Source: a virus
Direction: 5' to 3' (one strand)
Virus record (IMG/VR): IMGVR_UViG_3300027747_001183
DNA: 64,000 bases
In this document: positions 1 to 64,000 of the stretch, one piece after another
How the letters are laid out: every line of letters begins with the position of its first letter
How positions within the stretch are numbered: the first letter of the stretch is position 1
Notes under the pieces: generated by a model
What the model saw: only the letters and a program-made list of their open reading frames with translations
The model's database searches: none
Told to the model about the DNA's origin: nothing
Made by a program: the position numbers and the translations under genes

Positions 1-7
1 ATAAATA
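1..7 (+). promoter_or_regulatory. Probable T4-type late promoter, truncated by the window edge
   Basis: ATAAATA at 1-7 matches the 3' part of TATAAATA, upstream of the plus-strand ORF at 73 (AGGA RBS at 61). Confidence 0.45.
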
Positions 8-72
8 ATAAGAATTGATCTTTGACGTTAACCTTTTTGAAATGTTTTGTAATATCAAAAAGGAACTAATCA

Positions 73-570
73 ATGATGGATCCAAAATCAGCAGCAAAGT
101 TCGGCAACGCCCTTGGTAAGGGTCTCAGCGACCAGGTGTTCGGCATCGTCGACGACGTGCGCAATGCTAAGAACGTCAAGGCTGCCAACAACCAGAGAAT
201 AATTAATCAGAACAAGATTACCGAGATCAATAATCAGGTAGTCAAGAACAACAATGCCCTGCGTGAGCAGGCAATGCGAGAGATAGCTGCAGAGCAGGAA
301 GCAGACATGATATCTCGCATGTCACCTGCTCAGCGCAAGGCTTTCTACGAGGCGAGGAATGCCGCTGCCCATGAGGCACACATGGCAAAGGTGAGAGCCG
401 AGAGAAAGAGAGAAGAGTTCTGGGAAGCTTTCTGGGCGCTCTTTACCATATTCATAGTCTTACCATTCATTGTATGGATTGGTCTGATGATCTGGGGAAT
501 TTCTGACGTCATGGCCTGCTACAGCATGAAAGGAATAGTTCCCTTAATGAAGGCGCTGTGTGGAAGATGA
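73..570 (+). CDS. Hypothetical protein: coiled coil plus C-terminal transmembrane segment
   Basis: 165-aa ORF with RBS; hydrophobic stretch FWALFTIFIVLPFIVWIGLMIW. Confidence 0.75.
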   Translation: MMDPKSAAKFGNALGKGLSDQVFGIVDDVRNAKNVKAANNQRIINQNKITEINNQVVKNNNALREQAMREIAAEQEADMISRMSPAQRKAFYEARNAAAHEAHMAKVRAERKREEFWEAFWALFTIFIVLPFIVWIGLMIWGISDVMACYSMKGIVPLMKALCGR

Positions 571-833
571 AGAAGCATCACGAGACCAAGGATGACGAGC
601 ATCCTTGGTTGAATGGGTTTGAAAAGAAGCACGGAAACGAGAAGATAGATATACTAAAGAAGAGGATCAAGGAGCTCGACAACCTAGTCGGTACTGCATC
701 TGTGATCATCGTCTGTCAGCTAATACTGTTTCTAGGTCTGATTATCGGCTTAGTATTTTCAGGTGCAGTCTCAGTAAGTTCAGACGCTGCCAGCAGTATG
801 ATAGGATTCGTGAAGTCAAACTTTAAGAAGTGA
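558..833 (+). CDS. Hypothetical membrane protein (start probably at 567)
   Basis: ATGA overlap with the upstream stop; one long hydrophobic segment. Confidence 0.7.
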   Translation: MWKMKKHHETKDDEHPWLNGFEKKHGNEKIDILKKRIKELDNLVGTASVIIVCQLILFLGLIIGLVFSGAVSVSSDAASSMIGFVKSNFKK

Positions 834-840
834 TTTTTTA

Positions 841-2130
841 ATGACAGAAGTTTTTTGTCCACTACCATGGTATCATCTCGCTACTAAAGCAAACGGCGAT
901 CTAAGAATCTGCTGTCAGTCTAATCAAGGACCGACAAGAGGTATTCTTAAGAACGAGAGCGGCGATACGTACAATCTAAATAAACACGGAATTATGGATT
1001 CTAGAAACGCACCTCTAGCTAAAGAAGTGCGCGCAGCGATGCTCAATGGTATTAAGCACCCAGAGTGCTCTAGGTGTTGGAAAGAAGAGAGCAGTGGAAT
1101 ACGTAGCAAAAGAATAGGCTCAATCGAGCTTCATAGCATGTATGACTCATACGGCGAAGCTATTCAGGTTACTCAGCCAGATGGTACAATACCGCAAGAC
1201 TTTCCATATAGAGACTACGATCTTAGATTTGGAAACTTATGCAACTTAAAGTGTAGAATGTGCGGACCGACTGAAAGTTCAATGTGGTATGACGACTACT
1301 TTGAACAGCACGGTAAAAAGTTCGATGATACGGGTTATAGATGGCACGAGAGACCGGAGATATGGAGAGACTTAGAATCTCAGATGGAATATTCAGAGTA
1401 CGTCTATATTATTGGAGGCGAGCCTACTCTAATACAGAAGCATTTTGAATTTTTAGAGAAGTGTATTAAGAACGATCACTCTAAACGCATGAGACTTGAG
1501 TACGCATCTAACATAACTAACATTCATCAAAAGTACTTTGATATATGGAGTCAGTTCAAGAAAGTACATATAGCGTGCTCAATAGACGGTGTTGGAGCGG
1601 TGAATGACTACATACGATTTCCAAGTAAGTGGAAAGTCATTGAAAAAAACTTAGAGAAGCTAGTAGCATATTCGTCTAAGAAAATAAGAATTACGATATC
1701 ACTTACGGTGAACGCCTATAACGTGTACTATCTAGACGACGTATATAAGTGGAATCTTCAGAACCTAGAATGTAAGATTAATCCACACCCTCTCCATGGC
1801 CCGCGACTAATGAGCACAAAGATATTTCCTAAATACATTAAAGATGATATAGCTAAGAAGATAAGGTCTCTTTATCAGTGGATGAAAAATAACGGTCATG
1901 GTGATAAAGTGGAGAATATATCAAGACAAATAGAAAGTCATATACACTTTATGATGAGTGAAGATCTGTCTCAACTCATGCCAGAATTCTGGAAAGAGAC
2001 AGACAAACTAGATGCAATTAGGAGACAGAATATATCAAATTCTCTCCCAGAGCTCTATGATTTGATAAAAGATACTCGAAATTTATTAAACATAGGAGAC
2101 TACAATGGCATCAAAGAGCCTTCAGCCTGA
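841..2130 (+). CDS. Radical SAM protein with N-terminal Twitch/SPASM-like Cys domain
   Basis: CNLKCRMC (CxxxCxxC) and GGEP motif; N-terminal CPLPW..ICC..ECSRC. Confidence 0.88.
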   Translation: MTEVFCPLPWYHLATKANGDLRICCQSNQGPTRGILKNESGDTYNLNKHGIMDSRNAPLAKEVRAAMLNGIKHPECSRCWKEESSGIRSKRIGSIELHSMYDSYGEAIQVTQPDGTIPQDFPYRDYDLRFGNLCNLKCRMCGPTESSMWYDDYFEQHGKKFDDTGYRWHERPEIWRDLESQMEYSEYVYIIGGEPTLIQKHFEFLEKCIKNDHSKRMRLEYASNITNIHQKYFDIWSQFKKVHIACSIDGVGAVNDYIRFPSKWKVIEKNLEKLVAYSSKKIRITISLTVNAYNVYYLDDVYKWNLQNLECKINPHPLHGPRLMSTKIFPKYIKDDIAKKIRSLYQWMKNNGHGDKVENISRQIESHIHFMMSEDLSQLMPEFWKETDKLDAIRRQNISNSLPELYDLIKDTRNLLNIGDYNGIKEPSA

Positions 2131-2422
2131 CTCAAAATACAATAAGTTTGACATAGACCACGACGGCGTAGTGACGGACGATGAGATGAAGAAAGTGGAG
2201 GAGATGATTGAGTTTGAGAACAAAGACAAGAAAGAAGACCAGCTGCGTCAGATGGCTTGGATGGCTATGGGCAGCATGGTACTGTTTACTGGTATTCTGT
2301 TCTCACCTATCGTCGACGTCGCTAGGATAACTGCTCTCGGCAGCATTCTGCAGATGTTCTACATCGCACAGGCGGGAGTAGTTGCAACTTTCTTTGGCGC
2401 CAATGCGTACTTAAGTAAGTAA
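2105..2422 (+). CDS. Small membrane protein with EF-hand-like loop and two TM helices
   Basis: DIDHDGVVTDDE fits an EF-hand loop; two hydrophobic segments follow. Confidence 0.7.
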   Translation: MASKSLQPDSKYNKFDIDHDGVVTDDEMKKVEEMIEFENKDKKEDQLRQMAWMAMGSMVLFTGILFSPIVDVARITALGSILQMFYIAQAGVVATFFGANAYLSK

Positions 2423-3466
2423 TTACCTTAAGAACTGGTCTTCGAAGTGGTCATGCTCTACTGAGCAAGTCTTTGCACACATTCGCAGTTTTCCTTCTGC
2501 GAGTGACGGCGCGCTCCATGACTTCTCAATCTTATCAAAGAATCCGCTCTCGAAGACGCCGTTTATACCGTGCACCTTTGCATCTATATCTGATTTATCA
2601 CTTATTATGTGCTTAAACAGGTGACTGTCTTTATATTTTGATACTTCGGGATCATACATCTCGGAGCCACCTATCCAGCAGCAAGGTACCACTAGCCCTT
2701 CTGCACTAACGTACATTGAATTCTGCTTAACGACCCTGCACCCAATCTCAGTCTTATCTAAGAACTTATCCCAGCCCCCAAACTTCTGCTTAGCGCGCTC
2801 TCTAAAGTCGTTTACGTCGTGTACGTATTCTTTCTTTTCCGGCTGAGATAGGTGTTTATATACTGACATGCCGTTCTGCCAGCGCGATGTACGCTTTGGT
2901 ATAAAAGCCTTGAACCCTAGCTTCTTAGCCAGTGCTCGAGCTTCTTCTACCTGATGCTCGTTGTGCTTGAACACTAGAAAGTGCCACTCGGCTTGGCCGC
3001 CAGCACCTATGAAAGACTCCATCGCATTCATTACCCTGTCCCACTGGACGTTTTCTCTGTAGATATGGTTCGTATCTTCCAGTCCATCGACCGAGAAGGT
3101 AACTCGACCTTCATACAGCACCGATGCTAGGTCTCTCCACCACTCTGAGCTGCGCGCTCCTCCGTTGGTGAACATGCTCAGCTTCATAGATAGATTAGTA
3201 TACCTAAAATACTCAAACACTTCAAGCGTGTCTCTAGCCATTATAGGATCGCCGAAGTTTCCACACATGTACATGGCATGGAGCTGCTTGATAAAGTCTT
3301 TCTCAAAGATGTTCTTGCAGTCTTCTAGAGAAAGCTCAGCGTTCGTTAGGTGGTGCATTAGCTTTCCGCTACCGCTGCTGTCGTGTCTAGGACACATGGC
3401 GCAGCCGGCCTGACACTTCTCAGTTATCTCTAGGTGTACCTTGCGTATATCCCTGTACTTATACAT
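2423..3466 (-). CDS. Radical SAM protein with C-terminal SPASM/Twitch domain
   Basis: CQAGCAMC, GNFGDP and TNGG; C-terminal PCC..CAKTC; ATG at 3466 overlaps the upstream TGA. Confidence 0.88.
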   Translation of the reverse strand: MYKYRDIRKVHLEITEKCQAGCAMCPRHDSSGSGKLMHHLTNAELSLEDCKNIFEKDFIKQLHAMYMCGNFGDPIMARDTLEVFEYFRYTNLSMKLSMFTNGGARSSEWWRDLASVLYEGRVTFSVDGLEDTNHIYRENVQWDRVMNAMESFIGAGGQAEWHFLVFKHNEHQVEEARALAKKLGFKAFIPKRTSRWQNGMSVYKHLSQPEKKEYVHDVNDFRERAKQKFGGWDKFLDKTEIGCRVVKQNSMYVSAEGLVVPCCWIGGSEMYDPEVSKYKDSHLFKHIISDKSDIDAKVHGINGVFESGFFDKIEKSWSAPSLAEGKLRMCAKTCSVEHDHFEDQFLR

Positions 3467-3681
3467 CAGATGGTCGTCGGTGACTTCATCGGATCGTAAG
3501 GGTCGATCTTCTCTATGCGGCTGAGAGCGTCTTTCTCGTAGCGAAGAACTTGATACCATCCGAGGAAGGCAGTAAAGTCTGCAAACATGGCCGAGTAGTT
3601 CTGGTTGAAGATCTCAATGATAAAAGAAACCGCGACTACTGCTAGGATCGCGTACGAGAGCTTAATAAAGGTATGTATCAT
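3466..3681 (-). CDS. Hypothetical small membrane protein
   Basis: 71-aa ORF coupled to both neighbours; hydrophobic N-terminus. Confidence 0.65.
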   Translation of the reverse strand: MIHTFIKLSYAILAVVAVSFIIEIFNQNYSAMFADFTAFLGWYQVLRYEKDALSRIEKIDPYDPMKSPTTI

Positions 3682-3881
3682 GCCGCCCTCACTTTAAAGT
3701 TAAAGAATTTTCCATCGCGGTTGAGCTTTGAGACTGCATCTACCCAGTCTCTCGCATCGCGCTCGTCGATGAAGTGTAGACGATCCTTGACCGTCAGACC
3801 ATTCAGACGACCCTTCTTGATGAGCTTTTCAAACTCAACTACGTACTTGTATGAACCAGGGTATACAGACATTCCATTCAC
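3678..3881 (-). CDS. Hypothetical protein
   Basis: 67-aa ORF just downstream of a sigma70-like promoter and GGAG. Confidence 0.65.
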   Translation of the reverse strand: MNGMSVYPGSYKYVVEFEKLIKKGRLNGLTVKDRLHFIDERDARDWVDAVSKLNRDGKFFNFKVRAA

Positions 3882-3898
3882 TCCACTGCTATAGACTA

Positions 3899-3926
3899 AT
3901 TATACACTATTCTACAGACTTGTCAA
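3899..3926 (-). promoter_or_regulatory. Sigma70-type early promoter
   Basis: TTGACA-N16-TATAAT on the minus strand. Confidence 0.7.
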
Positions 3927-3935
3927 CAAGAGAAT

Positions 3936-4011
3936 TGGTGGGGGATGAGGGACTCGAACCCCCGATCAGACCGTTATGAGCAGCCGGCTTTTGCCACTAA
4001 GCTAATCCCCC
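3936..4011 (-). tRNA. tRNA with CAT anticodon, most likely tRNA-Ile2 (lysidine type); Met not excluded
   Basis: 76-nt cloverleaf GGGGGATTAGCTTAGTGG...GGCTG-CTCATAA-CGGTC...GGTTCGAGTCC...CCCCCACCA with encoded CCA. Confidence 0.9.
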
Positions 4012-4018
4012 GAATTTA

Positions 4019-4255
4019 TTATTTCTTAGTCCGCAGTGGGAACGTAGCCATGTAGGACTCGAACTCCTCGTGGACCATGAAGTACTCGATTACCCGCTCA
4101 AAGCTCGCGAGCGTATGCTCGAATTCTTCCTTGGTATCATATACCAAGACGTCTTTTGCGTAGTCTTGCAGTAGACCCTCGTAGCAGTACTTTAGTTCCT
4201 GCAGGACGATCGCGTCTACCTGCTCGTATTCCATATCGAACGTTACCTTTGGCAT
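4019..4255 (-). CDS. Hypothetical protein
   Basis: 78-aa ORF with GAGGTG RBS. Confidence 0.75.
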   Translation of the reverse strand: MPKVTFDMEYEQVDAIVLQELKYCYEGLLQDYAKDVLVYDTKEEFEHTLASFERVIEYFMVHEEFESYMATFPLRTKK

Positions 4256-4258
4256 ATA

Positions 4259-4495
4259 TCACCTCTTAATGTAGCAGACCCATTCTTTGTCGCCGATCTT
4301 GTACCGAGCATAGGAGTTCTTGTCCATGTCGGCACACCGGCCCTGATCCATGGAGAGGATAGCTCTAAATTCGTTGCGTGCACCAATATAGACACCATCC
4401 ACACCATCGTCTCTCTTAGCAAACTGACACGTCTCATGTCGTACCCATGCTGTATTATCCCACTGCACTGCTAGGTAGTCGCAGCTGACTGGCAT
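4259..4495 (-). CDS. Hypothetical protein
   Basis: 78-aa ORF in a packed run of small genes. Confidence 0.6.
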   Translation of the reverse strand: MPVSCDYLAVQWDNTAWVRHETCQFAKRDDGVDGVYIGARNEFRAILSMDQGRCADMDKNSYARYKIGDKEWVCYIKR

Positions 4496-4755
4496 TCCTT
4501 ATTTATGGACTCTGCCTGCATCTTGACGTTCTCTTTTACCTGCTCAAGATAAGACTGCTTCCAAGTATCTGCTTGTACTTTCAGGATATCAAGCTCACGC
4601 TTTACCCTACTAAGTTCATTAGCAAGAGAACATAACTTTGTCTCAGTTCTTCCTGCAAGTGTGTACAAATACATGTGAATACCACTAATAGGATCACTCT
4701 TTGACCATTCATTGAATAGCTCATCACATAGATGTTTTACTTCTTCATCCATCAC
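4471..4755 (-). CDS. Hypothetical coiled-coil protein
   Basis: 94-aa ORF; GGAG RBS and TGATG coupling. Confidence 0.65.
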   Translation of the reverse strand: MMDEEVKHLCDELFNEWSKSDPISGIHMYLYTLAGRTETKLCSLANELSRVKRELDILKVQADTWKQSYLEQVKENVKMQAESINKECQSAATT

Positions 4756-4985
4756 TCTACTCCAAAATATTTCTTTATATCATCACGAATCTGTTGAGCA
4801 GTGCCATCAATCGTAGCATGAGCATCACACGATTCCAAGCATTCACGCACAATCAACTTGGCAAACTTCTCGACATCTTCTTGTTCGGCATGGCCATTAA
4901 TGAAGTAGTGTCTAGGTGTTTCATGATCTACATAGTTCAACAACCCAGCATCAAGTGCGAGTTTTATAAATCTATCGTTCATCAC
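4752..4985 (-). CDS. Hypothetical protein
   Basis: 77-aa ORF; GGAG RBS; coupled to neighbours. Confidence 0.7.
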   Translation of the reverse strand: MMNDRFIKLALDAGLLNYVDHETPRHYFINGHAEQEDVEKFAKLIVRECLESCDAHATIDGTAQQIRDDIKKYFGVE

Positions 4986-5185
4986 TCTACTCCCTTGATG
5001 GTTAGTGTGGCTTCTCTGAGGCGGTATTCATTGTCTAACTCCTTGATTAGGTCGCGTATGAACTGACGCCAGTGCTCTTTCTGATCTTCATTGTAGTGGG
5101 TGGCCCACTTGCCACCGTTGTTACCCAGAGCAACTCGAATAGCAAACTCCTCGATCTTATCGTCGCTCATCACGCCACCTTCCAT
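4982..5185 (-). CDS. Hypothetical protein (start probably at 5170)
   Basis: ORF coupled to neighbours. Confidence 0.65.
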   Translation of the reverse strand: MEGGVMSDDKIEEFAIRVALGNNGGKWATHYNEDQKEHWRQFIRDLIKELDNEYRLREATLTIKGVE

Positions 5186-5475
5186 GTATACTCATCCTGC
5201 GTCATGACAGTCTCCCTGCCGTCGTACTCGTCGATGCGGTACAGAGTCCCCTCTGGGATCTCGCGTATATACAGGTCAGAGAAAGCACTGTCTGCCTCCT
5301 CACCCAGCTCCTCGACTACCTGCACCAAGATAGGGTCTGCACGATCTTCCTCCAGATCATACCGAGTAAAGGCGTCGTGCACTGGCAGTCCCTTGAGCTC
5401 CCAGTAGCGAGCGACTGCCTTGTCAGACAGCCCAAAGCCGCCGTAGCAGCCGTTGTATACGATCTTAGTCATCAC
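5170..5475 (-). CDS. Conserved phage hypothetical protein
   Basis: KIVYNGCYGGFGLS...DPILVQVVEELG...IDEYDGRE pattern, familiar from phage genomes. Confidence 0.8.
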   Translation of the reverse strand: MMTKIVYNGCYGGFGLSDKAVARYWELKGLPVHDAFTRYDLEEDRADPILVQVVEELGEEADSAFSDLYIREIPEGTLYRIDEYDGRETVMTQDEYTWKVA

Positions 5476-5663
5476 TTCCCTCCAAACAAGTTCTTGCCCT
5501 CGATGCAGATCGTGTGGTCGATATAGACACCACCCAGAGTCTCACACGCAAACTTTAAGCTGGCGCTGCGCTGATAGTCGTCATAGACTAATAAACCCAT
5601 CAGCAAGAAGGGGCCTACCATTACCAACGGCATTAGTACGTAGTCAACTATGATCTTCTTCAT
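5472..5663 (-). CDS. Small membrane protein
   Basis: Likely start MKKIIVDY; one TM helix followed by C..GG..C. Confidence 0.6.
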   Translation of the reverse strand: MKKIIVDYVLMPLVMVGPFLLMGLLVYDDYQRSASLKFACETLGGVYIDHTICIEGKNLFGGK

Positions 5664-5664
5664 C

Positions 5665-6597
5665 TCAGGCCCCCGCAAATTCGAGGGCCTTCTGGAGCGC
5701 CTGCACCTTGCGGTTGCGATTGCCGCCGAACCAAGCCGACTGAAGCCGAGTATCTGCACTGTGGCCTAGAATGTGGTCAGTGGTATACGTGACCGCATTG
5801 AATGCCTGCCACCACGTACCCCTGCCGAACTCTGCACCCGGCTGTGTCTCGAGCACCTCGAACGCCTGAGTCGCAGGGCGCGAGAGGATGTCGTTGTCCT
5901 TCTTCGTCATCGCTGGGAAGATGGTGCGCAGGTAGTCCACGACGGTGTCGGCAGTGAAGTTCTTGCTCGAGAGGAACTCAGCGGCCTCTTGATAGGTGCC
6001 GAGAGACTTACGAGCGATGCCGAGAGTGCGCTTGACCATCTCAGGGTTGAACTCACGACGGTGGTTGAGTCGCACCATCATGTCGAACTGGCCAGCCAGC
6101 GAGAGAGTCAGCGTGTTGTTGCAGACCACTCGGATGGCGGTGAAGCGGATGTCGATGCACTTGCCGTACTGGTGCGGGTTGGAGAAGAGGAGGTAGGGCT
6201 CTACGCGGTCCTCGCCTAGGATGGTAAAGGAGTCCTTCACCTTCGCGAGTGCCCAGATGTTGGTGCCGCCCTTGAGTGAGCCGGCAGTGTGCATCTCCAT
6301 GTCGCCTTCCATGACGAACTCGTTGAAGAACTCAAATGCCTCGTGGTTCTGCACTGGGTTCCAGTCTTCAGAGACCATCGTGAGGATCTTGTTGTCGGAC
6401 GAGCGGACGAGAGCCTGAGAGGGAGTAGGTACTTTCTCGCCGGCTACCTCGACGAATGTCTGGTACTTGTCGACCGTCCAGTCGAGTCCAGCCTTCTCAA
6501 GCATCTGGGCCGGTGTGAGGTCGTTGTGGACGGGAACTCCGAGGCCGTGCCAAGGGGTCTCGCCTGCGTATGCCATAGTCTCAACTTCGTGTGCCAT
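5665..6597 (-). CDS. DUF932 family protein
   Basis: MAHEVETMAYAGETPWHGLG and IRVVCNNTL signatures. Confidence 0.88.
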   Translation of the reverse strand: MAHEVETMAYAGETPWHGLGVPVHNDLTPAQMLEKAGLDWTVDKYQTFVEVAGEKVPTPSQALVRSSDNKILTMVSEDWNPVQNHEAFEFFNEFVMEGDMEMHTAGSLKGGTNIWALAKVKDSFTILGEDRVEPYLLFSNPHQYGKCIDIRFTAIRVVCNNTLTLSLAGQFDMMVRLNHRREFNPEMVKRTLGIARKSLGTYQEAAEFLSSKNFTADTVVDYLRTIFPAMTKKDNDILSRPATQAFEVLETQPGAEFGRGTWWQAFNAVTYTTDHILGHSADTRLQSAWFGGNRNRKVQALQKALEFAGA

Positions 6598-6630
6598 TGT
6601 GTATCTCCGTTTGGTTTAGCTTGTATTCTG

Positions 6631-6659
6631 ATATTAGTACTTTTTTCAAAAAATGTCAA
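6631..6659 (-). promoter_or_regulatory. Sigma70-type early promoter (repeat family)
   Basis: TTGACA-N17-TAATAT followed by a conserved AATA(C/T)AAGC and a GGAG RBS. Confidence 0.8.
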
Positions 6660-6850
6660 CCGTTGTTTTCAACTGGCTGAGAAAAAAGTACAGTCTCGTG
6701 GATCTGAAAGTCGCTCTTGCCGTACTCGACATTGTGTCGGCCGTACTCGTGAGCGCCGGCCCACGAGTCAAACACCATCGGCTTTCCGATCATGCGACCA
6801 GTCGTACCATCGTGGTTGACTTTATGAAACGTGAGGACGAAGTAGCTCAT
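6656..6850 (-). CDS. Hypothetical protein
   Basis: Likely start MSYFVL, with ATGA overlap to the upstream gene. Confidence 0.6.
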   Translation of the reverse strand: MSYFVLTFHKVNHDGTTGRMIGKPMVFDSWAGAHEYGRHNVEYGKSDFQIHETVLFSQPVENNG

Positions 6851-7161
6851 GCTGCCACCAGCATGTTGAGTGGAACGTTGTAGAGCGCAGTCGCTGGAAC
6901 TCGCTGCATCTTGGCGTTGTAGGCCGTGCCAGCCACTGGACACTCGACCACGGCTTTCTTGATCTTGATCGACTTGATCACGCCGGTGTAGTCCACTCCG
7001 CGGCTGGAGAAATTGACCTTCGTACCTGCCGTGAGTGCGCGGCGGTTCATGCGAGCCAGACGATCCCGACCGATCAGGAGAGCCTGATAGATTTGGTCGA
7101 TGTCGGCTTGGGTGGCTGAGTTGCAGATGAACTCTACAGAGGACTTGAGCTTGGCATTCAT
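6847..7161 (-). CDS. Hypothetical protein
   Basis: 104-aa ORF with AGGAG RBS behind an early promoter. Confidence 0.8.
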   Translation of the reverse strand: MNAKLKSSVEFICNSATQADIDQIYQALLIGRDRLARMNRRALTAGTKVNFSSRGVDYTGVIKSIKIKKAVVECPVAGTAYNAKMQRVPATALYNVPLNMLVAA

Positions 7162-7192
7162 GGTAGACTCCTTTGGTTTAGCTTATATTCTT

Positions 7193-7221
7193 ATATTAGT
7201 ATTTTTTTGATAAAATGTCAA
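7193..7221 (-). promoter_or_regulatory. Sigma70-type early promoter (repeat family)
   Basis: TTGACA-N17-TAATAT. Confidence 0.8.
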
Positions 7222-7272
7222 CAAAAAAATGGCATTTTTATGAAAAAAATGCCATTGAAAAGATTGAGTTTT

Positions 7273-7482
7273 TTATAGGAAGACGTTTTGGTGTGGATAG
7301 CCAATTTCGTCAAGTGCGGCGAGTGCCGATTTTTGGTTAGGGAATTCGAGGGTTACAGTTTGGTTGGGTAGGTCGATGTTGAGGTTGTGAGATGATACGA
7401 GTTTGGCAGAATAGGCGTTTAAGAAGTCGAGGAAGTCGAAGAGGTCGGTGGTGGTGGGGAGGTCGATTTTGATGAATGTCAT
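7273..7482 (-). CDS. Hypothetical protein
   Basis: 69-aa ORF with GGAG RBS and its own promoter. Confidence 0.75.
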   Translation of the reverse strand: MTFIKIDLPTTTDLFDFLDFLNAYSAKLVSSHNLNIDLPNQTVTLEFPNQKSALAALDEIGYPHQNVFL

Positions 7483-7508
7483 TTTGTATCTCCATTGGTT
7501 ATATTATT

Positions 7509-7537
7509 AATATAAGCTTTTTTGATAAAAAAGTACA
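7509..7537 (-). promoter_or_regulatory. Early promoter, GTGTAC -35 variant
   Basis: TGTACT-N17-TATATT with the same downstream context as the other copies. Confidence 0.65.
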
Positions 7538-7594
7538 CAAAAAAACAGCACTTTTAACAAAAAAAGTGCCGTTGAAAAGATTGAGTTTTTTCTG

Positions 7595-8680
7595 TCACAA
7601 TCGGGGTAGGGAGCCTCCCCTGTGAAGCTCCGTGGTATTGCAGTGGATTCCACCATCAAAAAAGAATCTGTGTCTCAGGGGTGATATGTGTGGCACTATG
7701 CCATGCTTCTCAAAGGCATCAAAAGCCTGCTTGTTATAAGAAGAAACTATGACGTTCTTCTCATCTATTGTCAAAATATTGACATCAAATATGTTTTCTC
7801 TGATATGCTTAGACCAGTCATTCATCCACTTCTCTACGTACTCTACGAGCTCGTCATCGTCCTGAGCTCTAGGCATGTACCACTTTCCATGGTTCTTCTT
7901 CTTTGAAGCAAGAAAATCATTCATTGAATTTAGTCTGCTGTTCTTGAAGTAGATGACTTCCCATCCGGGGAACGTCTTACTATAAGTGTCTGGGCTATAG
8001 ACTGAGAATATAAGACCCGGCTTTACTGGATTAAAGCAGCCATCTGTATGACCACCACTCGTTACAGGAATGACGCTGTAGTCTCTAAGCCAGTTCTCCC
8101 ACACGTAGTCTACAGCGTCTATCATCTCAAAGTCGGTAAGCTTCTTGCTCGATCCAAAGAGTATATCTTTGCCAGTTCTCCATATACCGTTTAGCCTAAT
8201 TAGGCTTAAAACATCATCGCTCTCACCTCGAATTATCTTATTTCCGTTTGACTCAACATAGTCAAATACATTATCAAAGCACGAACTTAAGTTTTCTTTT
8301 TTGATGTCTTCAAGACTTAGCTTTATAGCACACTGTCTATTCTGCTTTATAACAATCTGATCGGGTGGAAATGAAAAGAACTTATCTCCTATCATTATTA
8401 TCTGGTCTCTAGGTACAGCGGAGACTGCAGGTGGTATGCTTATACCCTTTGATATATACTTTTCTGTATCTACTAGCGGCACCCTAGGGCGCAATACGTC
8501 TATGTTAAACGTCTTTAAGATGGAGATTAGTTTCTGCTTGTCTTCTTCCACCTCTATCGCAATCTGCTCAAACAGATTGCGAAGCCTACGGTTCTTCATA
8601 AAGCTAAAGAACTCAGGTGGGTAGCTTCTTCCTACCACGCATACCTTGAGTGGGTCCCACTCTTGATTCACTGTTAACAT
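7595..8680 (-). CDS. Amidinotransferase-like (pentein fold) protein
   Basis: EWDPLKVCVVG start, PRD, GGHTDG (His) and GGIHCNT (Cys) as in glycine/inosamine amidinotransferases. Confidence 0.82.
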   Translation of the reverse strand: MLTVNQEWDPLKVCVVGRSYPPEFFSFMKNRRLRNLFEQIAIEVEEDKQKLISILKTFNIDVLRPRVPLVDTEKYISKGISIPPAVSAVPRDQIIMIGDKFFSFPPDQIVIKQNRQCAIKLSLEDIKKENLSSCFDNVFDYVESNGNKIIRGESDDVLSLIRLNGIWRTGKDILFGSSKKLTDFEMIDAVDYVWENWLRDYSVIPVTSGGHTDGCFNPVKPGLIFSVYSPDTYSKTFPGWEVIYFKNSRLNSMNDFLASKKKNHGKWYMPRAQDDDELVEYVEKWMNDWSKHIRENIFDVNILTIDEKNVIVSSYNKQAFDAFEKHGIVPHISPLRHRFFFDGGIHCNTTELHRGGSLPRL

Positions 8681-8682
8681 GT

Positions 8683-9300
8683 CTAAGCGGTGTACCTCTT
8701 CATTGATCCGTCTGGTCTGACGTGATACGCATGGAACTGAGTGTGTGGGTATTCTCTCTTGAGTCCTAAGAAAGCATCCAAGTTCTCGTGGCTGTCATCA
8801 TACATCCTAACGTGAGTGTAGGGATGATTTGCGAGGTGCTGTCTAATGAATGTAAGCTTCTTGTTAGCCGGCTTCTCGTTACCCGGAATGTTTCCAGCTC
8901 GATGCACATGGATGTCGTGCATGTTATGAATGCCATGCGCAGTGAGAGTATTTAAGAACCTGTGCTTGTCATCGAAGTCTGCTCGAGCCGTGTTGATGAT
9001 GACCCTGTTCTTTGGGTTCTTCTTCCTAGTCGCAGAAGTAGCATTGATCGTGTTGATCATGCGATGGATCGGCTTTGACTTACTAAACACGCGAGAGCTC
9101 TTGAACTCATGATAGTCGTAGTGGTGTCCGGGTGGAAGCCTATGGCTGTTGTACTCAGACGTAGTCAGCTTCTGGACAGTATGCCCGTGTGGGTCCTTTA
9201 CGTGCACCTTCGCGTTCGAGTGGACTAGCGTATCGTCCACGTCGAACACGTGCAGTGTAGATGACTCTGATATGAACTCTGAGAAGGGCTTCAGTTGCAT
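8683..9300 (-). CDS. HAD-superfamily phosphatase-like protein with a capsid-targeting-like N-terminus
   Basis: FDVDDTL (motif I), NTAR, K and YDDS; start MQLKPFSEFISE. Confidence 0.8.
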   Translation of the reverse strand: MQLKPFSEFISESSTLHVFDVDDTLVHSNAKVHVKDPHGHTVQKLTTSEYNSHRLPPGHHYDYHEFKSSRVFSKSKPIHRMINTINATSATRKKNPKNRVIINTARADFDDKHRFLNTLTAHGIHNMHDIHVHRAGNIPGNEKPANKKLTFIRQHLANHPYTHVRMYDDSHENLDAFLGLKREYPHTQFHAYHVRPDGSMKRYTA

Positions 9301-9590
9301 ATTCTTTGATACTGTTCTACCCAAGCGTATCCATTCCACTGACGACCCATGAATACTATCTGACACTGGCGATCGTAGATCGAAGGCTCTTGAATGTAGG
9401 TACGCTGCTGGTTAGCCATGATGCCGCCGAGGATCATGCCGCCGATGAGTCCGCCGAAGAGTGCTGCTCCAGCGTCACCGCCACGGTTGTAGTAGTTGCG
9501 CTGCTCGAAGCGACGCTGTTCCCATCCATGGGCTGAGGCTACCGATGTCATCGCCATCGTTGCTGCTAGCGCTATTGCGATCTTTCTCAT
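9291..9590 (-). CDS. Exported glycine-zipper-like protein
   Basis: Signal peptide MRKIAIALAA...ASA; GAALFGGLIGGMILGG. Confidence 0.75.
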   Translation of the reverse strand: MRKIAIALAATMAMTSVASAHGWEQRRFEQRNYYNRGGDAGAALFGGLIGGMILGGIMANQQRTYIQEPSIYDRQCQIVFMGRQWNGYAWVEQYQRICN

Positions 9591-9615
9591 ATCAATCTCC
9601 ATTGCTTATATTATT

Positions 9616-9644
9616 AATATAGCGGTTTTATTAAAAAAGGTCAA
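9616..9644 (-). promoter_or_regulatory. Sigma70-type early promoter (repeat family)
   Basis: TTGACC-N17-TATATT. Confidence 0.75.
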
Positions 9645-9652
9645 CAGTTATT

Positions 9653-9886
9653 TTAGCTGTTATCTCCATTAAAAGCATTGGCATAATCGTTGAGTTGGGA
9701 AGGTGTCAAGCTAGCCAAGAAAGGATCAACCTTCTGAGGACGACGAACAGAAGATAGGCTAGCCCATGGGCTAACACGACGAACAGCATCCTGGATATCT
9801 GCATCATTGCAGCCATCTGGCAAGCGAACTGTTACCGTACCACCAAAGTCTGCGTAACCCTTAGGCCAAACTTCCAGAAGAATCAT
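9653..9886 (-). CDS. Hypothetical protein
   Basis: Start MILLEVW after a GGAGAG RBS and promoter. Confidence 0.7.
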   Translation of the reverse strand: MILLEVWPKGYADFGGTVTVRLPDGCNDADIQDAVRRVSPWASLSSVRRPQKVDPFLASLTPSQLNDYANAFNGDNS

Positions 9887-9913
9887 TTGTATCTCTCCAT
9901 TGCTTATATTATT

Positions 9914-9942
9914 AATATAGTCTTTTTTTGAAAAAATGTCAA
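9914..9942 (-). promoter_or_regulatory. Sigma70-type early promoter (repeat family)
   Basis: TTGACA-N17-TATATT. Confidence 0.8.
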
Positions 9943-9966
9943 CAGAAAAATAAGCCATTGAAAAGA

Positions 9967-10737
9967 TTAAGCTTTTCCCCACATCACGACCTCGAACCGA
10001 CCGTCCAGATGCTCGACCACAGCCGAGCAAGTCTCGACCCAGTCGCCGCAGTTAATGTAAGTAGTCCCCGAGATATCTCTAAGGTTAGGATGGTGGATAT
10101 GACCACAAACAATGCCTTGTACGCCCTTAGATACTGCATAATTACTGAGATTCTCTTCATACTGACTTATAAAGTTCACTGCTTTCTTTACCTTGTACTT
10201 GGCCCACGCTGATAGCGACCAGTGAGGTAGATTGAGCAGGTTCCTGATCTTGACTACGGCTACATTGATATAGATGAGAAAGTCATATGCCCAACTACCG
10301 AGATGTGCTAGCCACTTCATCTTGTTAATCACGACGTCAAACTGGTCGCCGTGCATTACTATGTACTTCTTGCCGTCCGGACCTAAGTGCACTATAGTAT
10401 CGGTAAGTGAGATGTTGCCGAACTCGTGGTCGCCGAACGACCTCAAGAACTCATCGTGGTTACCCGGAAGGTAGACTACTCGAGTACCCTTGCGAGCCCT
10501 TCTCAGGATCTTCTGTATAACGTCGTTGTGGTCCTGCGGCCAGTAGAAGCCAGAGTTGAGCGCCCAGCCGTCGACTATATCGCCGACTAGGTATAGGTTA
10601 TCACACTCGAATGTCTTGAAGAATTCTAAGAGAAAGTCGGCACGGCTCATTTTGGTACCGAGGTGCACGTCGGAGATGAATACGGAGCGGTACCTCAGTA
10701 CCTGTTGCCGATCGTGTACTTCGTCACTAGGTTCCAC
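9967..10737 (-). CDS. Calcineurin-like metallophosphoesterase, LpxH-like (UDP-2,3-diacylglucosamine diphosphatase family)
   Basis: SDVHLG, GDIVD, GNHD, HGD, GHIH and NCGDW motifs. Confidence 0.85.
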   Translation of the reverse strand: MEPSDEVHDRQQVLRYRSVFISDVHLGTKMSRADFLLEFFKTFECDNLYLVGDIVDGWALNSGFYWPQDHNDVIQKILRRARKGTRVVYLPGNHDEFLRSFGDHEFGNISLTDTIVHLGPDGKKYIVMHGDQFDVVINKMKWLAHLGSWAYDFLIYINVAVVKIRNLLNLPHWSLSAWAKYKVKKAVNFISQYEENLSNYAVSKGVQGIVCGHIHHPNLRDISGTTYINCGDWVETCSAVVEHLDGRFEVVMWGKA

Positions 10738-11090
10738 TGAGACTTCTCTTTATAAGGAATGATCTTGACTTGATTGATAGGTGCTATTGGATCTTTGACC
10801 TGATCCTTGTCGACAATCTCTACGAGGTTCCACTCGTCCAGCAGCAGCACTATCTTGTTTCTTCTAGCAACGTCGCTCTCAGAGAAGTCTGCCTGCTTTC
10901 CATCGAGCATAAAGAGCTCTTTGAAGTGCACGATGTAGTACCTACCCTGCTTGTGCAGGATGTGGCAAGATTGATACAGCGTATTGTCTTTTTTGGAAGC
11001 TAGCCCTATGCGAGACAGTGTCTCTTTAACTTTTAGAAAATCTTCAGAGCTTCTAAGACGAACTTCCACCAGTTGACTTAGATTGAACAT
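10695..11090 (-). CDS. regA: Translational repressor RegA
   Basis: DFLKVKETLSRIG..LYQSCHILHKQGRYYIVHFKELF; follows gp62. Confidence 0.96.
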   Translation of the reverse strand: MFNLSQLVEVRLRSSEDFLKVKETLSRIGLASKKDNTLYQSCHILHKQGRYYIVHFKELFMLDGKQADFSESDVARRNKIVLLLDEWNLVEIVDKDQVKDPIAPINQVKIIPYKEKSQWNLVTKYTIGNRY

Positions 11091-11475
11091 CAGTACCGCC
11101 TTTTATTATTCTTGTTCTTATAAGGTCGATCTGCTCTTTAGTAAGGATCTTAGATAACTCCAGCGCTCTCGCATAATTTATCTTGTAGTATTCCTGTACA
11201 CATTGAACGTCGGGATCCTCAACGTGCTTAGCCCACTTTGAGAACCTCTTTCCTTTTCTGACTATATTTATAAAATAGTCGTTTTGCAGTCGATTTTCTA
11301 GCAAATGGTTAACGTTCATCTCGTTTGCGTGGTATATCGTCTCAGGAAAGTAGGAGAGAGCCTTGTTTGTAAGGAACGGGTTGTAAGACTTCTCCGCGAG
11401 CACAGGGTTGTCTGAGTCGCGGATCAAGTCTTTCTTCGTGGTATTGATTGCAGTGACAAAGTCAAAAGGGTTCAT
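11053..11475 (-). CDS. 62: Clamp loader small subunit gp62
   Basis: YNPFLTNKALS..KRFSKWAK; 45-44-62-regA synteny. Confidence 0.92.
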   Translation of the reverse strand: MNPFDFVTAINTTKKDLIRDSDNPVLAEKSYNPFLTNKALSYFPETIYHANEMNVNHLLENRLQNDYFINIVRKGKRFSKWAKHVEDPDVQCVQEYYKINYARALELSKILTKEQIDLIRTRIIKGGTDVQSKSTGGSSS

Positions 11476-12413
11476 TTGAACTCCACTGTCATCATGACCT
11501 CAGTCAAGAAGGCTGCAAGGTTGACTTCTTGGTCGGCGACGAACGCTGCCTGATACTGGTAGCGAGCAAGCAGGATTACGAGGTCTGCAATAGACCCAGC
11601 CTTCATGTACTCGTGTGCCGTATCGTAGAACTTACGAAACATCGAGGTAGAGTCCATGTCAGAGTTCTCACCGACCCACTTACGCATCTCAGTGAACTTC
11701 TTTTCTTTCAAGAGACCGATGAGGTTGCGGAAGTTATCCTCGCCGAGGTTGGCGAAGATGCCGGTATCGATGTGACCGTTTACGGAGTATCTCTGTAGTT
11801 CATTAAGTACCCGACGCCAATCAGGCACGTGACGCTGAATAAGCTCAGCAATAGTAGCTTTATCATATCCGATTCCCTCTGAGTTGAGGATCTTTAGAGT
11901 GCGCTTGAAGAACTCACCGGCGAGAAGCGGAAGAGAGCTCTTAGGGATCTTGAACTCTACGACAGAGCACCGAGAATGTAGTGGTTCGATAATTCTGTTC
12001 TTGAAGTTACAGGTAAGGATAAATCCGCAGTTCCTAGAATACTCTTCCATGAAGTTTCTAAGTGCGGGCTGGGTGGAATTGGCATTAAGGTAGTCAGCCT
12101 CATCGAGGATGACGTATTTGCGTCCACCAGTGAGAGAGACGCTTGAGGCGAACTGCTGTATATCGTTGCGAAGCGTGTCGATGTTTCCATTCATACTCCC
12201 GTTGATTACGATGTAGTCTGCACCGACCTGCTCGAGCATGGCTCGGGCCACCGTCGTCTTACCGACGCCGGGGCCACCAGTCAAGAGGAGGTTCGGGATC
12301 TCCTTCATGTCCACGAACTTCTGAAAGGTACTCTTTAGTTCTTCAGGAAGCACGCAGTCACTTATAGTCTTTGGGCGATACTTCTCCACCCACAAGAATT
12401 CATCACGAACCAT
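11472..12413 (-). CDS. 44: Clamp loader AAA+ subunit gp44
   Basis: WVEKYRP, GPGVGKT, DEAD and SRC motifs. Confidence 0.96.
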   Translation of the reverse strand: MVRDEFLWVEKYRPKTISDCVLPEELKSTFQKFVDMKEIPNLLLTGGPGVGKTTVARAMLEQVGADYIVINGSMNGNIDTLRNDIQQFASSVSLTGGRKYVILDEADYLNANSTQPALRNFMEEYSRNCGFILTCNFKNRIIEPLHSRCSVVEFKIPKSSLPLLAGEFFKRTLKILNSEGIGYDKATIAELIQRHVPDWRRVLNELQRYSVNGHIDTGIFANLGEDNFRNLIGLLKEKKFTEMRKWVGENSDMDSTSMFRKFYDTAHEYMKAGSIADLVILLARYQYQAAFVADQEVNLAAFLTEVMMTVEFK

Positions 12414-12422
12414 TATATCACC

Positions 12423-13085
12423 TTAGTTGTTGAAAGTGCTGTTGGACTCAGTAGGCACGTAGTAGTTAATTGTACTCGACGTAAAGAGTGCGAGACCCTT
12501 TGAAGAGATCTTGACGTTGTATCCAGTCGAGATCAGCTTCATGATGTTCTCAGCCTTGAACACCATGTTGAACGACTTGTCAGTCGTACCGACGTCTACC
12601 ATGAAGGTATCGGCCGATGGGTTCTTTGAGTTGTCAGCGCATAGGCGGATGACGCTGCCGTCACCGACCACGGTGATCTCAGGGAGTTGAAGAACGCCGG
12701 TAGCGCGTACTACTCGCTGCAGCTCTTCCTGAGTGATGTCGAACTCGATGTCAGGAGAAGGAAAGGTGATGTCCTTCTCAGGAGGAGTAACGATCATCGA
12801 TGGGTCTGCATACGTATAGAGCAGAGACTGCTTGCCTGAGCTGATCTTCATGTTCTTCTCGCCGAACTCGATCTCAGGGTCGCTGAAGAGCGAGAGAACG
12901 CCGAGGAACTTAGAGAGCTCATAGATGGCGAACTGTGAAGGAAAAGTCTCCTCTACAGTCACCTTAGCGAAGATCGTCTTCATCTCTGAGATTGTAGAGA
13001 GGACGCTTCCGGGCTTCACCAAGATCGACTTGTTGATAGTGGCGAAGTTCTTGAAGATTGCGATTGTATTTTCACTGATTTTCAT
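12423..13085 (-). CDS. 45: Sliding clamp gp45
   Basis: MKISENTIAIFKNFATINKSI N-terminus; synteny. Confidence 0.93.
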   Translation of the reverse strand: MKISENTIAIFKNFATINKSILVKPGSVLSTISEMKTIFAKVTVEETFPSQFAIYELSKFLGVLSLFSDPEIEFGEKNMKISSGKQSLLYTYADPSMIVTPPEKDITFPSPDIEFDITQEELQRVVRATGVLQLPEITVVGDGSVIRLCADNSKNPSADTFMVDVGTTDKSFNMVFKAENIMKLISTGYNVKISSKGLALFTSSTINYYVPTESNSTFNN

Positions 13086-13100
13086 AATGTATGTTTCCAA

Positions 13101-14081
13101 TTACTTCTTTTTCTTCATTGCTTCTAGCTGAGAAGGGTCTGCAGTAGCAGACGCGCCTATAGACGCGAGTGCAGCGAGCTTGCCGCCGAACGTATAGAAG
13201 CCTGCATGCTGAAGGTGCATCCAAGGGCAGAGCCAGATCTTCATGCCGATCTTGCGGACCAGCTGACAGAACCAGTAGTCCTCAGAGAGGTAGCGCTCAG
13301 ACGATGCATCCTGCTTAGCCTTAGCGTCTTCCATGATAGTCTTGATAGACGTCGGGTCGATGGTCTCACCGTTTGCGATGCGAGCAAGGATAGCCTCGTA
13401 TTCCTTGGCTGGGTTGTAGCGGTCGACCTCAGCTTGGAAGTACTGGCCGATGCGACGAGTGCCGTCGAACTCAGCTGTACGAACGTGATCAGGCTTATAC
13501 ATGATCTCAGGGTATTCCTTCACGAAGTTCATAAATGTATCGCGACGAACCATCATGAAGCCGGTACCGAGTTCGAGAACTTCTGCAGGCTCGTCGAGCT
13601 TGATGCTCTTAGAAGACTCACCCGGTTCCATGACTGGGTTGAACACGAAGTCGCCGACGAAGTCTTCGAGGTTTGCTGGGTTCTCTTCAGCGACGCCGCG
13701 GTCGACTGCCATCTTGATCTTTTCCCAAGTGATGCACTTCTTAGGATACGCACCGCCGATTACGTCGTACGGAGACTCTTCAGTCTGCAGGGCTAATAGA
13801 GCCAGTACGTCCTGAGGGTTGAAGCCGATGTCGGAATCGATGAATAATAGATGAGTATATCCTGAACGCAGGAATTCGTCAACACAATAGTTGCGAGCGC
13901 GAGTGATAAGTGACTCATTGAATAGGAAGTACGAGCGCATCTCGATGCCGTACTTCAAGCACATTGCAGTAAGGTCGCACATTGCTCGGGCATACATGCC
14001 GTTACAAGCGCCGCCGTACATAGGAGTCGCTACGAAGAGCTTGTTCTTCTGCAGAGCCTCGATGTTGATTTGAATTTCCAT
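13101..14081 (-). CDS. GT-A-fold glycosyltransferase-like protein
   Basis: VATPMYGG, ESLITRARN, LLFIDSDI (DxD), GTGFMM and YLSEDYWFC. Confidence 0.75.
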   Translation of the reverse strand: MEIQINIEALQKNKLFVATPMYGGACNGMYARAMCDLTAMCLKYGIEMRSYFLFNESLITRARNYCVDEFLRSGYTHLLFIDSDIGFNPQDVLALLALQTEESPYDVIGGAYPKKCITWEKIKMAVDRGVAEENPANLEDFVGDFVFNPVMEPGESSKSIKLDEPAEVLELGTGFMMVRRDTFMNFVKEYPEIMYKPDHVRTAEFDGTRRIGQYFQAEVDRYNPAKEYEAILARIANGETIDPTSIKTIMEDAKAKQDASSERYLSEDYWFCQLVRKIGMKIWLCPWMHLQHAGFYTFGGKLAALASIGASATADPSQLEAMKKKK

Positions 14082-14085
14082 TGTA

Positions 14086-14274
14086 TTACCACCTTTCGTC
14101 GTCGATAATGATTGTTATTTTAATGAGACCTGCTCTTAGTACTGCGCTTAGTATTAGTCCAGGGTCGTGATCGCTTACAGTAGAATAGTCTAAATAGAAC
14201 CTCCACTTAAGTGGGTTCAGAAAAAGTGTAATGACGATGTCAGACTGTCTTAGATATGATAGGAACTTCTTCAC
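14086..14274 (-). CDS. Hypothetical protein
   Basis: 62-aa coupled ORF. Confidence 0.55.
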   Translation of the reverse strand: MKKFLSYLRQSDIVITLFLNPLKWRFYLDYSTVSDHDPGLILSAVLRAGLIKITIIIDDERW

Positions 14275-14591
14275 TTGTCGTCCTCAAACTGTTCATCGTG
14301 TACGTAGAGCTGCATGACTGCGTAGTGAATGACCTTCATCATGTCCTTACGCCAGTCATCGGGACTGCCCTTACGGCCGTAGCGCTGGGCGTACTTGAGT
14401 ACGTTGCCAACGCAGAAGCCAGTGCCGTGACCGGAGTCGATGATGAACTCCGTGGCCTGAAACTTGTTCTTTGAGTAGTGCTCACCGTACGTATTGTTAA
14501 TATAATCTAAGATCTGATTAATGTACACATCTTCTTTGTACTTATACTTTGGCGCGTTCTGCTGGTCAACACCGAACTTAACAAAAGACAT
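14271..14591 (-). CDS. DUF3310-like protein
   Basis: HY..GFCVGNVLKYAQRYGRK..DMMKVIHYA. Confidence 0.8.
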   Translation of the reverse strand: MSFVKFGVDQQNAPKYKYKEDVYINQILDYINNTYGEHYSKNKFQATEFIIDSGHGTGFCVGNVLKYAQRYGRKGSPDDWRKDMMKVIHYAVMQLYVHDEQFEDDK

Positions 14592-15790
14592 TAGAAGAAC
14601 TCCTCGAGTGTTAGAGCTTTGGCTCCGGGTGTCTCGATCCTGTGATCGAAGTTGTACTGGAAAGTATACGTAGAGTTGATCATCGGTCTCTGCCCGTTGA
14701 GATAAGCGAGGACCTCAGTGGCCATGTCCTCTGCTGTCTGCACCGGTACGTTCTGACACATGTGATTGACGCTCTTCTCTGGATCTAGAAGCTCGAAGTT
14801 ATCTGGGAGACCCATGATCGATAGGCCCTCGCGGTACGTGATATACCTGTCCTCGACTGGATGAGTCAGCGATGTTGGGTAGTGACCGACGAAAGCACCG
14901 ATGTAGTCCTTAGGAATAACCGTGCCGCGGCGCATGATGTTGGCTCCTGTAGCCAGCTTATCGAACTTTCTCTTGCATCCGGCTACTTCTTTCTCATAGC
15001 CATGACGAGCCATCCACTCACCGACCTGCTCGTAGTTCCTACCCATCTTCTCTATGTATGAGAACGCATCATTGCCTCTAGCTCTCGATGGCTCAACGAT
15101 CTTAGCGAACTCAGCGTGAGTTATCCCACCGTGAATGTCCTCGAGGATGTATCGGTAGTAGGGGTCCTGAGATGGAGTCTTCTTGTTGATGGGATCCTGC
15201 AGGGTATTTCCCCTAGCATCTAAGATCGTCTGCTCGATTGACTTGTAAGGTCGATTGTACCAGCTGAGCTGGGGAGTCTCATCTCCCTCCCAGAAGAAGT
15301 AGAACGACCTCTCTCGAACTTGAGGGACGCCGTGGAGCATCGAGCGAGTGCGGTACACAGTCATTGAGTACTTGTTCTCTCTGGCTATGTCGTACATCTG
15401 CGTCCTGATGTTCTCACCGATCTTGCCAGCAAATCCTGGAGCGTTCTCACCCCAGAAAACTTTTGGCTTGAGCTCACCGAGAACTAGCTTCGTGGTCTCG
15501 AGCATCCACTTGTTGTTTGGATTGTGATCACCGAAGCCGTGAGACATCTGAGATAGGCCGGCGCAGGGGCACACTGAGGCTATGACGTCAACTTTCTTCG
15601 GAGCAGATTGGTTCTTATCTAGAACGTAGTAGGGCACCTCGTTGTTGTAGTGATTAACGATGTGCCGGTCATTTGGCCAGAATGTCTCGTATGATAGGAA
15701 GTACTCTGGTCTGGCACCGAACGCTCGCTCAGTGCCTATCGTCTCACCGCCTATAAGCGGGATGATAGATGCATGTGTAAAGGTCATCAC
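14591..15790 (-). CDS. DNA cytosine-C5 methyltransferase-like protein with atypical motif I
   Basis: CPCAGLS (motif IV), ENAP (VI), PQVRER (VIII), RYITYRE..MGLP (IX) and QNVP (X); motif I reads IPLIGG. Confidence 0.82.
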   Translation of the reverse strand: MMTFTHASIIPLIGGETIGTERAFGARPEYFLSYETFWPNDRHIVNHYNNEVPYYVLDKNQSAPKKVDVIASVCPCAGLSQMSHGFGDHNPNNKWMLETTKLVLGELKPKVFWGENAPGFAGKIGENIRTQMYDIARENKYSMTVYRTRSMLHGVPQVRERSFYFFWEGDETPQLSWYNRPYKSIEQTILDARGNTLQDPINKKTPSQDPYYRYILEDIHGGITHAEFAKIVEPSRARGNDAFSYIEKMGRNYEQVGEWMARHGYEKEVAGCKRKFDKLATGANIMRRGTVIPKDYIGAFVGHYPTSLTHPVEDRYITYREGLSIMGLPDNFELLDPEKSVNHMCQNVPVQTAEDMATEVLAYLNGQRPMINSTYTFQYNFDHRIETPGAKALTLEEFF

Positions 15791-16636
15791 TTACTCATTG
15801 TTAAATTTGACGTTCTGGGCTTTCTCGCGATCGTCCAGTTCAGTATATTTATTACGGATCTCTGAGTTCTTCTTAATAGCTTCCTGCAAAAGTGTGAATG
15901 GCTCATTAATTTTTTTAGAGTAGTGAAGTATAGCGCTGGTGTCTTTTGGAAAGCAAGCTCCACCGAATCCCTCCCTACCATCCGGACCCGGAACTTGCAT
16001 GTGAGTCATTCCAATTCTGGGATCAGCTGATAGGATCTTAGTGAAGTAGTCCCATGAGCAGTTGGCGTCGGTGCTGTCAAAGATCTGCTTGAACTGGTTG
16101 AAGAAGAGGACCTTAGTAGCTAGGAAGGAGTTCATAGCGTACTTCACCAGAGATGCGGTGTAGATGTCGGTAGTGAATACCGGACACGGATTGCAGATGC
16201 TGTGGTCCTCATAGAGCTTCTTGCAGAACTCAACGTCTTTCTGCTTTCCTCCGAGAACGAGTGCGTGAGCGTTGACAAAGTCGTGCTTGGCCGTCCTCTC
16301 AGTTAAGAACTCTGGGTTGTACACCAGACGGTTGCACATTGCATCGAGCTTTCTTAGAACGTCAGGAGTTACCGTGCTCTTGATGATGACGACTGGGTCG
16401 TAGTCGTACTTTGAGATGTCATTGAGAACGCTCTCGATGATGCTCGAGTCAATTGAGCCGTCATCTCCCATCGGCGTCGGCACAGAGACGAAGATGACAT
16501 CGAGATTGAAGTCTCGCATCTCGTTTACTGTAAGAGAAGTATAAGCTGGATCTACTATGTACTTCTCAACTGAGTTAGTAAATCCAAAGTCAACGGCTTT
16601 TCCGACGAAGCCGTACCCAACAATTCCTATCTTCAT
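15791..16636 (-). CDS. Short UDP-glucose/GDP-mannose dehydrogenase-family protein
   Basis: GYGFVG, VPTP, KSTV, NPEFL and GFGGACFPKD; no C-terminal UDP-binding domain. Confidence 0.9.
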   Translation of the reverse strand: MKIGIVGYGFVGKAVDFGFTNSVEKYIVDPAYTSLTVNEMRDFNLDVIFVSVPTPMGDDGSIDSSIIESVLNDISKYDYDPVVIIKSTVTPDVLRKLDAMCNRLVYNPEFLTERTAKHDFVNAHALVLGGKQKDVEFCKKLYEDHSICNPCPVFTTDIYTASLVKYAMNSFLATKVLFFNQFKQIFDSTDANCSWDYFTKILSADPRIGMTHMQVPGPDGREGFGGACFPKDTSAILHYSKKINEPFTLLQEAIKKNSEIRNKYTELDDREKAQNVKFNNE

Positions 16637-17640
16637 CAGAACATCCTCTCGGTCCAAGTCTTGGGAGTCTTCTCGTTTTGTATCTCAATTGGCAGGTGGT
16701 AGTTGAAGTCCTTAGGACCTCGCATGCGAATGAAGTCGGCGGTGAGCTTAACGGCATCAGCTACCGTCGTAGTCGTCTCGTACTTGAGAAGCAGTCGAGC
16801 TTTATCACTCGAGCACACCGCGTGCTTTACTTCGCATGGCCGGCCCTCTTTGTAGTAGACCGGAGGTAAGTTGAGTCCGGTCTCGTTAGCGCAGAGCTTA
16901 GCCAGCTCATTGATAGTTATGAACTCCTCATCGGGGCCGATGTTGATGATCTCGCGGTTGATGCTGCGATCTAATCCCATCTTCTCTAAGCACGCGATGC
17001 AGTCGTCTACATATGAGAAGCACCGCGTCTGCTCACCATCGCCGTAGATGATCGATGGTAGCCCGCGCAGGTTTCGATTGAGCATGATCGACATGACGTT
17101 GCGGAACGGGTCGTCGTACTTCTGGTTAGGACCAACGATGTTGTGGGGGACTGCGATGTTCCACTCAATGCCGTGCACTTCGCCCATCACTTTTAGAACC
17201 TCCTCAGCGGCGACTTTCGCGATGCCGTACGGATCTACTGGCATCGGCTTCATGTCCTCTGAGAACGGAGGTTGCTGCTCACCGTACCTAGCCATCGACG
17301 TGCAGTTGACTATGCGCTTTACGCCAGCCGCTACTGCAGCTGAGAACGTAGCTACTGAGGCCTCGAAGATGTTGCTGGTAATGAAAGATGGAGAGAATAC
17401 CGAGAGGCCCTCGTGGGCTGTTGCCGCGCAGTGGTATAGTAGGTCGTAGCCAGTGAGGGCGCGCTTCATCGCCTCTTGGTCCCTGCAGTCGATCGCGTCG
17501 AACTTAACGAATGAGTGCACGTTGTACTCATCGCCACCGACCATGCTGTCGTTGCCACCGACTTCGTGGCCGAGATCATGCATTCGCTTCGCGATGTGCG
17601 ATCCTAAGAATCCGGCTACGCCGGTCACATATACTTTCAT
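16636..17640 (-). CDS. NAD-dependent nucleotide-sugar epimerase/dehydratase (extended SDR)
   Basis: TGVAGFLG, PYGIAK (YxxxK) and YGDGEQTRCFSYVDD. Confidence 0.92.
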   Translation of the reverse strand: MKVYVTGVAGFLGSHIAKRMHDLGHEVGGNDSMVGGDEYNVHSFVKFDAIDCRDQEAMKRALTGYDLLYHCAATAHEGLSVFSPSFITSNIFEASVATFSAAVAAGVKRIVNCTSMARYGEQQPPFSEDMKPMPVDPYGIAKVAAEEVLKVMGEVHGIEWNIAVPHNIVGPNQKYDDPFRNVMSIMLNRNLRGLPSIIYGDGEQTRCFSYVDDCIACLEKMGLDRSINREIINIGPDEEFITINELAKLCANETGLNLPPVYYKEGRPCEVKHAVCSSDKARLLLKYETTTTVADAVKLTADFIRMRGPKDFNYHLPIEIQNEKTPKTWTERMF

Positions 17641-18770
17641 TCCGAAACCCTCTTTATAAAGTCCTCTGCCGTCTCTTTGACGATCCACTCTTTTTCTTCT
17701 TGTAGAAGAGAAACCACTTTATTGAAATTATCATGATCTCTAATAAATGTCAACTTATCTATGAATTCCTCCCGATCTTTAAAGTACAAGACGTGATTTA
17801 AGTAGTCGCTCTTCATGAACGTCTTCTTATCATCTACTGTCTGGTCGATCAGCATAGCTTTAGAAACGGTGAGACCTTGCAAGAACCGGTGATTAATTCC
17901 GGTGTTGTTCTGCATGGCGTTTCCGATGACGAGAGATGCTATGTGGTCCTCGTATATCTTCGAGACGTTTTCGAGAGATACCCTGACGTTGCTGTTATCC
18001 CTGAACTTAGCGATCTTTCCATAGAAGTTAATGAGCCCGTCTTTCTCTGCTTTTGAGTTGAACAAGTTAAGCTCATTGAGTCTGCGATGGCGCGATCGCT
18101 TGTTTGACCCGATGTAGCACACCGACTTCTTCAGCTCGCTGAATGATGGCTCAAAGAAGTTGTAGTAAGGCTCGCGTACATTGAATAGGTGCTCTCTCCA
18201 GGAGTCGATAAACTCGACTTCGTGGAACCTAGCGTGAATTGGATGATTGCGTATTGGATACGCTGAGCGCACGAAGAGGTTCTCTTTCTTCGTCTTGTAT
18301 ATGTTGTCCTCTAGCATGGACTTGGGGAAGTGCTTCTGCTTGTCCTCCATCGTCATCGGTGGAGAACCCATGTAAGTCAAGTTAGCAGTTAATACGTAGA
18401 GCTTCTCGTAGAACTTCTTGATGTACTCACCTTTGGCCATCTCTGGGTCGCAGAAGAAGTAGCTTATCCTTCCCTTGAACTTACAGAGGGAGTTGATCGT
18501 GAAGATGTGGTACTTGTTGATCTCACCACCAAAGAAGTTCGGTTCCTCTCTGTTCATGAGAAGCTCGTCGAACTGGTCAACATCGACGTCGCGGTGGACT
18601 GTCCTGTACTTCTTACTTGAGATGTCGTCGTTCACTAAGATGTAGGGCTCATGTCCCTGCTTCTCAAGAGCTAGGTACACACCGCAGATCTCCTCCACGG
18701 TATTGTTTGTCGGCTTGTCGTCGATGATCTGTATGCCGACGTCGGTTAGGAATATGAGTATCTTAGCCAT
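17637..18770 (-). CDS. DNA beta-glucosyltransferase-like protein (T4 BGT homologue)
   Basis: DVDVDQFDEL, NFFGG, ISYFFCD, ASLVIG and AMLID match recalled T4 BGT segments in the same order. Confidence 0.75.
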   Translation of the reverse strand: MAKILIFLTDVGIQIIDDKPTNNTVEEICGVYLALEKQGHEPYILVNDDISSKKYRTVHRDVDVDQFDELLMNREEPNFFGGEINKYHIFTINSLCKFKGRISYFFCDPEMAKGEYIKKFYEKLYVLTANLTYMGSPPMTMEDKQKHFPKSMLEDNIYKTKKENLFVRSAYPIRNHPIHARFHEVEFIDSWREHLFNVREPYYNFFEPSFSELKKSVCYIGSNKRSRHRRLNELNLFNSKAEKDGLINFYGKIAKFRDNSNVRVSLENVSKIYEDHIASLVIGNAMQNNTGINHRFLQGLTVSKAMLIDQTVDDKKTFMKSDYLNHVLYFKDREEFIDKLTFIRDHDNFNKVVSLLQEEKEWIVKETAEDFIKRVSE

Positions 18771-19170
18771 GTATGTAGTTCCTGCATAATTCGAGTTGCT
18801 CTAGCTCAAACTTAGGGTCGTTGAGCTTTCTATTTAGCCCGCTTGGATGTGGTAGTACGAAGTGATCGATGTTCAGCTTCTTGAGAGCGCTCGACGGGAA
18901 GTTCCCGAGAGCAACTACTCTATCATATCCAGCTGCGCTCTTAGAGAGTCGATCGTAGTCGATGTCTGCTCTAGTGTAGGGTCCTGCTTCGGAGATGCAG
19001 TTAGTAAATGATACGATTCCAGCTCCTATTCTATCGATCCAGAGTGGGAGCCTCCTCATAGTAGTATTTAGCTTTAAGTTCTTAGCAGAAGATGGATTGA
19101 TCCCCACAATCAGCACGCGCCGAGACGCCAGCTTCTTTGAAGATGTCCATCGTGATCTTGAACGAGTCAT
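18763..19170 (-). CDS. Short uracil-DNA-glycosylase-superfamily protein (true start probably ~19116)
   Basis: VLIVGINPS (motif A), VVALG and LPHPSG (motif B). Confidence 0.75.
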   Translation of the reverse strand: MTRSRSRWTSSKKLASRRVLIVGINPSSAKNLKLNTTMRRLPLWIDRIGAGIVSFTNCISEAGPYTRADIDYDRLSKSAAGYDRVVALGNFPSSALKKLNIDHFVLPHPSGLNRKLNDPKFELEQLELCRNYIHG

Positions 19171-19531
19171 TCCACTTCTCTCTGATGTTTTCTGGATAGC
19201 ACATGAAGACTCTCTTGATGCCTACTTGGACAACTCCTTTAGCGCACTCAGAACACACAGGAAGGCCGCTAACATAAAGATCTGCATTATCGAGGCTAAC
19301 TCCATTTAGAGTGGCGTTGTATATGCAGTTCATCTCTGCGTGCACAACGAACTTGTACTTCTGTTCCCTGTTAGAGAGCCTATCATTGGTGTCAGCTATG
19401 CCTCGGGGGAATCCGTTGTATCCCTGAGATAGGATCTGCCCTCCCTTACCAACAGCTACGGCGCCGACTTTAGTGCTAGGGTCCTTGGACCAGCAAGCGA
19501 TGTGGCCCGCTAAGTCCAAGTACTTGTTCAT
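19082..19531 (-). CDS. cd: dCMP deaminase
   Basis: SKDPSTKVGA, GYNG, HAEMN and PVCSEC; start approximate. Confidence 0.92.
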   Translation of the reverse strand: MNKYLDLAGHIACWSKDPSTKVGAVAVGKGGQILSQGYNGFPRGIADTNDRLSNREQKYKFVVHAEMNCIYNATLNGVSLDNADLYVSGLPVCSECAKGVVQVGIKRVFMCYPENIREKWNDSFKITMDIFKEAGVSARADCGDQSIFC

Positions 19532-19538
19532 CCAGCTC

Positions 19539-20186
19539 TCAGAGAACGAGGTCAAAGTGCCTCTCATAGATGTGCAGCGAAGCCGCGTTCCAATAGATAT
19601 TTCCAGTCTCGTAGCCGAGCTCATCGCACATGCGATCGAGCACGTATCTCTGCCACGCTCGATCGTTCTTGTAACCATAGATCACGTCGTTAGAACGCAT
19701 GTACACGAGAGCATGCAGGCGATTGTGGCGGATCATGTACTGAACTGTGTTGGTGCACATGAAGTCGCTCATGCCGTCGCGATTGTACTCACTCCACATT
19801 GTTGGACGGGTGTAGATCATCACCGCCCGACGAGACTCAGGGTTCATCTGAAGCTCGGAGACGACGTTGTCGTATTGAGCGTGGTTCTCATCCGACCACA
19901 CGCACCAGCCGTAGTTGGAGTTGATCTCACCATTCTCACTCGACACCTGCTGCCAGATCGCTGGAGGCCCGCCGGGAATATCGTTGACGTTGAGAGACAT
20001 CGACTCGTACCACTCGATCTCGCGCATGACGTAGTCTTCGTTGACTGTGCCAAAGATCGTGGGCTCATAGGCGATGAACGATGCGTTCATGATCTCGAGC
20101 ATCTTGACGCCGCTCTTGTCGCGAACGAAGTTGTTGTTCTCAAGATCATAGTGAAAAGTCGCTCGGATGTCCGGTATGGTCATCAT
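19539..20186 (-). CDS. 42: dCMP hydroxymethylase (T4 gp42 homologue)
   Basis: GEINSNYGW, SRRAVMIYTRP, GMSDFMCTNTVQY and MRSND closely match T4 gp42; Asp in YKND is the dCMP-specifying position. Confidence 0.93.
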   Translation of the reverse strand: MMTIPDIRATFHYDLENNNFVRDKSGVKMLEIMNASFIAYEPTIFGTVNEDYVMREIEWYESMSLNVNDIPGGPPAIWQQVSSENGEINSNYGWCVWSDENHAQYDNVVSELQMNPESRRAVMIYTRPTMWSEYNRDGMSDFMCTNTVQYMIRHNRLHALVYMRSNDVIYGYKNDRAWQRYVLDRMCDELGYETGNIYWNAASLHIYERHFDLVL

Positions 20187-20548
20187 TTGTTGCGGTCTTT
20201 CTCATAGTAGTATTGCGAGTGCTGCTTTGGATTATTGAATATGTCGCGCGTTTGATCTTGACCTTCGATGCCGCCACGAATCCAAGCGACCGCGAACGAT
20301 GCGTAGTTGATGAGATCTTTGTACGTATCTTCAAGAGACTCAAAGTTCGCTTGATCCGCACGGCCAGACTCAAGGAGCGACTGAGCGCGATAGAGCTTGC
20401 CTTGGAGAGTATCGTGGATTGAGTCTATGCCGCGACGATAGTGCATCGCCTGCTTTACGTTTGAGTTTGGGTTCTGATAGTCCTGAGACTTCTTGATCTG
20501 CAGGTCCATGCACTCTCTGAGTACCTTTACTGATTCTTTATCGCTCAT
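20183..20548 (-). CDS. Nucleotide-modification-associated all-alpha protein (DUF1599/Nmad1-like)
   Basis: KKSQDY...FESLEDTYKDLINYA. Confidence 0.75.
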   Translation of the reverse strand: MSDKESVKVLRECMDLQIKKSQDYQNPNSNVKQAMHYRRGIDSIHDTLQGKLYRAQSLLESGRADQANFESLEDTYKDLINYASFAVAWIRGGIEGQDQTRDIFNNPKQHSQYYYEKDRNK

Positions 20549-21123
20549 GCTGCTGCTCCATCAAAATAAACGTGATCGCGGTAGAAGGCATCGCCTGTCT
20601 TTACCGCGTTATGGTGGTCATAGTAAGATTTATTGGTGTAGTTAGAAGGGCGCACGTACTTCTCAAAAGTCTTTGCATCTGCAACTAAGTGAAATGCTAC
20701 CGTATAGAAAGACGGAGTGCGAAACACCTTTCCGGATACAAAGTAGTCGACGATGTCGACGTTCTTCATGAAGGTGTTGATGTCTTTGTAGTTAAAGCTG
20801 AACCACTTCTCAGCCCATCGCTTGCACTCAAAAGTGCAGTTATTCTCGTCAATCAAGTCATACGCGTACGAGTGACGATTAGTCTTATCAAACTCAAGTG
20901 GGTTGAGAGGAATTCCAGTCAGCTGTGCGAGCGCGTGCTCGACGACCATCTTCTCGACAGACTCGTGCACGGTCTTAAAATTTCGCTTAGATGAGTTTCG
21001 TACTGGACAGCGGTATATTTCGTTTGCAATGTCGTTGAACTTCTTGTTAAGTTCTTCAGTACGCTTTACTTTTACAGGTTCTGCGGCCAAGATAATGCCG
21101 GCGTAGTATGCTAGATCTTTCAT
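20545..21123 (-). CDS. Hypothetical protein, possible PD-(D/E)xK nuclease
   Basis: VVEHAL..YDLI..FECK; has its own early promoter and AGGAG RBS. Confidence 0.55.
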   Translation of the reverse strand: MKDLAYYAGIILAAEPVKVKRTEELNKKFNDIANEIYRCPVRNSSKRNFKTVHESVEKMVVEHALAQLTGIPLNPLEFDKTNRHSYAYDLIDENNCTFECKRWAEKWFSFNYKDINTFMKNVDIVDYFVSGKVFRTPSFYTVAFHLVADAKTFEKYVRPSNYTNKSYYDHHNAVKTGDAFYRDHVYFDGAAA

Positions 21124-21164
21124 GGTAGTCTCCTAATTAAGCACTCAGTGCAGGTTACTATGTT

Positions 21165-21193
21165 AATATAGACTAATTCTGGAAAAATGTCAA
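21165..21193 (-). promoter_or_regulatory. Sigma70-type early promoter heading the DNA-modification operon
   Basis: TTGACA-N17-TATATT. Confidence 0.75.
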
Positions 21194-21591
21194 CCAAAGA
21201 TTTTACGCAAAAACCCGTAATTATTTGAATGGCTTGGACCGACCCAGCCTTCTGGCTTGATTAAGTCTGGCAGTCCCAGAGGGTTCGGGCGACTAGACTT
21301 GATGCCGGTCTGCTTGGTCATGTTGGCTTTCAAGACCTCGTCCCAAGCCTTGTGAGAGTCGACTCCGAAGCCGTCCAGTGTACCGATGGCCACGACGCAG
21401 AGGTCGATCAGGGCATCTACCACGTCTTCTGCATTCTCTGCGTTCTTGAGCTCAGTCAGCTCTTCCATGAGGAAGTCGATGCGGAACTGCAGAAACTTCT
21501 TGAGTGTATCTTCATCCATCTTGTCGATGACGGGGTGCACTCCATAGTGTGCGTGCATCATCGTAATATCAGTAGCCCAGTCTTTAGACAT
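21190..21591 (-). CDS. MazG-like/PRA-PH-like nucleoside triphosphate pyrophosphohydrolase
   Basis: EELTEL..DALIDL..AWDEVLKANM..DLIKPEGW. Confidence 0.85.
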   Translation of the reverse strand: MSKDWATDITMMHAHYGVHPVIDKMDEDTLKKFLQFRIDFLMEELTELKNAENAEDVVDALIDLCVVAIGTLDGFGVDSHKAWDEVLKANMTKQTGIKSSRPNPLGLPDLIKPEGWVGPSHSNNYGFLRKIFG

Positions 21592-22120
21592 TAATCCACT
21601 CCGGTGTTGGTCGCTTTGTCCACTTGTGCATCTGCGACTTTCCAATCTTATAATAGTTTCTATAGTTTGTCAACGGGTCATCCGAGATGATGTACTCGGG
21701 AGCCATGCACGACGGCATAGGCGTCATGTTCCAGTCCTTGAGGTTGTTAGGAGCATAGAAGAGAGCGCCCATGAGCTTCTCGCATGCATGGACCTTGCCG
21801 TATCGATAAGTGTACTCGAAGTGCAGGGCCTTGAGATGCTCGTACAGCCACTTGTAGTTGCCGACCGTAGTACGGCACCAGACAGCAGAAGGGTGGTTGA
21901 CGTGGGTAGCCGAGTACAGCATCTCCTCGCGGACGTCGGGTAGCACCCAGCGCTTGACCTTGCGGCCGGTCTTTGTCTGACCGACGTATTCCGTGCCGTC
22001 GATTACGCGATGAGCAGTAGACAGAAGCTGCGTAGTCTCGAGGATCATCTTGACCACGTGCTTGTCCACCATCATGGTGGCAGCTTCTACTGGGTTCTCA
22101 TCGATGTAGAATATGTTCAC
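21584..22120 (-). CDS. Pyrimidine-dimer DNA glycosylase (DenV-like) family protein
   Basis: MNIFY..DKHVVKMILE..QLLSTAH..NHPSAVW..YRNYY. Confidence 0.75.
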   Translation of the reverse strand: MNIFYIDENPVEAATMMVDKHVVKMILETTQLLSTAHRVIDGTEYVGQTKTGRKVKRWVLPDVREEMLYSATHVNHPSAVWCRTTVGNYKWLYEHLKALHFEYTYRYGKVHACEKLMGALFYAPNNLKDWNMTPMPSCMAPEYIISDDPLTNYRNYYKIGKSQMHKWTKRPTPEWINV

Positions 22121-22383
22121 TTGTCTTTATCCTTATACTCGGCTTCGGCCTGCTCGATAGCTCTCGTCAGTGCAGTGTTTATCCATGACTCGATCTTGGA
22201 CTGAAGCTCTTCCGTTACAGAGCCGGGTTTCATCGGCTCAAGATCATTATTATCCGTTATCCGGTAAATGTCAACTGCTATTGCCATGCCTTCTTCATCT
22301 TCCGTGATAAAGTCGCCTTCTGGGAAGCATACAAAGTAGTCGTCGATTCGAAAGCCGTCAGTATTTGATAGTTGTTTTTCCAT
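22117..22383 (-). CDS. Hypothetical acidic protein
   Basis: 88-aa coupled ORF. Confidence 0.7.
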   Translation of the reverse strand: MEKQLSNTDGFRIDDYFVCFPEGDFITEDEEGMAIAVDIYRITDNNDLEPMKPGSVTEELQSKIESWINTALTRAIEQAEAEYKDKDK

Positions 22384-22873
22384 TGTAGAATCCTTTCATT
22401 GCTCTGTCGCGGTGGTACTTGTTTGCACGATTGAAGAATAGTATGCCGTTTAGGTGGTCTATCTCGTGCTGTACTACGCGCGCAGTAAGACCGTCGAACG
22501 TCTTTGTGTCAAATCCTCCTGAAGGAGTCTGAAACCGCAGCCGTACAGTATTAGACCTCTTTACCTTCACGTTGACTCCGGGGAATGAAAGGCAGCCTTC
22601 TTCTAGAAGGTTCTCTTCCTCGCTCTTGAAGACTAGCTTTGGGTTGAAGCATACGAAGTTATGGTCTAGACCTCGCATCGCAAATACGCGATAGGGAATC
22701 CCTATCTGGTTTGCAGAGAGACCGATGCTTTTATGCTCATTCATCTTCTCGAGCATCGTAGAAGACAACTCATAGGGATCTTGCTGGGGATTTGCAAAGT
22801 CAAACAGCTGAGTTGCCGTAGTAAGTATATCATTGGGGTACTTTATCAGTTCCATAATTTTATATTCACTCAT
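22358..22873 (-). CDS. def: Peptide deformylase
   Basis: IGLSANQ, EGCLS and QHEIDH. Confidence 0.95.
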   Translation of the reverse strand: MSEYKIMELIKYPNDILTTATQLFDFANPQQDPYELSSTMLEKMNEHKSIGLSANQIGIPYRVFAMRGLDHNFVCFNPKLVFKSEEENLLEEGCLSFPGVNVKVKRSNTVRLRFQTPSGGFDTKTFDGLTARVVQHEIDHLNGILFFNRANKYHRDRAMKGFYNGKTTIKY

Positions 22874-24585
22874 GCTGCTATCCTGCTGAAGTTGTTCTTC
22901 TTTTCAAACTTAATTACGTTGCTGAACTTGTCGACCATCTGGTCTACCTTGTGGCTGATGATGAACGTGTTGGTGTCTTGAGTCAGGTTACCGATGATCT
23001 TAAGAAACTCATCAGTGCCGTTAGAGTCAAGCGAGCCATCAAGGACTTCGTCCATAATAAGTACGTTAGTGCTAGCAGAGTTGCGCAGCTTAGCGATAGC
23101 TCTCCAAGTGAATAGGATAGCGAGGTTGATTCGCATCTTCTCTCCCTCAGAGAACGAGGCGTAGCTAAACTCATCCCTGAACCGTGACTTGATCTTCTCT
23201 TCAAAGTTCTCATCCATCTCAAAGTTAACGAAGAAGTCCATGGCAGACAGGTACTTATTGATAAGCTTGTTAATGACCGGTACGTACTGCTTGATGATCT
23301 TTGCCTTGATACCGTCGTCTCTCAGTACTCGAGAAGCTATTGATAGTGCTTCCTTGTCGCGGAGCAGCTCTGCTTTCTTGTCTACTAGAGTCTGTAGGCT
23401 CTCTTCGAGTTCGCGCATCTTGTCGTCGTTAGTGACGTATTCTTCGGTCTTTTTGTGAAGAAGCTCAATGTCGCCAGCAGCTCTCTTGCACTGTGCGAGT
23501 AGACCTGAAATACTGTTTGAGTGGGTGATCTTCTCGATATTGAGAGAAGTAATTTCAGATGAGATACTTGATATGACCTGTATACGCTGCTGGATATTGA
23601 GTATCTCTTCTCTAAGTTGCTCAATCCCAACGGCGATCTCTTCGAGTTGCGATTGTTTACTATCGACAGTCTCGCACTTAAAGGTATCATCGATGCCTTG
23701 CTTGCAAGTAGGGCAGTTATCATGTGCATTGAAGAACTCGATCTCACCTTTGAGTTTGGCAACTTTATCAGCAAGTTGGCCCTCGAGTATCTGTAGCTTC
23801 TTTTGCTTCTTGTTGACTTGGTCTTGATCGCCGATCTCATCGTTTAATTCTCCGATCTTTTCTTCCAGTTCAGCGATAGCATTCTTCTCAGCGTCGATCT
23901 TAGCCGTGTACTCACTAAGGTCACTCTTGAGTTTCTCGATCTGCTCAGTCGTGTTCTTCTGCATCGCTTCTTGATGCTGCTGCTGCATGGATATCTTCTC
24001 TGAAGTCAGGTCATGCTCATAGTCAGTCTTCATTAAAGCTTCACCGTTGAGACCAACTTTCTCTTTGAGCAGCGAGTTCATGATAGAGAAGATCTGGATG
24101 TCGAGCAGGTCCTCGATTACCTCACGACGCTGGCCAGTAGGAAGCTCCATGAACGGCACGAATGACGCCGATCCTAGCACCACTACTTGACAGAAGCTCT
24201 TGTGGTTGAGCTTGAGGATCTGCTTCTCAAGCACAGACTGATAGTCGCGAGCAGCTGCGTCTTGATTTAGCAGTGAGTTGTTGCGGTACACCTCAAAGAT
24301 GCCCGGCTTTAAGCCGCGCACGATCTTGTACATCGATGAGCCGATCTCAAACTCGATCTCGACTACTACGTCTCGCTTGTTAATCGAGTTCATCAGCTGA
24401 GACTTGTTTACCTTGCGGAACGGCTTGTTGTATAGTACAAAAGAAAGTGCGTCTAGCAGCGTAGACTTACCGGCACCGTTCTCACCTACTATAAGAGTAG
24501 TGTCTGCCTTGATGAGGTCGATCTCAGTGAATGTATTACCAGTAGATAAGAAGTTCTTCCAGCGTATCTTCTTAAAAAATATCAT
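22870..24585 (-). CDS. 46: Recombination endonuclease subunit gp46 (Rad50/SbcC-like)
   Basis: GENGAGKS, CPTC zinc hook, FSEGE and MDE. Confidence 0.96.
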   Translation of the reverse strand: MIFFKKIRWKNFLSTGNTFTEIDLIKADTTLIVGENGAGKSTLLDALSFVLYNKPFRKVNKSQLMNSINKRDVVVEIEFEIGSSMYKIVRGLKPGIFEVYRNNSLLNQDAAARDYQSVLEKQILKLNHKSFCQVVVLGSASFVPFMELPTGQRREVIEDLLDIQIFSIMNSLLKEKVGLNGEALMKTDYEHDLTSEKISMQQQHQEAMQKNTTEQIEKLKSDLSEYTAKIDAEKNAIAELEEKIGELNDEIGDQDQVNKKQKKLQILEGQLADKVAKLKGEIEFFNAHDNCPTCKQGIDDTFKCETVDSKQSQLEEIAVGIEQLREEILNIQQRIQVISSISSEITSLNIEKITHSNSISGLLAQCKRAAGDIELLHKKTEEYVTNDDKMRELEESLQTLVDKKAELLRDKEALSIASRVLRDDGIKAKIIKQYVPVINKLINKYLSAMDFFVNFEMDENFEEKIKSRFRDEFSYASFSEGEKMRINLAILFTWRAIAKLRNSASTNVLIMDEVLDGSLDSNGTDEFLKIIGNLTQDTNTFIISHKVDQMVDKFSNVIKFEKKNNFSRIAA

Positions 24586-25646
24586 GCTATCTCGTGTGCT
24601 TCAATGTAGAGTGACTGAATGATGTTCTCGACTCTCTTGTGATCGTTTACCGTCATGCTGCCGATGTAGCTGCGGATGATGCTGATCGTATCTTCTGCCT
24701 CGCTGACGATGTCAGTGTCGTCTGCTAGGTCTAGGTTGAGGTGGTCTTCTACCACCTGCAGGTCTGCCACTCCCGCTTTCTCTATCTTGTCTATCACTAG
24801 GTCAAACCAGTACGGGTTAGTCTTGTTCTTGACTACGATCTTGACGTAGCAGTTCTTATACTTGTCAGCGTCGAACACTATGACTTGATCTATTGTCTTG
24901 TTGAGGTCGTCGTAGAACATCTTATGAAAGATATTATATGGATTCTCAATAAATGTCAACCCCCTAGTTTTAGTATCAAGTACATGAAAACCCTTAGGAT
25001 CTCCGTGATCAGACCAATTATATTGAGCAGGAGTACCAAGATAAAAAATGTTAGAACTATTGGAACGAGTATGATAATGCCCAGAACAGACAAGATCGAA
25101 TTTATCAAAGATCTTAGGATCATCTCCATGGTCGCTCACGTGCCCCCTGTACATCTCGTAGCCGTTTAATTCTAGGTGACCCATGACTATGGGAGACTTA
25201 GAGTTCTTAATATTCTCAAAAGACTGCTCCCTGTTCTCATCGCAGATCCAAGGCAGCATTAATATATTGGTGCCGTCAAACATAACGTCGTGTGGGACGT
25301 CATCCCATACCCTGATGTTTGCGTAGTTCTCTTTGAGGAGTTCCTGTAGAGCGTTTACTCTGTTGGTGTTCTTATAGAACGTGTCGTGGTTACCTACGAT
25401 GATGTCCATTTGCAGGTCTTCTTCGAGAAGACGGTCTAGAAAGTCTTCCCTGAGTCTCTTTGCAGTAAGGTAGTTGATGTACTTACGACGATCGACGAGA
25501 TCGCCTAGATGGATGACGTGCTCGATGCCTGCACGCTTAATTTCAGGAAAGAAGATCTCGTCTAGAAACTTCTTCATCTGGTCGTGCATGATCGAGGAAT
25601 CGTTGCGGATTCCCCAGTGAGTATCGGTAATGAGTGCTATCTTCAT
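24582..25646 (-). CDS. 47: Recombination endonuclease subunit gp47 (Mre11-like)
   Basis: TDTHWG, GDLVD, GNHD and SGHYH. Confidence 0.96.
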   Translation of the reverse strand: MKIALITDTHWGIRNDSSIMHDQMKKFLDEIFFPEIKRAGIEHVIHLGDLVDRRKYINYLTAKRLREDFLDRLLEEDLQMDIIVGNHDTFYKNTNRVNALQELLKENYANIRVWDDVPHDVMFDGTNILMLPWICDENREQSFENIKNSKSPIVMGHLELNGYEMYRGHVSDHGDDPKIFDKFDLVCSGHYHTRSNSSNIFYLGTPAQYNWSDHGDPKGFHVLDTKTRGLTFIENPYNIFHKMFYDDLNKTIDQVIVFDADKYKNCYVKIVVKNKTNPYWFDLVIDKIEKAGVADLQVVEDHLNLDLADDTDIVSEAEDTISIIRSYIGSMTVNDHKRVENIIQSLYIEAHEIA

Positions 25647-26227
25647 TCACTTGTCTCATCGTCTTCGTTGATGCCAAAGTACTTGTCGAGTCCGATCTCA
25701 GCCTTCTTAGCCTTGACTTTCTCTTTCTTCTCGGCCTGCCTCTTGTCGTAGTTTGCTACTAAGTTCTGCATGTACTCGTTGTCGAGGTCTACGTTTACGT
25801 TCCTGTCCTCGTCACCGCCCTGATGATCTGCGAGCATGCCCTCGAAGTAGAAGTTCTCTAGGGTCTTCTGCTTGATGTAGAGGTGCTTCTTCTCACCGTT
25901 GATGCGAGTCAAGAAAGAGTAGTAGATGATCTGAGTAAAGTATGCGAAGGGGTTGCTCGACTTTTCTGGGTCGAAGTTGTCGAAGTACGCGATGCACTTC
26001 TCTAGACCGTCGGCGACCATGTCCTCGCGGAAAGTATAGTTGACGAAGTTAGGCTTGAGTGATAGCCTGAAGGCGATCTTATATAGACACTCGCCGAGGT
26101 AGGGAGGTATTCGAGGCTTCTGATTCTTTCCAGCCGCAGCTGCGTCTTTACACATCTGCTTGTAGTGCAGGATCTCGGTAAAGAACTTCTTGTTGTCTAC
26201 GTAGTGCTTAGCCGGTGCTCTTGCCAT
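25643..26227 (-). CDS. 55: Late-transcription sigma factor gp55
   Basis: HYVDNK, KPNFVNYTFREDM and NPFAYFTQI. Confidence 0.96.
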   Translation of the reverse strand: MARAPAKHYVDNKKFFTEILHYKQMCKDAAAAGKNQKPRIPPYLGECLYKIAFRLSLKPNFVNYTFREDMVADGLEKCIAYFDNFDPEKSSNPFAYFTQIIYYSFLTRINGEKKHLYIKQKTLENFYFEGMLADHQGGDEDRNVNVDLDNEYMQNLVANYDKRQAEKKEKVKAKKAEIGLDKYFGINEDDETSE

Positions 26228-27704
26228 TATCTAAATCCATATTAAAAATCTTGTACTCAAAGTTCTCGCTATTATATATCTCGAGTCTCTCCATAAGGTG
26301 CTGGAGAGTGTAGTTAGTATGCGTTCCTATGCGCATGTCGTCTGCTATATCATACACGTTTACCGTGTCCTTCGTACCAGAGATACGGAGTCCACGGCCT
26401 ATTGACTGGAGCAGTCTTATCCTTGACTTTGACGGAGAAGCAAGTATGACGTTGTGAAGGTTGCGAATGTTAACGCCTGTAGAAAAGGTGCCAAAGCTAG
26501 CCACGATGACAGCGTCTGATTCATTCTCGACCACTCTTCTAACTTCTTCTCTGTCTTCTGCCTCGACTCCACCATGTATGAAGAACACCTTACGGTTCGG
26601 ATCTTTAATCTTGATCCTATCATATAACACTTTTCCGTGTTTGTCAACAAATTGAAACAGAAGAAGCGTATTTCCCTTGAGCGAGAGTGCTAGGTTACGA
26701 AGGAACTTATTCCTAGCATCGTTGGTGACGATGTAGTCTACTTCTTTCTGGTAGTCAAACTTCTTACTGGCCTTGCAGGCATCCTTGTCGTGCTTTAAGA
26801 TGATGACCTTCAGCTTCATATCGGCGACCGTCTTAGCGTCCATAAGCTCGCGCGTAGTCGTGACTTGATGTACTGCGCCGAACAGACCTTCGAGAGTGAT
26901 CTTGTTAGTAAGTGAGCCGTCGAGAGTGCCGGTGAATCCAAATCTGTACTTAGTATTCTCGAGCTTCTCCATGATGGTAGTCAGAGACTTTGCCTTGAAC
27001 TGGTGAGCCTCGTCGCCGATGATTACATCAAAGTCTTTGAAATACGTCTTATCAAGTTTGTATATCGACTGCCAAGTAGAGATGGTGATCGGCTTATCAG
27101 ACTGCTTAGCCACTCCGCCAAAGACGCGGTGTACCAGCTGATCGCTTCTAAAGCCATACTCAGAAAAATCAGTAGCCAGCTGGCTAACAAGAGAAGTAGT
27201 TGGAACGATAATAAGAGTGCGTGCGTCATAGTATCTCGTCACTAGGTAGATGATGAATGACTTACCAGAAGCGGTAGGTGATAGGAAGACGCTTCGGTCG
27301 TTGTTAACGGCGTGCATGAACGACTCGACCTGATAGTCTCTAGGAGTCATGGTAAGACCGAGAGACTTTAAGAACTCTGCGGTCTCTTTTATGGTGATCT
27401 TATTCTGGGGATTGAGAGATTCGTCTAGAGTGCACTCGTAGTCGCGAACCTTGCAGAAGCGCAATATCTCGTCCTTGAGTCCTACGTATGTAGCTCCGGT
27501 AAGTGCGTTTAGGAGTCGTACCTTGCCGTCCCAGTACTTGGCCTTTACGGCTGGCATGAACTTGGCACCGGGTACCTCGAACGTCAAGATATCAGAGAGC
27601 TCCTGAACGACCGACGGCTCAGCCTCGACCTTCAACCAAGTCTCGTTTATCTTTCGGAGGTGCACCTTATCCACCAACCTTAAAGCGTTCCCAGTCGATC
27701 GCAC
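26208..27704 (-). CDS. uvsW: UvsW helicase (true start probably ~27673-27676)
   Basis: PRDYQ, PTASGKS, DEAH and QSIGRGLR. Confidence 0.95.
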   Translation of the reverse strand: MRSTGNALRLVDKVHLRKINETWLKVEAEPSVVQELSDILTFEVPGAKFMPAVKAKYWDGKVRLLNALTGATYVGLKDEILRFCKVRDYECTLDESLNPQNKITIKETAEFLKSLGLTMTPRDYQVESFMHAVNNDRSVFLSPTASGKSFIIYLVTRYYDARTLIIVPTTSLVSQLATDFSEYGFRSDQLVHRVFGGVAKQSDKPITISTWQSIYKLDKTYFKDFDVIIGDEAHQFKAKSLTTIMEKLENTKYRFGFTGTLDGSLTNKITLEGLFGAVHQVTTTRELMDAKTVADMKLKVIILKHDKDACKASKKFDYQKEVDYIVTNDARNKFLRNLALSLKGNTLLLFQFVDKHGKVLYDRIKIKDPNRKVFFIHGGVEAEDREEVRRVVENESDAVIVASFGTFSTGVNIRNLHNVILASPSKSRIRLLQSIGRGLRISGTKDTVNVYDIADDMRIGTHTNYTLQHLMERLEIYNSENFEYKIFNMDLDNGKSTG

Positions 27705-28101
27705 TCTTGATTAAGAATCCTCTGTTGGTAATGGCCTTGATGATCGCTTCTAGCGTATCGACCTTCTCCTGCTGTACGGATATCTTCAAGTTGAACTTGA
27801 TGATGTCTTGGTCAGCATCTAGGTATTTACCAACGTCGGATTTGATGACTGAGAGTCTGAACGGCTCCCATCCATGAGTGCGAAGGTCTTCTTCAGGAAG
27901 GACCCCGCGGTAGTAGTCGTACTTTAGTAGGTTGAGCTGGCTGCGCTCTTCTTCCATCTTCTTGAGGATCATCTTCTCCTGAGAGAAGAATCGTAAGTAC
28001 TTGCTGTGCAGCTTCGGTACCTTGAGTGCCTCTGAGCCGAGTTCGTACGGGCTCATCTCGCAGTCTTGCGACCACATCTCGTGGATCTCTTCAAGTTTCA
28101 T
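27667..28101 (-). CDS. uvsY: Recombination mediator UvsY
   Basis: KVPKLHSKY..YYRG..RGFLIKSAIDW; synteny. Confidence 0.9.
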   Translation of the reverse strand: MKLEEIHEMWSQDCEMSPYELGSEALKVPKLHSKYLRFFSQEKMILKKMEEERSQLNLLKYDYYRGVLPEEDLRTHGWEPFRLSVIKSDVGKYLDADQDIIKFNLKISVQQEKVDTLEAIIKAITNRGFLIKSAIDWERFKVGG

Positions 28102-28123
28102 AATATAGTACTCCAAGAGTGTC

Positions 28124-28690
28124 TCAGACGATCAGAGACACTACTTTCATCAGTGTAAACTTGAATGCTACGCGCGCGGTGACGTAGTTGACGCTGTCGT
28201 CTGCAGTCGTAAAGTCGACTTCTGACAGGCTGTAGGGAAACATGTCCGTGAACTGCACTTCGGTAGTAGGTGCCATCGAGCTGTTCAATATAGTAAGGGT
28301 CCCGTCCGAGGTTACACCCTCGCCGGAACCTATTGCAGTTCTTCTTATAGAAGCGTACTGGTCGAAAGTCTCAGGGAAGCCGATCTTGGAGATCCAAGAG
28401 TACATCTCGAGGTAGTTCGTCATCAGCTCGTCTACCTTGAAAGTAAGGACGAAGTCGCCGAACGTAGGCTTATCACCCGGAAACGACACCATCTTGAAAG
28501 GAGTCGGCAGGCTAGCGTAGCCGATGTCCAGCGATGGTATGTTTGCATCGGTTGCAAAGAAGTTAAGAGTAGGAGATCTCTTGAGAGAGAACCTAAACCC
28601 GAGTGGAGACAGGAAGTTAGTGTCTTGAGGCTGACTTCCTATCAATCCAGTAGGCGTATCTGTAATAGTCGTGGTAATGTCAATAGCCAT
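28124..28690 (-). CDS. 3: Tail completion / sheath stabiliser gp3
   Basis: NFLSPLGFRF..FKVDE..DGTLTILNS..FP.SL; upstream of uvsY as in related myoviruses. Confidence 0.85.
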   Translation of the reverse strand: MAIDITTTITDTPTGLIGSQPQDTNFLSPLGFRFSLKRSPTLNFFATDANIPSLDIGYASLPTPFKMVSFPGDKPTFGDFVLTFKVDELMTNYLEMYSWISKIGFPETFDQYASIRRTAIGSGEGVTSDGTLTILNSSMAPTTEVQFTDMFPYSLSEVDFTTADDSVNYVTARVAFKFTLMKVVSLIV

Positions 28691-28709
28691 GTTGCACCCT
28701 TATAAAGCT

Positions 28710-28738
28710 ATTATATTTATAAGAGTGGAAAATGTCAA
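28710..28738 (-). promoter_or_regulatory. Overlapping sigma70 promoter and T4 late promoter
   Basis: TTGACA-N17-TATAAT with TATAAATA (28714-28721) nested inside. Confidence 0.7.
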
Positions 28739-29112
28739 CCACGACGCATCTTAGATATGTCCTCGGCATCCTGCGTATTGAACACTGGTACCATGTTGGA
28801 CTTGTGCATGGTAGCGATGCCCATGAGGTTGCCGCCGGTATAGACCTTTGGCTCGGGCCTAGGAGCCGAAGACGTAGTCATGCCGCCGCTGCGGTAGTCA
28901 GCCATGTCCGGCTGCATAGTGGCCTGATACTCGCGTCGCCAGTCTCGCTCTAAGATCTTCTTGTCAGCCTTCTTGCCGCCCGTCATCTTCTCGATGTACA
29001 GCTGGTGCTGCATCTTGGAAAGCTCGAGCTTGGACAGGGCAGCCTGAGGCTTCTTCTTAGCCTTACGCTGCTTAAGGTCGTTGAAGTAAATAGGTAGAAG
29101 GTGCATCGTCAT
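28735..29112 (-). CDS. Conserved phage hypothetical protein
   Basis: YTGGNLMGIATMHKSNMVPV motif, familiar from T4-like phages. Confidence 0.85.
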   Translation of the reverse strand: MTMHLLPIYFNDLKQRKAKKKPQAALSKLELSKMQHQLYIEKMTGGKKADKKILERDWRREYQATMQPDMADYRSGGMTTSSAPRPEPKVYTGGNLMGIATMHKSNMVPVFNTQDAEDISKMRRG

Positions 29113-29342
29113 TTGTCTCTCTCCACCTCATCAATAACCGCGGCTGCATTTGACTTCCAATACCGCATCTGCAATGCGATCTTTTCGTAGCTCATCTCCA
29201 TAGGCTCGTTATGAAACGCCAATACGAACTCGCGGTACCGCTCGAGGTCGGCGATAGTCTGCTTCATCTCCATGATGCCGCCCGGACCCTCTACGAGTCG
29301 GCGCTCACGGTCCGTAACCAGTGCTCGCTTATTCATCGTCAT
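29109..29342 (-). CDS. Hypothetical protein
   Basis: Likely start MTMNKRA. Confidence 0.6.
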   Translation of the reverse strand: MTMNKRALVTDRERRLVEGPGGIMEMKQTIADLERYREFVLAFHNEPMEMSYEKIALQMRYWKSNAAAVIDEVERDK

Positions 29343-29751
29343 AGTCGCTTTCACCCTTGGTGTCGATGACGATGTGTCCAAAGTGAAGGACACCGTCGTC
29401 TGAGTACACCTTGAACTCTTCAGGAAAGTCAAAGACGCGGCCGGAAGTAGAGCTGAGGCTTGATCCTTTATCCCAGCTCATGATGCCGATGGTGCCTGAG
29501 TCGACGTAGTACGTGCTCTCTTCGTTGTCTTCGTACGAGCCGTCGCCGTACTTAGTGTTGAGGATGCAGAACGTGTGCTCAGTGCCTTCGTAGAAGTTAT
29601 CTACTCGACCTTTCTTGCCAAAAGAAACAGAAGAGATTACATCCCACATCTCATCGTCGCGGTAGCAGAGGTCGCCGATGAGGTAGCGTCCAGCTGGAAA
29701 GCTGACAGCTGAATCTGGAGCGCTGATGGGGAGGGAAGCCGGATAAGTCAT
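29329..29751 (-). CDS. Conserved phage hypothetical protein
   Basis: GRYLIGDLCY..TKYGDG.Y..VDSGTIG..FGHIVIDT. Confidence 0.8.
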   Translation of the reverse strand: MTYPASLPISAPDSAVSFPAGRYLIGDLCYRDDEMWDVISSVSFGKKGRVDNFYEGTEHTFCILNTKYGDGSYEDNEESTYYVDSGTIGIMSWDKGSSLSSTSGRVFDFPEEFKVYSDDGVLHFGHIVIDTKGESDYDDE

Positions 29752-29755
29752 ATGA

Positions 29756-29854
29756 TCAACCTTTCATGAAGAAGAATTCGTAGACTGCGCAGACGGCCAT
29801 GCCGACCAGCGCCATCTCGATAAAGGGGGCATATGCTAGAAATACGTTTACCAT
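29756..29854 (-). CDS. 32-aa membrane peptide (not in the ORF track)
   Basis: MVNVFLAYAPFIEMALVGMAVCAVYEFFFMKG, after a GGAG RBS and an early promoter. Confidence 0.65.
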   Translation of the reverse strand: MVNVFLAYAPFIEMALVGMAVCAVYEFFFMKG

Positions 29855-29881
29855 GACATTCTCCATTGAGCTTATATTCTT

Positions 29882-29910
29882 ATATTAGTACTTTTTTCAA
29901 AAAATGTCAA
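29882..29910 (-). promoter_or_regulatory. Sigma70-type early promoter (repeat family)
   Basis: TTGACA-N17-TAATAT, nearly identical to the 6631 copy. Confidence 0.8.
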
Positions 29911-30131
29911 CCGTTAATTTCACGTTCGAGCATCTTTTTTTCAAAAGAATCCATGCCGGCGCAGTAGTCCGCATAGAGATCTGCATCTAGCCTGTCAGCG
30001 TAGTTACGCAGGTCTTCTACCACGAACAAGATATCTTCCAGAACCTCGTCCCGTGACTTCCCAAAAGTCCGGGCCCTACGGATGACGCCTTCTAGACGGT
30101 CTGCCATACTCATTGCACTCTGTACGTTCAT
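29907..30131 (-). CDS. Hypothetical protein
   Basis: 74-aa ORF with RBS and promoter. Confidence 0.75.
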   Translation of the reverse strand: MNVQSAMSMADRLEGVIRRARTFGKSRDEVLEDILFVVEDLRNYADRLDADLYADYCAGMDSFEKKMLEREING

Positions 30132-30156
30132 TTGTTTTTCCTTTCCTTATATTCTT

Positions 30157-30319
30157 AATATAGACTATTTTCCACGAAAAGTACACAGTTTTTTTCAAAA
30201 AATAAGAACTTTTTTTTGTCAATCTTTTCAATGGCTTAGAGCAAGTTTCTATAAGCCATTGAAAAGATTACGTTTTTTCTACACTTTCTGGTGTACATTC
30301 CTGCCAGACTGTGTATAAT
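30157..30319. promoter_or_regulatory. Divergent promoter pair flanking an 18-bp inverted repeat
   Basis: Minus strand TGTACT-N17-TATATT (30157-30185); plus strand TGTACA-N16-TATAAT (30292-30319); arms at 30221-30238 and 30252-30269. Confidence 0.7.
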
Positions 30320-30343
30320 ACATATATTGTCATTAAAAAGGAT

Positions 30344-30559
30344 ATGACTATGGCTAAAGTGAAGGTTACTATGATCGATCCACCGTCTGGGTGGAGATAC
30401 GGGTTTCCACGGGTACTGCCCGAAGAAGCCATGGGTAGGAATCTTGAGTGGATAGTTGAGCAGGGCTATCCGCAGTTCGAGATCGACAAGATGAAGGAAC
30501 ACTTCTACTGCCGTTACTGGGAAGCAGAGATTGAAGAATCAGACCTGCTTTTTTCTTAG
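30344..30559 (+). CDS. Hypothetical protein
   Basis: MIDPPSGWRYGFP..WIVEQGYP; start near MTMAK after AAGGA. Confidence 0.7.
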   Translation: MTMAKVKVTMIDPPSGWRYGFPRVLPEEAMGRNLEWIVEQGYPQFEIDKMKEHFYCRYWEAEIEESDLLFS

Positions 30560-31183
30560 GAAGTTAGCTTCTGAACTGACCAGATTGCGATTGGTAGGAA
30601 TCAATGGATCGTTTTCCATATGCCATCGCTTGCTTTTCTTGACCGTAAAGAAGACTTCGTGCTGTATCGCCCACTTTGCAGCCTGTACTATCTGATTCTC
30701 GTTAAAATTAAATGGGATAAAGTTCCATACTATCGCGATATCCATGCTCTTTCCCAAGAGCATGGCTTCTTTTACGGCTTCAAAGTCGGCCTTTGTAAAG
30801 TTCTTTCTATACATGCCGACGGTCTTTTCAAATCCGTCTATAGCAAAGACCACGCGGTCTCTCTTGTCAAGTATGCTATAGAGCTCTTTCCAGAACTCTA
30901 TCTTCTTTCCAGAGCCATTTGTATTAACGCTTATTGTCTTTCCGCTAGCTTTTAAGATCTTTACGATCTCTAAGAACTTTGGATGGTAGATAGGATCACC
31001 GAGACTTCCTGAAAACGTGATGTCTGTAATAGACTCAGTCTTTGCTATCTTCTCAATATGCTCTATCTTTATGTCAGCTATCTTTAGTAACTTTCCCATA
31101 CCAGTACGAATACACTTTGTGCAAGCAAGCCTACACCTGCTAGTCAGTTCTATGTGCATTCTGACTCTAGGAGTTACCAGCAA
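30539..31183 (-). CDS. Radical SAM core-only protein
   Basis: CRLACTKC, GSLGDP, TNGS and FAIDG; paralogous to 2423-3466. Confidence 0.85.
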   Translation of the reverse strand: MLVTPRVRMHIELTSRCRLACTKCIRTGMGKLLKIADIKIEHIEKIAKTESITDITFSGSLGDPIYHPKFLEIVKILKASGKTISVNTNGSGKKIEFWKELYSILDKRDRVVFAIDGFEKTVGMYRKNFTKADFEAVKEAMLLGKSMDIAIVWNFIPFNFNENQIVQAAKWAIQHEVFFTVKKSKRWHMENDPLIPTNRNLVSSEANFLRKKQV

Positions 31184-31545
31184 TCGTGAATCTCCATAAA
31201 CTCTGTAAGGTCATCGTAGTTTCTTATATTGAATATCTCTTGATTATATTCATTTACAGATTCTTTTATAGATCTCTTAGTGCAGTTTATCTTACACACC
31301 CATGGTGCGTTTTTATAGTCGCCCTTGATCTTTTCTATCCAGTCAGTGAAGATCTTCTTTTTGTGAAACTCATCAGCAGTATCTGAGTTTTCTAGACTAA
31401 ACTCTTCTGATAGAAATATGCCGAGTTCTTTTTTTTCTTGTTCATCTAGAGAGTAGATGCTGAAGTTACAGCATGGAGACCACATACCTTCTTGGGTAAT
31501 GAGCCCCAATTCATTATTGGCACATCTAGGTTCTATCTGTTTCAT
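31174..31545 (-). CDS. Stand-alone SPASM/Twitch-like Cys protein
   Basis: PRC..ITQEG..SPCC..VCKINC resembles the C-terminus of 2423-3466. Confidence 0.65.
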   Translation of the reverse strand: MKQIEPRCANNELGLITQEGMWSPCCNFSIYSLDEQEKKELGIFLSEEFSLENSDTADEFHKKKIFTDWIEKIKGDYKNAPWVCKINCTKRSIKESVNEYNQEIFNIRNYDDLTEFMEIHDCW

Positions 31546-31550
31546 GTAGG

Positions 31551-31558
31551 TATTTATA
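31551..31558 (-). promoter_or_regulatory. T4 late promoter
   Basis: TATAAATA. Confidence 0.75.
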
Positions 31559-31559
31559 C

Positions 31560-31585
31560 AAAAAAGGGGAGCCCGAAGGCTCCCC
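31560..31585 (-). terminator. Rho-independent terminator after gp23
   Basis: GGGGAGCC-TTCG-GGCTCCCC followed by a T-run (C-UUCG-G tetraloop). Confidence 0.92.
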
Positions 31586-31618
31586 AATTTCTTAGGTCCG
31601 GTTGTATCCGGCTTCTTA

Positions 31619-32989
31619 TTAGAGAAGGTTCGATACAAGAACGCGACGGTAGTAGATGTTCGTATCTTCTTCTAGTGCACCAGATGTGTCAGGAGCAGTA
31701 GCACCCTTAGCGAATGGGTTTGGTACGATGCCGTAGCGAGTCTTGAAACCAATCTTTGGCTGGAAGGAATCCTGACCAACCGCACGAACCATCTGAAGTG
31801 GAACGTATGGGCAGTAGAAGAGACCAGCGTCGAATGCGTTTGCACCTTTATAGCCGACGACTAGGTAGTTGCCAGTAGTATATGGGTCGATGTAGACGCG
31901 GAAGCGACCGTTGAGGATACCAGCGAAGGTGTTGCCAGTGTCGTCAACCTGTAGGTTGTTGCTGTTTAGAGCTGGAGCGTAGTCGAGAACGCCTGCCATC
32001 TGAAGAGCAGAAGCTACGTCAGAGGAGCAGATGATCACGTTACCCTTGCCACGACGAGTGTCCTTGGCAATCTGGTTAGCTTCACGCTCGATCTGGAACA
32101 TAAGACCCTTGAACTTTTCAACTGACCAACGACCGTTTGAGTCGGTGTCAAGGTCGAAGATGCCCTGAGTAACTGTACCAGTGTTTGCACCGCGGACTGC
32201 AGTGATGTTGATCGAACGAACTACTTCACGGTTGATTTCAGCAAGGATTTCAGACTGAAGGATGTTCGCTAGTTCAGTCTCAGCGTCTAGACCATGGATT
32301 GCCTTAAGGTCCTGTGCAAGTTCCATAGTGTATTCTGCCTTGAGGGCGCGTGACTTAGCAGTAACAGTCTGCTTGTCGATCGAGAACGCCATTTCAGCGA
32401 ATGCAACGTTTGAAGTCGAACCAAGAGCTTCAGACTGCTGAGTGTTTGCGCCGCCAGCGAAGTTGTAGAGGTTGTTGTTGGCGATCGCAGTAGTCTGTGA
32501 AGTGTTACCTGGAACAGTACCGACGTTCTTGTTGCCGATAGTGTTAGCATTCGAGATGCCAGGTGAAGAGAATGCAGTGTTAGCTTCGTTGTAAAGTGCT
32601 TCTGCAGTAGTACGAGCAGTCGAGTTAGCGTAGTTAGCACGCATTGCGAAGATGAGTCCAGTTGGACCAGTCATTGGCTGAACGCCGCAGATGTCGTATG
32701 CGATGAGGTTAGGCATTGCACGACGGACTAGGGAGATGAGGATTGGGTCGTAACCAGCAACGCCAGTACCACCTGCGCCAGCATAACCGCCAGTACCTGC
32801 AGAGTTAGTTGGTGAAGTCTCGAAGAGAGACTGTGGATTGAAAGCTGCTTGTTCCTTGATGGCGATCTCAGTGTTCTCAAGGATCTGTGCAGTGACGTTG
32901 CGACGATGCGAGTCACCGATCTTTGGGAGCTCTGAGTGCTCAAGAACTGGCTTCCACTTAGCTACTAAACTTTCATAATTGTAGTTCAT
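31619..32989 (-). CDS. 23: Major capsid protein gp23
   Basis: LVRRAMPNLIAYDICGVQPMTGPTG, SRALKAEYT and FQPKIGFKTRYG. Confidence 0.98.
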   Translation of the reverse strand: MNYNYESLVAKWKPVLEHSELPKIGDSHRRNVTAQILENTEIAIKEQAAFNPQSLFETSPTNSAGTGGYAGAGGTGVAGYDPILISLVRRAMPNLIAYDICGVQPMTGPTGLIFAMRANYANSTARTTAEALYNEANTAFSSPGISNANTIGNKNVGTVPGNTSQTTAIANNNLYNFAGGANTQQSEALGSTSNVAFAEMAFSIDKQTVTAKSRALKAEYTMELAQDLKAIHGLDAETELANILQSEILAEINREVVRSINITAVRGANTGTVTQGIFDLDTDSNGRWSVEKFKGLMFQIEREANQIAKDTRRGKGNVIICSSDVASALQMAGVLDYAPALNSNNLQVDDTGNTFAGILNGRFRVYIDPYTTGNYLVVGYKGANAFDAGLFYCPYVPLQMVRAVGQDSFQPKIGFKTRYGIVPNPFAKGATAPDTSGALEEDTNIYYRRVLVSNLL

Positions 32990-33034
32990 TTTAGTTTTCT
33001 CCTTTAAGAGTTTTGTAATTTTATTTATTAGAAA

Positions 33035-34294
33035 TTACTTCTTGACCGTATTAGACAGTGATTTTACGTATGCCTGCATGTCAGGTGCGACATATTGTGC
33101 AGCTTCTGGCTCCTCTACAGACTCGCTAAGGAGCTGATCCTGGGTCACCTTAACTTCACTCTTGCCTGCAAAATAAGTTTCTTTAATGATATTAGCCTTC
33201 TTGACAAACTCTTCTGCCGAAGAATAGTCCACAGCCTCAATCAGCTTTGTAAACTTCTCTTTCTGAGTATCAGTCATGCCTTCAGACAGCTCATCTGCAG
33301 CTTCCTTGACTTTCTTCTCAGACACTACCTTAGTAAGCTCGATGTTCTTCTCAGTAGTCTCATTGATCTGGGACTCTAGAGCTTCTACCATTGCGAGCAG
33401 CGACTCGACTACAGATACTTCGTCGTCTGGAATGTCGAGGTGGTGCTCGTTGAAGAGGTTGTATAGACCTGCAAGGAAAGACTCAGTGACTTCAGTCTTG
33501 ATGTTCTCTTCTACTGCAAGCTTGTTCTGTTCAATCCACTCAGCTACTGCGTAGTTGAGGTAGCTGTCGATGTTCTCTTCCATCTCTTCCTTGATAGAGT
33601 CAAGGGCTTCCTGAGCTTCCTCAGCTAGCTCTTCCTCGATCTTAGCTACTTCTAGTGCAACGCGTGTACCGACTGCAGCCTCAAAGATAGTTCCGATCTT
33701 GTCCTTGAACTCTTCCGAAAGGTCCTGTGAGTCGCCGAATACTAGCTCAAGGTCTTCCTTTGCGATCTGCTTCATGGCTTCTGCTGGAGCGCTAGCTGAC
33801 TGGATAGATGTCTTGTTCTTGTTAGCGTCACCGTTAGCGTATGAAGTATTGTTGTCGAACACTTCTTCTGGTGAGTGCGTCATTTCTTCTGGATTAGCTA
33901 GAGTTGCAACGAATGCTGCTAGCTCCATTGGGGCCATCATTGTAGCATACTGAACCATGGTCCTCATGAGGTCAGAGCGCGATACGTTAGTTGGGTTAGC
34001 GTCGATGGTACTGCCGTTCTGAGTCATGGCAACATCTTCCTTAACTTCTTTGAACTCAGAAGCATGCTTTACTAGAGTATGTATAGGATACTTACCAAGA
34101 GCTCCATGTGTGATTGTCTTATTTGTATTTTTATCAACCATATCAGGCCCATCGAAGTAGACTGTACGGCCTGTTTCCTTACGAATGATCTTACCAGCAT
34201 GTATCTGCTGATCGTGTTGGACCGGGGAGCGCCCGTCATCCACTACATTAGCTTCATCTAGTTCGTTCTGGACGTTTAGATTTTCGTTAGACAT
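33035..34294 (-). CDS. 22: Prohead core scaffolding protein gp22 with an N-terminal extension
   Basis: LSEEFK..IFEAAV, YLNYAVAEW and ESFLAGL; lies between gp21 and gp23. Confidence 0.9.
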   Translation of the reverse strand: MSNENLNVQNELDEANVVDDGRSPVQHDQQIHAGKIIRKETGRTVYFDGPDMVDKNTNKTITHGALGKYPIHTLVKHASEFKEVKEDVAMTQNGSTIDANPTNVSRSDLMRTMVQYATMMAPMELAAFVATLANPEEMTHSPEEVFDNNTSYANGDANKNKTSIQSASAPAEAMKQIAKEDLELVFGDSQDLSEEFKDKIGTIFEAAVGTRVALEVAKIEEELAEEAQEALDSIKEEMEENIDSYLNYAVAEWIEQNKLAVEENIKTEVTESFLAGLYNLFNEHHLDIPDDEVSVVESLLAMVEALESQINETTEKNIELTKVVSEKKVKEAADELSEGMTDTQKEKFTKLIEAVDYSSAEEFVKKANIIKETYFAGKSEVKVTQDQLLSESVEEPEAAQYVAPDMQAYVKSLSNTVKK

Positions 34295-34323
34295 ATTGAG
34301 TAACTCCTATAGTTTTTCTAAAG

Positions 34324-34331
34324 TATTTATA
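34324..34331 (-). promoter_or_regulatory. T4 late promoter
   Basis: TATAAATA upstream of gp22. Confidence 0.8.
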
Positions 34332-34335
34332 AATC

Positions 34336-34995
34336 TTAGAGATTTGAAACGAAGTGCTTGAATACTCTCAGTTTAGCCTCTTCTAGCTCAGTCTTAGTGA
34401 CCTTGCGAGCGGCTTCCTCGATATGAGCCTTCGCCTTCTCGAGTTCTTGGGCCTTGAGAACTCCATTGTCCCATACCCACTCGACTCCCTCCATGATGCC
34501 GTTTACGAATGCATTCGGTGCAGACGGGTCTGCTACGATGTCGCCGGCAGTGGCTAGGTAGAAGTCGTCCTGTACTACGTGAACGCCGTTGACTTCTTTT
34601 AGCGAGCCCATTCCACGGGTAGATACTCCGAGCTGTACTCCAGACTCGATCAAGTTTCGTGCAATCTCGCCCATTGGTGTAGGTAGGATCATTGCCTTGC
34701 CGATGAAGTTGTTACCTTCTGGAACTAGAGAAACGATCTTATGAGAGATGCGGTCTAGGTTAAGTGAAGGACCTTCTGGGTGGCCGAGCTCTCCAAGAGC
34801 GCGACCCTTGTTCACGTAGTCTTCAACGTATCTGTTGACTTCGCGAGTAACGGACTCAAGACGATACATGCGCCCGTTGCGGTTCTTTACTTCCGTCTGG
34901 ATAAACGGTCCATGGATATAGAGGTTCTTCTTTCCCTCTACACCCTCTTCGGTGATTACCTTAAGTTCTTCGTTTAGTTCTGTGATGAGTTTCAT
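34336..34995 (-). CDS. 21: Prohead protease gp21
   Basis: MKLITE, NRNGR, GELGHP, GVSTRGMGS and DIVADPS. Confidence 0.96.
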   Translation of the reverse strand: MKLITELNEELKVITEEGVEGKKNLYIHGPFIQTEVKNRNGRMYRLESVTREVNRYVEDYVNKGRALGELGHPEGPSLNLDRISHKIVSLVPEGNNFIGKAMILPTPMGEIARNLIESGVQLGVSTRGMGSLKEVNGVHVVQDDFYLATAGDIVADPSAPNAFVNGIMEGVEWVWDNGVLKAQELEKAKAHIEEAARKVTKTELEEAKLRVFKHFVSNL

Positions 34996-35007
34996 CTTAG
35001 TTGTTCC

Positions 35008-35286
35008 TTAATTTTTATAAGCAACTGGTGTAGCTGCCAAAGAAACACCTGAATGGTTTGACGTTATAATATCTGTTTTACCTTTTTCTACGATAAAACT
35101 TTCTCCACCTACAATAGACACACTCCACAAGATTGTTGTGTTAGTTGAGTCTTTGCATGTAATTACAGCTAAAGTTGTTATTGCACCTGCATGTGACATC
35201 AATACTAAAGAACTATTACCATAAGAACTAAAAGTTGAAGTATTACAACTTGATGTATTGCCAGTTGGTTTAATTATAGCAGCCAT
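35008..35286 (-). CDS. Small hypothetical virion-associated protein
   Basis: 92-aa ORF coupled (TAATG) to the long upstream gene. Confidence 0.7.
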   Translation of the reverse strand: MAAIIKPTGNTSSCNTSTFSSYGNSSLVLMSHAGAITTLAVITCKDSTNTTILWSVSIVGGESFIVEKGKTDIITSNHSGVSLAATPVAYKN

Positions 35287-38200
35287 TAGATTCCATGCTC
35301 CTCTGCAAATGCTAGAAGAGTGTCGATGCCGTCTTGTGAACCAAGCATGTCATCGAACTTAACCCTGTTCTCTTCTGAGAGCGTATCATATAGACGCTCT
35401 AGTACTTCTTCTGCCATCTTCTTCTTCTTTGACCTAAGAAGCTTAAAGTCTATCTTGGTAAGCTTCTCGTCACGGTTCATGTCTAGGTTCTTCTGTCCAC
35501 CAACTAATTCTTCTACCTTGATCTCTCTCTTTGCTGCCCTAACGAACTTAGGGCGACCATTCGGGAAGACTCTGATAATCATGGGACCCCTTGCAGAATC
35601 CTTTGTAGTTACGTCAGTGTCTTCATTTCTTATAGATCTCTTAGTCATAGATCCGAGAGATACCCTTGGCTTCTTTTCTACTGCAGGGGGCTTGCCGTGC
35701 TTCACTACGTGCATGAAGTGTTCGTGCGAGTGAGCCAGGGCATTCTGTACTTCTTCTTTCTTACCCATAGCTACCGTAGTATTTGCATGTATCTCAAGGG
35801 CTTTTGCTACGTGCTTTGGATCTACGAGGTGCTTCTCGCCGTTCTCAAAAGTAAGCTTGTGCATACCGTTGACTGGAGCCTTGTGCATCTGGTTGATGAT
35901 GTTGTTATTTGCTGCGCGTTCTACGCGATCTGACTCTTCTTCGTCGTCGCCCTTCTTCTCTACTACGTAGTCTTCACCCATGCGGTTCATGAAGTTGCCG
36001 TAGCTGGAAGCCATCTTACCAGACTGGCTGTAAGATGGAGCTGAGTCAGAAGTCTTATCTTTATCGCCATAGACCATATAGTCATGGACTCCAGAGATCA
36101 TCTCCTTGGCAGAAGCGATCTTTGACTGTACCCATGGCTCGATGTGCATGCTCTGAGACATATTGTTCATCATGTCTTCAGCTTTAGCGCATATAGCCTT
36201 GAGCTCAGTGCGCACCATCGACACCTCATCAGAGACGTAGTCGTTGTCTTCATATGCCTCGTTGCGCTGCTTTGAATAGTAGGCAGCCATCGCCTGCTTC
36301 ATTCGTTCTTTCTTTGACTTGCCTGCTAAATTAGAAGCTTTACTGTGAACAAAGTCTGATATCCAAGTACCAATAGGAGTCTTCTTTGTAAGGACTTCAT
36401 TGACTTGCTCGACTTCTTCATTCTGTTTAGTAGAAGATTCTTTTTTCTGTCTTTCAAGATCTCGAATTTGATCTAGAATAGTGTTCCTCTTATTACGAAG
36501 TCCTTCTTCTCTAGGACTCATAGTTCTGCTTCCTCTATTTCTGCGAGCTTGTTGTGCGCGTCCATATAGAACATCATGACGATTATATTGGTTTTGCAAG
36601 CTTGCAATCTTCTTGTCGATGTTTTCATTGACTTGCTCGACTTCTTCAGCAACAGATATAGTACCTATATGACGACCAATTGGTTGTTTTTTATTACGAA
36701 TATAATATAAATGAGTATTTTCCTCACCATACTTATTTGTATGACTAATTGTATGACCTGGAATATCAGCTCTAATACGCCCAGGACCATAACGATCTCT
36801 CATTGCTTTTTTGTGGGCGTCTGGTACTGTTGCTTCATAAAGTTCAACTTCTTCTTTAATTCTTCTTAAAGCACTAGGTTCTACGATTGTTTTTGTACCA
36901 CCCATTGTTGTAATACGAGATTGCGTACCTGTTATAAATCCACCAAAGTCTACTTCATGATCACCATTAGGTAAAATTTTTGTTATAATACCTTTATGGC
37001 CATGAGAAGCAGATCCTGGAGCATGGATTTTTACAAGATCACCAACATGGTGTGCTTCATCAATAGTTCCAGTAATGCCTTTTCTAAGAACAGTATCTTT
37101 TTCTTGTTCGCCTTTAGAAAGAGCATAAAAAGGTGTTCGTTGAAGTTTTTCTCTAGCAGCTTGTTTTTCTGGATTAGGTGCAGGCACTTGATTAACTGTT
37201 TTACCCCAACCTTTATGAACTTCAGAATCTTGTGCTCTAGAATTACCACCCATTCTTTTAGATGTAAGAGCAGCATGAGCGCTATTAAAATTCGCCACAG
37301 AACCAAACCCTTGCTTTCTTCTATTACCAGCGATAGGTGACACACCACCTTTAGTAGTACCATAGTGATATTTTGTATTTAATGCTTCATCACCTCGAGT
37401 CGCTGCACGTGCAGTTCTTACATTTTGTACTCCAGGACTTACAGGACGAAATGTTCCTTTTTTACCCATTTCATTGACTTGCTCGACTTCTTCATTCTTC
37501 ATAGGTTTTCTAGAATAAACGTCAACGCGTGCGCTGTGCTCAGGCTTGATGTCTTGAGATGTCATCCTATAGTGTTTGCCGCCCCTCTTATAAAGGTGCT
37601 TGAACTTATCGAGAGGAGTGCGGCCGCGAACCCTGTGTCCGCCGACGGCTTTGCTCTTCATGTCAGCGAGCTTCTCGTCGTAGTCGGGATCGTCTTTCTT
37701 AATAGTGCCGATGTAGGTGTCGGTACGACTCGCTTCGTCGAGCTCAACGTCTTCGTTCTTCATAGCTGCTTTACGGGCTTTTTCATCTCTCATCATCTTT
37801 ACAATGTTTGGTGAACCAAACTCTGGAGCTTTCTTCATTGTGTCAGAATAAAGCTTTGGCTTAGACATAGTTGACTTTGCTTCATCAAGTTCTGCTTCTT
37901 TTTTCATTGAAGTGTAGCCAAGACCAGACCAGTGCTTCTTGTGTACGTGACCGAGAACGAAGTCGCGAGGATCAGTGTCCATCTTGGCAAGATGGTTCTT
38001 TAGACCTTCGAGGTGACCGTGCTCGATATGGTGAGCAGCCTGAAGCATGTCATGCCTATCGATGCCGCCATGCTCGCGCGCATAATTTCTAAGCTCTTTA
38101 TGGTCGCCAAGTGAGTGGCTCATGTTTGCTTCGTTGTGAATCTTCTTTAGAGTCTGTGCGAGCTTTAGGCCCCTGTCATATGCCTGTGCAGACTGGTCAC

Positions 38201-38387
38201 CTTCGTATGATGCAGTCTTTGGATCTTCCCTGCGCTTGTTGCCGTTGAATACGTGCTCTTGATCAGTAACGCCTGGAACTAAGTTCTTGTGATCGACCGA
38301 GTGAAGAGCCTTGAAGTTCTTCTCACCCTGTGATAGAGGCTGCTGAGTCTCTTTGAGAGACTTCTTTAAGAGGTCATACATTTTCAT
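35286..38387 (-). CDS. Modular prohead-core-region protein (~1033 aa), candidate cleavable polyprotein
   Basis: Sits in the gp68/internal-protein slot; repeated EEVEQVNE, EDVELDEA, EEVELYEA and EAELDEA linkers separate basic modules. Confidence 0.8.
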   Translation of the reverse strand: MKMYDLLKKSLKETQQPLSQGEKNFKALHSVDHKNLVPGVTDQEHVFNGNKRREDPKTASYEGDQSAQAYDRGLKLAQTLKKIHNEANMSHSLGDHKELRNYAREHGGIDRHDMLQAAHHIEHGHLEGLKNHLAKMDTDPRDFVLGHVHKKHWSGLGYTSMKKEAELDEAKSTMSKPKLYSDTMKKAPEFGSPNIVKMMRDEKARKAAMKNEDVELDEASRTDTYIGTIKKDDPDYDEKLADMKSKAVGGHRVRGRTPLDKFKHLYKRGGKHYRMTSQDIKPEHSARVDVYSRKPMKNEEVEQVNEMGKKGTFRPVSPGVQNVRTARAATRGDEALNTKYHYGTTKGGVSPIAGNRRKQGFGSVANFNSAHAALTSKRMGGNSRAQDSEVHKGWGKTVNQVPAPNPEKQAAREKLQRTPFYALSKGEQEKDTVLRKGITGTIDEAHHVGDLVKIHAPGSASHGHKGIITKILPNGDHEVDFGGFITGTQSRITTMGGTKTIVEPSALRRIKEEVELYEATVPDAHKKAMRDRYGPGRIRADIPGHTISHTNKYGEENTHLYYIRNKKQPIGRHIGTISVAEEVEQVNENIDKKIASLQNQYNRHDVLYGRAQQARRNRGSRTMSPREEGLRNKRNTILDQIRDLERQKKESSTKQNEEVEQVNEVLTKKTPIGTWISDFVHSKASNLAGKSKKERMKQAMAAYYSKQRNEAYEDNDYVSDEVSMVRTELKAICAKAEDMMNNMSQSMHIEPWVQSKIASAKEMISGVHDYMVYGDKDKTSDSAPSYSQSGKMASSYGNFMNRMGEDYVVEKKGDDEEESDRVERAANNNIINQMHKAPVNGMHKLTFENGEKHLVDPKHVAKALEIHANTTVAMGKKEEVQNALAHSHEHFMHVVKHGKPPAVEKKPRVSLGSMTKRSIRNEDTDVTTKDSARGPMIIRVFPNGRPKFVRAAKREIKVEELVGGQKNLDMNRDEKLTKIDFKLLRSKKKKMAEEVLERLYDTLSEENRVKFDDMLGSQDGIDTLLAFAEEHGI
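36396..37494. repeat. Three exact 25-bp direct repeats encoding EEVEQVNE
   Basis: TTCATTGACTTGCTCGACTTCTTCA at 36396-36420, 36624-36648 and 37470-37494; spacings of 228 and 846 bp keep the frame. Confidence 0.95.
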
Positions 38388-38601
38388 CTGATTGTTCTTC
38401 CTGATCTGTGGTTTCTTGTTCCTCAGAATCGACTGCTTCTTGCTGACCGTCAGTAGCACCAAAGATGCTAGCGGCTACATCAGGAAACATCGCGTCAACT
38501 GCGTCGGCCACCTTAGATGTCATGATATCGTCGATCGCGGTCTTTAGTCCGACTGCGTCCTTGTTGAATGCGCTAGTAAAGATGTCAGCGATAGTAGTCA
38601 T
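38374..38601 (-). CDS. Small acidic prohead core protein (gp67-like by position)
   Basis: 75 aa with an acidic tail, directly after the portal; late promoter and GGAGG RBS. Confidence 0.7.
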   Translation of the reverse strand: MTTIADIFTSAFNKDAVGLKTAIDDIMTSKVADAVDAMFPDVAASIFGATDGQQEAVDSEEQETTDQEEQSDENV

Positions 38602-38625
38602 AATTCCTCCAAAATCTGCATATCA

Positions 38626-38633
38626 TATTTATA
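38626..38633 (-). promoter_or_regulatory. T4 late promoter
   Basis: TATAAATA. Confidence 0.8.
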
Positions 38634-38634
38634 A

Positions 38635-40251
38635 TTAGTAGGCTTCGCCGGACCCAGACACCTTAGTACCCTGTTCTACGCCTGTAGTCTGGGATTGGTT
38701 TCCGGTTCCGTCTAGTTCTGGTCTATTTGCGATGGGCGGCGGCGGTGGAGCCATACCTGGGTCCTGAGGAGGAAGCATTGGAACTTTCTCTTCTGCCATC
38801 TCGTCCATCATGTCTGCTATCTCCTGCTCGCTCTGGAACAGGATGTTCTTGCGTACCCACAGGTCTGAATAGTAGCGTCCAATGTAGGGCATGACTTGGT
38901 TCAGAAGCTGCAGCCTGTTCTGCATGATCTCGATCTCTTTGAACTCTTCAAAGTGGTTGTCCACAGTAAAGTCAAAGTGAATCTGATTCTCTAGCTCTTT
39001 CCAGTCTTCCTCAGAAACTATACCCTTAAGGACTAGCTGCTTCTCGAGGGCTTTTAAGAACAGCATAGAGAACCTGCGACGCAGGCGTCCTACAAACTTA
39101 GTAAACTTTACCTCGTCTCTCGAGATCTCAGACGCCCTGCCGAGGATGTTTGCGGACTCTTGGTTGAGACGGGAAACTGGAACGTTGAGTGCCTGATAGA
39201 GCTTCTTCTGGAAGTACTCTACGTCGGTCATCTCGCCGAGGTTCTGCCCTGCTGGGAGGGTAGTGATCTCGGTGCCCTTGTTGCCTTCCCTTCTCGGAAG
39301 CCAGTAGTCCTCGAGCATCGTCATGTACTTACGATCGTCGCGCACCTCACCCGAAGTGGCGTCGTATACTAGACGGTTCTTGTGGCGGACCATCATGTCG
39401 CGAAGGTACTGCTCAGCCTTTACCTTAGGTAGATTTCCAACGTCAATATAGAATATGCGACGCTCAGGAGCGCGAGAAATACGATAGATAACCGTAGCAT
39501 CTTCGAGCGTCCTTAGCTGGTTTAGCGGCTTGATAGCCTTCTGCACGTACGAGTAGACCAGCTGGTTGTTCTTATCAGTCAGCCCAGAAGTAACGTGGAT
39601 TATTGAGTCGATTGATATTCTTAGACCGCCGGTAGAGTTGTTGTCCTGCGCTATGCCCGCATTTCCGGGTGCTGCCATGAAAGTGCGGTCTGAGTATACG
39701 TAGTACTCACGCTTTACTTTCTGGACTACGATCGGCCCCTTGGCTTCTTTCTTTACTTCGCGTATCTTCCTGACCTTTCTAGGGTCTAGATAGCGAAGCT
39801 CTTGGATTCCAAGGCGTGGATTCTTCTCGTCAATGATGAGGTGATAGTACATACGGCCGTCGACGTACCATCTCTTGAAGAGCTCGTACGCCTCGATCTG
39901 AAAGTTAAAGAGCTTGAGGATAGTCTTGAACTCTTCCCTTATCTTCTGCTTGATAGGGTCGCCGTATTCTACCTTGTCGAGATTAATGTCGATTATCTTC
40001 TCGGCGTCGGTGTCGATAGCTTCGTTGACGATGTCGTCGATGGCTGCTTCGAGTTCAGGCTGTAGTGAGATCTCTCTGTACTTAGCTACTAGCTCAGCCT
40101 CAGTGCGGGCGGTGCCGTCTAAGTCAATGAAGGTGCCGTAGGATCCACCCGCAGCAACGACGACTGCGCCGTCGTCCTTTATCTCTGGGGCAAAGGACTC
40201 TAACGGAGTCTCGTCTTTTCTCTTGATTTCAAATCCAAATAACTGCATCAC
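38635..40251 (-). CDS. 20: Portal vertex protein gp20
   Basis: RAPERRIFYIDVGNLP, MLEDYWLPRREG and RDEVKF. Confidence 0.97.
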   Translation of the reverse strand: MMQLFGFEIKRKDETPLESFAPEIKDDGAVVVAAGGSYGTFIDLDGTARTEAELVAKYREISLQPELEAAIDDIVNEAIDTDAEKIIDINLDKVEYGDPIKQKIREEFKTILKLFNFQIEAYELFKRWYVDGRMYYHLIIDEKNPRLGIQELRYLDPRKVRKIREVKKEAKGPIVVQKVKREYYVYSDRTFMAAPGNAGIAQDNNSTGGLRISIDSIIHVTSGLTDKNNQLVYSYVQKAIKPLNQLRTLEDATVIYRISRAPERRIFYIDVGNLPKVKAEQYLRDMMVRHKNRLVYDATSGEVRDDRKYMTMLEDYWLPRREGNKGTEITTLPAGQNLGEMTDVEYFQKKLYQALNVPVSRLNQESANILGRASEISRDEVKFTKFVGRLRRRFSMLFLKALEKQLVLKGIVSEEDWKELENQIHFDFTVDNHFEEFKEIEIMQNRLQLLNQVMPYIGRYYSDLWVRKNILFQSEQEIADMMDEMAEEKVPMLPPQDPGMAPPPPPIANRPELDGTGNQSQTTGVEQGTKVSGSGEAY

Positions 40252-40264
40252 AATTCCTTAAGAA

Positions 40265-40296
40265 AGAGCTGCTATAAGTTTATTTATAGCAGCTCT
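40265..40296 (-). promoter_or_regulatory. Late promoter embedded in a 13-bp hairpin
   Basis: AGAGCTGCTATAA-N6-TTATAGCAGCTCT containing TATAAATA (40281-40288). Confidence 0.75.
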
Positions 40297-40302
40297 ATTA
40301 AC

Positions 40303-40854
40303 TTAAGCCCCGCCGGCGTTGCCGGTAATACCACCGACTACTTCGAAGTTATCGTAGAGGAAGGTTACGTTGAACTCTTCTATCTGGTCCTGTGCGTTCC
40401 AGTCAAGTCCAATGTTTGATACTTCAGTTGGGAAGATTCCGTTGAACTGATAGATCCTGAGAACTTCACCGGCTTTGCCGAACTGAGTGACAGTAGCCTG
40501 TGACTTGTAGAGTGCAGGTGCACCCGAACCAAGCTGGCTGATGTTACTCTCGTAGGCGTTGATCGAGTTGTTCCACTTTTCCATAGCATCGCGGATCAGG
40601 AAGTCTTCGTCGTTGATGATCTGCACAGCCCATGGCTGGAAAGTACGGTCACCGGCGATGTAGATCTTACGGCCGAAGTATGGTACTGCGATGTTGCCGA
40701 GGGTGGAGGCAGGAATCTCTGCCCTCACCGTCAGGAATGGGACCTTAAGGTCCGCGATTGGAGCTACCGGGTTGGTGATCGTTACCTGGAATAGGGCAGG
40801 ACGAGCACCACCTAGAGGTAGCTGAGCTCTCATGTCATTGATTGAAAAGGCCAT
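40303..40854 (-). CDS. 19: Tail tube protein gp19
   Basis: GGARPALF, GRKIYIAGDRTF.PW, NDEDF and IEEFNVTF. Confidence 0.95.
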   Translation of the reverse strand: MAFSINDMRAQLPLGGARPALFQVTITNPVAPIADLKVPFLTVRAEIPASTLGNIAVPYFGRKIYIAGDRTFQPWAVQIINDEDFLIRDAMEKWNNSINAYESNISQLGSGAPALYKSQATVTQFGKAGEVLRIYQFNGIFPTEVSNIGLDWNAQDQIEEFNVTFLYDNFEVVGGITGNAGGA

Positions 40855-40868
40855 CTCTCATTCTCCCC

Positions 40869-42893
40869 TTAAAACTTGCCAACGATTTCATCGAAGCTTA
40901 CACCGGTGCGTACTGCAACGAAGTTAAGCTGGATGAAGTTGATTGAACGTGCTGGCTTGATATAGATGTCGCCCCAGAACTCATTGCGATCGATACGCTC
41001 CGAAGTATTGTTCGAGCCGTCGCATACTACCTTGAATTCGTAGATGCCGCGGCGACCCTTGATGTCCCTGAGGTAAGGCTCAACTAGATTGCGGAAAGTA
41101 GCCCTAGTGAACTCGTCGTTGAATTCAAACAGGGTAAACTTAGCCGAAGTAGAGATGGCCTTCTCTAGAACGATGAAGAGGCGACGAACGTTGATGCGAT
41201 CGAATGCCGATGGCTTGCCGAGTAGGGTCTTGTCTCCGTAGAGAACCACGCCTTCACCAGGGAAGTTAACGACTGGGTTAACGTCTGCCTTGTAGAGTGT
41301 ATCCCTATCAGACTTTCCAGGGTTGAATGCTAGCTTCACGACGTTCTTTATCTGACCGCGGTTGAAGCCGGCTGGAGAGAACCAAGGATCGCGAGTATTG
41401 TCCGTGCGGACGATAGTGCCGGCAACGTCACCGTTTAGTGGTACCCAGCGATATACGTCATTGTACTTATCGTACATGTACTTATATCCAGAGTCCATTA
41501 CTGCGTATGACGTGTTATGGATTGAGTTTCTGAAGCTTACGATCGATGACGGAGTATCGCCAGCGTTGTTTACAACAGTCTCAAGGTTTGGAGACACCAT
41601 TACTAGGCAGTCCTTACGAACTTCAGCGATGTTGTCGATAAGGTAGTTGGCTAGACCTTCTCCGCTTACGCCGTACTGATTCTTACCAGTAAGGATTAGG
41701 GAGATGTCGACCTGCTCATTCTTTGCAAACTTGTCATATGCAGCTGCCGCCTGTGCTAGAGTCTGCGTAGTCTCAGTGATGCCGTCAGCGCCGGTGCGGA
41801 ACGACTGAGTGTATGGACCAACTGTGATTGCAGTCATGTTTGCTGCAGTGTTGGAAGATACACCGGAACGTGCATTCGAGAACCAAGCGTACTTAGAACC
41901 GCTGTTGATTACGTTCTGGTAGAAGTTAGAACCACCCTGCTCTCTTCTAGCGTCAGATGCCCTAGATACCTTCTGCCATACTTCTAGTACCTGTCCAGGT
42001 GTTCCAGTAAACATGCCGTCTTCGTCAGCGATGACGATGTGCATCTCGTCTCCAGAACCGCCCATGTTTGCAGTATAGGCTGAAGTGCCGGGAGCGCCGG
42101 TTACGTAGTTAAAGTATTCCCAGAGCCTAGTAGCAGAGATAGCAGCGCTGTTTGAAGCTAGGTTATACGTAGTCGAAAGAGATACGTTTGCCTGAGCAGT
42201 GAATACAGTCGAGTTAGCAGTAACCGATGGGGTGCCGATCGAAGTGATCCTGATATTCTGGAAACCGATCGAGCTGTTGCCGCCCTGAATGTAGTCGCCG
42301 ACCATAAGCTTACCTACGATAGTGTTTGCCATCGTATTAGCGTTGGTGTTTGAAGTAGCGCTGGTGACTACGATCTGGAGAGTATTGCTGTTGGTGGTAA
42401 AGTTGAATGAAGCTACGGAGTCTGTGTTTCCCGAAAGAGAAGCTGAGAACGCGTTAGATGACTCACAAGTAGAGATCTTTAGAGAGTTGCCGACGTCGCC
42501 AGCCCACTTGGCAAGCCAGTAGGTGCTCGAGTCGAAAGAACCAATCTTGTTTTCATAGTCAGTGCGGTTCTTGACCTGCTGACCAGAAAAGCTTGCAGTA
42601 GCATTTACTGCTGCAGCGGCGTTGTATGAGTTAGCTGCAATCGACCTTGAAACGTAGAGACGGTTTCCGTATGAAAGGAAGTTAGCTCCGGTGAACCAAG
42701 TCTCATAGTTGTTGGAAGTTGGACGTCCAAAGTTAGATACGAGTTCATCTTCAGAAGATACTAAGATTCTTTCTAGAGCTGGACCCCATCTGAAGACGCC
42801 GGCGATTGCTCCCTCAGTCGTAGAGACTGCTGGGACAATGGTTGTTAAGTCAACTTCTGTGACATTAACGCCAGGACTTACTTGAAATGGCAT
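40869..42893 (-). CDS. 18: Tail sheath protein gp18
   Basis: SPGVNVTEVD, PWFSPAGFNRG, FDRINVRRLF and IKPARSINFI. Confidence 0.97.
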   Translation of the reverse strand: MPFQVSPGVNVTEVDLTTIVPAVSTTEGAIAGVFRWGPALERILVSSEDELVSNFGRPTSNNYETWFTGANFLSYGNRLYVSRSIAANSYNAAAAVNATASFSGQQVKNRTDYENKIGSFDSSTYWLAKWAGDVGNSLKISTCESSNAFSASLSGNTDSVASFNFTTNSNTLQIVVTSATSNTNANTMANTIVGKLMVGDYIQGGNSSIGFQNIRITSIGTPSVTANSTVFTAQANVSLSTTYNLASNSAAISATRLWEYFNYVTGAPGTSAYTANMGGSGDEMHIVIADEDGMFTGTPGQVLEVWQKVSRASDARREQGGSNFYQNVINSGSKYAWFSNARSGVSSNTAANMTAITVGPYTQSFRTGADGITETTQTLAQAAAAYDKFAKNEQVDISLILTGKNQYGVSGEGLANYLIDNIAEVRKDCLVMVSPNLETVVNNAGDTPSSIVSFRNSIHNTSYAVMDSGYKYMYDKYNDVYRWVPLNGDVAGTIVRTDNTRDPWFSPAGFNRGQIKNVVKLAFNPGKSDRDTLYKADVNPVVNFPGEGVVLYGDKTLLGKPSAFDRINVRRLFIVLEKAISTSAKFTLFEFNDEFTRATFRNLVEPYLRDIKGRRGIYEFKVVCDGSNNTSERIDRNEFWGDIYIKPARSINFIQLNFVAVRTGVSFDEIVGKF

Positions 42894-42936
42894 TGTTTTC
42901 TCCTTTATTTCATAAACAATCTACAAATCGTATTCT

Positions 42937-42944
42937 TATTTATA
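42937..42944 (-). promoter_or_regulatory. T4 late promoter
   Basis: TATAAATA upstream of gp18. Confidence 0.8.
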
Positions 42945-42949
42945 AAATG

Positions 42950-44557
42950 TCAGTTTAGAAGAAGCTTTTCAAATTCATAGTCACTTACAGTCTGCACGAC
43001 TTCCTCAGGCATTCCATCATCGGACCAACCAAAAGGCGTCATTTCTTCCTCGATTTGCCTCTCGTTGTCCTCAAGGATCTTCTTTCTGACATCTGTATCA
43101 GATATTTCTTTGAAGTACTCTTGACTTACCATCCACGCAAAGAGTACTAGACACATTACCAAGTCGTCGTGGTGACCTTCCTCGGCATTGTAGGAAGTAC
43201 CGTCCACGACGTATGTCGATAGCTGATTGATTACGTCGTAGTCGTTCAAGATGATCTGGGTATTCTCGATCAGTGACTTTATGTTCGAGCAGCCGATCCT
43301 CTTGGTAGACTTAGTCGTCTTTAATCCTAGCCTGTTCTGCGTTCCGCCCGCTCCTAGGACTGTGCCCTTCCTGCCAGAAGTGCGAGTCATGACTACGTTC
43401 TCGTACTCTAGATCTTGGTGAAGGATATTGACGACCTGAGACCCAGTATTTACCTCTACGAGAATGGCCGCGTCGTTGTAGTACCTGCCTATGTTGTCAA
43501 GCAGAGTAGGGTACAGAAGCTCGGACATGGTGTTGTTCTTGTAGGTAGCGACTACCTGATACGGGACCTGAGAAACGTCTACCATGACGAAGGCAGAGCT
43601 GTCAAGACCTAGACCCTCAGAGACGTCTACTGCGAGAACGTACTGGTGACCCTTTATAGGCTCCTCGTATATCTTGACTCCGTACTTCTCTGACACGGGC
43701 TTGAAGAATACCAGCCTCGACAGGACTGACGGGTGGATGAGCGTGTTGGAAGAACCTAAGAACTCGCACTCGAACTCCTGCCTGAACTGCTCGGCCGAGG
43801 TGTTGCGGATCATGGACTCCTTCCATGCAGCGTCTCGACCCGGAACGTCTGACCAGTGAACGTCTACCCTAGAATACTCGTTCCTCTCCTGCTCAGACTC
43901 TACCCAGATCTTGTAGAATAGGTCCATGCCGTTCGGCGTAGACGTGATGATGAGCTTAGACGACTGACCGGAAGTAATGGTAGGGAAGACCGAGGCGAAG
44001 AAGCTGTCTTGGATGTTGCGCGGTACGAACGCGAACTCGTCAAGGTAGATCAGGTTGTATGACTGACCGCGGACTGCAGAAGAAGAAGTAGCGGACGCTA
44101 GTATCTTGGAGCCGTTCTCGAGCTCGATATTGCCCTTATTCCAGTACACTACGCCCTGCTGCAGCCACTTTGGAAGCCACTCGTACGCCAGCTGAAGACG
44201 AGCTAGGATCTCTCGAGCTTGCACCATCTTATTCGCGAGCACTGCTACGTTGTAGTTCTCGTTGAATAGTATCTTGTGAAGTAGGTAGCCGACGACGCCA
44301 GTGGTCTTACCTACCTGGCGCGGCATCTTGCAGATGGTGAAGCGAGTGCTCCCGAACTGCTTGAACATCTTCTTCTGATACTCAAACGGCTTGAACGGTA
44401 TGAGACCCTTGTCGACCGATACGATCTTTACGTAGGTTTCACAGAAGTACTCTACGCTCTGCGCGCACTTCATGTACTCTTGAAGCTGTTCTTTTGTAAA
44501 GCTTAGCTTGACGTCTTTGTTCTTTAGGTTCTTATTACCTAAGTAGAAGTCATTCAT
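42950..44557 (-). CDS. 17: Terminase large subunit gp17
   Basis: PRQVGKTT, YLDEFAF, TSTPNG and HDDLVM. Confidence 0.97.
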   Translation of the reverse strand: MNDFYLGNKNLKNKDVKLSFTKEQLQEYMKCAQSVEYFCETYVKIVSVDKGLIPFKPFEYQKKMFKQFGSTRFTICKMPRQVGKTTGVVGYLLHKILFNENYNVAVLANKMVQAREILARLQLAYEWLPKWLQQGVVYWNKGNIELENGSKILASATSSSAVRGQSYNLIYLDEFAFVPRNIQDSFFASVFPTITSGQSSKLIITSTPNGMDLFYKIWVESEQERNEYSRVDVHWSDVPGRDAAWKESMIRNTSAEQFRQEFECEFLGSSNTLIHPSVLSRLVFFKPVSEKYGVKIYEEPIKGHQYVLAVDVSEGLGLDSSAFVMVDVSQVPYQVVATYKNNTMSELLYPTLLDNIGRYYNDAAILVEVNTGSQVVNILHQDLEYENVVMTRTSGRKGTVLGAGGTQNRLGLKTTKSTKRIGCSNIKSLIENTQIILNDYDVINQLSTYVVDGTSYNAEEGHHDDLVMCLVLFAWMVSQEYFKEISDTDVRKKILEDNERQIEEEMTPFGWSDDGMPEEVVQTVSDYEFEKLLLN

Positions 44558-44936
44558 TGTTGGTCTTCATCATCTTGAGAAGGTCGGCAGTCGTCAAGAA
44601 TAGGTTGTTGTTGGTGACGTTCTTCTGCTCTGGCTCGTCAGTCTTCTGAAGCTCTTTGTTCTTCTTCTGAAGCTCAAGCAGGTCCTTGTTAGCGTCTACC
44701 ATGGTCTTGATGAGGTTGGTTACCACCTCGAATGCTCTCGGCGACTCTGACTGCTTGGCAATGTCCATGATGTGTTCGAGCGCGTCTGAGCCCTTCTCTA
44801 TAACGTCGTAGAGATTCTTCCTAGCATACTCGTAGTCGTCGTTTTGAATCTTTGGAACCAGATCACTTATCTTTGCCCTCTCAGGCATGAGCGGCAAGTT
44901 GAGTGAAGTTCCTATAATGTCTTTTTTATGGGCCAT
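44550..44936 (-). CDS. 16: Terminase small subunit gp16
   Basis: DYEYARKNL, SPRAFEV and NNNLF. Confidence 0.92.
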   Translation of the reverse strand: MAHKKDIIGTSLNLPLMPERAKISDLVPKIQNDDYEYARKNLYDVIEKGSDALEHIMDIAKQSESPRAFEVVTNLIKTMVDANKDLLELQKKNKELQKTDEPEQKNVTNNNLFLTTADLLKMMKTNNE

Positions 44937-45750
44937 TGTTAGTTGTCGGGAAGTCCGTTTGTGTTATGATGTAGTCATAGTTACTAGTCTCATCAATAGA
45001 CTGGTAAGATACAGTATTAGCCAGAAGAATAGTCGGATTACCATTTGCGTCTAGTCCGGGCTGCGTAGTAGTCTGAGTTATTGCTATGTTGGCTTCCATC
45101 GGCGCAAATGAATTGATCGTGGCTATCTTGATCACCTTAGCCTGCGAAGTAGGACCGTAGAGGTATGCCTTCATCGTGAAATCGATTCTCCAGACGAGTG
45201 CTCGCCTCTCTGTGAATGCGGCATCATATGTGTCTTGATACTGAACTGACTTTATGATGACCGGTATGTCTGTATAGCCATCAAAGTCTTGAAGAAGCTT
45301 TGCAGATACAGTCCACTCCGGAGTAAAGTAAGGAAGGATCTGCTCGACGATTCTAGTGCCGTCTTCAGTCTCCTTGACCATGATAGATAGTTCAAAGTCT
45401 ATGTCGTAGGGTACCGGAGTATAGACTTTCTGAAGTACGCTGTTTCCGTTGACATTGTTCTTGGTGTAGTACGGGACTGTAGTCTGGAGCTTGCGATCAG
45501 AAGCGTAGGATATGCCGGTAATCTCGAACCCCATCCTTGGAAGTGAGATTGCCGTCTTTGCTATACCGGTAGGGTTTGCCTCTACGCGCGCTAGGAACTT
45601 ATCGCGAGGACCGTACGCAATTGGTACCGTGAAGGTACTGTTTACTGAGCCATCGGTGTTGTGTCTCTCGACCTTGATGTTGTTGAACAGGGTGCCGAAG
45701 ATGACTACGTACTTCCTAAAGAGTGAGTGATAGTAGGGAACTGAAAGCAT
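44926..45750 (-). CDS. 15: Tail sheath stabiliser / completion protein gp15
   Basis: FGTLFNNI, VPIAYGP, LPRMGFE and QILPYFTP. Confidence 0.93.
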   Translation of the reverse strand: MLSVPYYHSLFRKYVVIFGTLFNNIKVERHNTDGSVNSTFTVPIAYGPRDKFLARVEANPTGIAKTAISLPRMGFEITGISYASDRKLQTTVPYYTKNNVNGNSVLQKVYTPVPYDIDFELSIMVKETEDGTRIVEQILPYFTPEWTVSAKLLQDFDGYTDIPVIIKSVQYQDTYDAAFTERRALVWRIDFTMKAYLYGPTSQAKVIKIATINSFAPMEANIAITQTTTQPGLDANGNPTILLANTVSYQSIDETSNYDYIITQTDFPTTNNGP

Positions 45751-46478
45751 TAGAGTTTATTTCCTGTCTCACCGAATGGATCAAACTCAGTAAAGTCTAT
45801 GAAAGATGCTGACTCTTTGTCAAATACTTCGTTTTCAGCCTGTGGATCAATTATGTCTATAGCATAGGTCTCTAGCAGAATAGGCTCGCCTGCTTCTGTA
45901 AGAATAGGAAAACCATTTTCAGTAGTGATCTCGTAAGATGCAGAGTCCAGAGTCAGCGCATTGTATACGTTATCGATCTCTGCTATTCCTGTGCTGAACT
46001 TATCGCTGTTAGCCTCGTACAGCTCACAGGTTAGGTCGTAGCTCTGCAGCGATCCCATCTGAAAGAATACTGGCTTAACGTCTGCGAGCTTGATCTGGTA
46101 TAGAGACTGAGTAAGTGGGAACCATATCAAGTCGCCTTCGTTTGGTCTAGTCTCATAGTCGTAGTTGCCGACTTCAGAAGCAAAAGACCTTCTAGACATA
46201 GTGAATACTATCTGGTCCCTTACCTGTATTCCGAACTTAGACAGGAACTCACCATCGCCCTCGAATCCGTTGACGTTCTTTATATAGACCTCGACGAGGT
46301 ATGAAGATTCAAATGTAAAGTAGGAGCCTTCCCTGAATACGTCGTCTTTATTGTTGACTTTTCTAGGGATGTAGTAGACGTCGATACCGTACATCTTGAT
46401 AGACTCTTCTATCAAGTCTTCAATCAAGTTCTGCTCAGGCGTAGAGCTAAAGTTATTAAAAAAGAAATTAGAAGCCAT
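45750..46478 (-). CDS. 14: Neck protein gp14
   Basis: EQNLIEDL..YYIPR, SKFG, RPNEGDLI and DFTEFDPFG. Confidence 0.93.
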   Translation of the reverse strand: MASNFFFNNFSSTPEQNLIEDLIEESIKMYGIDVYYIPRKVNNKDDVFREGSYFTFESSYLVEVYIKNVNGFEGDGEFLSKFGIQVRDQIVFTMSRRSFASEVGNYDYETRPNEGDLIWFPLTQSLYQIKLADVKPVFFQMGSLQSYDLTCELYEANSDKFSTGIAEIDNVYNALTLDSASYEITTENGFPILTEAGEPILLETYAIDIIDPQAENEVFDKESASFIDFTEFDPFGETGNKL

Positions 46479-46480
46479 AG

Positions 46481-47464
46481 TCAGCCTATCATGTCATAGG
46501 CTGGAAGTGAGTAGCCGCTCGACATCTCAGCCTCTAACTTCTCTATCTCCGCTTCTGCATCGTTGTATATCTTCTCACCGTTGAAAGTCACACCGCCCGG
46601 AAGCTGCATGCCGTTGAACTTGGTGAGGTTGGACCCCCACTGCTTCTTGATAAGCTGAGTAGCGTATCTCTGAAGCCAGCGATCGTTCCATATCTTTGGA
46701 AACTTGAGCGGGTCGATTATCTGATAAGCTACTACTAGTAAGAACTGTCCGGCCTGTACTTTCTGCCAGTTGACGTCGATGTAGAACCTGTTAGTGTTCC
46801 TGTTGTGTCTGATCGGCTGCTTGCCTACGAGTAGGTCTTCTAGCAGCTGGATCTGCTGGAACGCCATGTAGTACGGAACCATCGACTGATACGTCAGAGT
46901 ATAGAGATCGTTGAGCGCTATCTGGTAGCGAATGTTGAAGATGTTGTTAGTCGCTATGTAGTCGCCGATAGGAAAGATGTCTACAGCGCCGATGATGTTG
47001 TCTGGAAGAACGATGTATCCACCCTTGTATCCGGTAAGCACTGCACCGGATCCCGTAGAGGTGTTTACAGTGACGACGGGGTCTAGCTGGTACTTAGAAC
47101 CGATGCTGGTGATGTTGATTTTAGTGATAGTACCCTGACCGTTGGTAGTAAGCGTAGCAGTAGCCCCGCTTCCCACTACGTCTCCGCGACCTCTGCTGAT
47201 AGTTATCGTGTCGGTGTTTGAATAGCCGGTACCGCCGGAAGAGATGATGATCTCTTTAAGAACGTCTGGAAAGTCGCTGGCCTGATAGTTGTACCTATAG
47301 TACTGCTTCTCTACGCCGTCAAAGTGATAGTCGTAGTAGTACAAGAGAGCTTGGTCGACGCGGTCGTCTACCTGATCTATGTCGACGTTTATGTCGATGA
47401 CTGGTTTGCCGAGAGCTCTCAGGCAGTATTCCTTGAACTCGTCTCTATTAGTAGGTGTGGCCAT
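46481..47464 (-). CDS. 13: Neck protein gp13 with an internal insertion
   Basis: YCLRALGKPVIDINV and QWGSNLTKFNGMQLPGGV. Confidence 0.93.
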   Translation of the reverse strand: MATPTNRDEFKEYCLRALGKPVIDINVDIDQVDDRVDQALLYYYDYHFDGVEKQYYRYNYQASDFPDVLKEIIISSGGTGYSNTDTITISRGRGDVVGSGATATLTTNGQGTITKINITSIGSKYQLDPVVTVNTSTGSGAVLTGYKGGYIVLPDNIIGAVDIFPIGDYIATNNIFNIRYQIALNDLYTLTYQSMVPYYMAFQQIQLLEDLLVGKQPIRHNRNTNRFYIDVNWQKVQAGQFLLVVAYQIIDPLKFPKIWNDRWLQRYATQLIKKQWGSNLTKFNGMQLPGGVTFNGEKIYNDAEAEIEKLEAEMSSGYSLPAYDMIG

Positions 47465-47489
47465 GGCAGATATCCTTTTTTAGTATTTA

Positions 47490-47780
47490 TCATCCATAGC
47501 AAGTTACGTTGCCGCTTCCAGCAGAAGCGTAGGGATTGCAGTGTGCCCCTCCCAGCGGTACGCAGTTGACGTCTGCAGATGCTGGATCGTTGACTACTAC
47601 CACTTTCTTACCGTTGATCTTTACTGTAGTGCCGGCGGGGTTTAGTTGCCCGCCGGTCTCACTGTTCTGGTCTTGGTCTACTGCCCATAGCTTGCCATTG
47701 ACGAATACCGTAGACTGGCCGGTTACTACTGTAGTTGCAGCGCAGGCCCTTAAGTCTCCGTTTCTATGAGCAGCAGTCAT
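47490..47780 (-). CDS. PAAR-like spike tip protein (gp5.4-like)
   Basis: AHRNGD..C, TVFVNGK, HC and GSGNV. Confidence 0.85.
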   Translation of the reverse strand: MTAAHRNGDLRACAATTVVTGQSTVFVNGKLWAVDQDQNSETGGQLNPAGTTVKINGKKVVVVNDPASADVNCVPLGGAHCNPYASAGSGNVTCYG

Positions 47781-48394
47781 CAGGCGCCCAAGATCTGCTT
47801 AAAGTCTTCGGTGTGCTTCTCGCGATCTTCTAGACCGATAGTGCCGCCGTTGATCTTCTTGGTGACTGCGGTAACGTCGTCGTTGTCAGCGAGGTGGTTG
47901 AGACCGTTCTTGTGCCAGAACCAAGCAGCCGACTCTACTGCGCCCTGAGCAGTGCCTAGGTAGGTAACAGCCTCTTCTAGTTCCACCCCGGAATCAGTAG
48001 CGAAGCCAGAATAGTTGCTTTTTCCGGTAAGTTGGATAAGTCCGCGGCCGCGAAACCGATAGCCATCACCAGAAGCAGTATCACCGTTGCCCATTCTCGA
48101 AGCGTAAACGACGTTGGCGATCTTTTCTGGCTGCCTTGCGTATTCATTTGTGTCTTTATCCTTAAAGTACTTAGGGAAGATCTTAGTGAGACCGTCTGCT
48201 GAGTAGTTGAGGTTCTCCTCGATGACTCTGAACCCGCCGGACTCATGTGCAGTCTGGGCTAGAAAGTGTGCTAGTCTAAGAGCAGAGTTGATCTCGTACT
48301 TGCTAGACAATACGTCCAGTGAAGATACTAGTGCGTGTACTACTTCTGGCTTGCAGCTTGGATAACTGTGCTTGATCTGTTCTTCGGTGATCAT
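47780..48394 (-). CDS. Glycoside hydrolase family 19 endolysin
   Basis: FLAQTAHESG, ENLNYS, RGRGLIQLTG and INGGTIG. Confidence 0.93.
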   Translation of the reverse strand: MITEEQIKHSYPSCKPEVVHALVSSLDVLSSKYEINSALRLAHFLAQTAHESGGFRVIEENLNYSADGLTKIFPKYFKDKDTNEYARQPEKIANVVYASRMGNGDTASGDGYRFRGRGLIQLTGKSNYSGFATDSGVELEEAVTYLGTAQGAVESAAWFWHKNGLNHLADNDDVTAVTKKINGGTIGLEDREKHTEDFKQILGA

Positions 48395-48408
48395 GATTAT
48401 ACTCTCAG

Positions 48409-48726
48409 TTAGAATGGAAGGTCTTTAATTGTAGTAGGTGGTGCTACAGCAACATTAATTGCATCAGCTACAGCAGATTCGTAGTATGCTATATTTGAAA
48501 AAGTATCTACCCAACCATCGAAGATTTCTTTAGTAAGATCTTTATATTTAACAAATTTTGATGGGTCTGGTGAAGTTAGGTCTACTTTAAAGCCAACTGG
48601 AATACTCGTCCCACTGTCTGAGTCACTTCCAGTTAAAATGCAATAAAATGACTTTACAACATCTTTAAGTTTGCCTTCAGTAGCAACTGCAACTTGTGAG
48701 TATTCTTTTAAATATGTAATGTTCAT
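48409..48726 (-). CDS. Hypothetical tail-fibre-associated protein
   Basis: 105 aa; FVKYKDLTKE..W..LPF pattern; follows fibre genes. Confidence 0.6.
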   Translation of the reverse strand: MNITYLKEYSQVAVATEGKLKDVVKSFYCILTGSDSDSGTSIPVGFKVDLTSPDPSKFVKYKDLTKEIFDGWVDTFSNIAYYESAVADAINVAVAPPTTIKDLPF

Positions 48727-48727
48727 G

Positions 48728-49114
48728 TTAGACTCCTATTGCTTGCCATGTACAAAGATTTGTTGCTGCTACAGCTTGTGAGCTTCTCACTTGCAACACT
48801 GTCGTATTAGCACCCGCTGCGTATCCATAAAAACCAGTTAAACCAGAGGTAACAGACCAACTATATACAGTTGTAAATGCTGTAGTAAATGTAATATTGC
48901 CAACAGACGTGTTAGCTAAAATATTACCCCATTGCATTAACAATCCATTTGCTAAACGAGTATAACCATTATTAGCAGTGATAGATGATGTGCCTAGAGT
49001 AAAGGTGTTGGTACTTACGTTAGCAAATCCAGTTATTGTAGTATTACCAGCCGCTAGTGTGGTATCTATTGTAGCATTACCGTAGACTCTAGTGCCACTT
49101 AATAAGTTTGCCAT
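48728..49114 (-). CDS. Small fibre-tip-like virion protein
   Basis: GYTRLANGLLMQWG...WQAIG C-terminal fibre domain. Confidence 0.7.
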   Translation of the reverse strand: MANLLSGTRVYGNATIDTTLAAGNTTITGFANVSTNTFTLGTSSITANNGYTRLANGLLMQWGNILANTSVGNITFTTAFTTVYSWSVTSGLTGFYGYAAGANTTVLQVRSSQAVAATNLCTWQAIGV

Positions 49115-49141
49115 TTAAACTTCCCCAATGAATACTTATAT

Positions 49142-51373
49142 TTATGCTGGTTTAGTATATTCATCAAATATACCAGTAATTTGTAAGCTGCCGGTAGAAC
49201 TCAATCTCTGAACTGCTACACCAGATCCAGCATAGTTATATATAGTAAACGGTGAAGTGTTTGAGTTTACTGACGGTGTTCCAGTTATAGTAAATGAAGC
49301 ACCAATTGAACTACTGTCTACAAATTTATTAGATTTACAAGTTAATACTTTTGTATTGGTTATAGCTGTAAGCGGTGCAGTAGGAGGGGTGAAAGCCCCA
49401 GTGTAGACTGCAGTGCCTATCACTACTCGAAAATTAGATATATATCCGTTCCAAGTCTGCGCAGTGTTATCGCCGTATTGTCTACCGATATTTACTGGTA
49501 CGTTTGATACCGTTGGAGTAAGTGCGTTACTAGCAACAGATACACCGTTAACATACAACGTATTTGTACCACCACTGCCAACTAATGCGACATGATTCCA
49601 AACACTAGGTAGAAATTTTTGAGCTGCCGAAGTTTGTATTTTACCGCTACCATTTCCATTGACAAAGAATGATATTGAATTGCTTGTGTTTACATACACT
49701 GATATACCAGCTGTACCAGAACTAGCTGCAGGTGTAAGTGTGAAAATTCCCTGCTGTGAAGCACCAGTACTTATACCGTATGCCCAGCACTCTATTGTAT
49801 AGTCACCAGTAGATATATTATATGCTGTACTAGCAGCTATAGTTAGATAATCAGGAGTAGCACTATTAAAAAAGTAATTATAAAATCCATCTAATGTATT
49901 AGGTGTTTGTGATAATGCTGTTACTGTACCATTTTTTGTGATTGTTGCAGCATTTGTACTAGTATCTAAAATGTTATTAACAGATGTGTTTGGCGGATTT
50001 ATCAGTAGTTGAGTATTAGCAATAGCGTTTGGTGGTTGAATTGGTGGAGTAAATATTTGAGTTCCTAATGTAGTATTGGATGTTTGATATGCAACAGGAA
50101 TATTATTAGATACTAATCTTAAGTTAGAGATATATCCTTTACTATAGTTTCCTCCACTAGAAGGAATGCCAATGTATACAGGACCAGAAGCAGAAGCTAA
50201 TGTTTGTGAATCAGTACGAGCCGCTACCAAATATCCATTTACAAATATCTTTGCATTTCCTGAAGTATCTCTAGTAAATGCAACATGTGACCATGAATTT
50301 AACGGTACGGTAGATGCACCAGATAGTGTTGTATTAGCTAATAGTATATAAGTACTACTTCCGGTACCTGCTATATTCCATCTAATATCAGTAGCTGATA
50401 CTACTGAAAAGCCCCAGGTTGGTCCTGTAGCACCATATGACCAATTTCTACTAGCTAGGAATATAGGGTTCGTGTATGAGGTTGGATACACCCATGCTTC
50501 AAATGAAACAGATGAGCCTGAATTGAAATCAAAATATGAATTATATGGAATAGTAAGATATCCACTGGTTCCATCAAACTGCAAACTTCCCAATGCTGCT
50601 GGGTTATTCGTTACTTCGTCAAATGTACTTGCTACCTGTAATGAACCATCGTTAATTTGTCTTTGTTTTAAAGAAGTAACGCCCCTGTTAAATGGTCCAG
50701 TTGCAATCCATGCAGATGATCCGTTATTTGTTAGTGTAAGTTTACTTGTACTGTTATCATCGATAAAAGCAGTCGAGTTTAATACATTCAACAGCAATTT
50801 TGTATTTGCTGTAGCGGGTAACAATAATTGTGATGGTGTAAATGCAGCAGAATATACTGCTTCGTAGGCTATTCTTACGTTAGAGATATAGCCGGAGAAA
50901 TAAGCAGTTCCTGTAGGAGTAAGTCCAACAGTAAATGTAGTAGAGGTTATATTTGTAGTGTCACTAAAAGTTCCATCTAGTACACCGTTCACATATACTG
51001 CAAAGCTGCTTGCTCCAGTCCTTACTACTGCAAGATGATACCAAGTATTTGCCACTAGAGTAGCAGCACCAGTATACTTGACGCCACCAGAATTTGTAAT
51101 ACTGATGTGTGCACTAGCTATTTGTATATCAAGTCCGTCTGAAGTGTTGCCAGAACGGTTGTTCAATATAGTTTGAACGGCTCCTGACACTCGTGTAGTA
51201 TTAAACCAGCATTCATAGGTAATTGAACCGCTTCCAGGAGCAGGCATTGATGTAGTAGAAAGGTAAGAAGAAGTCCCATTAAGATTTATAGAACCTACAC
51301 CAATACTAAGTTCATCAAGTGTTCCATTAGTATAAAGATTGCCTGACGAATTAATTCTAGTTGCATAAGCCAT
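49142..51373 (-). CDS. Virion protein with three LamG/concanavalin-A-like domains
   Basis: Three copies of T.E.W...W.H.A......YVNG...GYISN.R. Confidence 0.85.
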   Translation of the reverse strand: MAYATRINSSGNLYTNGTLDELSIGVGSINLNGTSSYLSTTSMPAPGSGSITYECWFNTTRVSGAVQTILNNRSGNTSDGLDIQIASAHISITNSGGVKYTGAATLVANTWYHLAVVRTGASSFAVYVNGVLDGTFSDTTNITSTTFTVGLTPTGTAYFSGYISNVRIAYEAVYSAAFTPSQLLLPATANTKLLLNVLNSTAFIDDNSTSKLTLTNNGSSAWIATGPFNRGVTSLKQRQINDGSLQVASTFDEVTNNPAALGSLQFDGTSGYLTIPYNSYFDFNSGSSVSFEAWVYPTSYTNPIFLASRNWSYGATGPTWGFSVVSATDIRWNIAGTGSSTYILLANTTLSGASTVPLNSWSHVAFTRDTSGNAKIFVNGYLVAARTDSQTLASASGPVYIGIPSSGGNYSKGYISNLRLVSNNIPVAYQTSNTTLGTQIFTPPIQPPNAIANTQLLINPPNTSVNNILDTSTNAATITKNGTVTALSQTPNTLDGFYNYFFNSATPDYLTIAASTAYNISTGDYTIECWAYGISTGASQQGIFTLTPAASSGTAGISVYVNTSNSISFFVNGNGSGKIQTSAAQKFLPSVWNHVALVGSGGTNTLYVNGVSVASNALTPTVSNVPVNIGRQYGDNTAQTWNGYISNFRVVIGTAVYTGAFTPPTAPLTAITNTKVLTCKSNKFVDSSSIGASFTITGTPSVNSNTSPFTIYNYAGSGVAVQRLSSTGSLQITGIFDEYTKPA

Positions 51374-54300
51374 TAGCCAAATACCGTGTCAAGACTCGTA
51401 GTCGATGCATTGTAGTACGTATATGCTTGGTTAGCACCAGCTGAGTTGGCGAATCCAATGCGTCCTGCAGTATATATGTTGCCGTTAGCGCCGATACCAC
51501 CGTAAGTTACTATCGCGCCGGCAGTCGCGTTGGGAGACGCGGTAGTAGAGCTGAACGTAATCACGTTGCTGAACGTCTGAGTGTTAGTCCATGAGTACTG
51601 GGCTGCAACGTTCGTACTCCCCGCCGATACAGTCGACCAATACGGAGCTCCCGTACCGCCGTTCGACGTAAGCACCTGGCCGGCCGTACCGACGCCGCCG
51701 TTGGAACTCAGTGGTATACCAGAAATTGTGATCTGCGACGTGTTGGCTATGAATGAAGTACCAACCGTATGCGATGCAGCATTCATAGTTCCTGTATGAT
51801 ACAAGCCCGTTACGTTGGCAGTAAATGGAGTAGCTGTAGTATTAGTCTGCGTTAATGAAGTAGCAGTTATAATAGTATTGACTGTTGAGTTGGAAGATAC
51901 AAACGCTGCAGTTGCATTTATATAGACGTTGGCGCCTGCATAGTGCACAGCAGCATTCGCATTACCAGTAGTAGTAAATGCAGCTGCATTTATTATACCG
52001 GTATGATATATACCTGTTACGTTAGCAACTAATGGTACTGCAGTTGTATTCGATTGTGTAATAGATGTTGCAGTAATTACCGTATTAACTGTCGTATTAG
52101 AACCCACGAGATAGGCTGTTGTATTAGCTTGAACTAATGTTCCTACGTTTGCTGAAGTAGTAGCGTATAGGGTAGCAGTGTTTACCTGTCCAGTAATGTT
52201 GATAGCAGCAGCGTTGACTAGCGTCGCATTCGCCGTAAACGTAGCACCTACAGTCAATAGTGCTGAGTTAACGCTGGTAGTTACGTTAGCATATCCAGTA
52301 CCAATGATAGCTGTCGAGTTAGCTATAAAGTTAGTACCTACTGTATGAGAGGCAGCATTTATTGTACCACTGTGATAAGTACCGGTAGTATTAGCTATAA
52401 AGTTAGTGCCGACTGTATACGAAGCGGCGTTAACATTTTGTGGAAAGATACTATTACCAGAACCATCAAGTAGTGTTGCGGTACGCGCAATAGTGCCGAC
52501 AGCAAATGTACTACTATACTGACGTACATAAATTGGTTCATTTCCATCATCAGCTGTAGCAATTTCAGCGTAACCCGCATTAGTTGCTGTACCCCCAATT
52601 AAGATACGAAAATAATCGTTGTCAGCTATATTACCACGCAATATTTCTGTAGTATTTGTACCTGTTACAGTTGAAATTAAACCAGTTGCAGTTACTGAAC
52701 CTGAGAAGTCACCTGTGTTGGCTGATAATACAAATCTACCGATAGTGTTACCTAATAATATTGTATTTGATGTTGGTACTATAGCAGTTGTGTTAGCAAC
52801 AAAACCAGTTGTTTTATACGAAGCTGCGTTTATAGTTCCAGTATGGTAGGCTCCAGTAGTGTTTGCAATAAATGAAGTGCCGACATTGTACGATGCAGCG
52901 TTTACCGTGTTGGCCAGTATTGAAGTGCTGAAAGTTATAGTATTACTGAACGTCTGTGTATTTGACCAAGAGAACTGCGCAGAAGTATTAGTAGCTGCCG
53001 GAGTTGCCCAATAGAGTCCACCGGCCGAGTTCGATGTCAGTACCTGACCGGCAGTACCTACCACTGAGTTAGCATATATGTACGTAGGCGTGATGACTGG
53101 AATGGTCAGGTTGCCGTTGTTTAGAGTACCTACAGTAGAAGCAGAAGTCAATCCTACGCTTATCGAATCAGCAGCCATCGATGGAGAACCAGTAGTGGTT
53201 ATCGATCTGCTGCTTCCGCTGTTGTCGATGAAAGTTGCATCTTGCAGAGTTAATACGTACGTACCGGATATGGGCGTGAGTGGTGCAGAAGGCACTGCAA
53301 ATCCAGACAAGCTGTATACCTGCGATCCCGTAACTATTCTAAAGTTAGAGAAAGTCGCTGGTCCTTTAAGACTGCCCCATCCACCCCACGTGCCGTCACT
53401 ATAGTGACCACCAGGTCCTGTACCGATCTGCTGTACGACACCGTTGACTGCAATATACTGAAGACTGTTTCTTCCAATAAGCGCTATGTGATACCAGACG
53501 CCGTTTTGTAGACTCAATCCAGATAATGTATCATTGCCGTAACCCTGATCCGCTATTTGTATTGCTGACGTATTAGCATAGAAACCAAGTCCAGCAATAC
53601 CGTTATCACTATAAGCAACTTGTGTCGATCCCAATGAAGAAAACTTGACAAAGAATTCTACAGTGTATCCGTTACCAGCACTAGGTAAGGTAGGGGTTGG
53701 CCAGCTTGCATTAACCGACGAAGTGCTAAAACTAGTAGAATAGGTAGAGAATAAAGTACTAGCATTCGACGTCAGATTTATACCTTGGAAAGTCGCGTTC
53801 GTAGCACTCACAGACGCTGCGTTTACCGCACCAGTATGATATATTCCTGTCGCGTTAGCTATAAATGGAGTTGCAGTCGTGTTAGCTTGAGTAATGGACG
53901 TAGCAGTTATAATAGTATTTACAGTTGAATTAGCTGCAACTAAGTAAGCTGAAGTATTAGCTCGTAATAATGTTCCCACGTTTGCTGTTGTAGTAGCATA
54001 AAATGTAGCCGTATTAGTTTGACCAGTAATGTTTATTGCCGCAGCATTTACCAGCGTAGAATTGGCTGTAAAGGTAGTTCCTACAGTATAAGATGCTGCA
54101 TTAATTGTATTTGCCAATATAGATGAACTAAACGTAATAGTATTACTGAATGTCTGCGTATTAGTCCAGGTGTACTGTGCAGCTACGTTTACTGAACCAC
54201 CACCGCCAGATACAGTTGACCAGTAGACGTTGCCCGTTCCGTTAGATGTGAGTACCTGACCAGTAGTTCCCTGCGAGCCAGTAGAGTCGATGACGCTGAT

Positions 54301-57066
54301 GCCCGCGTTTAATACCAAGTTAGCGTTGTGCGTTGCCTTACCAGAGAAGTAAGTGTTTGTGCCCGTGAAGTTTATGTTGCCGGATAGGGTACGGCTGTCG
54401 GTGTTCTGTACGTAGCTGGCAGCTGCAACCGTACCTAAGTAGCCGGCAGCGTTGGCGGTTAGAGTCGCGACGTTTGCAGAAAGACCCGCGGTTGTCTGGT
54501 ATCCAGCTGCGGCAGTACCACCTAGGTATGACGAGTTATTAGCAGTCAGGGCGCTACTTACACTTAAAGCAGATTCTAATTTGCCGTTAAGATAACCAGC
54601 AGCATTTGCGGTCAAGGTAGCAACATTAGCAGAAAGTCCAGCCGTTGTCTGATATCCAGATGCTACTGTTCCACCTAAGTAAGAAGCATTATTTGAGGTA
54701 AGAGCACTACTAACGCTAAGAGCTGATTCCAACTTACCATTTAAATATCCAGCTGCGTTAGCTGTTAGTGTAGCTACGTTTGCTGATAGACCTGCAGTAG
54801 TCTGGTACCCAGCTGCGGCAGTACCACCCAGATAAGAAGCATTATTGGCGGTTAATGTTGCAACATTAGCAGATAGACCAGCAGTAGTTTGATACCCAGA
54901 AGCAATAGTACCACCAAGATAAGAAGCGTTGTTAGATGAAAGCGTAGCAACGTTAGCAGATAGACCAGCAGTTGTTTGGTATCCTGAAGCTGCTGTTCCA
55001 CCAAGATAAGAAGCATTATTAGAAGATAATGTTGCGATGTACGAGCTGTTAACAGCTAGAGTTGTGGCAGCAGAACCATCGTATGCAGCACCGGCACTAT
55101 AATATAAACCAGTTCCACCTGTTAGGGCATAGAGTGCTTTTGAACTAAATTGTGCAAATGTAATTGCATCTGTACCTACAGTAGTAATAGTAGATTGTTG
55201 AACCCAAGCAGTACCAGCGCCAATTGATCCTTCAAGGACATAAATTAAATCACCTTTATCAATTTCATTAGTTCCAACACCAACAGTATCATAATCATAT
55301 GCTCTTGTTAGTACCCAAGCATAAGAACCAGAACCAGTATTTGATACAGAGTAAACACCATTTAATGCTGAATTAGATTGTGCCCTTACAAGAATACGAT
55401 CCTGATAAGCAACAGTGACAGTATCTATTACAAGTGCAGCAAAAGAAGTGCTCTTTGTAATAGTAGCTCCAACGCCTGAAGTACCATTATTATATGTTGC
55501 AGTTCCTAGATCTGCATTTGTTGTAAGACGTACAGCAGGGTGAAAATTAATACCAGATGCAATACTATCGGCATATTGCTTGTTAACAATATCCGTACTA
55601 CTAGTAGGAAGTGTTGTAATAGTACCAGAAGTCATTGCAACATTTGCAAATGTTACATTGCTTGTAGTTTGAACATCTTGATTTATGCGATAAGGTAAAC
55701 GAGCTTCGGCTATTGTACCTGAAGATATATTTGTAGCATTAGATGAATAAGTTCTTAAATCTGTAACTGTATTACCACCAACAGTTACAGCATTATTAAC
55801 ATTTAGATTAGATTCTGTCTTACCATTTAGATAGCCAGATGCGTTTGCAGTCAAAGTAGCTACGTTGGCAGACAAACCAGCAGTAGTCTGGTATCCAGAC
55901 GCTGCAGTACCTCCTAGGTATACAGAATCATTAGCCGTAGAAAAAGCGATCGCGGCTACTGCGTTAGAGTACGCGTTTCCTGCCTTGTTGTCTACGTAAG
56001 TCTTTAGTGCCCAGCTAGAAGATACTATACCGCCAAGGTACGCCGAGTTGTTTGCAGTGAGAGCATTGTTGACGTTGAGGTCGGCTTCAAGCTTACCGTT
56101 CAAGTAACCCGCCGCGTTTGCAGTAAGTGTAGCGACGTTAGACGATAGACCTGCAGTAGTCTGGTACCCAGCTGCGGCTGTCCCACCTAGGTACGATGAG
56201 TTATTAGATGAAACTGCTGAGTTGACATTCAAGTTAGACTCAGTCTTACCATTTAAGTAGGTGGCAGCATTAGAAGTCAATGCGCTGTTGACGTTTAAGT
56301 CTGCTTCTAGCTTGCCGTTTAGATACCCTGCCGCGTTTGCAGTTAGCTTAGCAACGTTTGCAGACAGTCCAGCCGTAGTCTGGTATCCCGATGCGGCAGT
56401 AGACCCTAGGTATGCTGCACTGTTGGAAGTAAGCGCATTGTTGACGTTTAAGTCTGCTTCTAGCTTGCCGTTTAGATATCCAGAGTTATTTGCAGTCAAC
56501 GTAGCTACGTTGGCAGATAGGCCCGCAGTAGTCTGATATCCAGAAGCAGCTGTACCACCTAGGTACAGGGCGTTGTTTGCCGTGCCGTTGATAGTGCTGC
56601 TGAAAGTAATGGTATTGCTGAAAGTCTGCGTGTTAGTCCATGTATACTGGGCACCCGCATCTACTCCACCGCCGCTGGTGACTGAAGCCCAATAGCTCTT
56701 AGAACCATCTGTTTTAAGGACATACCCAGGAGTACCGTAGCTGCCGTTTGCAGATATACCGCCGGTCAACACTATGCTGTAAAATTCAGCAGAACCGGTG
56801 ACTGATAGGTTTGCAACGTTTGCAGTACTTACAGTAGCGTTGTTGATGGTAGCAGTATTTGTGTTACTGGTAGTTACAGTAGCGTTGTTGATTACTGCAG
56901 TATTGGTAGTAGAAGACGTAATGTTTGCTGTAGTGATCGAAGCGTTAGCGGTAGTACTAGAAGTCGACGAGATCTTCTTCCAGAGGTTAGTAGCAGATAC
57001 GTACTGGTAGACATACCCACCAGAAGTATACTGTGCACCATTTTGAGGATTTGAAGGAAATGCCAT
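51373..57066 (-). CDS. Long tail fibre/adhesin (1897 aa) with internal repeats and one LamG domain
   Basis: A/N/T/S/G-rich; nine GYQTTAGL repeats; four GQVL..YW..W.NTQTFSN blocks. Confidence 0.85.
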   Translation of the reverse strand: MAFPSNPQNGAQYTSGGYVYQYVSATNLWKKISSTSSTTANASITTANITSSTTNTAVINNATVTTSNTNTATINNATVSTANVANLSVTGSAEFYSIVLTGGISANGSYGTPGYVLKTDGSKSYWASVTSGGGVDAGAQYTWTNTQTFSNTITFSSTINGTANNALYLGGTAASGYQTTAGLSANVATLTANNSGYLNGKLEADLNVNNALTSNSAAYLGSTAASGYQTTAGLSANVAKLTANAAGYLNGKLEADLNVNSALTSNAATYLNGKTESNLNVNSAVSSNNSSYLGGTAAAGYQTTAGLSSNVATLTANAAGYLNGKLEADLNVNNALTANNSAYLGGIVSSSWALKTYVDNKAGNAYSNAVAAIAFSTANDSVYLGGTAASGYQTTAGLSANVATLTANASGYLNGKTESNLNVNNAVTVGGNTVTDLRTYSSNATNISSGTIAEARLPYRINQDVQTTSNVTFANVAMTSGTITTLPTSSTDIVNKQYADSIASGINFHPAVRLTTNADLGTATYNNGTSGVGATITKSTSFAALVIDTVTVAYQDRILVRAQSNSALNGVYSVSNTGSGSYAWVLTRAYDYDTVGVGTNEIDKGDLIYVLEGSIGAGTAWVQQSTITTVGTDAITFAQFSSKALYALTGGTGLYYSAGAAYDGSAATTLAVNSSYIATLSSNNASYLGGTAASGYQTTAGLSANVATLSSNNASYLGGTIASGYQTTAGLSANVATLTANNASYLGGTAAAGYQTTAGLSANVATLTANAAGYLNGKLESALSVSSALTSNNASYLGGTVASGYQTTAGLSANVATLTANAAGYLNGKLESALSVSSALTANNSSYLGGTAAAGYQTTAGLSANVATLTANAAGYLGTVAAASYVQNTDSRTLSGNINFTGTNTYFSGKATHNANLVLNAGISVIDSTGSQGTTGQVLTSNGTGNVYWSTVSGGGGSVNVAAQYTWTNTQTFSNTITFSSSILANTINAASYTVGTTFTANSTLVNAAAINITGQTNTATFYATTTANVGTLLRANTSAYLVAANSTVNTIITATSITQANTTATPFIANATGIYHTGAVNAASVSATNATFQGINLTSNASTLFSTYSTSFSTSSVNASWPTPTLPSAGNGYTVEFFVKFSSLGSTQVAYSDNGIAGLGFYANTSAIQIADQGYGNDTLSGLSLQNGVWYHIALIGRNSLQYIAVNGVVQQIGTGPGGHYSDGTWGGWGSLKGPATFSNFRIVTGSQVYSLSGFAVPSAPLTPISGTYVLTLQDATFIDNSGSSRSITTTGSPSMAADSISVGLTSASTVGTLNNGNLTIPVITPTYIYANSVVGTAGQVLTSNSAGGLYWATPAATNTSAQFSWSNTQTFSNTITFSTSILANTVNAASYNVGTSFIANTTGAYHTGTINAASYKTTGFVANTTAIVPTSNTILLGNTIGRFVLSANTGDFSGSVTATGLISTVTGTNTTEILRGNIADNDYFRILIGGTATNAGYAEIATADDGNEPIYVRQYSSTFAVGTIARTATLLDGSGNSIFPQNVNAASYTVGTNFIANTTGTYHSGTINAASHTVGTNFIANSTAIIGTGYANVTTSVNSALLTVGATFTANATLVNAAAINITGQVNTATLYATTSANVGTLVQANTTAYLVGSNTTVNTVITATSITQSNTTAVPLVANVTGIYHTGIINAAAFTTTGNANAAVHYAGANVYINATAAFVSSNSTVNTIITATSLTQTNTTATPFTANVTGLYHTGTMNAASHTVGTSFIANTSQITISGIPLSSNGGVGTAGQVLTSNGGTGAPYWSTVSAGSTNVAAQYSWTNTQTFSNVITFSSTTASPNATAGAIVTYGGIGANGNIYTAGRIGFANSAGANQAYTYYNASTTSLDTVFG
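54420..56580 (-). repeat. Intragenic tandem peptide repeats in two blocks
   Basis: YLGGTAASGYQTTAGLSANVATL units interleaved with YLNGKLE..L.V..A units. Confidence 0.85.
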
Positions 57067-57078
57067 CTACTTGAACTC

Positions 57079-57489
57079 TTATGCTGGAAGGAAGTCGTAC
57101 CAGAAGCTGCCGCCGCCGTCTGTGACCCACATGTATGGTTTATTGTCGTCTGTAGAGTACCAGATCTCACCGTACACCGCGTTAGTAGGCGGAGTCGAAG
57201 ACGCGGTAAACAAAGATCGCCAGTAGTCAACGGTTCCGTTGGAGACCAACAGGCTTCCAGCAGAACCGACGTTGTTGTTTGCTATGATTGCTTTTACGGT
57301 AAGGTTGCCGGATACGTTCGAGTTCGTAGTGTTTGCGCCGATCTCAAATACTACGGAGCCGTTCGTGGAATACATGATTCCATCGGCCATGTTGAGCGCT
57401 AGCTCAGCTGGATTTGTAAGGGTTTGTGTGTTAGCAGCCCGACCAGATATGGAAGTGCGCTTAACCTGAATTAAATTATTGGTAGCCAC
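57079..57489 (-). CDS. Short fibre-like virion protein
   Basis: IQVKR..ELALN..DG N-terminus related to 57754-59097; GTG start. Confidence 0.75.
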   Translation of the reverse strand: MATNNLIQVKRTSISGRAANTQTLTNPAELALNMADGIMYSTNGSVVFEIGANTTNSNVSGNLTVKAIIANNNVGSAGSLLVSNGTVDYWRSLFTASSTPPTNAVYGEIWYSTDDNKPYMWVTDGGGSFWYDFLPA

Positions 57490-57516
57490 CTGGCATTACA
57501 ATCCCGTATATACGGC

Positions 57517-57729
57517 TTAGAACTCACCGTCAGCTTTTTTAATAGTCTTGTCGTTCTTCTTAGCTGCCTTATCTAAGGCTGCCTCGAGCTCGCCGATCCT
57601 ATCATTTAGAGAAGCGGCGAGTCTCTCTTGGTATGTCAACTGAGCTGACAGAAGAATATTCGTCTTCATCAGCTCAGTTGCCTGTGTCGATAACTTTTCA
57701 ATATAGATGTTCAAGATCTCAGGGTTCAT
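57517..57729 (-). CDS. Small coiled-coil protein
   Basis: 70-aa heptad-like ORF with RBS. Confidence 0.75.
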   Translation of the reverse strand: MNPEILNIYIEKLSTQATELMKTNILLSAQLTYQERLAASLNDRIGELEAALDKAAKKNDKTIKKADGEF

Positions 57730-57753
57730 AACGAAGTTTCCTATTGTTAGTTA

Positions 57754-59097
57754 TTAGAAAGTGCCACCATCGATAGTGGAGTAGATGAGTGCCGAACCAT
57801 TGGACTGTAGGACGTATCCTGAAGTACCAAGAGAAAGCTTGCTCAGCGAGTTTCCAGTGTTTGCTACGAGCAAGTCGCCGGAAGTAAAGGTGTTGTATCC
57901 AGTACCACCTGATGTAGAAGGCAGTGCAGTTGACAGTGATAGTGTATTGGCAGCTATCGCAACCGATACTGTGCTGTTTGCAGTGATGTTAGTAACTGAA
58001 GAGTTAGTTACTAGAGCAGACGAGTTGAGGTATGCCTTAAGAGTAGCTTCAGCGTATCCAGCACCCGAGGTATTTACAGTAGTCGTAGGCTCGGCTGTTA
58101 GGCCAGTGAAGAGCTTGTAGACGCCGTCAGTGTGGTCTCTGAAGAGACCGGTGAATGAAGGAGTCGTACCGTACGAGCCGTATAGACCGATGTCGAGAAC
58201 GTCAGACGAAGTGTTATTCGCTGCGAGCTTGATCAGTGGGTCCTTGACGATGAGGTTTTCAGTACCTACAGTCGTAAGAGTACCAGTTACTGTAAGGTTA
58301 CCAGATACCGATATGTCTGCTGCGTTTAGTGTACCAGTAAACGTTGGGCTCGCCTTAGGAGCAAAGTACGTGTTTACGTATGTATTAGACGCAGCATATG
58401 CAACGGCGTTAGAATATGCTGTGCCTGCTACTGTGTCTGCATACGATGTAGCGTTAGAGTAAGCTGTACCAGCTTTTGTAGAAGCATCAGATGCAGCTGT
58501 TGCAACAGCGTTAGTATAAGCAGTTCCGGCTTTAGTATCAGCATAAGATGTAGCGTTAGAGTAAGCAGTTCCTGCTACCGTATCAGAATATGATCTGAGA
58601 GTAGCTGCAGTATTTCCACCGACTGTAGCTGCATTGACGCTGGTTACAGAAGCACCGTTACCAGAGAAGTTAGTAGCAGTTACTGTACCAGTACCCTTAG
58701 TGAACGTGAACGATGAAATAGCATTTGCGACACCGCCGTCGTTGAACTGAACGTACGTATCAGAACCAGAAGTTGCTGGTAGAGTATCGCGCCAGTAGGC
58801 TACTGTACCGTTGCTGTACAGGGCTTGACCTGCAGAACCAAGAGAACCGTTTGCATAGATCGAAGTAACGACAGCGTTGGCTACGATGATCTTATCGATG
58901 CCGCTGGTAGCGTTGGCTACGAGTGCTTGGTTTGCAGTAAGTGTACCAGGGTATCTTTTGCCGGCGATGGCGTCGATACCACCGTTGGCGCCGAGGAATA
59001 GTACTTCACCGTTCGAGGTGTAAGCAAATTCACCGTTTGCCAATCCTGTTGGATTGGCGGTTGTAAGAGATCGCTTGATCTGAATCATATTGGCCAT
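57754..59097 (-). CDS. Tail fibre-like virion protein
   Basis: IQIKRS..GEFAY N-terminus; AYSNA repeats; ends IDGGTF. Confidence 0.8.
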   Translation of the reverse strand: MANMIQIKRSLTTANPTGLANGEFAYTSNGEVLFLGANGGIDAIAGKRYPGTLTANQALVANATSGIDKIIVANAVVTSIYANGSLGSAGQALYSNGTVAYWRDTLPATSGSDTYVQFNDGGVANAISSFTFTKGTGTVTATNFSGNGASVTSVNAATVGGNTAATLRSYSDTVAGTAYSNATSYADTKAGTAYTNAVATAASDASTKAGTAYSNATSYADTVAGTAYSNAVAYAASNTYVNTYFAPKASPTFTGTLNAADISVSGNLTVTGTLTTVGTENLIVKDPLIKLAANNTSSDVLDIGLYGSYGTTPSFTGLFRDHTDGVYKLFTGLTAEPTTTVNTSGAGYAEATLKAYLNSSALVTNSSVTNITANSTVSVAIAANTLSLSTALPSTSGGTGYNTFTSGDLLVANTGNSLSKLSLGTSGYVLQSNGSALIYSTIDGGTF

Positions 59098-59351
59098 TAA
59101 AAGTCTCCGCCTTCTAGTTCTATGGGTTTAACTACGAATCTTCCAGTAACATGATCATAAACTACAAGTTCCTGGCCGATACCGTCGGCGGTAGGATCTA
59201 TCACTATATCTTGTGTATTATTTAATTGATTCACAACTTGAGTAAGAATTCCACCCGGGTTAAGGGCGACATTTATACCATGCTGATTCACGCTGTTAGA
59301 CTTGACGGTGACTTGACCCACCGTCCTGTTATTTAGAGTTACTACTTTCAT
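59097..59351 (-). CDS. Hypothetical virion protein
   Basis: 84 aa; ends LEGGDF, like its neighbours. Confidence 0.7.
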   Translation of the reverse strand: MKVVTLNNRTVGQVTVKSNSVNQHGINVALNPGGILTQVVNQLNNTQDIVIDPTADGIGQELVVYDHVTGRFVVKPIELEGGDF

Positions 59352-59674
59352 CTCGTCACCGACGGAGTTATGGTAACGATGCCCTCTACAGCCCTGCTTA
59401 CCGCATTTGAGCTAGAAGTTAATTCTACATCGTATACATACCTGCCGGCAGGAATTAGATTACTCGTATTTGCATTCAGTCTCATAACTACAATTCCAGA
59501 ACTATTTGCTGTAGCGTTGATGCTATAGTAAGTGCTCGAAGTGTAGGTCTTCCTTATCTGGGAAGCTAGAGTATACGTGGATAAGTCTAGTGGATTCCCG
59601 TTGTCATCGCTGACTACGAAGCTAGTAGCAAAATCAGAACCTTGGTCTATGGTCAGATTGAGCTTAGAAGCCAC
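59348..59674 (-). CDS. Ig-like virion structural protein
   Basis: NLTIDQGSDF..GRYVYDVE..EG.VTITP; late promoter upstream. Confidence 0.8.
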   Translation of the reverse strand: MASKLNLTIDQGSDFATSFVVSDDNGNPLDLSTYTLASQIRKTYTSSTYYSINATANSSGIVVMRLNANTSNLIPAGRYVYDVELTSSSNAVSRAVEGIVTITPSVTR

Positions 59675-59696
59675 AGAATTCTCCTGTTTCTAGTAC

Positions 59697-60326
59697 TTAG
59701 TATTTATAAAAAACGAAAAACAACCGCTTATAGCCCTGGTCATTTATCTCTTCTTTTATGTCTTTTATCTCATAGTTGTAGATCTCGGCGATCTGGCGGA
59801 TGAATTCCTCGTCCCAGTCGTACCAGGTCAGGAGCTCGTTCAGCGGGAAGTCTGGGTGATAGTTATGCTTGGTGTTAGGGTTGACTCTCCAGAACTGGGT
59901 TCCACCAGACTTAGTGAGCTTGTCCACGCACTCTATCTCTGCTAGGATCTTCTCTTTTGTACCAAAGTTGATCGACCCGAGTGCTAGCACTGCGTCGAAC
60001 TGCCTGTCTGGGTTGGCATTCTGGTACTCGTATACGCCCTGCTTGACATCTGCTGCTGGATTAAATGGGTCGATTCCTACGAACTCAGTACACTCGACAG
60101 TCTCCTTGTACCGGTTAAAGCCGCACCCGACGTCAATCACTGACTCTGGGTTAAGATCATTTACCATTCTAGATACGTTCTCGCGGTTAGAATACTCAAA
60201 TACGTGCGTGTTGTCTTCCCAGACCTGGCTAAAGTACTTGTCCATGATCAGCGTGTGGATGTCACTGGAAAAAGCCCAGAGAACATCGTCTGGTGCAGAC
60301 TTCATTATTGAAAAGATCTTATCCAC
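59697..60326 (-). CDS. Class I SAM-dependent methyltransferase
   Basis: VIDVGCG, GIDP and FDAVLALGSINF. Confidence 0.85.
   Translation of the reverse strand: MDKIFSIMKSAPDDVLWAFSSDIHTLIMDKYFSQVWEDNTHVFEYSNRENVSRMVNDLNPESVIDVGCGFNRYKETVECTEFVGIDPFNPAADVKQGVYEYQNANPDRQFDAVLALGSINFGTKEKILAEIECVDKLTKSGGTQFWRVNPNTKHNYHPDFPLNELLTWYDWDEEFIRQIAEIYNYEIKDIKEEINDQGYKRLFFVFYKY
59701..59708 (-). promoter_or_regulatory. T4 late promoter
   Basis: TATAAATA at the 3' end of the methyltransferase gene, heading the fibre operon. Confidence 0.7.
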
Positions 60327-60954
60327 TTTTTTTACTCCAGTAAAGGTAGACTCTAGCGTCTAGTTTGAGATAGCTCTTATATTTTATAGATTCACTTGAA
60401 ATTTCAAGGGCATCTGCTAGTTCTATGGTATCTTGAATTTCAGTTACTTGGTTCTCTCGAATGAATTTGAGTATTCCATCATTCTGCTTCTTTATGTGTT
60501 CTTTCATGTGGTCCAGATCGACATAGTATCTATAGTCTGGGTAAGTAATGTTAAACCCACCACACTTTATCCACCACTCTAGACACTCGTCTTCTGGTCT
60601 ATAGACGATTACTATAGGTTGGTCTGGCCAGTTTTTCTTTAAGAAGTCTAGTTGGTATGAGAAAGAATGACTCTTTATTATCTTTATTCCGCCGCTATGA
60701 GAGAAAGGACGATTGAATTCTTTCTCTATATCATCTTTAGAAATAGTAGATAGGTCTCTAAAGTCATTTCCAAACTCCATGCCCGGGTCAAAGTACGCAC
60801 CCGTATGGGCTAACATATACTTATCATTTGCAGAGTGCCAGTGCATTCTTTTTTCTGATAAGTCGGAGTGATCTATACTGGGACTGTCGTCCAGCCACAT
60901 CGATATGGAGCTCCACTTAGATCCAGGCGCACCAGCTAGGAATATATACTTCAA
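60319..60954 (-). CDS. P-loop/sulfotransferase-like protein
   Basis: FLAGAPGSKWS, IIKSH and IVYR; TTG start overlaps the upstream stop. Confidence 0.6.
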   Translation of the reverse strand: MKYIFLAGAPGSKWSSISMWLDDSPSIDHSDLSEKRMHWHSANDKYMLAHTGAYFDPGMEFGNDFRDLSTISKDDIEKEFNRPFSHSGGIKIIKSHSFSYQLDFLKKNWPDQPIVIVYRPEDECLEWWIKCGGFNITYPDYRYYVDLDHMKEHIKKQNDGILKFIRENQVTEIQDTIELADALEISSESIKYKSYLKLDARVYLYWSKKSG

Positions 60955-61586
60955 TCTTGCATCCAATTTGGGCTGAGGAAGTTCTTTACATGCGCGTCTA
61001 GCCATGTAGCGTCTGCCTGACGGATATACTTCCTGTTAGCATCTTCTGACAAGATCTCTTCTACTATAGGATCTTTCCATGCTATTGGGAAGTCAAGCTG
61101 CTTCTCCAGCGACCTGAGATACTGCTTTCTGTACAGGTATAAGAGCTCTTGACTCACAAAGAACGGTGGTTCTTCTATTCTATTTAAGACCATCTGCATG
61201 GTACCCCAGGTAGGGCCGCCTCGTACCCTTGTCTGCTGCAAGTCTAATATATTTCTATCCCTACCGATTACTACTACTATGGGCTCAATGCCAAATTTCT
61301 TTAACCTATTAACCATTCCGGGTACGTCTGGTATCTTAGGATAGTACTCTCTAAGGTAAGGCGCACTTACACTTGTTACAGCATACTTCTTATCTCCCAT
61401 AATCTCTTTACTGACTAGGTTCATGTCATTCCAGTAGTCGTTAAACGGCTCAAACCAGTGAGGGATGAAGTATCCATCTTCAGTCAGTGACTCTTTCCAC
61501 CCGGCGACTTCTTCGTGAATACTAAAGATCTTAGAGAATAGGTGGTTTCCGGATCCCTGAGGCCCGACCAAGATGACCATCTTCAT
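60951..61586 (-). CDS. P-loop/sulfotransferase-like protein
   Basis: ILVGPQGSGNHLFSKI, VIGRD and FVSQELL. Confidence 0.6.
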   Translation of the reverse strand: MKMVILVGPQGSGNHLFSKIFSIHEEVAGWKESLTEDGYFIPHWFEPFNDYWNDMNLVSKEIMGDKKYAVTSVSAPYLREYYPKIPDVPGMVNRLKKFGIEPIVVVIGRDRNILDLQQTRVRGGPTWGTMQMVLNRIEEPPFFVSQELLYLYRKQYLRSLEKQLDFPIAWKDPIVEEILSEDANRKYIRQADATWLDAHVKNFLSPNWMQD

Positions 61587-61951
61587 AGACCCATCTCCTT
61601 GCGAATCTGAGTAGCTGAGATCTTAAGGATCTCCTTGTCAAAGTATTCTTTCTCGATAGTGTATCCAACATCACGTCCATACGTGATGTTTACTATGTTT
61701 GGTACATTTATGATCTTAAAGTCTGTCTCGTTTTCAAATCCAGCTGCAGTAAGATCATGAATGATGTTATTCTTTACGGTGACGAAGTCGAAGGGGTTCT
61801 TCCTATCGGTTCCGTGAGTATCGCGTACCATTATTGCTACCTGACCAGTCTTCGCGTATGCTCGCTTGAAAAGTTCGGTATGACCCGGATGCCATGGCTG
61901 GTACCTGCCGAGCAGCTGTACCGTGGGTGCTTTATCGTTCCACTCTTTCAT
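61583..61951 (-). CDS. HxGH nucleotidylyltransferase (cytidylyltransferase-like)
   Basis: GRYQPWHPGH, NPF and ISATQIR. Confidence 0.85.
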   Translation of the reverse strand: MKEWNDKAPTVQLLGRYQPWHPGHTELFKRAYAKTGQVAIMVRDTHGTDRKNPFDFVTVKNNIIHDLTAAGFENETDFKIINVPNIVNITYGRDVGYTIEKEYFDKEILKISATQIRKEMGL

Positions 61952-62412
61952 ATTCTCATTCCTATCATCATTGCTTTTGCTAGAGACGGGTTTAGTCGAT
62001 AGTCTAGGTCTTCGTATATTGCCTTTGCCCAGAACTTAGAGTCTTGCGTGTTGACTTTAAAGTCGTATCTGATCGGCTCTTCGAAGATCTTATTTGTATC
62101 CTCGAATCTGCCCTTCTCGATAGTGTCTACCCATACAGTGAAAGCCTCGCCGAACGCTTCTCGAGTATCCTTGGTAGGACATACAAAGTCTGCAATGGCA
62201 AAGTGACCAGCGATTACTACCTGATCACAGAGCCATCCCATCCTGCGAGCCTGTTCAATTCTGTCCTCAGAGCTAAACCCGAGGTGAGTATTGATGTTTG
62301 CCCTGACTGCGTCTGCGTTCCAGTGGACCGCTCTGAGCAAGGGAGCTAAGTCCCTTGCCAGAGTCGTCTTTCCAGAACCAGGTAGACCCATTATTAGGAT
62401 CTTCTTGATCAT
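61948..62412 (-). CDS. Adenylyl-sulfate kinase (CysC)-like kinase
   Basis: MGLPGSGKTTLA, NADAVR, FSSEDR and FEEP. Confidence 0.82.
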   Translation of the reverse strand: MIKKILIMGLPGSGKTTLARDLAPLLRAVHWNADAVRANINTHLGFSSEDRIEQARRMGWLCDQVVIAGHFAIADFVCPTKDTREAFGEAFTVWVDTIEKGRFEDTNKIFEEPIRYDFKVNTQDSKFWAKAIYEDLDYRLNPSLAKAMMIGMRI

Positions 62413-63848
62413 GCAAGTACTTCTTTCTTTGCAGCATACTTGCTGACTAGGTAGCAGACGATGCCTGCGCCGAACACCTGTATCAGCGTTCCAGTCACCT
62501 GAATGTTTGGACCGCCGCCGAAGAGGAGGCCGTAGACATACAGTGGAGAACCGACGAGCGATCCCACTGCCGCACCTGCAATGAATCCCCACTTAGTAAG
62601 GAACTGAGGTGCTACTACTCCGATCACCACTGGGATGAAGAAGCAGAGCTGGAATGTCTTGCCAAACAGGAAGATGGTGTTCAGGTCGAGACCTGGGATG
62701 TTGGCGAGTAAGATGCCGATACCCGCAAACACGATCATTGCCACTCGGCTCCAGAGTACTGGGTTCTTACCCTTGAAGTAGTCGTGGAAGTCGCTGCCTA
62801 CCATGTTCGCGCTGTTGATGAGCATCGTATCGATGATGCTGATTAGTCCGGCAAAGACGGTCATCAAGAACACCAACACGAGCCATGGTCCGACGACCTG
62901 CGCCATTACCATTAGGTTAACGAAGCCGGACTTGGTACCTGCGTCGATGTGCATCCCAGCTGCGATCATGCCTAGTGGACCGCCGATGAGCTGAAGGACT
63001 AACCAGCAGAACGGGGCAGCGATGTATGCCCAGAGTGCAACGTTAGGCTTCATGGCAAAGGCGTTCTGGTATCCCTCGTTGGTGGTCCATGCCGAAGCAA
63101 AGTGACCGATTACAGTCGGGATACCAAAGCCGAATAGAAGTCCGAGGGCAAAGCTGTCGCTCCAGAGAGACGTACCCTTGCCAGTCTTACCTGCCATGCC
63201 ATCGATGATCGGCTGCCATCCAGTAACGCTGTATACTGTATAGCCGACGACTGCTACGCCGACGAAGATCATGAGGATCTTGATGACGTCAGTTACGATA
63301 GACGCCTTGATGCCGCCGCGAAGCGAGTAGGTCAAGGCAGTACCGACTAGCAGAGCAGATACCAGCATCGGGTTGATGCCTGTCAAGAGACTTAGACTCT
63401 GAGTACCAGCAAAGAGGTCGATAGTAAGTGACTGCAGTGTCAAGAGAAGAAGCTGCAGTAGGATTAAGAAGCTAATGAAGCCGCCCCACTTGCCCTTGAA
63501 GTACTCACTCAGTGTAAAGATCTTGCCGTTGTCGTTCCGGAACTTATTGATAAAGTACGCGAAGACGATGTAGCTGAAGAAGTTACCAAAGCTGAACCAG
63601 AACACGCCCGGCCAGCCGTTGTTGTATCCCTGCTGTGCAGCGACGAATAGACCCGGCGCGTGAATCCAGCTAGCACCAGCAGAGAAAGTTCCCTGAAAGA
63701 AACCGATCTCGCGGTTTGCTACTAAGAAACTCTCTTTGCTGCTGTCGAACCCCTTGGCGAAGAAGCTCGTCAAGAAGAATACTGCGACTGCGTAGAACGC
63801 TATGAGCGCGAACCCCGTAGTCTGGTCAAATAATGGAAAAATGTTCAT
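62409..63848 (-). CDS. Sodium:solute symporter family transporter
   Basis: Many TM helices; FLVANR, ASWI and YSLRGGIKASIVTD. Confidence 0.88.
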   Translation of the reverse strand: MNIFPLFDQTTGFALIAFYAVAVFFLTSFFAKGFDSSKESFLVANREIGFFQGTFSAGASWIHAPGLFVAAQQGYNNGWPGVFWFSFGNFFSYIVFAYFINKFRNDNGKIFTLSEYFKGKWGGFISFLILLQLLLLTLQSLTIDLFAGTQSLSLLTGINPMLVSALLVGTALTYSLRGGIKASIVTDVIKILMIFVGVAVVGYTVYSVTGWQPIIDGMAGKTGKGTSLWSDSFALGLLFGFGIPTVIGHFASAWTTNEGYQNAFAMKPNVALWAYIAAPFCWLVLQLIGGPLGMIAAGMHIDAGTKSGFVNLMVMAQVVGPWLVLVFLMTVFAGLISIIDTMLINSANMVGSDFHDYFKGKNPVLWSRVAMIVFAGIGILLANIPGLDLNTIFLFGKTFQLCFFIPVVIGVVAPQFLTKWGFIAGAAVGSLVGSPLYVYGLLFGGGPNIQVTGTLIQVFGAGIVCYLVSKYAAKKEVLA

Positions 63849-63871
63849 TTCACTCTCTCACTTAGTTACGT

Positions 63872-63919
63872 TTAGATTAGCATCTCACTCTTTGCTTTGT
63901 TCCAGTCTTCTGTTGACAT
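63872..63919 (-). CDS. Possible 15-aa peptide MSTEDWNKAKSEMLI
   Basis: AGGAG RBS and TAATG coupling to an upstream ORF cut by the window edge. Confidence 0.35.
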   Translation of the reverse strand: MSTEDWNKAKSEMLI

Positions 63920-64000
63920 TACCTTACTCCTATTGAGTAGAATACATTTCTATTGTCTACATTCTTAAACTTACCAGATTCTTTTACTTCCTTGAAGTCA

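Follow-up and report, generated by a model that had tools for sequence, protein, structure and literature searches.

A cytosine hypermodification cassette of an uncultured T4-like phage predicted to place a phage-made hexuronic acid on 5-hydroxymethylcytosine

Which sugar would a T4-like phage place on 5-hydroxymethylcytosine (hmC) when genes for a nucleotide-sugar epimerase and a dehydrogenase directly follow that of its putative DNA glycosyltransferase (GT)? The question is raised by the 64,000-nucleotide stretch of IMG/VR record IMGVR_UViG_3300027747_001183 analysed here (the window). The source phage is T4-like and uncultured, and the pathway is read from its genes alone. Eleven back-to-back genes at 14271-21591, all on the minus strand, are flanked by gp45 and gp46 of the T4-like phage. 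A preliminary description had named nine of these genes within 14591-21591, and all nine are present there on the minus strand; its wording "contiguous, mostly overlapping" is correct, given junctions between cassette genes of -4, -4, +7, -89, -8, -4, -1, +3 and -1 nt, with stop/start codon overlap throughout the stretch from the UDG-like gene through the BGT-like and SDR genes to the UGDH gene. It had overlooked the 192-aa gene inside the block and the DUF3310 gene at 14271-14591. The genes are as follows.

21190..21591, minus strand: MazG-like all-alpha NTP pyrophosphohydrolase, 133 aa from ATG (PF01503 E 1e-7; phrog_671 E 9e-18)
20545..21123, minus strand: conserved 192-aa protein with a D...E-C-K motif, homologues at the same position in related loci
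20183..20548, minus strand: Nmad1/DUF1599 protein, 121 aa (PF07659 26.3 bits, cut-off 25; phrog_1485 E 1e-12)
19539..20186, minus strand: dCMP hydroxymethylase (5hm-dCMP synthase) of T4 gp42 orthologue type (phmmer E 9.8e-87 to T4 gp42, 1B49/1B5E)
19082..19531, minus strand: dCMP deaminase, 149 aa from MNKYL (PF00383 E 2.8e-17; phrog_174 E 7e-41)
18763..19170, minus strand: small UDG-superfamily-like protein (Pfam scores below cut-off, nine homologues, AF2 fold match)
17637..18770, minus strand: BGT-like GT-B DNA glycosyltransferase, 377 aa (phmmer and fold match to T4 BGT)
16636..17640, minus strand: extended SDR nucleotide-sugar 4-epimerase-like enzyme, 334 aa (PF01370 E 6.5e-39)
15791..16636, minus strand: short two-domain UDP-glucose/GDP-mannose dehydrogenase-family enzyme (UGDH), 281 aa (PF03721 and PF00984)
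14591..15787, minus strand: C5-cytosine methyltransferase (MTase)-like protein, 398 aa, non-canonical motif I (PF00145 69 bits)
14271..14591, minus strand: DUF3310 protein, 106 aa (PF11753 E 1.2e-9; several nucleotide-kinase PHROGs)

The TS homologue belongs to the T4-type dCMP hydroxymethylases, and its residues carry the signature of an hmC synthase rather than of a 5-hydroxycytosine (5hoC) synthase. It keeps Cys148, Asp179 and Glu60 and has Asp at both the ThyA-169 and ThyA-143 positions; by the residue rule that separates hmC synthases from the recently described 5hoC synthases (bioRxiv 10.1101/2025.06.16.659550), these two Asp residues indicate an hmC synthase. The five-residue signature is identical in 69/69 fully aligned cassette homologues, and gp42 of Citrobacter phages Moon and Merlin is ~62% identical to the window enzyme. 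A MazG-like gene lies 5' of the hydroxymethylase gene in most related cassettes, and an Nmad1/DUF1599 gene is directly upstream of it in nearly all related loci showing both. The MazG-like protein would act as a dCTPase in the role that gp56 plays in T4, with dCTP as its probable substrate. The hydroxymethylase and C5-MTase-like genes occur together in 34/34 loci with enough flank, and 60 of 71 related loci have a DUF3310 gene, with its T7 gp1.7-type nucleotide-kinase domain, after the MTase-like one. The DUF3310 gene belongs to the cassette, and its product is a candidate nucleotide kinase for 5hm-dCMP.

By sequence and by predicted fold, the BGT-like transferase is a distant but real homologue of T4 beta-glucosyltransferase. 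Its Pfam score of 24.2 bits falls under the cut-off of 27; phmmer aligned it with T4 BGT over two collinear stretches (E 7.3e-8), and D108 and R295, the equivalents of T4 BGT Asp100 and Arg269, are invariant across the family. The six best PDB folds for its AF2 model (pLDDT 86.8) are all T4 BGT (E 5e-14, TM 0.69-0.73), and the next GT-B fold has a TM below 0.5. The family is rare, with 8 clusters in a word search and 115 representatives in a profile search of 1.84e9 proteins. The earlier reading of this locus as an hmC pathway that includes a genuine homologue of BGT is supported.

As a whole, the best explanation, which we hold to be somewhat better than an even bet, is a pre-replicative cytosine hypermodification cassette that makes hmC and then adds a phage-made hexuronic acid. 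The base replacement and transfer steps rest on strong homology, and gene content and conserved linkage suggest how the donor is made and which sugar it carries. The MazG-type pyrophosphatase would convert dCTP to dCMP, the gp42-type enzyme would convert dCMP to 5-hydroxymethyl-dCMP, and the DUF3310 kinase with host NDP kinase would raise this to the triphosphate, from which the phage polymerase would incorporate hmC into DNA; dCMP deaminase would supply dTMP synthesis. Oxidation of a UDP-hexose at C6 by the short UGDH and inversion at C4 by the SDR 4-epimerase would yield a UDP-hexuronic acid, with UDP-GalA the likeliest and UDP-GlcA the alternative. The BGT-like GT-B enzyme would then flip hmC out of duplex DNA and put the hexuronic acid on the 5-hydroxymethyl group. 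The predicted product, most likely hexuronosyl-hmC (GalA or GlcA), would be negatively charged and should protect the DNA from restriction and from other defences that target DNA. If true, the cassette would extend a known strategy against restriction by a new version in which hmC carries an acidic, phage-made sugar.

The SDR appears 4-epimerase-like. It carries a GxxGxxG motif and a Ser...YxxxK triad of epimerase type, and in the PDB it is closest to 4ZRM, the UDP-glucose 4-epimerase of T. maritima (E 6e-37), with the UDP-GlcA 4-epimerases 6ZL6 and MoeE5 next. It does not have the Thr-Ser-Ser motif with which the B. cereus UDP-GlcA 4-epimerase binds the carboxylate. UXS/ArnA decarboxylases and 4,6-dehydratases have a Glu at +2 from the catalytic Ser/Thr; the SDR has none, with Ser-Met-Ala at the place of Thr-Ser-Glu in UXS and ArnA, and therefore no acid/base Glu. 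This bears on the pentose donor (UDP-xylose or UDP-arabinose, by oxidation and then decarboxylation) that had been offered as one option. The SDR does match UXS-type decarboxylases in the PDB (E about 1e-21), but the epimerase matches are far better, and because the decarboxylase Glu is missing we consider a pentose highly improbable.

The dehydrogenase has the N-terminal PF03721 and central PF00984 domains only; Pfam found no C-terminal UDP-binding domain (PF03720), a loss that had been overlooked. The GYGFVG Rossmann motif, the GGACFPKD catalytic-Cys motif and the aligned Thr/Glu/Glu/Lys/Asn/Asp catalytic residues are conserved. Its TIGR03026 score is 150 bits against an NCBIfam cut-off of 189.8, which together with the missing domain suggests that its substrate may not be UDP-glucose. 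Epimerase/dehydrogenase pairs of this sort are known from the synthesis of O-antigen and Vi, and by analogy with WbpP/WbpO and TviC/TviB the SDR could act as a UDP-GlcNAc 4-epimerase and the dehydrogenase as a UDP-HexNAc 6-dehydrogenase, so that an N-acetylated hexuronic acid would be transferred to give HexNAcA-hmC. The SDR also matches the UDP-GlcNAc 4-epimerases WbgU and WbpP in the PDB and, weakly, TviC in NCBIfam, where the dehydrogenase weakly matches UDP-ManNAc dehydrogenases. However, its best NCBIfam matches are the UDP-glucose 6-dehydrogenases AglM and TuaD, and we regard an N-acetylated donor as quite improbable.

The co-occurrence check across phages that had been suggested was run and was positive: among nine BGT-like contexts, an SDR of the same type (64-83% identity) and a short UGDH follow the BGT-like gene in six (L002, L003, L005/6, L232, L234/235 and the window), one contig (L004) breaks off inside an SDR at that position, one (L231) has a UGDH and no SDR, and in one (L007) neither adjoins the BGT-like relative, counts that are not independent events since related phages inherit part of their gene order in common. 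In L234/L235 the trio is kept as a unit in another genomic context. The type of SDR tracks the GT family, with type A accompanying BGT-like genes and a ~25%-identical type accompanying AGT-like genes.

A wider survey covered 79 IMG/VR loci found via the MTase-like gene, 58 of them with a dCD match. In these 58, the interval from the dCD/UDG-like gene to the MTase-like gene is 1.1-4.5 kb, and its recognised contents are an AGT-like GT alone (24 loci), GT and SDR (5), GT, SDR and UGDH (1), cytidylyltransferase and GT (2), SDR, unknown protein and UDP-galactopyranose mutase (2) or unknown protein and mutase (1). L017 holds AGT and UGDH, and L071 holds TAGT, MTase, SDR and UGDH. Because donor enzymes adjoin AGT-, TAGT- and BGT-like genes, three DNA-GT families are found beside donor enzymes inside hmC cassettes. 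The window cassette is one variant of a type widespread in metagenomic phage contigs, in which conserved hmC genes surround a variable sugar island.

The same two donor genes also occur elsewhere. The short UGDH family (~282 aa) has more than 7500 relatives, cellular ones included; the hydroxymethylase is not near it in 17/23 well-flanked loci, and it also turns up in a cellular glycan cluster and in a phage contig of 177 kb (86% complete) that lacks TS-family genes altogether. The closest viral relatives of the SDR (75% identity) lie in glycan islands without any hmC genes, among genes for GDP-mannose dehydratase, DegT aminotransferase and GT1/GT4. That both enzymes are common outside hmC loci favours a neutral hexose on hmC, either glucose supplied by the host as UDP-glucose or galactose that the epimerase makes, with the UGDH and perhaps the SDR serving another glycoconjugate of the host envelope or virion. 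The UDP-glucose 4-epimerase as best solved relative of the SDR, the lack of a UDP-binding domain in the UGDH and the solitary BGT-like gene of L007 point the same way. Set against this are the translational coupling of the genes in an island flanked by hmC genes, the transfer of the trio as a unit, the covariation of SDR type with GT family, and the other donor-making enzymes (GLF mutase, cytidylyltransferase, epimerase alone, UGDH alone) at the equivalent spot in other variants. We consider a neutral hexose unlikely, though by no means negligible. For the earlier claim of a phage-made sugar on hmC, the BGT homologue, the linkage and the alternative donor enzymes speak in favour, whereas the domain loss, the hmC-free occurrences, and the SDR's missing carboxylate-binding motif and UDP-glucose 4-epimerase kinship weaken it.

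The hexuronic acid cassette shares its logic with the T-even glucosyl-hmC system (T4 gp56 dCTPase, gp42, gp1 kinase, cd, alpha-gt, beta-gt), namely dCTP exclusion, 5hm-dCMP made by a TS homologue and post-replicative glycosylation of hmC. T-even gp42 and the window hydroxymethylase share about 60% identity; the transferase, homologous to T4 BGT by sequence and fold, shows only 16-19% identity in structural alignments and does not reach the Pfam threshold. The putative dCTPase is of MazG type and the candidate kinase of DUF3310 type, and whereas T4 draws on host UDP-glucose, the window adds its own epimerase and dehydrogenase, with UDG-like, Nmad1 and C5-MTase-like proteins.

The novelty first claimed for the locus was overstated, as donor genes beside DNA GTs were already published for arabinose (RB69/DLP3), Galf (RL38JI) and epimerase-dependent HexA-5hmC (2023). 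In the last case, a phage GT and a partner epimerase gave hexuronic-acid-5hmC in E. coli ('subclass II' 5hmC glycan clusters), and GT-B contigs associated with ThyS, in which epimerase and methyltransferase genes lie nearby, were noted (bioRxiv 10.1101/2023.12.21.572611). Those clusters and the window both have a DNA GT adjoining a sugar epimerase, but the HexA pathways reconstituted there begin with a C5-MTase plus TET, and GT57 is GT-A/JGT-like, whereas in the window hmC would be pre-replicative, the GT is BGT-like and a short UGDH is encoded. A term search of that preprint returned no UGDH, a HAD-like enzyme being the only dehydrogenase match. The arabinosyl-5-hydroxycytosine systems of RB69/DLP3 and the galactosyl system of RL38JI, which employs UDP-galactopyranose mutase, cluster a TS homologue, DNA GTs and NDP-sugar genes (bioRxiv 10.1101/2025.06.16.659550; also NAR 2026), as does the window, and the mutase is common to RL38JI and the L169 and L178 variants of the cassette. 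Their TS homologue differs in having Asn at ThyA-169 and making 5-hydroxy-dCMP, where the window and 69/69 relatives have the Asp of the hmC type, and their sugar pathway is another. In Bacillus phage SP-15, whose hypermodified base is DHPU with glucose and phosphoglucuronolactone, a UGDH has been linked to the glucuronolactone (PMC5977210). In both phages an encoded UGDH goes with a uronic acid attached to a DNA base, in the window by prediction, and tblastn with the window UGDH finds that of SP-15 at 31% identity; the SP-15 base is, however, thymine-derived with a phosphodiester linkage, from another gene set and phage group.

Three further proteins accompany these enzymes. The 192-aa protein had no match in Pfam, PHROG or PDB. 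An unconfirmed atlas lead pointed to DUF5843, with a T4 endonuclease IV cluster ranked 14th, and tblastn against phages following this lead returned nothing; homologues (28-75% identity) are held at the equivalent position by 14 related loci. Among 79 homologues of the MTase-like protein, PC, ENA, QxRxR and QNVP are invariant, motif I has the aberrant form P-L-I-G-G in all of them, and the residue taken to be the motif II Glu varies. The UDG-like protein scores below the Pfam cut-offs (UDG 21.4 bits, cut-off 24.3; DUF1643 20.8 bits) and has the motifs G-x-N/S-P-S and L-P-H-P-S-x-x-N-R-x-L-N-D. The UDG-like label first given to it holds up, since all nine homologues of the family sit at the equivalent cassette position and its AF2 model (pLDDT 83) matches almost only UDG-superfamily structures in Foldseek, the best being TDG, family-4 UDG, UdgX and MUG (TMq 0.55-0.62, E about 1e-3).

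The window covers part of the genome of a T4-like phage, with nearly all genes on the minus strand, and it encodes RegA, gp62, gp44, gp45, gp46, gp47, UvsW, UvsY and gp23. Whole-cluster megablast against 50,697 phage records returned nothing, and no close relative is among these records; gp46 of the window is at most 52% identical to that of Stenotrophomonas phage DLP_6 and 47-49% identical to those of Methylophilales phage Melnitz, Sinorhizobium phiM12 and cyanophages. The cassette is located between gp45 and gp46. It is a compact minus-strand block of eleven genes (14271-21591) with junctions of -89 to +7 nt, the exception being a 66-nt gap after the MazG-like gene. The preliminary description had named nine of these genes, and searches of the encoded proteins bore out all nine calls. 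"BGT-like" and "UDG-like" were the weakest, both falling under the Pfam cut-offs, and independent tests supported both. Two further members are a gene for a 192-aa protein and a DUF3310 gene, whose product matches several PHROGs annotated as nucleotide kinase. The cassette genes discussed by position are as follows.

14271-14591, minus strand, DUF3310 gene
14591-15787, minus strand, C5-methyltransferase-like (MTase-like) gene
15791-16636, minus strand, short UDP-glucose dehydrogenase (UGDH) gene
16636-17640, minus strand, SDR gene
17637-18770, minus strand, BGT-like transferase gene
18763-19170, minus strand, UDG-like gene
20545-21123, minus strand, gene for the 192-aa protein

The TS homologue of the cassette shows full-length homology to T4 gp42 (phmmer E 9.8e-87 to 1B49/1B5E, residues 2-214 against 6-225) and shares about 62% identity with the gp42 proteins of Citrobacter phages Moon and Merlin. 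RB69 "gp42" and many other Straboviridae counterparts make 5-hydroxy-dCMP, and these synthases can be told by an Asn where E. coli ThyA has Asp169 (bioRxiv 10.1101/2025.06.16.659550). The window enzyme has Asp at this position, which rules out assignment as a 5-hydroxy-dCMP synthase, and it also carries Cys148, Asp179 (ThyA N177D, dCMP specificity), an acidic residue at ThyA L143, and Glu60. An alignment script found the five-residue signature E/D/C/D/D in the window enzyme and in 69 of 69 relatives. From this set of residues, the product is predicted to be 5hm-dCMP. The other route to 5-hydroxymethylcytosine (hmC), through a TET/JBP enzyme, was rejected, since Pfam scans of the operon genes and the other ORFs scanned contained no member of that family. 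By analogy with T4 gp56 and T4 gp1, the MazG-like protein may act as a dCTPase and the DUF3310 protein as a kinase.

The 377-aa BGT-like protein scored 24.2 bits against PF09198 (CAZy GT63), under the cut-off of 27, and matched phrog_7922 with an E-value of 1.2e-13. Phmmer aligned it with T4 BGT in two collinear stretches (E 7e-8), in which D108 and R295 are the equivalents of the T4 catalytic base Asp100 and the UDP-binding Arg269; both residues are invariant in eight family members, and the position of T4 Glu272 is occupied by Gln in the window protein. An AlphaFold (AF2) model was built on the family alignment (pLDDT 86.8) and compared with the PDB through Foldseek. The top six matches were all T4 BGT (TM 0.69-0.73, E 5e-14 to 1e-11), the best match other than T4 BGT reached TM 0.45, and the remaining GT-B enzymes all stayed below 0.5, so that the modelled fold is a two-domain GT-B nearest to T4 BGT. 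With the BGT-like protein, tblastn against the 50,697 phage records and a back-translated pattern scan of IMG/VR yielded no match. The family is rare: a word-indexed search of 5.8 billion proteins recovered 8 clusters, and a profile search of 1.84 billion cluster representatives recovered 115 at E <= 1e-3, 11 of them at <= 1e-30. One relative, the 907-aa protein P0130, has a DUF5906/VapE-like primase-helicase-type N-terminal part fused to a full BGT-like domain (residues 521-905), and this fusion suggests a coupling of the BGT-like family to replication proteins.

The preliminary description had proposed that the transferase uses a sugar made by the phage, and had named co-occurrence of these genes across phages as a check. 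To examine this, contigs of BGT-like relatives were fetched and searched with the window proteins. In the loci L002, L003, L005/6, L232 and L234/235, as in the window, the BGT-like gene is directly followed by an SDR of the same type (64-83% identical) and a short UGDH; the phages concerned are related, so these occurrences are not independent of each other. L004 also has the SDR after the BGT-like gene and breaks off within it, so that the position of a UGDH is not visible, in L231 only the UGDH follows, and in L007 only the MTase-like gene. A divergent BGT-like protein, 34% identical, is encoded in L234/235, where the three genes stand in a different neighbourhood, with no hydroxymethylase beside them, indicating that transferase, SDR and UGDH move as a unit. 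Other phages have an AGT-like (PF11440) or TAGT-type (PF20691) transferase in the same place, together with a different SDR (about 25% identical) and a short UGDH. In one such TAGT variant, on a 137-kb phage contig, a ribosomal protein S21 gene (PF01165; L071 10881-11141, plus strand) directly follows the short UGDH.

Both donor genes also occur outside hmC loci. Of the 23 short-UGDH loci that have long flanking sequence, 17 lack a neighbouring hydroxymethylase, and TS-family genes are entirely absent from a 177-kb phage contig (86% complete) on which both UGDH and SDR occur. Relatives of the window SDR type (47-75% identical) turn up at 58 IMG/VR loci that contain no other gene of the cassette, one of them amid GDP-mannose dehydratase, DegT, GT1 and GT4 genes. 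The short UGDH is encoded on at least 595 IMG/VR contigs, and a 53%-identical copy adjoins NeuB, DegT and GT2 genes in a cellular glycan cluster. This occurrence indicates that UGDH and SDR are general phage glycan genes that were recruited into the cassette, which does not prove what they make there. An epimerase and short-UGDH pair was also seen in Phage C48C1 (L001, OQ984149; Kyanoviridae, 156 kb, circular) at 8024-9924, between primase and UvsX and adjoining a DNA methyltransferase; this phage showed no BGT-like gene.

The wider organization of the cassette was examined through an IMG/VR search with the MTase-like protein, which gave 203 contigs, and 79 new loci were analysed. Hydroxymethylase is present in all 34 MTase-like loci whose upstream sequence extends for 7 kb or more, and DUF3310 follows the MTase-like gene in 60 of 71. 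The genes are usually arranged as MazG, (192-aa), Nmad1, hydroxymethylase, deaminase, (UDG-like), a variable interval, MTase-like and DUF3310. In the 58 loci with a dCMP deaminase match the variable interval spans 1.1-4.5 kb, and its recognised contents are listed below; other intervals hold proteins without assignment.

Recognised contents of the variable interval among 58 loci with a dCMP deaminase match
AGT-like glycosyltransferase (GT) alone: 24 loci
GT and SDR: 5 loci
GT, SDR and UGDH: 1 locus
Cytidylyltransferase and GT: 2 loci
SDR, 363-aa protein and UDP-galactopyranose mutase: 2 loci
374-aa protein and UDP-galactopyranose mutase: 1 locus

The 3.0-kb island of the window (BGT-like, SDR, UGDH) is one more variant. 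Such combinatorial islands are the pattern expected if an island encodes a transferase plus whatever its donor needs, and together with the conserved transferase-SDR-UGDH trio they form our main argument that UGDH and SDR serve the DNA transferase. Metagenomic T4-like hmC cassettes thus combine a constant frame (MazG, Nmad1, hydroxymethylase, deaminase, UDG-like, MTase-like, DUF3310) with an exchanged sugar island of GT and donor enzymes, a layout that can serve as a guide for the prediction of a variety of glycosyl-hmC bases. The island gives the impression of a locus that diversifies in an arms race with modification-dependent defences. Island proteins of about 360-400 aa in L155, L178 and L206 were considered as BGT relatives, and hhalign with the BGT-like profile found no relation. 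UDP-galactopyranose mutase genes were located in the islands of L169 (7540-8559) and L178 (8992-9999, also with an epimerase), which predicts galactofuranosyl-hmC in these two phages.

The SDR is a full-length extended SDR (PF01370, E 6.5e-39) with a Rossmann GxxGxxG motif (GVAGFLG) and the Ser/Thr...YxxxK triad (Ser and PYGIAK). Among solved structures it comes nearest to 4ZRM, the UDP-glucose 4-epimerase of T. maritima (E 6e-37, residues 16-321), followed by UDP-GlcA 4-epimerases (6ZL6, MoeE5) and UDP-GlcNAc epimerases, with UXS further off. Its active site reads T-S-M-A-R-Y-G, with no acidic residue where decarboxylases and 4,6-dehydratases have the Glu of TSE/TDE. In the B. cereus UDP-GlcA 4-epimerase (UGAepi, 6ZL6), Thr126-Ser127-Ser128 bind the carboxylate; the SDR has Ser-Met-Ala at these positions and hence no carboxylate-binding Ser-Ser. 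The SDR is a predicted nucleotide-sugar epimerase whose substrate is not fixed by its active-site residues. The short UGDH matches PF03721 (E 4e-15) and PF00984 (E 1e-16) and retains GYGFVG, GGACFPKD (GGxCxxKD with the catalytic Cys) and the other aligned catalytic residues. It scored 150 bits against TIGR03026 (cut-off 189.8), ends at about profile position 300 of 413 and has no C-terminal UDP-binding domain PF03720. The missing domain is not an artefact, because more than 7500 relatives are equally about 282 aa long. A fusion or a lost C-terminal domain hidden by an in-frame stop between UGDH and MTase-like was likewise dismissed on this length and because the MTase-like protein begins with its own motif I.

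By the same island logic, the donor in the window is predicted to be a UDP-hexuronic acid and, given an epimerase, most simply UDP-GalA, a prediction that we regard as about equally liable to hold or to fail. The earlier interpretation, which placed a uronic acid, its epimer or a decarboxylated pentose on hmC, is partly supported: the genes for the BGT-like transferase, SDR and UGDH do co-occur, the identity of the sugar is a prediction, and the pentose is disfavoured by the absence of the decarboxylase/dehydratase Glu from the SDR. To our knowledge, hexuronic acid (HexA)-5hmC has so far come only from heterologous reconstitution with GT-A-type enzymes. If the prediction holds, an enzyme of the T4 BGT family would use an acidic, phage-made donor and place a negative charge on every cytosine of a natural phage genome, widening the known chemistry of both GT63 enzymes and native virion DNA.

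The working of the system is that of the T-even glucosyl-hmC pathway, from which it differs by having its own donor enzymes. The principle of phage-encoded donor enzymes alongside DNA glycosyltransferases has been published previously, with arabinose in RB69 and DLP3 and galactofuranose in RL38JI (bioRxiv 10.1101/2025.06.16.659550), and with a uronic acid in SP-15 (PMC5977210). The most direct precedent is a phage GT that gave hexuronic-acid-5hmC in E. coli with its partner epimerase, in a study that also reported ThyS-associated GT-B contigs that have epimerases and methyltransferases as neighbours (bioRxiv 10.1101/2023.12.21.572611). The HexA-forming GT57 of that study is GT-A-like, whereas the window transferase is a BGT-like GT-B. 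The MetaGPA paper (PMC8670742) makes no mention of UDPG, epimerase, dehydrogenase, DNA_methylase, DUF1599 or methyltransferase. What is new here is a BGT-family transferase in this role, a phage-borne short UGDH, the layout of fixed frame and variable island, and the obligate MTase-like partner.

This partner raises the question of what a C5-methyltransferase-like enzyme does in a genome from which cytosine should be absent. The protein scored 69 bits against PF00145 (cut-off 22) and 32 against TIGR00675 (100), and motif IV Pro-Cys, motif VI ENA, motif VIII QxRxR and QNVP are invariant in 79 homologues. Its Pfam match does not begin until profile position 56; all 79 homologues have P-L-I-G-G as motif I instead of the AdoMet-binding FxGxG, and the presumed motif II Glu varies (Glu 32, Lys 21, Ser 16, Thr 9). 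In the short-UGDH sample, MTase-like and hydroxymethylase are jointly present (6 loci) or jointly absent (17), never single. If hmC fully replaces cytosine, a cytosine methylase would find no substrate on the phage DNA, so that replacement may be incomplete, the enzyme may work somewhere else, or hmC may be its substrate. A stronger version of the last option is that it is a dedicated hmC-DNA enzyme and no cytosine methylase, whose covalent attack at C6 of hmC or glycosyl-hmC would exchange, remove or elaborate the 5-substituent; the uronic sugar would then count as an intermediate or as one of two products, and the base finally formed would be of an undescribed kind. The obligate hydroxymethylase linkage, the invariant catalytic motifs and the non-canonical motif I without a conserved motif II Glu fit this version, which we nevertheless consider improbable. 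The UDG-like protein belongs to a small conserved family at a fixed cassette position and has an HPS motif, with a Pfam UDG score under the cut-off. Its model matched TDG, family-4 UDG, UdgX and MUG (TMq 0.55-0.62, at a Foldseek E of only about 1e-3), and these matches, which are almost all to the UDG superfamily, suggest a UDG-type fold.

The 192-aa protein had no match in Pfam, PHROGs or tblastn. It contains a D...E-C-K motif, and the atlas pointed to DUF5843 and to a T4 endonuclease IV (denB) cluster (score 0.94, rank 14), a lead that no sequence search confirmed; if it is real, the protein would be a nuclease for cytosine-containing DNA. Several further genes were noted in the window.

13101-14081, minus strand, 326-aa phrog_1574 protein (E 8e-61), between cassette and gp45
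21584-22120, minus strand, directly upstream of the cassette, phrog_624 protein (E 9e-54) with a weak pyrimidine-dimer glycosylase (denV-like) match (PF03013, E 1.7e-4)
22358-22873, minus strand, peptide deformylase gene, likewise directly upstream of the cassette
841-2130, plus strand, radical SAM enzyme
2423-3559, minus strand, radical SAM enzyme
30539-31183, minus strand, radical SAM enzyme

One of the three scattered radical SAM enzymes has a weak SPASM match below the cut-off (PF13186, 20.1 against 21.5 bits). The phrog_1574 protein has an F-I-D-S-D-I-G-F stretch that resembles the GT-A DxD motif and could be a second glycosyltransferase; its homologues adjoin gp45 in 11 of 80 short-UGDH loci.

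Follow-up and report, generated by a model that had tools for sequence, protein, structure and literature searches.

Introduction

[quoted passage not shown] To our knowledge, the repertoire of head cargo beyond the T-even phages is almost unknown. The capsid targeting sequence (CTS) of T4 and its processing by gp21 were reportedly described by Mullaney and Black in 1996. CTS-dependent targeting and gp21 processing have been reviewed for the internal proteins IPI, IPII, IPIII and Alt (PMC9026906, PMC3012670); T4 internal proteins are basic (PMC9026906, section 2.3), and gp21 cuts after the Glu of an L/I-X-E site (PMC9026906, section 2.5).

Here we analyse a gene of an uncultured T4-like phage that may encode a whole chain of such proteins. 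Throughout, the window is the entire 64-kb stretch of phage DNA that was analysed, and a slash within a motif marks the predicted cut.

Results

A long gene in the head operon

The gene lies at 35286-38387 on the minus strand and encodes 1033 amino acids followed by a stop codon, starting with MKMYDLL; we refer to its product as the candidate polyprotein. An ORF extended from a TTG to 38462 was rejected: it runs into the gp67-like gene, and the extension is unnecessary. The neighbouring genes, identified with PHROGs and Pfam, are all on the minus strand:

38635-40251, minus strand: portal gp20 (PF07230, E = 3e-173)
38626-38633, minus strand: T4-type late promoter TATAAATA, just upstream of the gp67-like and candidate polyprotein genes
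38374-38601, minus strand: gp67-like prohead core gene, 75 aa (phrog_1064 "prohead", E = 5e-4)
35008-35286, minus strand: 92-aa ORF between the candidate polyprotein gene and gp21
34336-34995, minus strand: prohead protease gp21, S77 (PF03420, E = 8e-32)
33035-34294, minus strand: scaffold gp22 (PF25623, E = 1e-58)
31619-32989, minus strand: gp23

The late promoter TATAAATA occurs 8 times in the window, each time on the coding (minus) strand, with 1.9 copies expected. The stop of the gp67-like gene overlaps the start of the candidate polyprotein gene, and the order gp20, gp67-like gene, candidate polyprotein gene, gp21 is conserved in 8 IMG/VR loci. A preliminary description of this DNA had placed an ORF of about 1033 aa under a late promoter between gp20/gp67-like and gp21. 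The ORF is real and on the minus strand, and the neighbours on both sides were correctly named, although the 92-aa ORF that separates it from gp21 had gone unmentioned. gp21 carries its invariant GELGH72P and GVS125xRG motifs (His72 and Ser125) and is the presumed processing enzyme. The candidate polyprotein as a whole matched no Pfam or PHROG family; its parts are as follows:

38349-38387, minus strand: residues 1-13, leader MKMYDLLKKSLKE/T, capsid-targeting-sequence-like by its likeness to T4 leaders, ending L-K-E
38133-38348, minus strand: residues 14-85, N-terminal domain conserved in the family (coverage profile built from 342 HSPs; module clusters 1 and 6)
37881-38132, minus strand: residues 86-169, His-rich variable segment ending KEAELDE/A (cluster 6)
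37734-37880, minus strand: cassette 170-218, ending NEDVELDE/A (module cluster 32)
37470-37733, minus strand: cassette 219-306, ending NEEVEQVNE/M (module cluster 5, 23 members)
37056-37469, minus strand: cassette 307-444, ending TIDE/A, six-helix domain in AF2 (GC3 0.109)
36834-37055, minus strand: cassette 445-518, ending KEEVELYE/A (GC3 0.095)
36624-36833, minus strand: cassette 519-588, ending AEEVEQVNE/N (GC3 0.143)
36396-36623, minus strand: cassette 589-664, ending NEEVEQVNE/V, predicted helical hairpin (GC3 0.263)
35289-36395, minus strand: residues 665-1033, conserved C-terminal family region of 369 aa (coverage profile of HSPs; AF2)

A leader of the T4 capsid-targeting type

The N-terminus of T4 IPII and IPIII, read from NC_000866, is MKTYQEFIAE/A. 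Relatives of the candidate polyprotein begin in a similar way, for example with MKTFNEIIAE/I, following the pattern MKTF(K/N)(D/E/Q)(L/I/F)(I/V/M)xE/ or MKTF(K/N)xLVNE/; M-K-T-[FY]-x-x-[LIF]-[IVM]-x-E/ stands at the N-terminus of 49 of the 185 Met-started family proteins. This pattern matches the T4 leader positions that are needed for targeting (4 and 7) and for processing (8 and 10; PMC9026906, section 2.6). The candidate polyprotein itself opens with a longer form of 13 residues (Y4, L7, L11-K12-E13) in front of QPLSQGEKNF, the sequence that also follows the leader in family members. Compared with the features of a CTS leader of about 10 residues (aromatic 4, hydrophobic 7, L/I/V 8, Glu 10), the family leaders and this longer variant conform. 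No second ORF in the window has an N-terminus of this type. The T4-type leader is absent from the preliminary description.

Acidic joints that follow the gp21 rule

The candidate polyprotein has seven strong internal joints: two of the ELDE/A type (KEAELDE/A at residue 169 and NEDVELDE/A at 218), three EEVEQVNE/ joints (306, 588 and 664), TIDE/A at 444 and EEVELYE/A at 518. All linkers previously pointed out are present in the protein, including the weaker sites IHNE/A (85), QRNE/A (710) and IRNE/D (921); these three fall outside the L/I/V-x-E rule because their P3 residue is not hydrophobic (a hydrophobic residue stands at P4 in 85 and 921). The EEVEQVNE motif is restricted to this gene within the window, and the DNA of its three copies is identical over 25 nt:

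37470-37494, minus strand: exact 25-nt linker repeat, copy 1, at the 5' edge of a low-GC3 block
36624-36648, minus strand: exact 25-nt linker repeat, copy 2
36396-36420, minus strand: exact 25-nt linker repeat, copy 3, at the 3' edge of the low-GC3 block

Across the family, 614 joints from 187 proteins gave the logo K-K-E-E-V-E-Q-[LIV]-D-E/[AVL], with L, I or V at P3 in 569 of them. Where family members have EEVEQ, it continues as [VILF]-x-E in 87 of 89 instances, and in unbiased counts of 6-mers over the family EEVEQV and VEQVDE were the only top 6-mers to recur within proteins. In other phages the joint peptide is encoded by different synonymous codons, and selection therefore acts on the peptide. 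Taken as predicted cleavage sites, the joints fit the gp21 L/I/V-x-E rule and are conserved as peptides.

Similar sites are found in the head proteins of the same phage: gp23 has LFE/T aligned beside the T4 LTE/A, the N-terminus of gp22 reads ...NELDE/A, with the same ELDE/A site as the candidate polyprotein, and gp21 has N-terminal ITE/LNE sites at residues 6-9, like T4 LIE-9. All three proteins, which are gp21 substrates of the proven type, carry sites like the joints.

Five or six further L/I/V-x-E matches lie inside the modules of the candidate polyprotein, the motif being short. Family-wide, 786 such matches were observed inside modules versus 909 +/- 27 in shuffled sequences, a modest depletion which is not specific, because [LIV]E is depleted too. 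In the full-length AF2 model the joints at 581-588 and 657-664 are parts of helices, and access of the protease to them could be limited if the model is right.

As a separate observation, gp22 carries a basic insert of 72 aa (pI 8.3) after NELDE/A, which ends VKE/D and is missing in relatives.

Basic cassettes between conserved ends

K, R and H make up 226 of the 1033 residues, and the pI of the whole protein is 9.35, while the cassettes minus linkers have pI values of 9.5-10.9, in agreement with the K-, R- and H-rich modules of the preliminary description. With linkers removed, the cassettes are mutually unrelated (best internal BLASTP E = 0.18). Cassette-like behaviour is confined to 86-664, whereas 14-85 and 665-1033 are conserved domains of a large family. 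With about 440 of the 1033 residues in such non-cassette domains, the earlier picture of roughly a dozen unrelated modules is too simple. Searches of Pfam (E up to 10) and PHROG returned no family for any cassette, and Pfam, PHROG and structural searches gave no recognisable function and no enzyme or inhibitor signature.

Segment 86-169 is found in some relatives (cluster 6) and is missing from four close ones (L003-L006); the 170-218 cassette is common to P0003, P0004 and P0005, at other positions; 445-518 has homologues in P0049, P0095 and P0146; and P0028 holds a near-identical copy of 589-664, a region that AF2 models as helices 579-618 and 625-660 with pLDDT >90. In P0090 and P0092 a gp67-like N-terminus is joined to cassettes through linkers, the one fused in P0090 being of the 219-306 type.

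The C-terminal region 665-1033 contains folded sub-domains, with an EF-hand/dockerin-like loop near 968-980, and in the family it always starts directly after a linker (DE/VLTK). It gave a weak match to Dockerin_1; its Atlas neighbours are viral clusters, one of them with Dockerin_1. This conserved region takes up over a third of the protein, a hint of a structural role for which the cargo reading discussed below does not account.

A cassette that also stands alone

Cassette 307-444 was also found in other phages as separate proteins of 137-151 aa with leaders of their own, namely MKTLRDILE/A (P0099), MKSFQEYLEE/A (P0183) and MRTFNQFLLE/Y (P0195), and it begins at the same residues after these leaders as after the joint. 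Modelled alone with AF2, it folds confidently into six helices (pLDDT 88.9, pTM 0.82), with disordered ends at the joints, as expected of the independent domains proposed earlier. Across relatives it has 16 invariant residues, including His, Trp, Asn and Asp; these, together with the leader-bearing stand-alone form, imply a function of its own. Compared with the RyR domain (PF02026), it gave no Pfam match at E up to 10, and its structural matches are weak (best Foldseek E = 0.47; VIA Z = 5.7, to an HD-domain protein).

Cassette turnover at the joints

The family comprises 1358 clusters at 50% identity (E below 1e-3). Its 747 modules fall into 291 clusters, arranged as an N-terminal domain, shuffled cassettes and a C-terminal domain. 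The closest relatives, L003-L006, are 93% identical in gp23 and 89% in gp21 and match the candidate polyprotein in residues 16-70, 212-306 and 655-911 only; in another locus (L008), cassette 519-588 lies upstream of a 307-444-like cassette, reversing the order of the two. Alignment of orthologues thus bears out the module gain and loss that had been anticipated. Replacement of cassettes and changes in their order occur as well, all precisely at the linkers, and a colinear family without turnover there is clearly contradicted.

GC3 falls to 0.10-0.26 in residues 307-664. Elsewhere in the gene it is 0.41-0.60 (near 0.5 if cassette 170-218 is set aside), and the values for gp20, gp21, gp22 and gp23 are 0.49-0.62. 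This low-GC3 block of four cassettes is bounded by the identical 25-nt joint repeats, and it stands in place of a single 48-aa cassette in the closest relatives. Judged by composition and alignment, the block is of foreign codon composition and the joints show as sites of cassette exchange.

Discussion

The start of the candidate polyprotein resembles a targeting tag and its joints fit the rule of the head protease; it is therefore probable that the protein is loaded into the head and cut into internal proteins. We give a probability of roughly 0.7 to the reading, drawn from sequence comparison, that the product of this gene is a cargo polyprotein of the prohead core, expressed late and cut by gp21 into internal proteins. 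By its likeness to T4 leaders, the leader (1-13) would bring the chain into the gp22 scaffolding core during assembly of the head shell. Once activated, gp21 would cut behind the Glu that ends the leader and behind the Glu of every joint (E-E-V-E-Q-[VIL]-[DNE]-E/, ELDE/, IDE/, LYE/). This would free six or seven proteins of 40-140 aa, unrelated to one another and for the most part basic, along with the 14-85 piece and the C-terminal piece of 369 aa. If they behave like T4 IPI-III and Alt, the basic pieces would be retained alongside the DNA as internal proteins, and some of them may pass into the host. The preliminary description had read the gene as a cleavable precursor of internal proteins; the leader, the joints, the stand-alone cassette and the turnover all agree with this, while the approximately 440 conserved residues and the three off-rule sites do not.

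The conserved N- and C-terminal domains would also suit a prohead core protein of the scaffold type, a stand-in for gp68 (and gp67/gp22) that builds or sizes the core and whose gp21-cut peptides exit before DNA entry and have no later role. The gene occupies the slot of T4 gp68 between gp67 and gp21, gp22 of the same phage shares the ELDE/A site, T4 core proteins are cut to multiple fragments that mostly leave the head (PMC9026906, section 2.5), and giant-phage propeptides are also cut at several sites and removed (PMC10052503). We nevertheless consider this unlikely: acidity and conservation mark scaffolds (the pI of this gp22 is 4.3 beyond its insert), whereas the cassettes, basic and hypervariable, are passed horizontally between phages, likeness to gp68 is lacking, and cassette 307-444, with its 16 invariant residues, occurs as a stand-alone internal-protein type with a leader. 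That removable leader, after which the cassette starts at the same residue as it does behind a joint, also speaks against one large internal or ejection protein that stays uncut, its joints serving as flexible or helical spacers and recombination joints. Two joints are predicted to be helical (AF2), and some polyvalent virion proteins, such as the N4 vRNAP, are packaged unprocessed (PMC5512222); but the hydrophobic P3 and Glu P1 in 87/89 EEVEQ continuations, the small or aliphatic residues that come next, as they do at gp21 sites, and a leader that ends in the same type of site make an uncut protein highly improbable.

Within the cargo reading, the end use of the pieces may differ. The strong net positive charge of the cassettes, their lack of an enzyme or inhibitor signature and the contacts of T4 internal-protein lysines with DNA phosphates (PMC3012670) would all be in keeping with pieces that serve mainly as DNA counter-ions or condensing proteins in the head, like adenovirus core proteins and T4 internal peptides, and not as injected anti-defence effectors. 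We regard this as rather doubtful, in that simple counter-ions need no conserved fold, such as the six helices of cassette 307-444 with their invariant His, Trp, Asn and Asp, and extreme cassette turnover with horizontal import fits an arms race better than charge balance. Returning to the cargo polyprotein, we tentatively raise the possibility that the joint has a double role, as a protease cut site in the peptide and as shared homology in the DNA for cassette swaps among T4-like phages of very different base composition. Together with the tag, this might create a combinatorial arsenal of head-delivered proteins that is traded horizontally. Some of these might be counter-defence factors that are injected before genes are expressed, alongside the modified (hmC-sugar) DNA of this phage.

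If the cargo reading is true, aquatic T4-like phages package their cargo in the form of a chain that can be cleaved, and they trade its beads with one another. Leader and joint would form a sequence rule for mining hundreds of candidate head-delivered proteins from metagenomes, T4-type capsids, already engineered via the targeting sequence, could be loaded with several cargoes by following the natural design of the chain, and there would be a direct route to asking how a prohead protease picks its sites. Should the pieces only exit the head in the manner of scaffold fragments, what is left is an unusual core protein that evolves fast.

Our literature searches found no paper on this architecture, which had been put forward as undescribed, though polyvalent proteins and the multi-cut propeptides of giant phages are related. 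Polyvalent proteins (Iyer, Burroughs, Anand, de Souza and Aravind 2017; PMC5512222) likewise combine many conflict-related domains in one packaged protein, delivered at invasion and possibly cut, and undergo domain shuffling. Unlike the candidate polyprotein, in which Pfam found no enzyme or effector domain and no embedded peptidase, they have recognisable enzymatic domains and usually a zincin-like (MPTase) peptidase of their own; here the predicted sites are those of a separate prohead protease, and a T4-type leader would serve for entry. In the giant phages phiKZ, 201phi2-1 and SPN3US (PMC10052503, PMC5694885, PMC7411985), a gp21-related protease acts during maturation on proteins inside the head and cuts each behind Glu at several sites, as predicted for the candidate polyprotein. 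However, the motif of these inner-body and ejection proteins is A/S/G-x-E, which the joints do not match (P3 is L/I/V in 569/614), their long N-terminal propeptides are mostly removed, and a repeated joint, a cassette array or a T4-type leader has not been described for them.

Among T4 proteins, gp68 shares the genomic slot (gp20, gp67, X, gp21), gp21 cleaves both gp67 and gp68 of T4 into several pieces, and the gp67-like N-termini of P0090 and P0092 are fused to the same cassettes. T4 gp68, however, has 141 aa and is neither basic nor modular, and the candidate polyprotein showed no likeness to it in BLASTP (best E = 3.1) or to a PHROG core-protein family (E up to 1). IPI-III and Alt have in common with it a leader of about 10 residues ending [LIV]-x-E, a gp21-type S77 protease and gp22 scaffold in the operon, small basic products (predicted here), variable cargo behind a constant tag, and late expression; beyond the leader, no sequence likeness to IPI, IPII or IPIII was found. 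Each T4 internal protein has one gene and one leader, elsewhere in the genome, whereas here six or seven cassettes lie in one ORF of the head operon, connected by EEVEQVDE-type joints and flanked by conserved N- and C-terminal regions.

The polyprotein gene and its locus

The polyprotein ORF is real: it starts with MKMYDLL and lies within a T4-type late structural operon, in which all genes, annotated through Pfam and PHROGs, are on the minus strand:

38635-40251, minus strand, portal protein gp20
38626-38633, minus strand, T4 late promoter TATAAATA, directly upstream of the gp67-like gene
38374-38601, minus strand, gp67-like prohead gene, 75 aa
35286-38387, minus strand, polyprotein gene, 1033 aa, without a Pfam or PHROG family
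35008-35286, minus strand, 92-aa ORF between the polyprotein gene and gp21, no family
34336-34995, minus strand, S77 prohead protease gp21
after gp21, minus strand, scaffold gp22, then major capsid protein gp23
same operon, minus strand, large terminase, sheath and tube

The late promoter TATAAATA is found eight times in the window, in all cases on the coding strand (8/8; expected 1.9 copies), and the start codon of the polyprotein gene is overlapped by the stop of the gp67-like gene.

Pfam and PHROGs searches with the whole polyprotein and with ten separate pieces retrieved only sub-threshold DUF and Dockerin matches, in the C-terminal region. The polyprotein had no tblastn match among 50,697 phage records, and two homologous proteins, P0031 and P0048, matched cyanophage hypothetical proteins over short stretches only; we therefore found no clear family member in a cultured phage. 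Metagenomic relatives included 50 proteins of similar length, and 1358 clusters at E < 1e-3 in a 50%-identity library. On comparison, neither T4 gp68 nor the 261-aa protein that Stenotrophomonas phage DLP_6 encodes in this slot showed any likeness to the polyprotein.

A capsid-targeting-like leader

In the T4 record, the internal proteins IPII and IPIII begin with MKTYQEFIAE↓A (↓, presumed gp21 cut after Glu). Family members of the polyprotein have comparable N-termini (MKTFNEIIAE↓IQQPLSQGEKNF, MKTFKDLVNE↓VAQPLSQGEKNF, MKTFNQFVTE↓VQAP... and similar), and the T4-like leader pattern appears in 49 of 185 Met-started family proteins. Targeting by the T4 leader requires residues 4 and 7, and processing requires residues 8 and 10 (PMC9026906, section 2.6); in family leaders, position 4 is aromatic, position 7 hydrophobic, position 8 L, I, V or M, and position 10 Glu. 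The polyprotein itself begins with MKMYDLLKKSLKE↓TQQPLSQGEKNF, three residues longer than the family leaders with the register unchanged, and no leader-type start was found in any other ORF of the window. Of the single arguments for the polyprotein's presumed entry into the prohead core, this leader, as read from the sequence, is the strongest.

T4-type leaders were also seen elsewhere. In Prochlorococcus phage Syn33 (L025, NC_015285), the nucleotidyltransferase Syn33_182 (2677-3834; HxGH motif) starts with the capsid-targeting-like MKKFSAFLTE↓A, and its neighbour Syn33_183 has a His-rich module in common with the C-terminal region of P0048. Six lower-GC T4-like IMG/VR contigs (L009, L010, L012, L016, L017 and L020) carry several neighbouring genes with T4-like leaders (MKSFLDLIKE, MKTFRQFINE, MLTFKTYLTE, MKTFKSFITE, MLKFNEYIKE and others), which adjoin joint-containing proteins outside the gp20-gp21 slot. 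These contigs suggest a wider leader-addressed cargo set.

Joints and the gp21 cutting rule

T4 gp21 cleaves after Glu in L/I-X-E and makes several cuts in core proteins (PMC9026906, section 2.5). All acidic linkers ("joints") quoted in the preliminary description were found in the polyprotein; the weaker sites that it listed, IHNE, QRNE and IRNE, exist but misfit the protease rule, since their P3 is not hydrophobic (in IHNE and IRNE the hydrophobic residue is P4). The DNA of three joints (residues 299-306, 581-588 and 657-664) is the same over 25 nt, and in the 64-kb window the motif is confined to the polyprotein gene, except for the N-terminal start of gp22 (...NELDE↓A). In the same phage, LFE↓T of gp23 aligns beside the LTE↓A site of T4, and gp21 has ITE/LNE at residues 6-9, resembling LIE-9 of T4. 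A lone ELYE↓A match at 46014-46025 (minus strand), inside a 242-aa ORF (45750-46478) upstream of the terminase, is probably due to chance.

Across 187 family proteins, 614 joints gave the logo K-K-E-E-V-E-Q-[LIV]-D-E↓[AVL]-[SLK]. Because this logo is partly shaped by the search rule used to collect the joints, 6-mers were also counted free of any rule; among the top words only EEVEQV, KEEVEQ and VEQVDE repeat within proteins, and [VILF]-x-E directly follows EEVEQ in 87 of 89 cases in the family. In other phages the joint peptide is written with varied synonymous codons, even inside a single gene, which argues for selection on the peptide and not merely for a DNA repeat. Judged by these patterns, the joint is a real, selected motif, with selection acting at the peptide level.

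Evidence for cassettes as separate proteins

The basic character ascribed to the protein earlier was borne out (pI 9.35, with 226 K+R+H residues), and segments between linkers have a pI of 9.5-10.9 once their acidic tails are removed. The modules are mutually unrelated, as had been claimed (best inter-segment E 0.18). The proposed modular make-up applies to the variable cassettes between joints, within residues 86-664, but not to residues 14-85 and 665-1033, which are conserved across the family. Family proteins split at joints yielded 747 modules in 291 clusters, 215 of them singletons. Their architecture is an N-domain, variable cassettes and a C-domain, with the same cassettes in varied combinations and orders. 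In P0090 and P0092 a gp67-like N-terminus is joined to cassettes via joints, while P0020 and P0028 consist of a leader and a chain of cassettes and lack the conserved end domains; P0020 is encoded away from the head operon, adjoining spanin, primase and ribonucleotide reductase genes.

Cassette 307-444 follows a joint within polyproteins (...VDE↓MGKKG-[TP]-[FY]-RP), and also occurs in stand-alone proteins, where the module body directly follows a T4-like leader:

Stand-alone homologues of cassette 307-444
Protein Length N-terminus
P0099 151 aa MKTLRDILE↓ARPGTYRP...
P0183 137 aa MKSFQEYLEE↓A...
P0195 139 aa MRTFNQFLLE↓YRP...

Sixteen residues of this cassette are invariant over 21 sequences. 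Structure prediction, proposed earlier as a check for independent domains, returned a six-helix fold (AF2 with its own alignment; pLDDT 88.9, pTM 0.82) whose ends, at the joints, are disordered. Neither Foldseek on PDB nor VIA wide found a convincing relative of this model, a PDB profile search with the cassette gave no match, and Pfam detected no RyR likeness. Sequence and model together suggest that cassettes behave as separate proteins, with 307-444 as the clearest case.

In gp22, residues 1-86 (34037-34294, minus strand) contain, after the NELDE↓A start, a basic 72-aa insert ending VKE↓D, which differs from the rest of the protein in pI (8.3 vs 4.3) and in third-codon-position GC (GC3; 0.36 vs about 0.5). 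The gp22 proteins of four related loci (L003, L004, L013 and L019) do not have this insert. The scaffold may thus carry a cargo-like module.

Cassette exchange at joints

GC3 across the polyprotein gene and neighbouring genes
Region GC3
Cassette 307-444 0.109
Cassette 445-518 0.095
Cassette 519-588 0.143
Cassette 589-664 0.263
Remainder of polyprotein gene 0.41-0.60 (minimum in cassette 170-218)
gp20, gp21, gp22, gp23 0.49-0.62

GC3 shifts where the first of the identical joint repeats lies, and the third repeat marks the end of the low-GC3 block. The closest relatives of different architecture, L003-L006 (gp23 93%, gp21 89% and gp20 82% identical), have DNA matches to the polyprotein gene in residues 16-70, 212-306 and 655-911 only, and carry a single 48-residue cassette in place of a 358-residue block of the window phage. 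A phage contig of lower GC, L008 (GC 0.40), has cassettes resembling 307-444 (80% nucleotide identity) and 519-588 (71%) in reversed order, and the near-identical strains L001 and L002 share the architecture of the window phage. Near-identical contigs include IMG/VR UViG 3300010157_000752 and 3300033061_000297. Module turnover at the linkers, which the preliminary description had proposed to look for among relatives, is thus seen in the block swap and in the reversed order. The simplest account of these sequences is that recombination at joints replaced earlier sequence with block 307-664, from a lower-GC donor.

Contig L001 is 99% identical, and 10 of the 14 nucleotide differences between it and the polyprotein gene fall within residues 326-359 (37312-37411, minus strand) of cassette 307-444, a cluster that may be a small gene-conversion patch. 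The 92-aa ORF (35008-35286) shows 100% conservation in L001; a foreign origin is probable for it too, given its GC3 of 0.161, which resembles that of the imported cassettes, and the absence of a detected homologue in L003-L006, though a short gap there could hide a small ORF.

Conserved ends and the full-length model

Across the family, residues 657-785 are shared most widely, and the C-terminal region always starts directly after a joint (DE↓VLTK). AF2 predicts helical bundles (670-775), an alpha/beta unit (830-900) and a three-helix end (978-1030) in this region, which may anchor the chain in the core. It also contains an EF-hand/dockerin-like loop, DMNRDEKLTKIDF (residues about 968-980; 35445-35483, minus strand), with a weak Dockerin_1 match and relatives automatically named "EF-hand domain-containing"; from its sequence, calcium binding is possible.

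The full-length AF2 model (94-row MAFFT alignment) has a mean pLDDT of 59.6, with residues 137-575 at 30-40. We rejected these low values as proof of disorder, since the mosaic middle is poorly aligned and cassette 307-444 reaches high confidence with its own alignment. Fold searches with the full model found only family members in BFVD, again under the EF-hand name, and no PDB match at E <= 0.001; for residues 665-1033, ESM Atlas returned only viral hypothetical clusters (scores < 0.9).

Proposed processing of the polyprotein and comparison with known systems

We consider it fairly probable (about 0.7) that the leader addresses the polyprotein to the prohead core, where the chain would be built in and gp21 would then cleave it, at the leader and the joints, into individual internal proteins, most of them basic. 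Against this reading stand the shortness of the motif, the helical form of two joints in the full-length AF2 model, and the weak and unspecific depletion of the motif inside family modules; a complex prediction of gp21 with a joint-spanning piece (residues 280-330) gave no answer (score 0.00) and speaks neither for nor against. Alternatively, the pieces might leave the head like scaffold fragments, instead of staying as internal proteins.

In a full-text literature search, polyproteins of T4-like phages with a leader and protease joints were not found described. Polyvalent proteins (PMC5512222) are likewise conceived as multi-domain virion cargo, but bear recognisable enzymes and their own peptidase, neither of which Pfam finds in the polyprotein. 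Giant phages also process head proteins at several A/S/G-x-E sites, but in propeptides, which are removed (PMC10052503). Among known systems the T4 internal proteins come closest, with a targeting leader, trimming by gp21 and variable basic cargo; here, in contrast, a single ORF in the gp68 slot chains the presumed cargo, and its extended, conserved joint is where cassettes are exchanged.

Follow-up and report, generated by a model that had tools for sequence, protein, structure and literature searches.

Within a single gene of an uncultured T4-like myophage, the same 25-bp sequence occurs three times, and the DNA lying between the copies differs strongly in composition from the rest of the gene. 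The stretch analysed, hereafter the window, is 64,000 nucleotides long, and the question it raises is what the gene encodes and why its short repeated segments should be identical at the nucleotide level. The explanation that we favor, with a probability of roughly 0.7, is that the product is a protease-processed polyprotein of head cargo, the linkers of which double as in-frame recombination joints.

A probable polyprotein gene between portal and prohead protease

The gene, on the minus strand, encodes a protein of ~1033 aa and lies in the interval from the portal gene (gp20) to that of the prohead protease (gp21), in the order sheath, tube, portal, small acidic ORF, polyprotein, small ORF, S77 protease, scaffold, capsid. 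Residue numbers of all modules and linkers are counted from a TTG at 38462, where the mechanical ORF begins; the likely start is the ATG at 38387, equivalent to the Met at which the orthologues P0152 and P0154 begin. The polyprotein occupies one continuous reading frame of over 1000 codons, and the orthologues are likewise single genes, of 650-1190 aa. L026, L027 and L036 have the gene order given above, and the location in the portal/protease interval is kept in these three and in the contig encoding P0152, the closest backbone relative. The portal identifies the locus as the prohead-core position, that of gp67/gp68 in T4 (gene order from NC_000866). The features, in the direction of transcription, are as follows.

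38635..40251, minus strand: gp20-type portal (Pfam Portal_T4, E 3e-173)
35286..38387, minus strand: polyprotein gene, likely start ATG at 38387; ends conserved, middle variable
38349..38387, minus strand: N-terminal leader of 13 residues, ending L-K-E, resembling the T4 capsid-targeting sequence (CTS)
37881..38348, minus strand: modules c0 and c1 (residues 39-194), ending in linker KKEAELDE (37881-37904)
37734..37880, minus strand: module c2 (residues 195-243), ending in linker NEDVELDE (37734-37757)
37470..37733, minus strand: module c3 (residues 244-331), with linker 1 at its end
37470..37494, minus strand: linker 1, exact 25-mer, EEVEQVNE; junction of backbone-type module c3 and imported module A1a
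37056..37469, minus strand: module A1a (residues 332-469), AT-rich import, basic helical domain ending T-I-D-E
36834..37055, minus strand: module A1b (residues 470-543), ending in linker KEEVELYE (36834-36857)
36649..36833, minus strand: body of module A2 (residues 544-605), GC3 about 0.15
36624..36648, minus strand: linker 2, exact 25-mer; junction of A2 and B
36421..36623, minus strand: body of module B (residues 614-681), AT-rich import, basic
36396..36420, minus strand: linker 3, exact 25-mer; junction of B and the conserved C-terminal backbone
35289..36395, minus strand: conserved C-terminal backbone, modules C1-C4 (residues 690-1058)
34336..34995, minus strand: gp21-type prohead protease (Pfam Peptidase_S77, E 8e-32; PHROG 207, E 6e-80)
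33035..34294, minus strand: gp22-type scaffold, its N-terminus with the same ELDE|A motif as the polyprotein linkers

The polyprotein belongs to a mosaic family of 1350 representative proteins (E<=1e-3), in which the modules of the window appear in varied orders and combinations. Module c1 is 88% identical to L026 at the nucleotide level, and c1-like modules occupy other positions in other proteins; c3, where it occurs in other proteins, has a linker on each side. Homologues of A1b (P0109, P0125, P0059, P0151) stand in other contexts, each preceded by an x-x-E site, and in L011 and P0059 an A2-like module comes before A1a or A1b, not after.

Searches for known relatives outside the family were largely negative. 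The polyprotein matches no family in Pfam or PHROGs, and no module does so at E<=1. In tblastn against 50,697 phage records, T4 (NC_000866) included, the whole protein and A1a had no match at E<=1e-5, C1-C2 matched only cyanophage hypothetical proteins at E 0.02-0.06, and megablast of the 8-kb region found no match in these records. The T4 internal proteins IPI, IPII, IPIII and Alt show no sequence homology to the modules under the same thresholds (Pfam and PHROGs, E<=1; tblastn, E<=1e-5). Pairwise BLASTP, a comparison that leaves room for distant homology, aligned T4 gp68 with the polyprotein at E 3 and produced no alignment between T4 gp67 and the 75-aa ORF. The AlphaFold2 model of A1a (pLDDT 87.6) predicts a well-folded domain of six helices with disordered ends. 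Foldseek retrieved nothing for this model from the PDB at E<=0.001; in VIA-align its best match, lambda Q, has a Z of 5.7, below the noise level for helical models, and a bacterial 'putative ryanodine receptor' chain (Z 4.1, rmsd 7.0) falls within that noise, with no match of A1a to Pfam RyR at E<=1. The only Pfam domains among the relatives are a sub-threshold RyR match and one LysM, and we found no published description of such a polyprotein.

Identical linkers and imported modules

The earlier note on this DNA claimed that EEVEQVNE linkers spaced 228 and 846 bp apart are encoded by an identical 25-mer, and this is precisely what is seen. There are exactly three copies (36396-36420, 36624-36648 and 37470-37494), all in frame and with both spacings multiples of three, each encoding EEVEQVNE on the minus strand (residues 682-689, 606-613 and 324-331, respectively). 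The 64-kb window contains no further copy, even allowing <=3 mismatches, and 100 dinucleotide shuffles yielded 0 matches; given the peptide and the codon usage of the window, three independent codon draws would agree with a probability of ~9e-6. The identity extends somewhat beyond the repeat, copies 1 and 3 sharing 29 nt and copies 1 and 2 sharing 26 nt. The tail fiber had been said to behave differently, and it does: peptide repeats in the 1897-aa fiber ORF (51373-57066), identical over as many as 38 aa, are encoded by DNA that differs at 34/114 nt.

The DNA between the repeats is AT-rich and uses A/T-ending codons, as also suspected: GC3 is 0.106 over residues 332-605 and 0.25 over residues 614-681, versus 0.554 in the N-terminal and 0.523 in the C-terminal part of the gene. 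Computed by sub-module (A1a 0.108, A1b 0.095, A2 0.145, B 0.263), it is strongly non-uniform, in keeping with that claim; the genes of the window have a mean GC3 of 0.54 (SD 0.13).

Two of these modules have close counterparts in AT-rich phages. A1a is 91.8% identical at the nucleotide level to L025 (35.6% GC), the identity beginning directly after linker 1, and 79-80% identical to L011 and L027. Module B is 93.2% identical to L029 (34.6% GC) and 91.3% to L032, from the first base of linker 2 to 8 nt before linker 3; in both phages the 24 nt preceding B are the same and the module upstream is a different one. Between L029 and L032 themselves, linker plus B are 97% identical, compared with 77-80% for their flanks. 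Because the backbones of L025, L029 and L032 are unrelated to that of the present phage, these near-identical copies indicate that A1a and B are imports, and because the GC3 of the modules (0.10-0.26) matches the native values of L025 and L029 (0.16-0.29) and not that of the resident gene (0.55), the transfer appears to have been directed into the polyprotein. A search of viral contigs with A1b plus A2 returned the same species only. The view that the modules are recent arrivals thus stands as far as import is concerned (copies at 91-93% identity elsewhere), whereas recency is relative, all three strain-level assemblies carrying the block.

Comparison with syntenic relatives places the boundaries of these exchanges at the linkers. 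L006-9, L026 and L036 lack the stretch bounded by linkers 1 and 3 and have other small modules there, with diverged linker DNA, and in the proteins P0152-P0155 the same conserved ends enclose other modules, the breakpoints lying in linkers; the module set is therefore not shared. Specifically, 37475-36424 is missing from L006-9 and 37890-36423 from L026, homology to L006 and L036 ends inside linker 1, at 37476-37477, and backbone homology (L006, L026, L036) resumes at 36423-36422, so that the AT-rich block of four modules (A1a, A1b, A2, B) replaces the relatives' small module between the same two linker positions. In L036, the c2-c3 block is 91.5% identical at the nucleotide level and ends inside linker 1, compared with only 75-80% for core genes. 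All homology breakpoints lie in or beside a linker, and the proposal that the linker is an in-frame crossover site gains support accordingly from L006-9, L026, L036, L025, L029 and L032.

The behavior of the repeat itself is less simple. The earlier note proposed a search of related phages for the 25-mer flanking different inserts; outside the window, the exact sequence was found in only two IMG/VR contigs, both of the same species, and nowhere in the metagenome collection. The 24-mer that lacks its first base occurs once each in two further phages (L029/L031 and L032), before module B. Thus the exact repeat flanks no other inserts elsewhere, and only its degenerate form does so. Linker DNA within one gene has diverged in the relatives, although exact pairs exist in L015 (26 nt) and L023 (21 nt). 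At linker 1, the 45 nt upstream equal L006 save at synonymous sites and the 45 nt downstream equal L025 at 45/45, but the linker itself differs from each at 5/24 nt; its sequence is that of the leader carried along with module B elsewhere among phages, unlike the linkers of the backbone relatives or of the A1a donor-like contig. Linker 1 is therefore not a simple hybrid of its two apparent parents, and either homogenization or a donor with already identical linkers is needed. The exact identity of the three linkers is, in other words, no simple crossover scar.

A rival account is that the whole AT-rich block, identical linkers included, entered once as a single piece by illegitimate or flank-driven recombination, the linkers being merely protease sites or spacers with no special crossover role in this phage. 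All three linkers do equal the module-B leader of L029/L032 rather than the linkers of the backbone relatives, and no protein or contig of this phage species has a deletion of 228, 846 or 1074 bp, an alternative insert, or any other difference at the repeats. On the other hand, no contig carries A1a-A1b-A2-B together, the pieces occurring separately and in other orders; the leader of A1a in L025, L027 and L011 differs from the 24-mer; and backbone homology breaks at linkers, with the neighboring c2-c3 block representing an independent exchange that is also linker-ended. We regard a single import as unlikely.

Probable cleavage and packaging, and a proposed route of module exchange

The linkers share a feature that bears on their role in the protein. 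A motif [LIVMF]xE, the site type of T4 gp21, falls within 2 residues of the module N-terminus at 103/104 aligned boundaries, against a background of 2.1% per residue, and C1 is preceded by [LIVF]xE in 82/82 aligned occurrences. Taken globally, BLAST HSP endpoints were enriched at linker positions by only 1.6-2.6-fold, in a test blurred by alignments that run through shared linkers. Many family members start with MKTF....E followed by the same conserved block. Leaders near to that of T4, compared by eye with the CTS quoted in PMC8442874, are found in the polyproteins of L011, L029 and L032 and in the stand-alone proteins P0062 and P0147; stand-alone homologues of A1a carry CTS-like leaders. Motif, gene position and leaders together suggest that the polyprotein is cut at its linkers, with the gp21-type protease (34336..34995) as the presumed processing enzyme, and that it is probably packaged in the head.

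The favored mechanism would then run as follows. The protein opens with a targeting leader of T4 type, continues as an array of small, unrelated modules that varies between phages, and closes with a conserved C-terminal part, each module ending in an acidic linker whose last three residues, hydrophobic-x-Glu, are of the type cut by gp21-family prohead proteases. With this motif at the module ends and a gp21-type protease encoded two genes downstream, the prohead probably takes up the chain, which would be cut into ~9 pieces that stay with the DNA like the internal proteins of T4. The ~24-nt linker DNA would serve at the same time as a homology patch in fixed codon phase, so that linker-linker recombination between co-infecting phages, by the phage's own machinery, could insert, delete or replace modules while keeping the frame and regenerating the cut site. 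Recombination may also have made the three linkers identical, through conversion to the leader traveling with B or through entry from a donor with identical linkers.

Alternatively, the acidic linkers might be flexible spacers of a scaffold or core protein built like beads on a string, which would work intact or be degraded, its modules not being separate cargo. Cleavage has so far been read from sequence, the T4 prohead-core proteins at this position (gp67, gp68, gp22) are degraded and not retained (PMC5694885), and neither Pfam, PHROGs nor the structure search attaches a known function to any module. An uncut chain is nevertheless hard to reconcile with hydrophobic-x-Glu at nearly every boundary, with the stand-alone occurrence of the same modules behind CTS-like leaders, with the ELDE|A motif at the scaffold N-terminus, or with a predicted fold of A1a in which the domain is well ordered and its ends are not, and we consider it quite unlikely.

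It is conceivable, too, that the linkers stay identical in nucleotide sequence through selection on mRNA or translation, such as pausing or local structure, and not through recombination. Linkers of different phages do share position-specific synonymous codon choices beyond the amino-acid sequence (z up to 5.4 among 26 linkers, which are non-independent). However, in most other genes of the family the linkers of one gene differ from each other at synonymous sites, linker DNA has diverged even in close backbone relatives, and the same 24-mer moves with module B between phages, which is a signature of recombination, making this explanation very improbable. A chimera, in which the assembler fused different phages where their reads have a short repeat in common, is scarcely credible, despite sharp steps in composition exactly at short exact repeats: L002 (99.45% identity) and L001 (98.3%), assembled from different samples, have the same junctions and SNPs inside modules, the frame stays open over more than 1000 codons, and 25 nt is shorter than usual final k-mers, so the arrangement is not an assembly artefact.

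The reading of a processed head-cargo polyprotein with recombining linkers can be extended, tentatively and at something short of even odds, to a broader one. The linker would be a portable, phase-locked recombination site selected at the nucleotide level, a coding counterpart of the integron attC, and the portal-protease polyproteins, together with those at the IP loci of other groups, would draw on one AT-rich pool of injected counter-defense modules that move between genera of very different base composition, each ready for expression, packaging and release with no need for its own promoter, ribosome-binding site or targeting signal. The evidence on direction and mechanism is unusually clean, comprising a five-fold fall in GC3 that coincides exactly with the stretch between the repeats, sites that are empty or hold something else in syntenic relatives, and single modules 92-97% identical in otherwise unrelated or diverged phages. 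The family is large (the 1350 clusters), with no cultured member in the phage collection searched and no named domain, and so may hold a wealth of small phage effectors as yet unexplored. Should cleavage and injection be confirmed, the linker rule would allow automatic retrieval of effectors from metagenomes, and T4-type capsids could be loaded with several proteins after this natural model.

Relation to known modular systems

In polymorphic toxin loci (Rhs, CdiA), C-terminal toxin cassettes are swapped at a point marked by a conserved peptide motif. The resemblance, an analogy only, is that a conserved coding motif forms the recombination boundary and, in Rhs, also the cleavage site; those proteins, however, are secreted bacterial toxins with one variable tip each, whereas the present gene has many internal modules.

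Closer in phage biology is the PeSL-mediated modular shuffling of T4-type phages (Arbiol et al. 2010, PMC2839356; Comeau et al. 2014, PMC4122927). In both cases a short conserved motif borders each small accessory unit and gives phage recombination a patch of homology, and close relatives differ by insertions, deletions and replacements located at the motif. PeSL shuffling is also marked by mini-circles excised during infection (PMC2839356). The PeSL is an intergenic promoter plus stem-loop of ~50-100 bp, in contrast to a coding linker of eight residues and ~24 nt, in fixed codon phase, that is also a putative protease site.

The polyvalent proteins of phages and conjugative elements (Iyer et al. 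2017, PMC5512222) similarly combine many unrelated domains in one polypeptide, are encoded among virion genes and are predicted to be delivered with the DNA. They contain recognizable enzymatic or anti-restriction domains, often with a peptidase of their own, whereas the modules described here match no known domain and their processing would fall to a separate prohead protease acting at a repeated linker. In the giant phages phiKZ and SPN3US, a short motif directs the prohead protease to cut behind Glu, several times per precursor (PMC5694885), and the polyprotein would resemble their head and ejection proteins in its Glu-motif site and in having multiple sites in one precursor. The phiKZ and SPN3US proteins, by contrast, are paralogous families with long propeptides, not exchangeable unrelated modules, and no linker-level recombination has been described for them.

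The rapid turnover of T4 internal proteins is a classic question. The T-even internal proteins (IPI, IPII, IPIII; Alt) carry a CTS and are encoded at hypervariable IP loci (Repoila et al. 1994, EMBO J 13:4181, cited in PMC12373910 and PMC2839356; PMC3012670; PMC8442874), and those of T4 are injected inhibitors of host restriction (PMC12373910). The polyprotein shares with them a short N-terminal leader ending in hydrophobic-x-Glu, presumed processing of the gp21 type, and small, often basic, unrelated proteins that turn over rapidly between related phages, a conserved leader marking each unit. By analogy with the anti-restriction roles of Ip1-3, a similar role may be suggested for the polyprotein modules. 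T-even internal proteins, however, have one gene each with a promoter-bearing flank, compared with up to ~9 units in one frame; the N-terminal leader is present here on the first unit only, the repeated element being an internal acidic linker; and the gene lies in the portal-protease interval, has no sequence similarity to T4 internal proteins and encodes a product for which packaging is deduced. The polyprotein is thus a new form of T-even internal-protein cassette shuffling. In-frame fusion, with a linker that apparently serves both as protease site and as recombination joint, represents a more compact solution than separate internal proteins, since a new module would need no regulatory or targeting signals of its own.

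Identical repeats in the portal–protease interval

The window belongs to a T4-like myophage with the gene order sheath, tube, portal (Portal_T4, E 3e-173), 75-aa acidic ORF, long ORF, 92-aa ORF, S77 prohead protease (E 8e-32), gp22-type scaffold and major capsid protein. The same place in T4 is occupied by gp67 and gp68, prohead-core proteins that gp21 degrades (PMC5694885). The closest cultured portals (Stenotrophomonas DLP6, Sinorhizobium phiM12 group, pelagimyophage, cyanophages) are just 52–57% identical, and the portal–protease interval of the nearest cultured phages holds small ORFs only. Searches of Pfam, PHROGs and 50,697 phage records found no match for the long ORF (35286-38462, minus strand), which likely starts at the ATG at 38387. 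This ORF contains all three copies of a 25-mer, each encoding the linker peptide EEVEQVNE:

37470-37494, minus strand: 25-mer copy 1 (linker 1)
37056-37469, minus strand: module A1a, with the compared alleles at 37138-37410
36624-36648, minus strand: 25-mer copy 2 (linker 2)
36396-36420, minus strand: 25-mer copy 3 (linker 3)

The identity of the three copies, reported in the earlier note, is real: they are free of mismatches, copies 1 and 3 have 29 nt in common, and no further copy exists elsewhere in the window with up to three mismatches tolerated. Sequence shuffles give a chance expectation of none, and three independent encodings of EEVEQVNE under the codon usage of the window would agree with a probability of ~9e-6. 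The AT-richness that the note had perceived between the repeats is borne out by GC3 values of 0.106 (residues 332–605) and 0.25 (residues 614–681), with 0.554 and 0.523 on the two flanks and a mean of 0.54 across window genes, as is its contrast with the 1897-aa fibre ORF, where the DNA of peptide repeats identical over up to 38 residues differs at 34/114 nt.

The tail-fibre region (48409-57066, minus strand) is also AT-rich at third positions, with GC3 of 0.19–0.23 for 48409-51373 and 0.33 for the 1897-aa ORF, whose identical peptide repeats differ at ~30% of their nucleotides, as though DNA identity between repeats were avoided. The 92-aa ORF immediately downstream of the long gene (35008-35286, minus strand; GC3 0.16) shares no homology with the gene of 117 aa that L026, a related contig, has in the same place, and looks like another AT-rich replacement within the interval.

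Module exchange at the linkers

Searched against 1.84 billion representative proteins, the window protein had 1350 matches at E<=1e-3; it was then split at the linker motifs and mapped onto the best 150 of these. Among those 150, the N-terminal c0 and the C-terminal C3-C4 are recurrent blocks, between which modules vary in number, combination and order; C2, for example, precedes C1 in several proteins, and A1a is found at positions 25, 80, 412 or 395 in proteins of 267–906 aa. The window reads c0-c1-c2-c3-A1a-A1b-A2-B-C1, while among close backbone relatives protein P0153 reads c0-c2-c3-small module-C1, two others (P0154, P0155) carry other small modules, and P0152 and L026 read c0-extra module-c1-other module-C1. 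The c0/c1 junction of the window (38150-38170, minus strand) is without a linker and, judged against P0152 and L026, looks like an in-frame deletion of the extra module, so that c0 and c1 would come off as one piece.

Comparison of the DNA with related contigs places the breakpoints of homology at the linkers. In the backbone relatives L006-9, homology ends at 37476, inside linker 1, and restarts at 36423, at linker 3; between these points they hold a 47-residue module, whose two bounding linkers are not the same in DNA. L026, with a core 83–87% identical, is without 37890-36423, and its homology also restarts at linker 3. A further relative, L036, has a core 75–80% identical versus 91.5% in the c2-c3 block (37477-37886, minus strand; L036:3247-3656), which starts within the KKEAELDE linker and stops at 37477 within linker 1; the block is a second, independent module exchange. 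L025 (35.6% GC) is 91.8% identical over A1a, including an identical first 45 nt past linker 1, and otherwise matches the window only once, over 165 nt at 74%. L029 (34.6% GC) and L032 (41% GC) share only a 24-mer and module B with the window (93% and 91%); identity begins with the linker's first base and stops 8 nt short of linker 3, and this unit is 97% identical between the two contigs versus 77–80% for their flanking genes. Each of the three repeats thus joins segments with different nearest relatives, and the DNA comparisons agree on one picture, in which the linkers are recombination joints on sequence grounds, as the earlier note had proposed. An assembly chimera is excluded because L002 (99.45%) and L001 (98.3%), assembled from other samples, have the same junctions as the window, and yet SNPs inside the modules separate them from it.

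The note's further claim of an AT-rich import also holds, since the imported modules match AT-rich contigs in GC3 (0.16–0.29 in L025 and L029) and not the resident gene, so the modules flowed from an AT-rich pool into the window phage. All three strain-level assemblies already have the block, which is therefore older than their 0.5–1.7% divergence. No contig was found with A1a, A1b, A2 and B together, and other phages have other orders, so the block was probably assembled over more than one step. Most window-specific A1a alleles (37138-37410, minus strand), as compared with L001, L002 and L025, are A-to-G changes; in this small sample they may mean that the import is beginning to ameliorate towards resident composition.

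The identity of the three linkers is not a plain crossover scar, since linker 1 differs at 5/24 nt from both the L006 linker and the A1a leader of L025 and equals the leader preceding module B in L029 and L032; its difference from L036 is 3/24 nt. The linkers were either converted to the B-type leader (homogenisation) or already identical in the immediate donor. In most relatives linkers have diverged within a gene, with exact pairs in L015 (26 nt) and L023 (21 nt). Among 26 distinct linkers from different phages, a small and non-independent sample, a G/C ending is far commoner at codon positions 3–5 than for these amino acids in the rest of the genes concerned (z 3.1, 5.4, 4.3), and it is less common at positions 1, 2 and 7, which points to a nucleotide-level consensus kept by repeated exchange or selection.

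In L027, an AT-rich relative with 37.7% GC, two tandem polyprotein genes (532 and 906 aa; L027:4392-8721) lie between portal and protease, the second carrying A1a at 79% nucleotide identity versus 69–71% for its core genes. In a second phage group (L011:4308-6872; L029:3059-4974; L032, reverse strand), a locus adjoining primase and ribonucleotide reductase genes encodes polyproteins as well as single small proteins, with near-T4 capsid-targeting leaders; module content is almost wholly different among these three related contigs.

Linkers as putative protease sites

The site consensus of T4 gp21 is L/I-x-E. Across c3, A1a, A1b and C1, [LIVMF]-x-E lies within two residues of the first residue of the module in 103/104 aligned occurrences (82/82 for C1 alone), against a background of 2.1% per residue. 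T4 gp21 and its giant-phage relatives cut after Glu (PMC5694885), and by its residues the linker motif is of their site type. The N-terminus of the phage's own scaffold is a short peptide that ends in ELDE|A, as do two linkers of the long gene. The window protein has a 13-residue leader ending L-K-E, many relatives begin MKTF....E, and the leaders of the L011, L029 and L032 polyproteins and of the stand-alone A1a homologues P0062 and P0147 closely resemble the T4 capsid-targeting sequence (PMC8442874). The fold predicted for A1a is a compact domain of six helices (pLDDT 87.6), disordered at the ends that adjoin the linkers, and it has no convincing PDB match. From the motif, scaffold peptide, leaders and predicted fold we infer cleavage, packaging and injection, of which cleavage at the linkers is plausible from sequence.

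The C-terminal half of A1a (37056-37469, minus strand) resembles a RyR-type repeat by eye, a likeness that found no support in Pfam and fold searches. The scaffold gene (33035-34294, minus strand) is long, at 419 aa, with Pfam T4_CASP spanning residues 179–412 only; its N-terminal peptide ending ELDE|A is followed by ~170 additional residues, which the scaffold may carry as cargo.

Comparison with known systems

The T-even IP system is the nearest precedent. In the passages of PMC12373910 and PMC2839356 that cite Repoila 1994, its hypervariable loci encode small injected proteins that are unrelated to one another and follow a conserved leader, and the conserved flanks are proposed to mediate shuffling. 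Small unrelated proteins and a conserved leader are the likeness, whereas the modules in the window are fused in frame. A second precedent is offered by PeSL motifs, intergenic homology patches with demonstrated recombination (PMC2839356), although the window motif lies in coding sequence, is locked in codon phase and is also a putative cut site. Polyvalent proteins (PMC5512222) and the multiply cleaved head proteins of giant phages (PMC5694885) have a multi-part design in common with the window polyprotein. Set against these systems, the window gene lies in the prohead-core locus and no module belongs to a named family; in the open literature we found no paper on such an in-frame arrangement. 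It is a variant of a known principle, for which the window provides unusually clear evidence.
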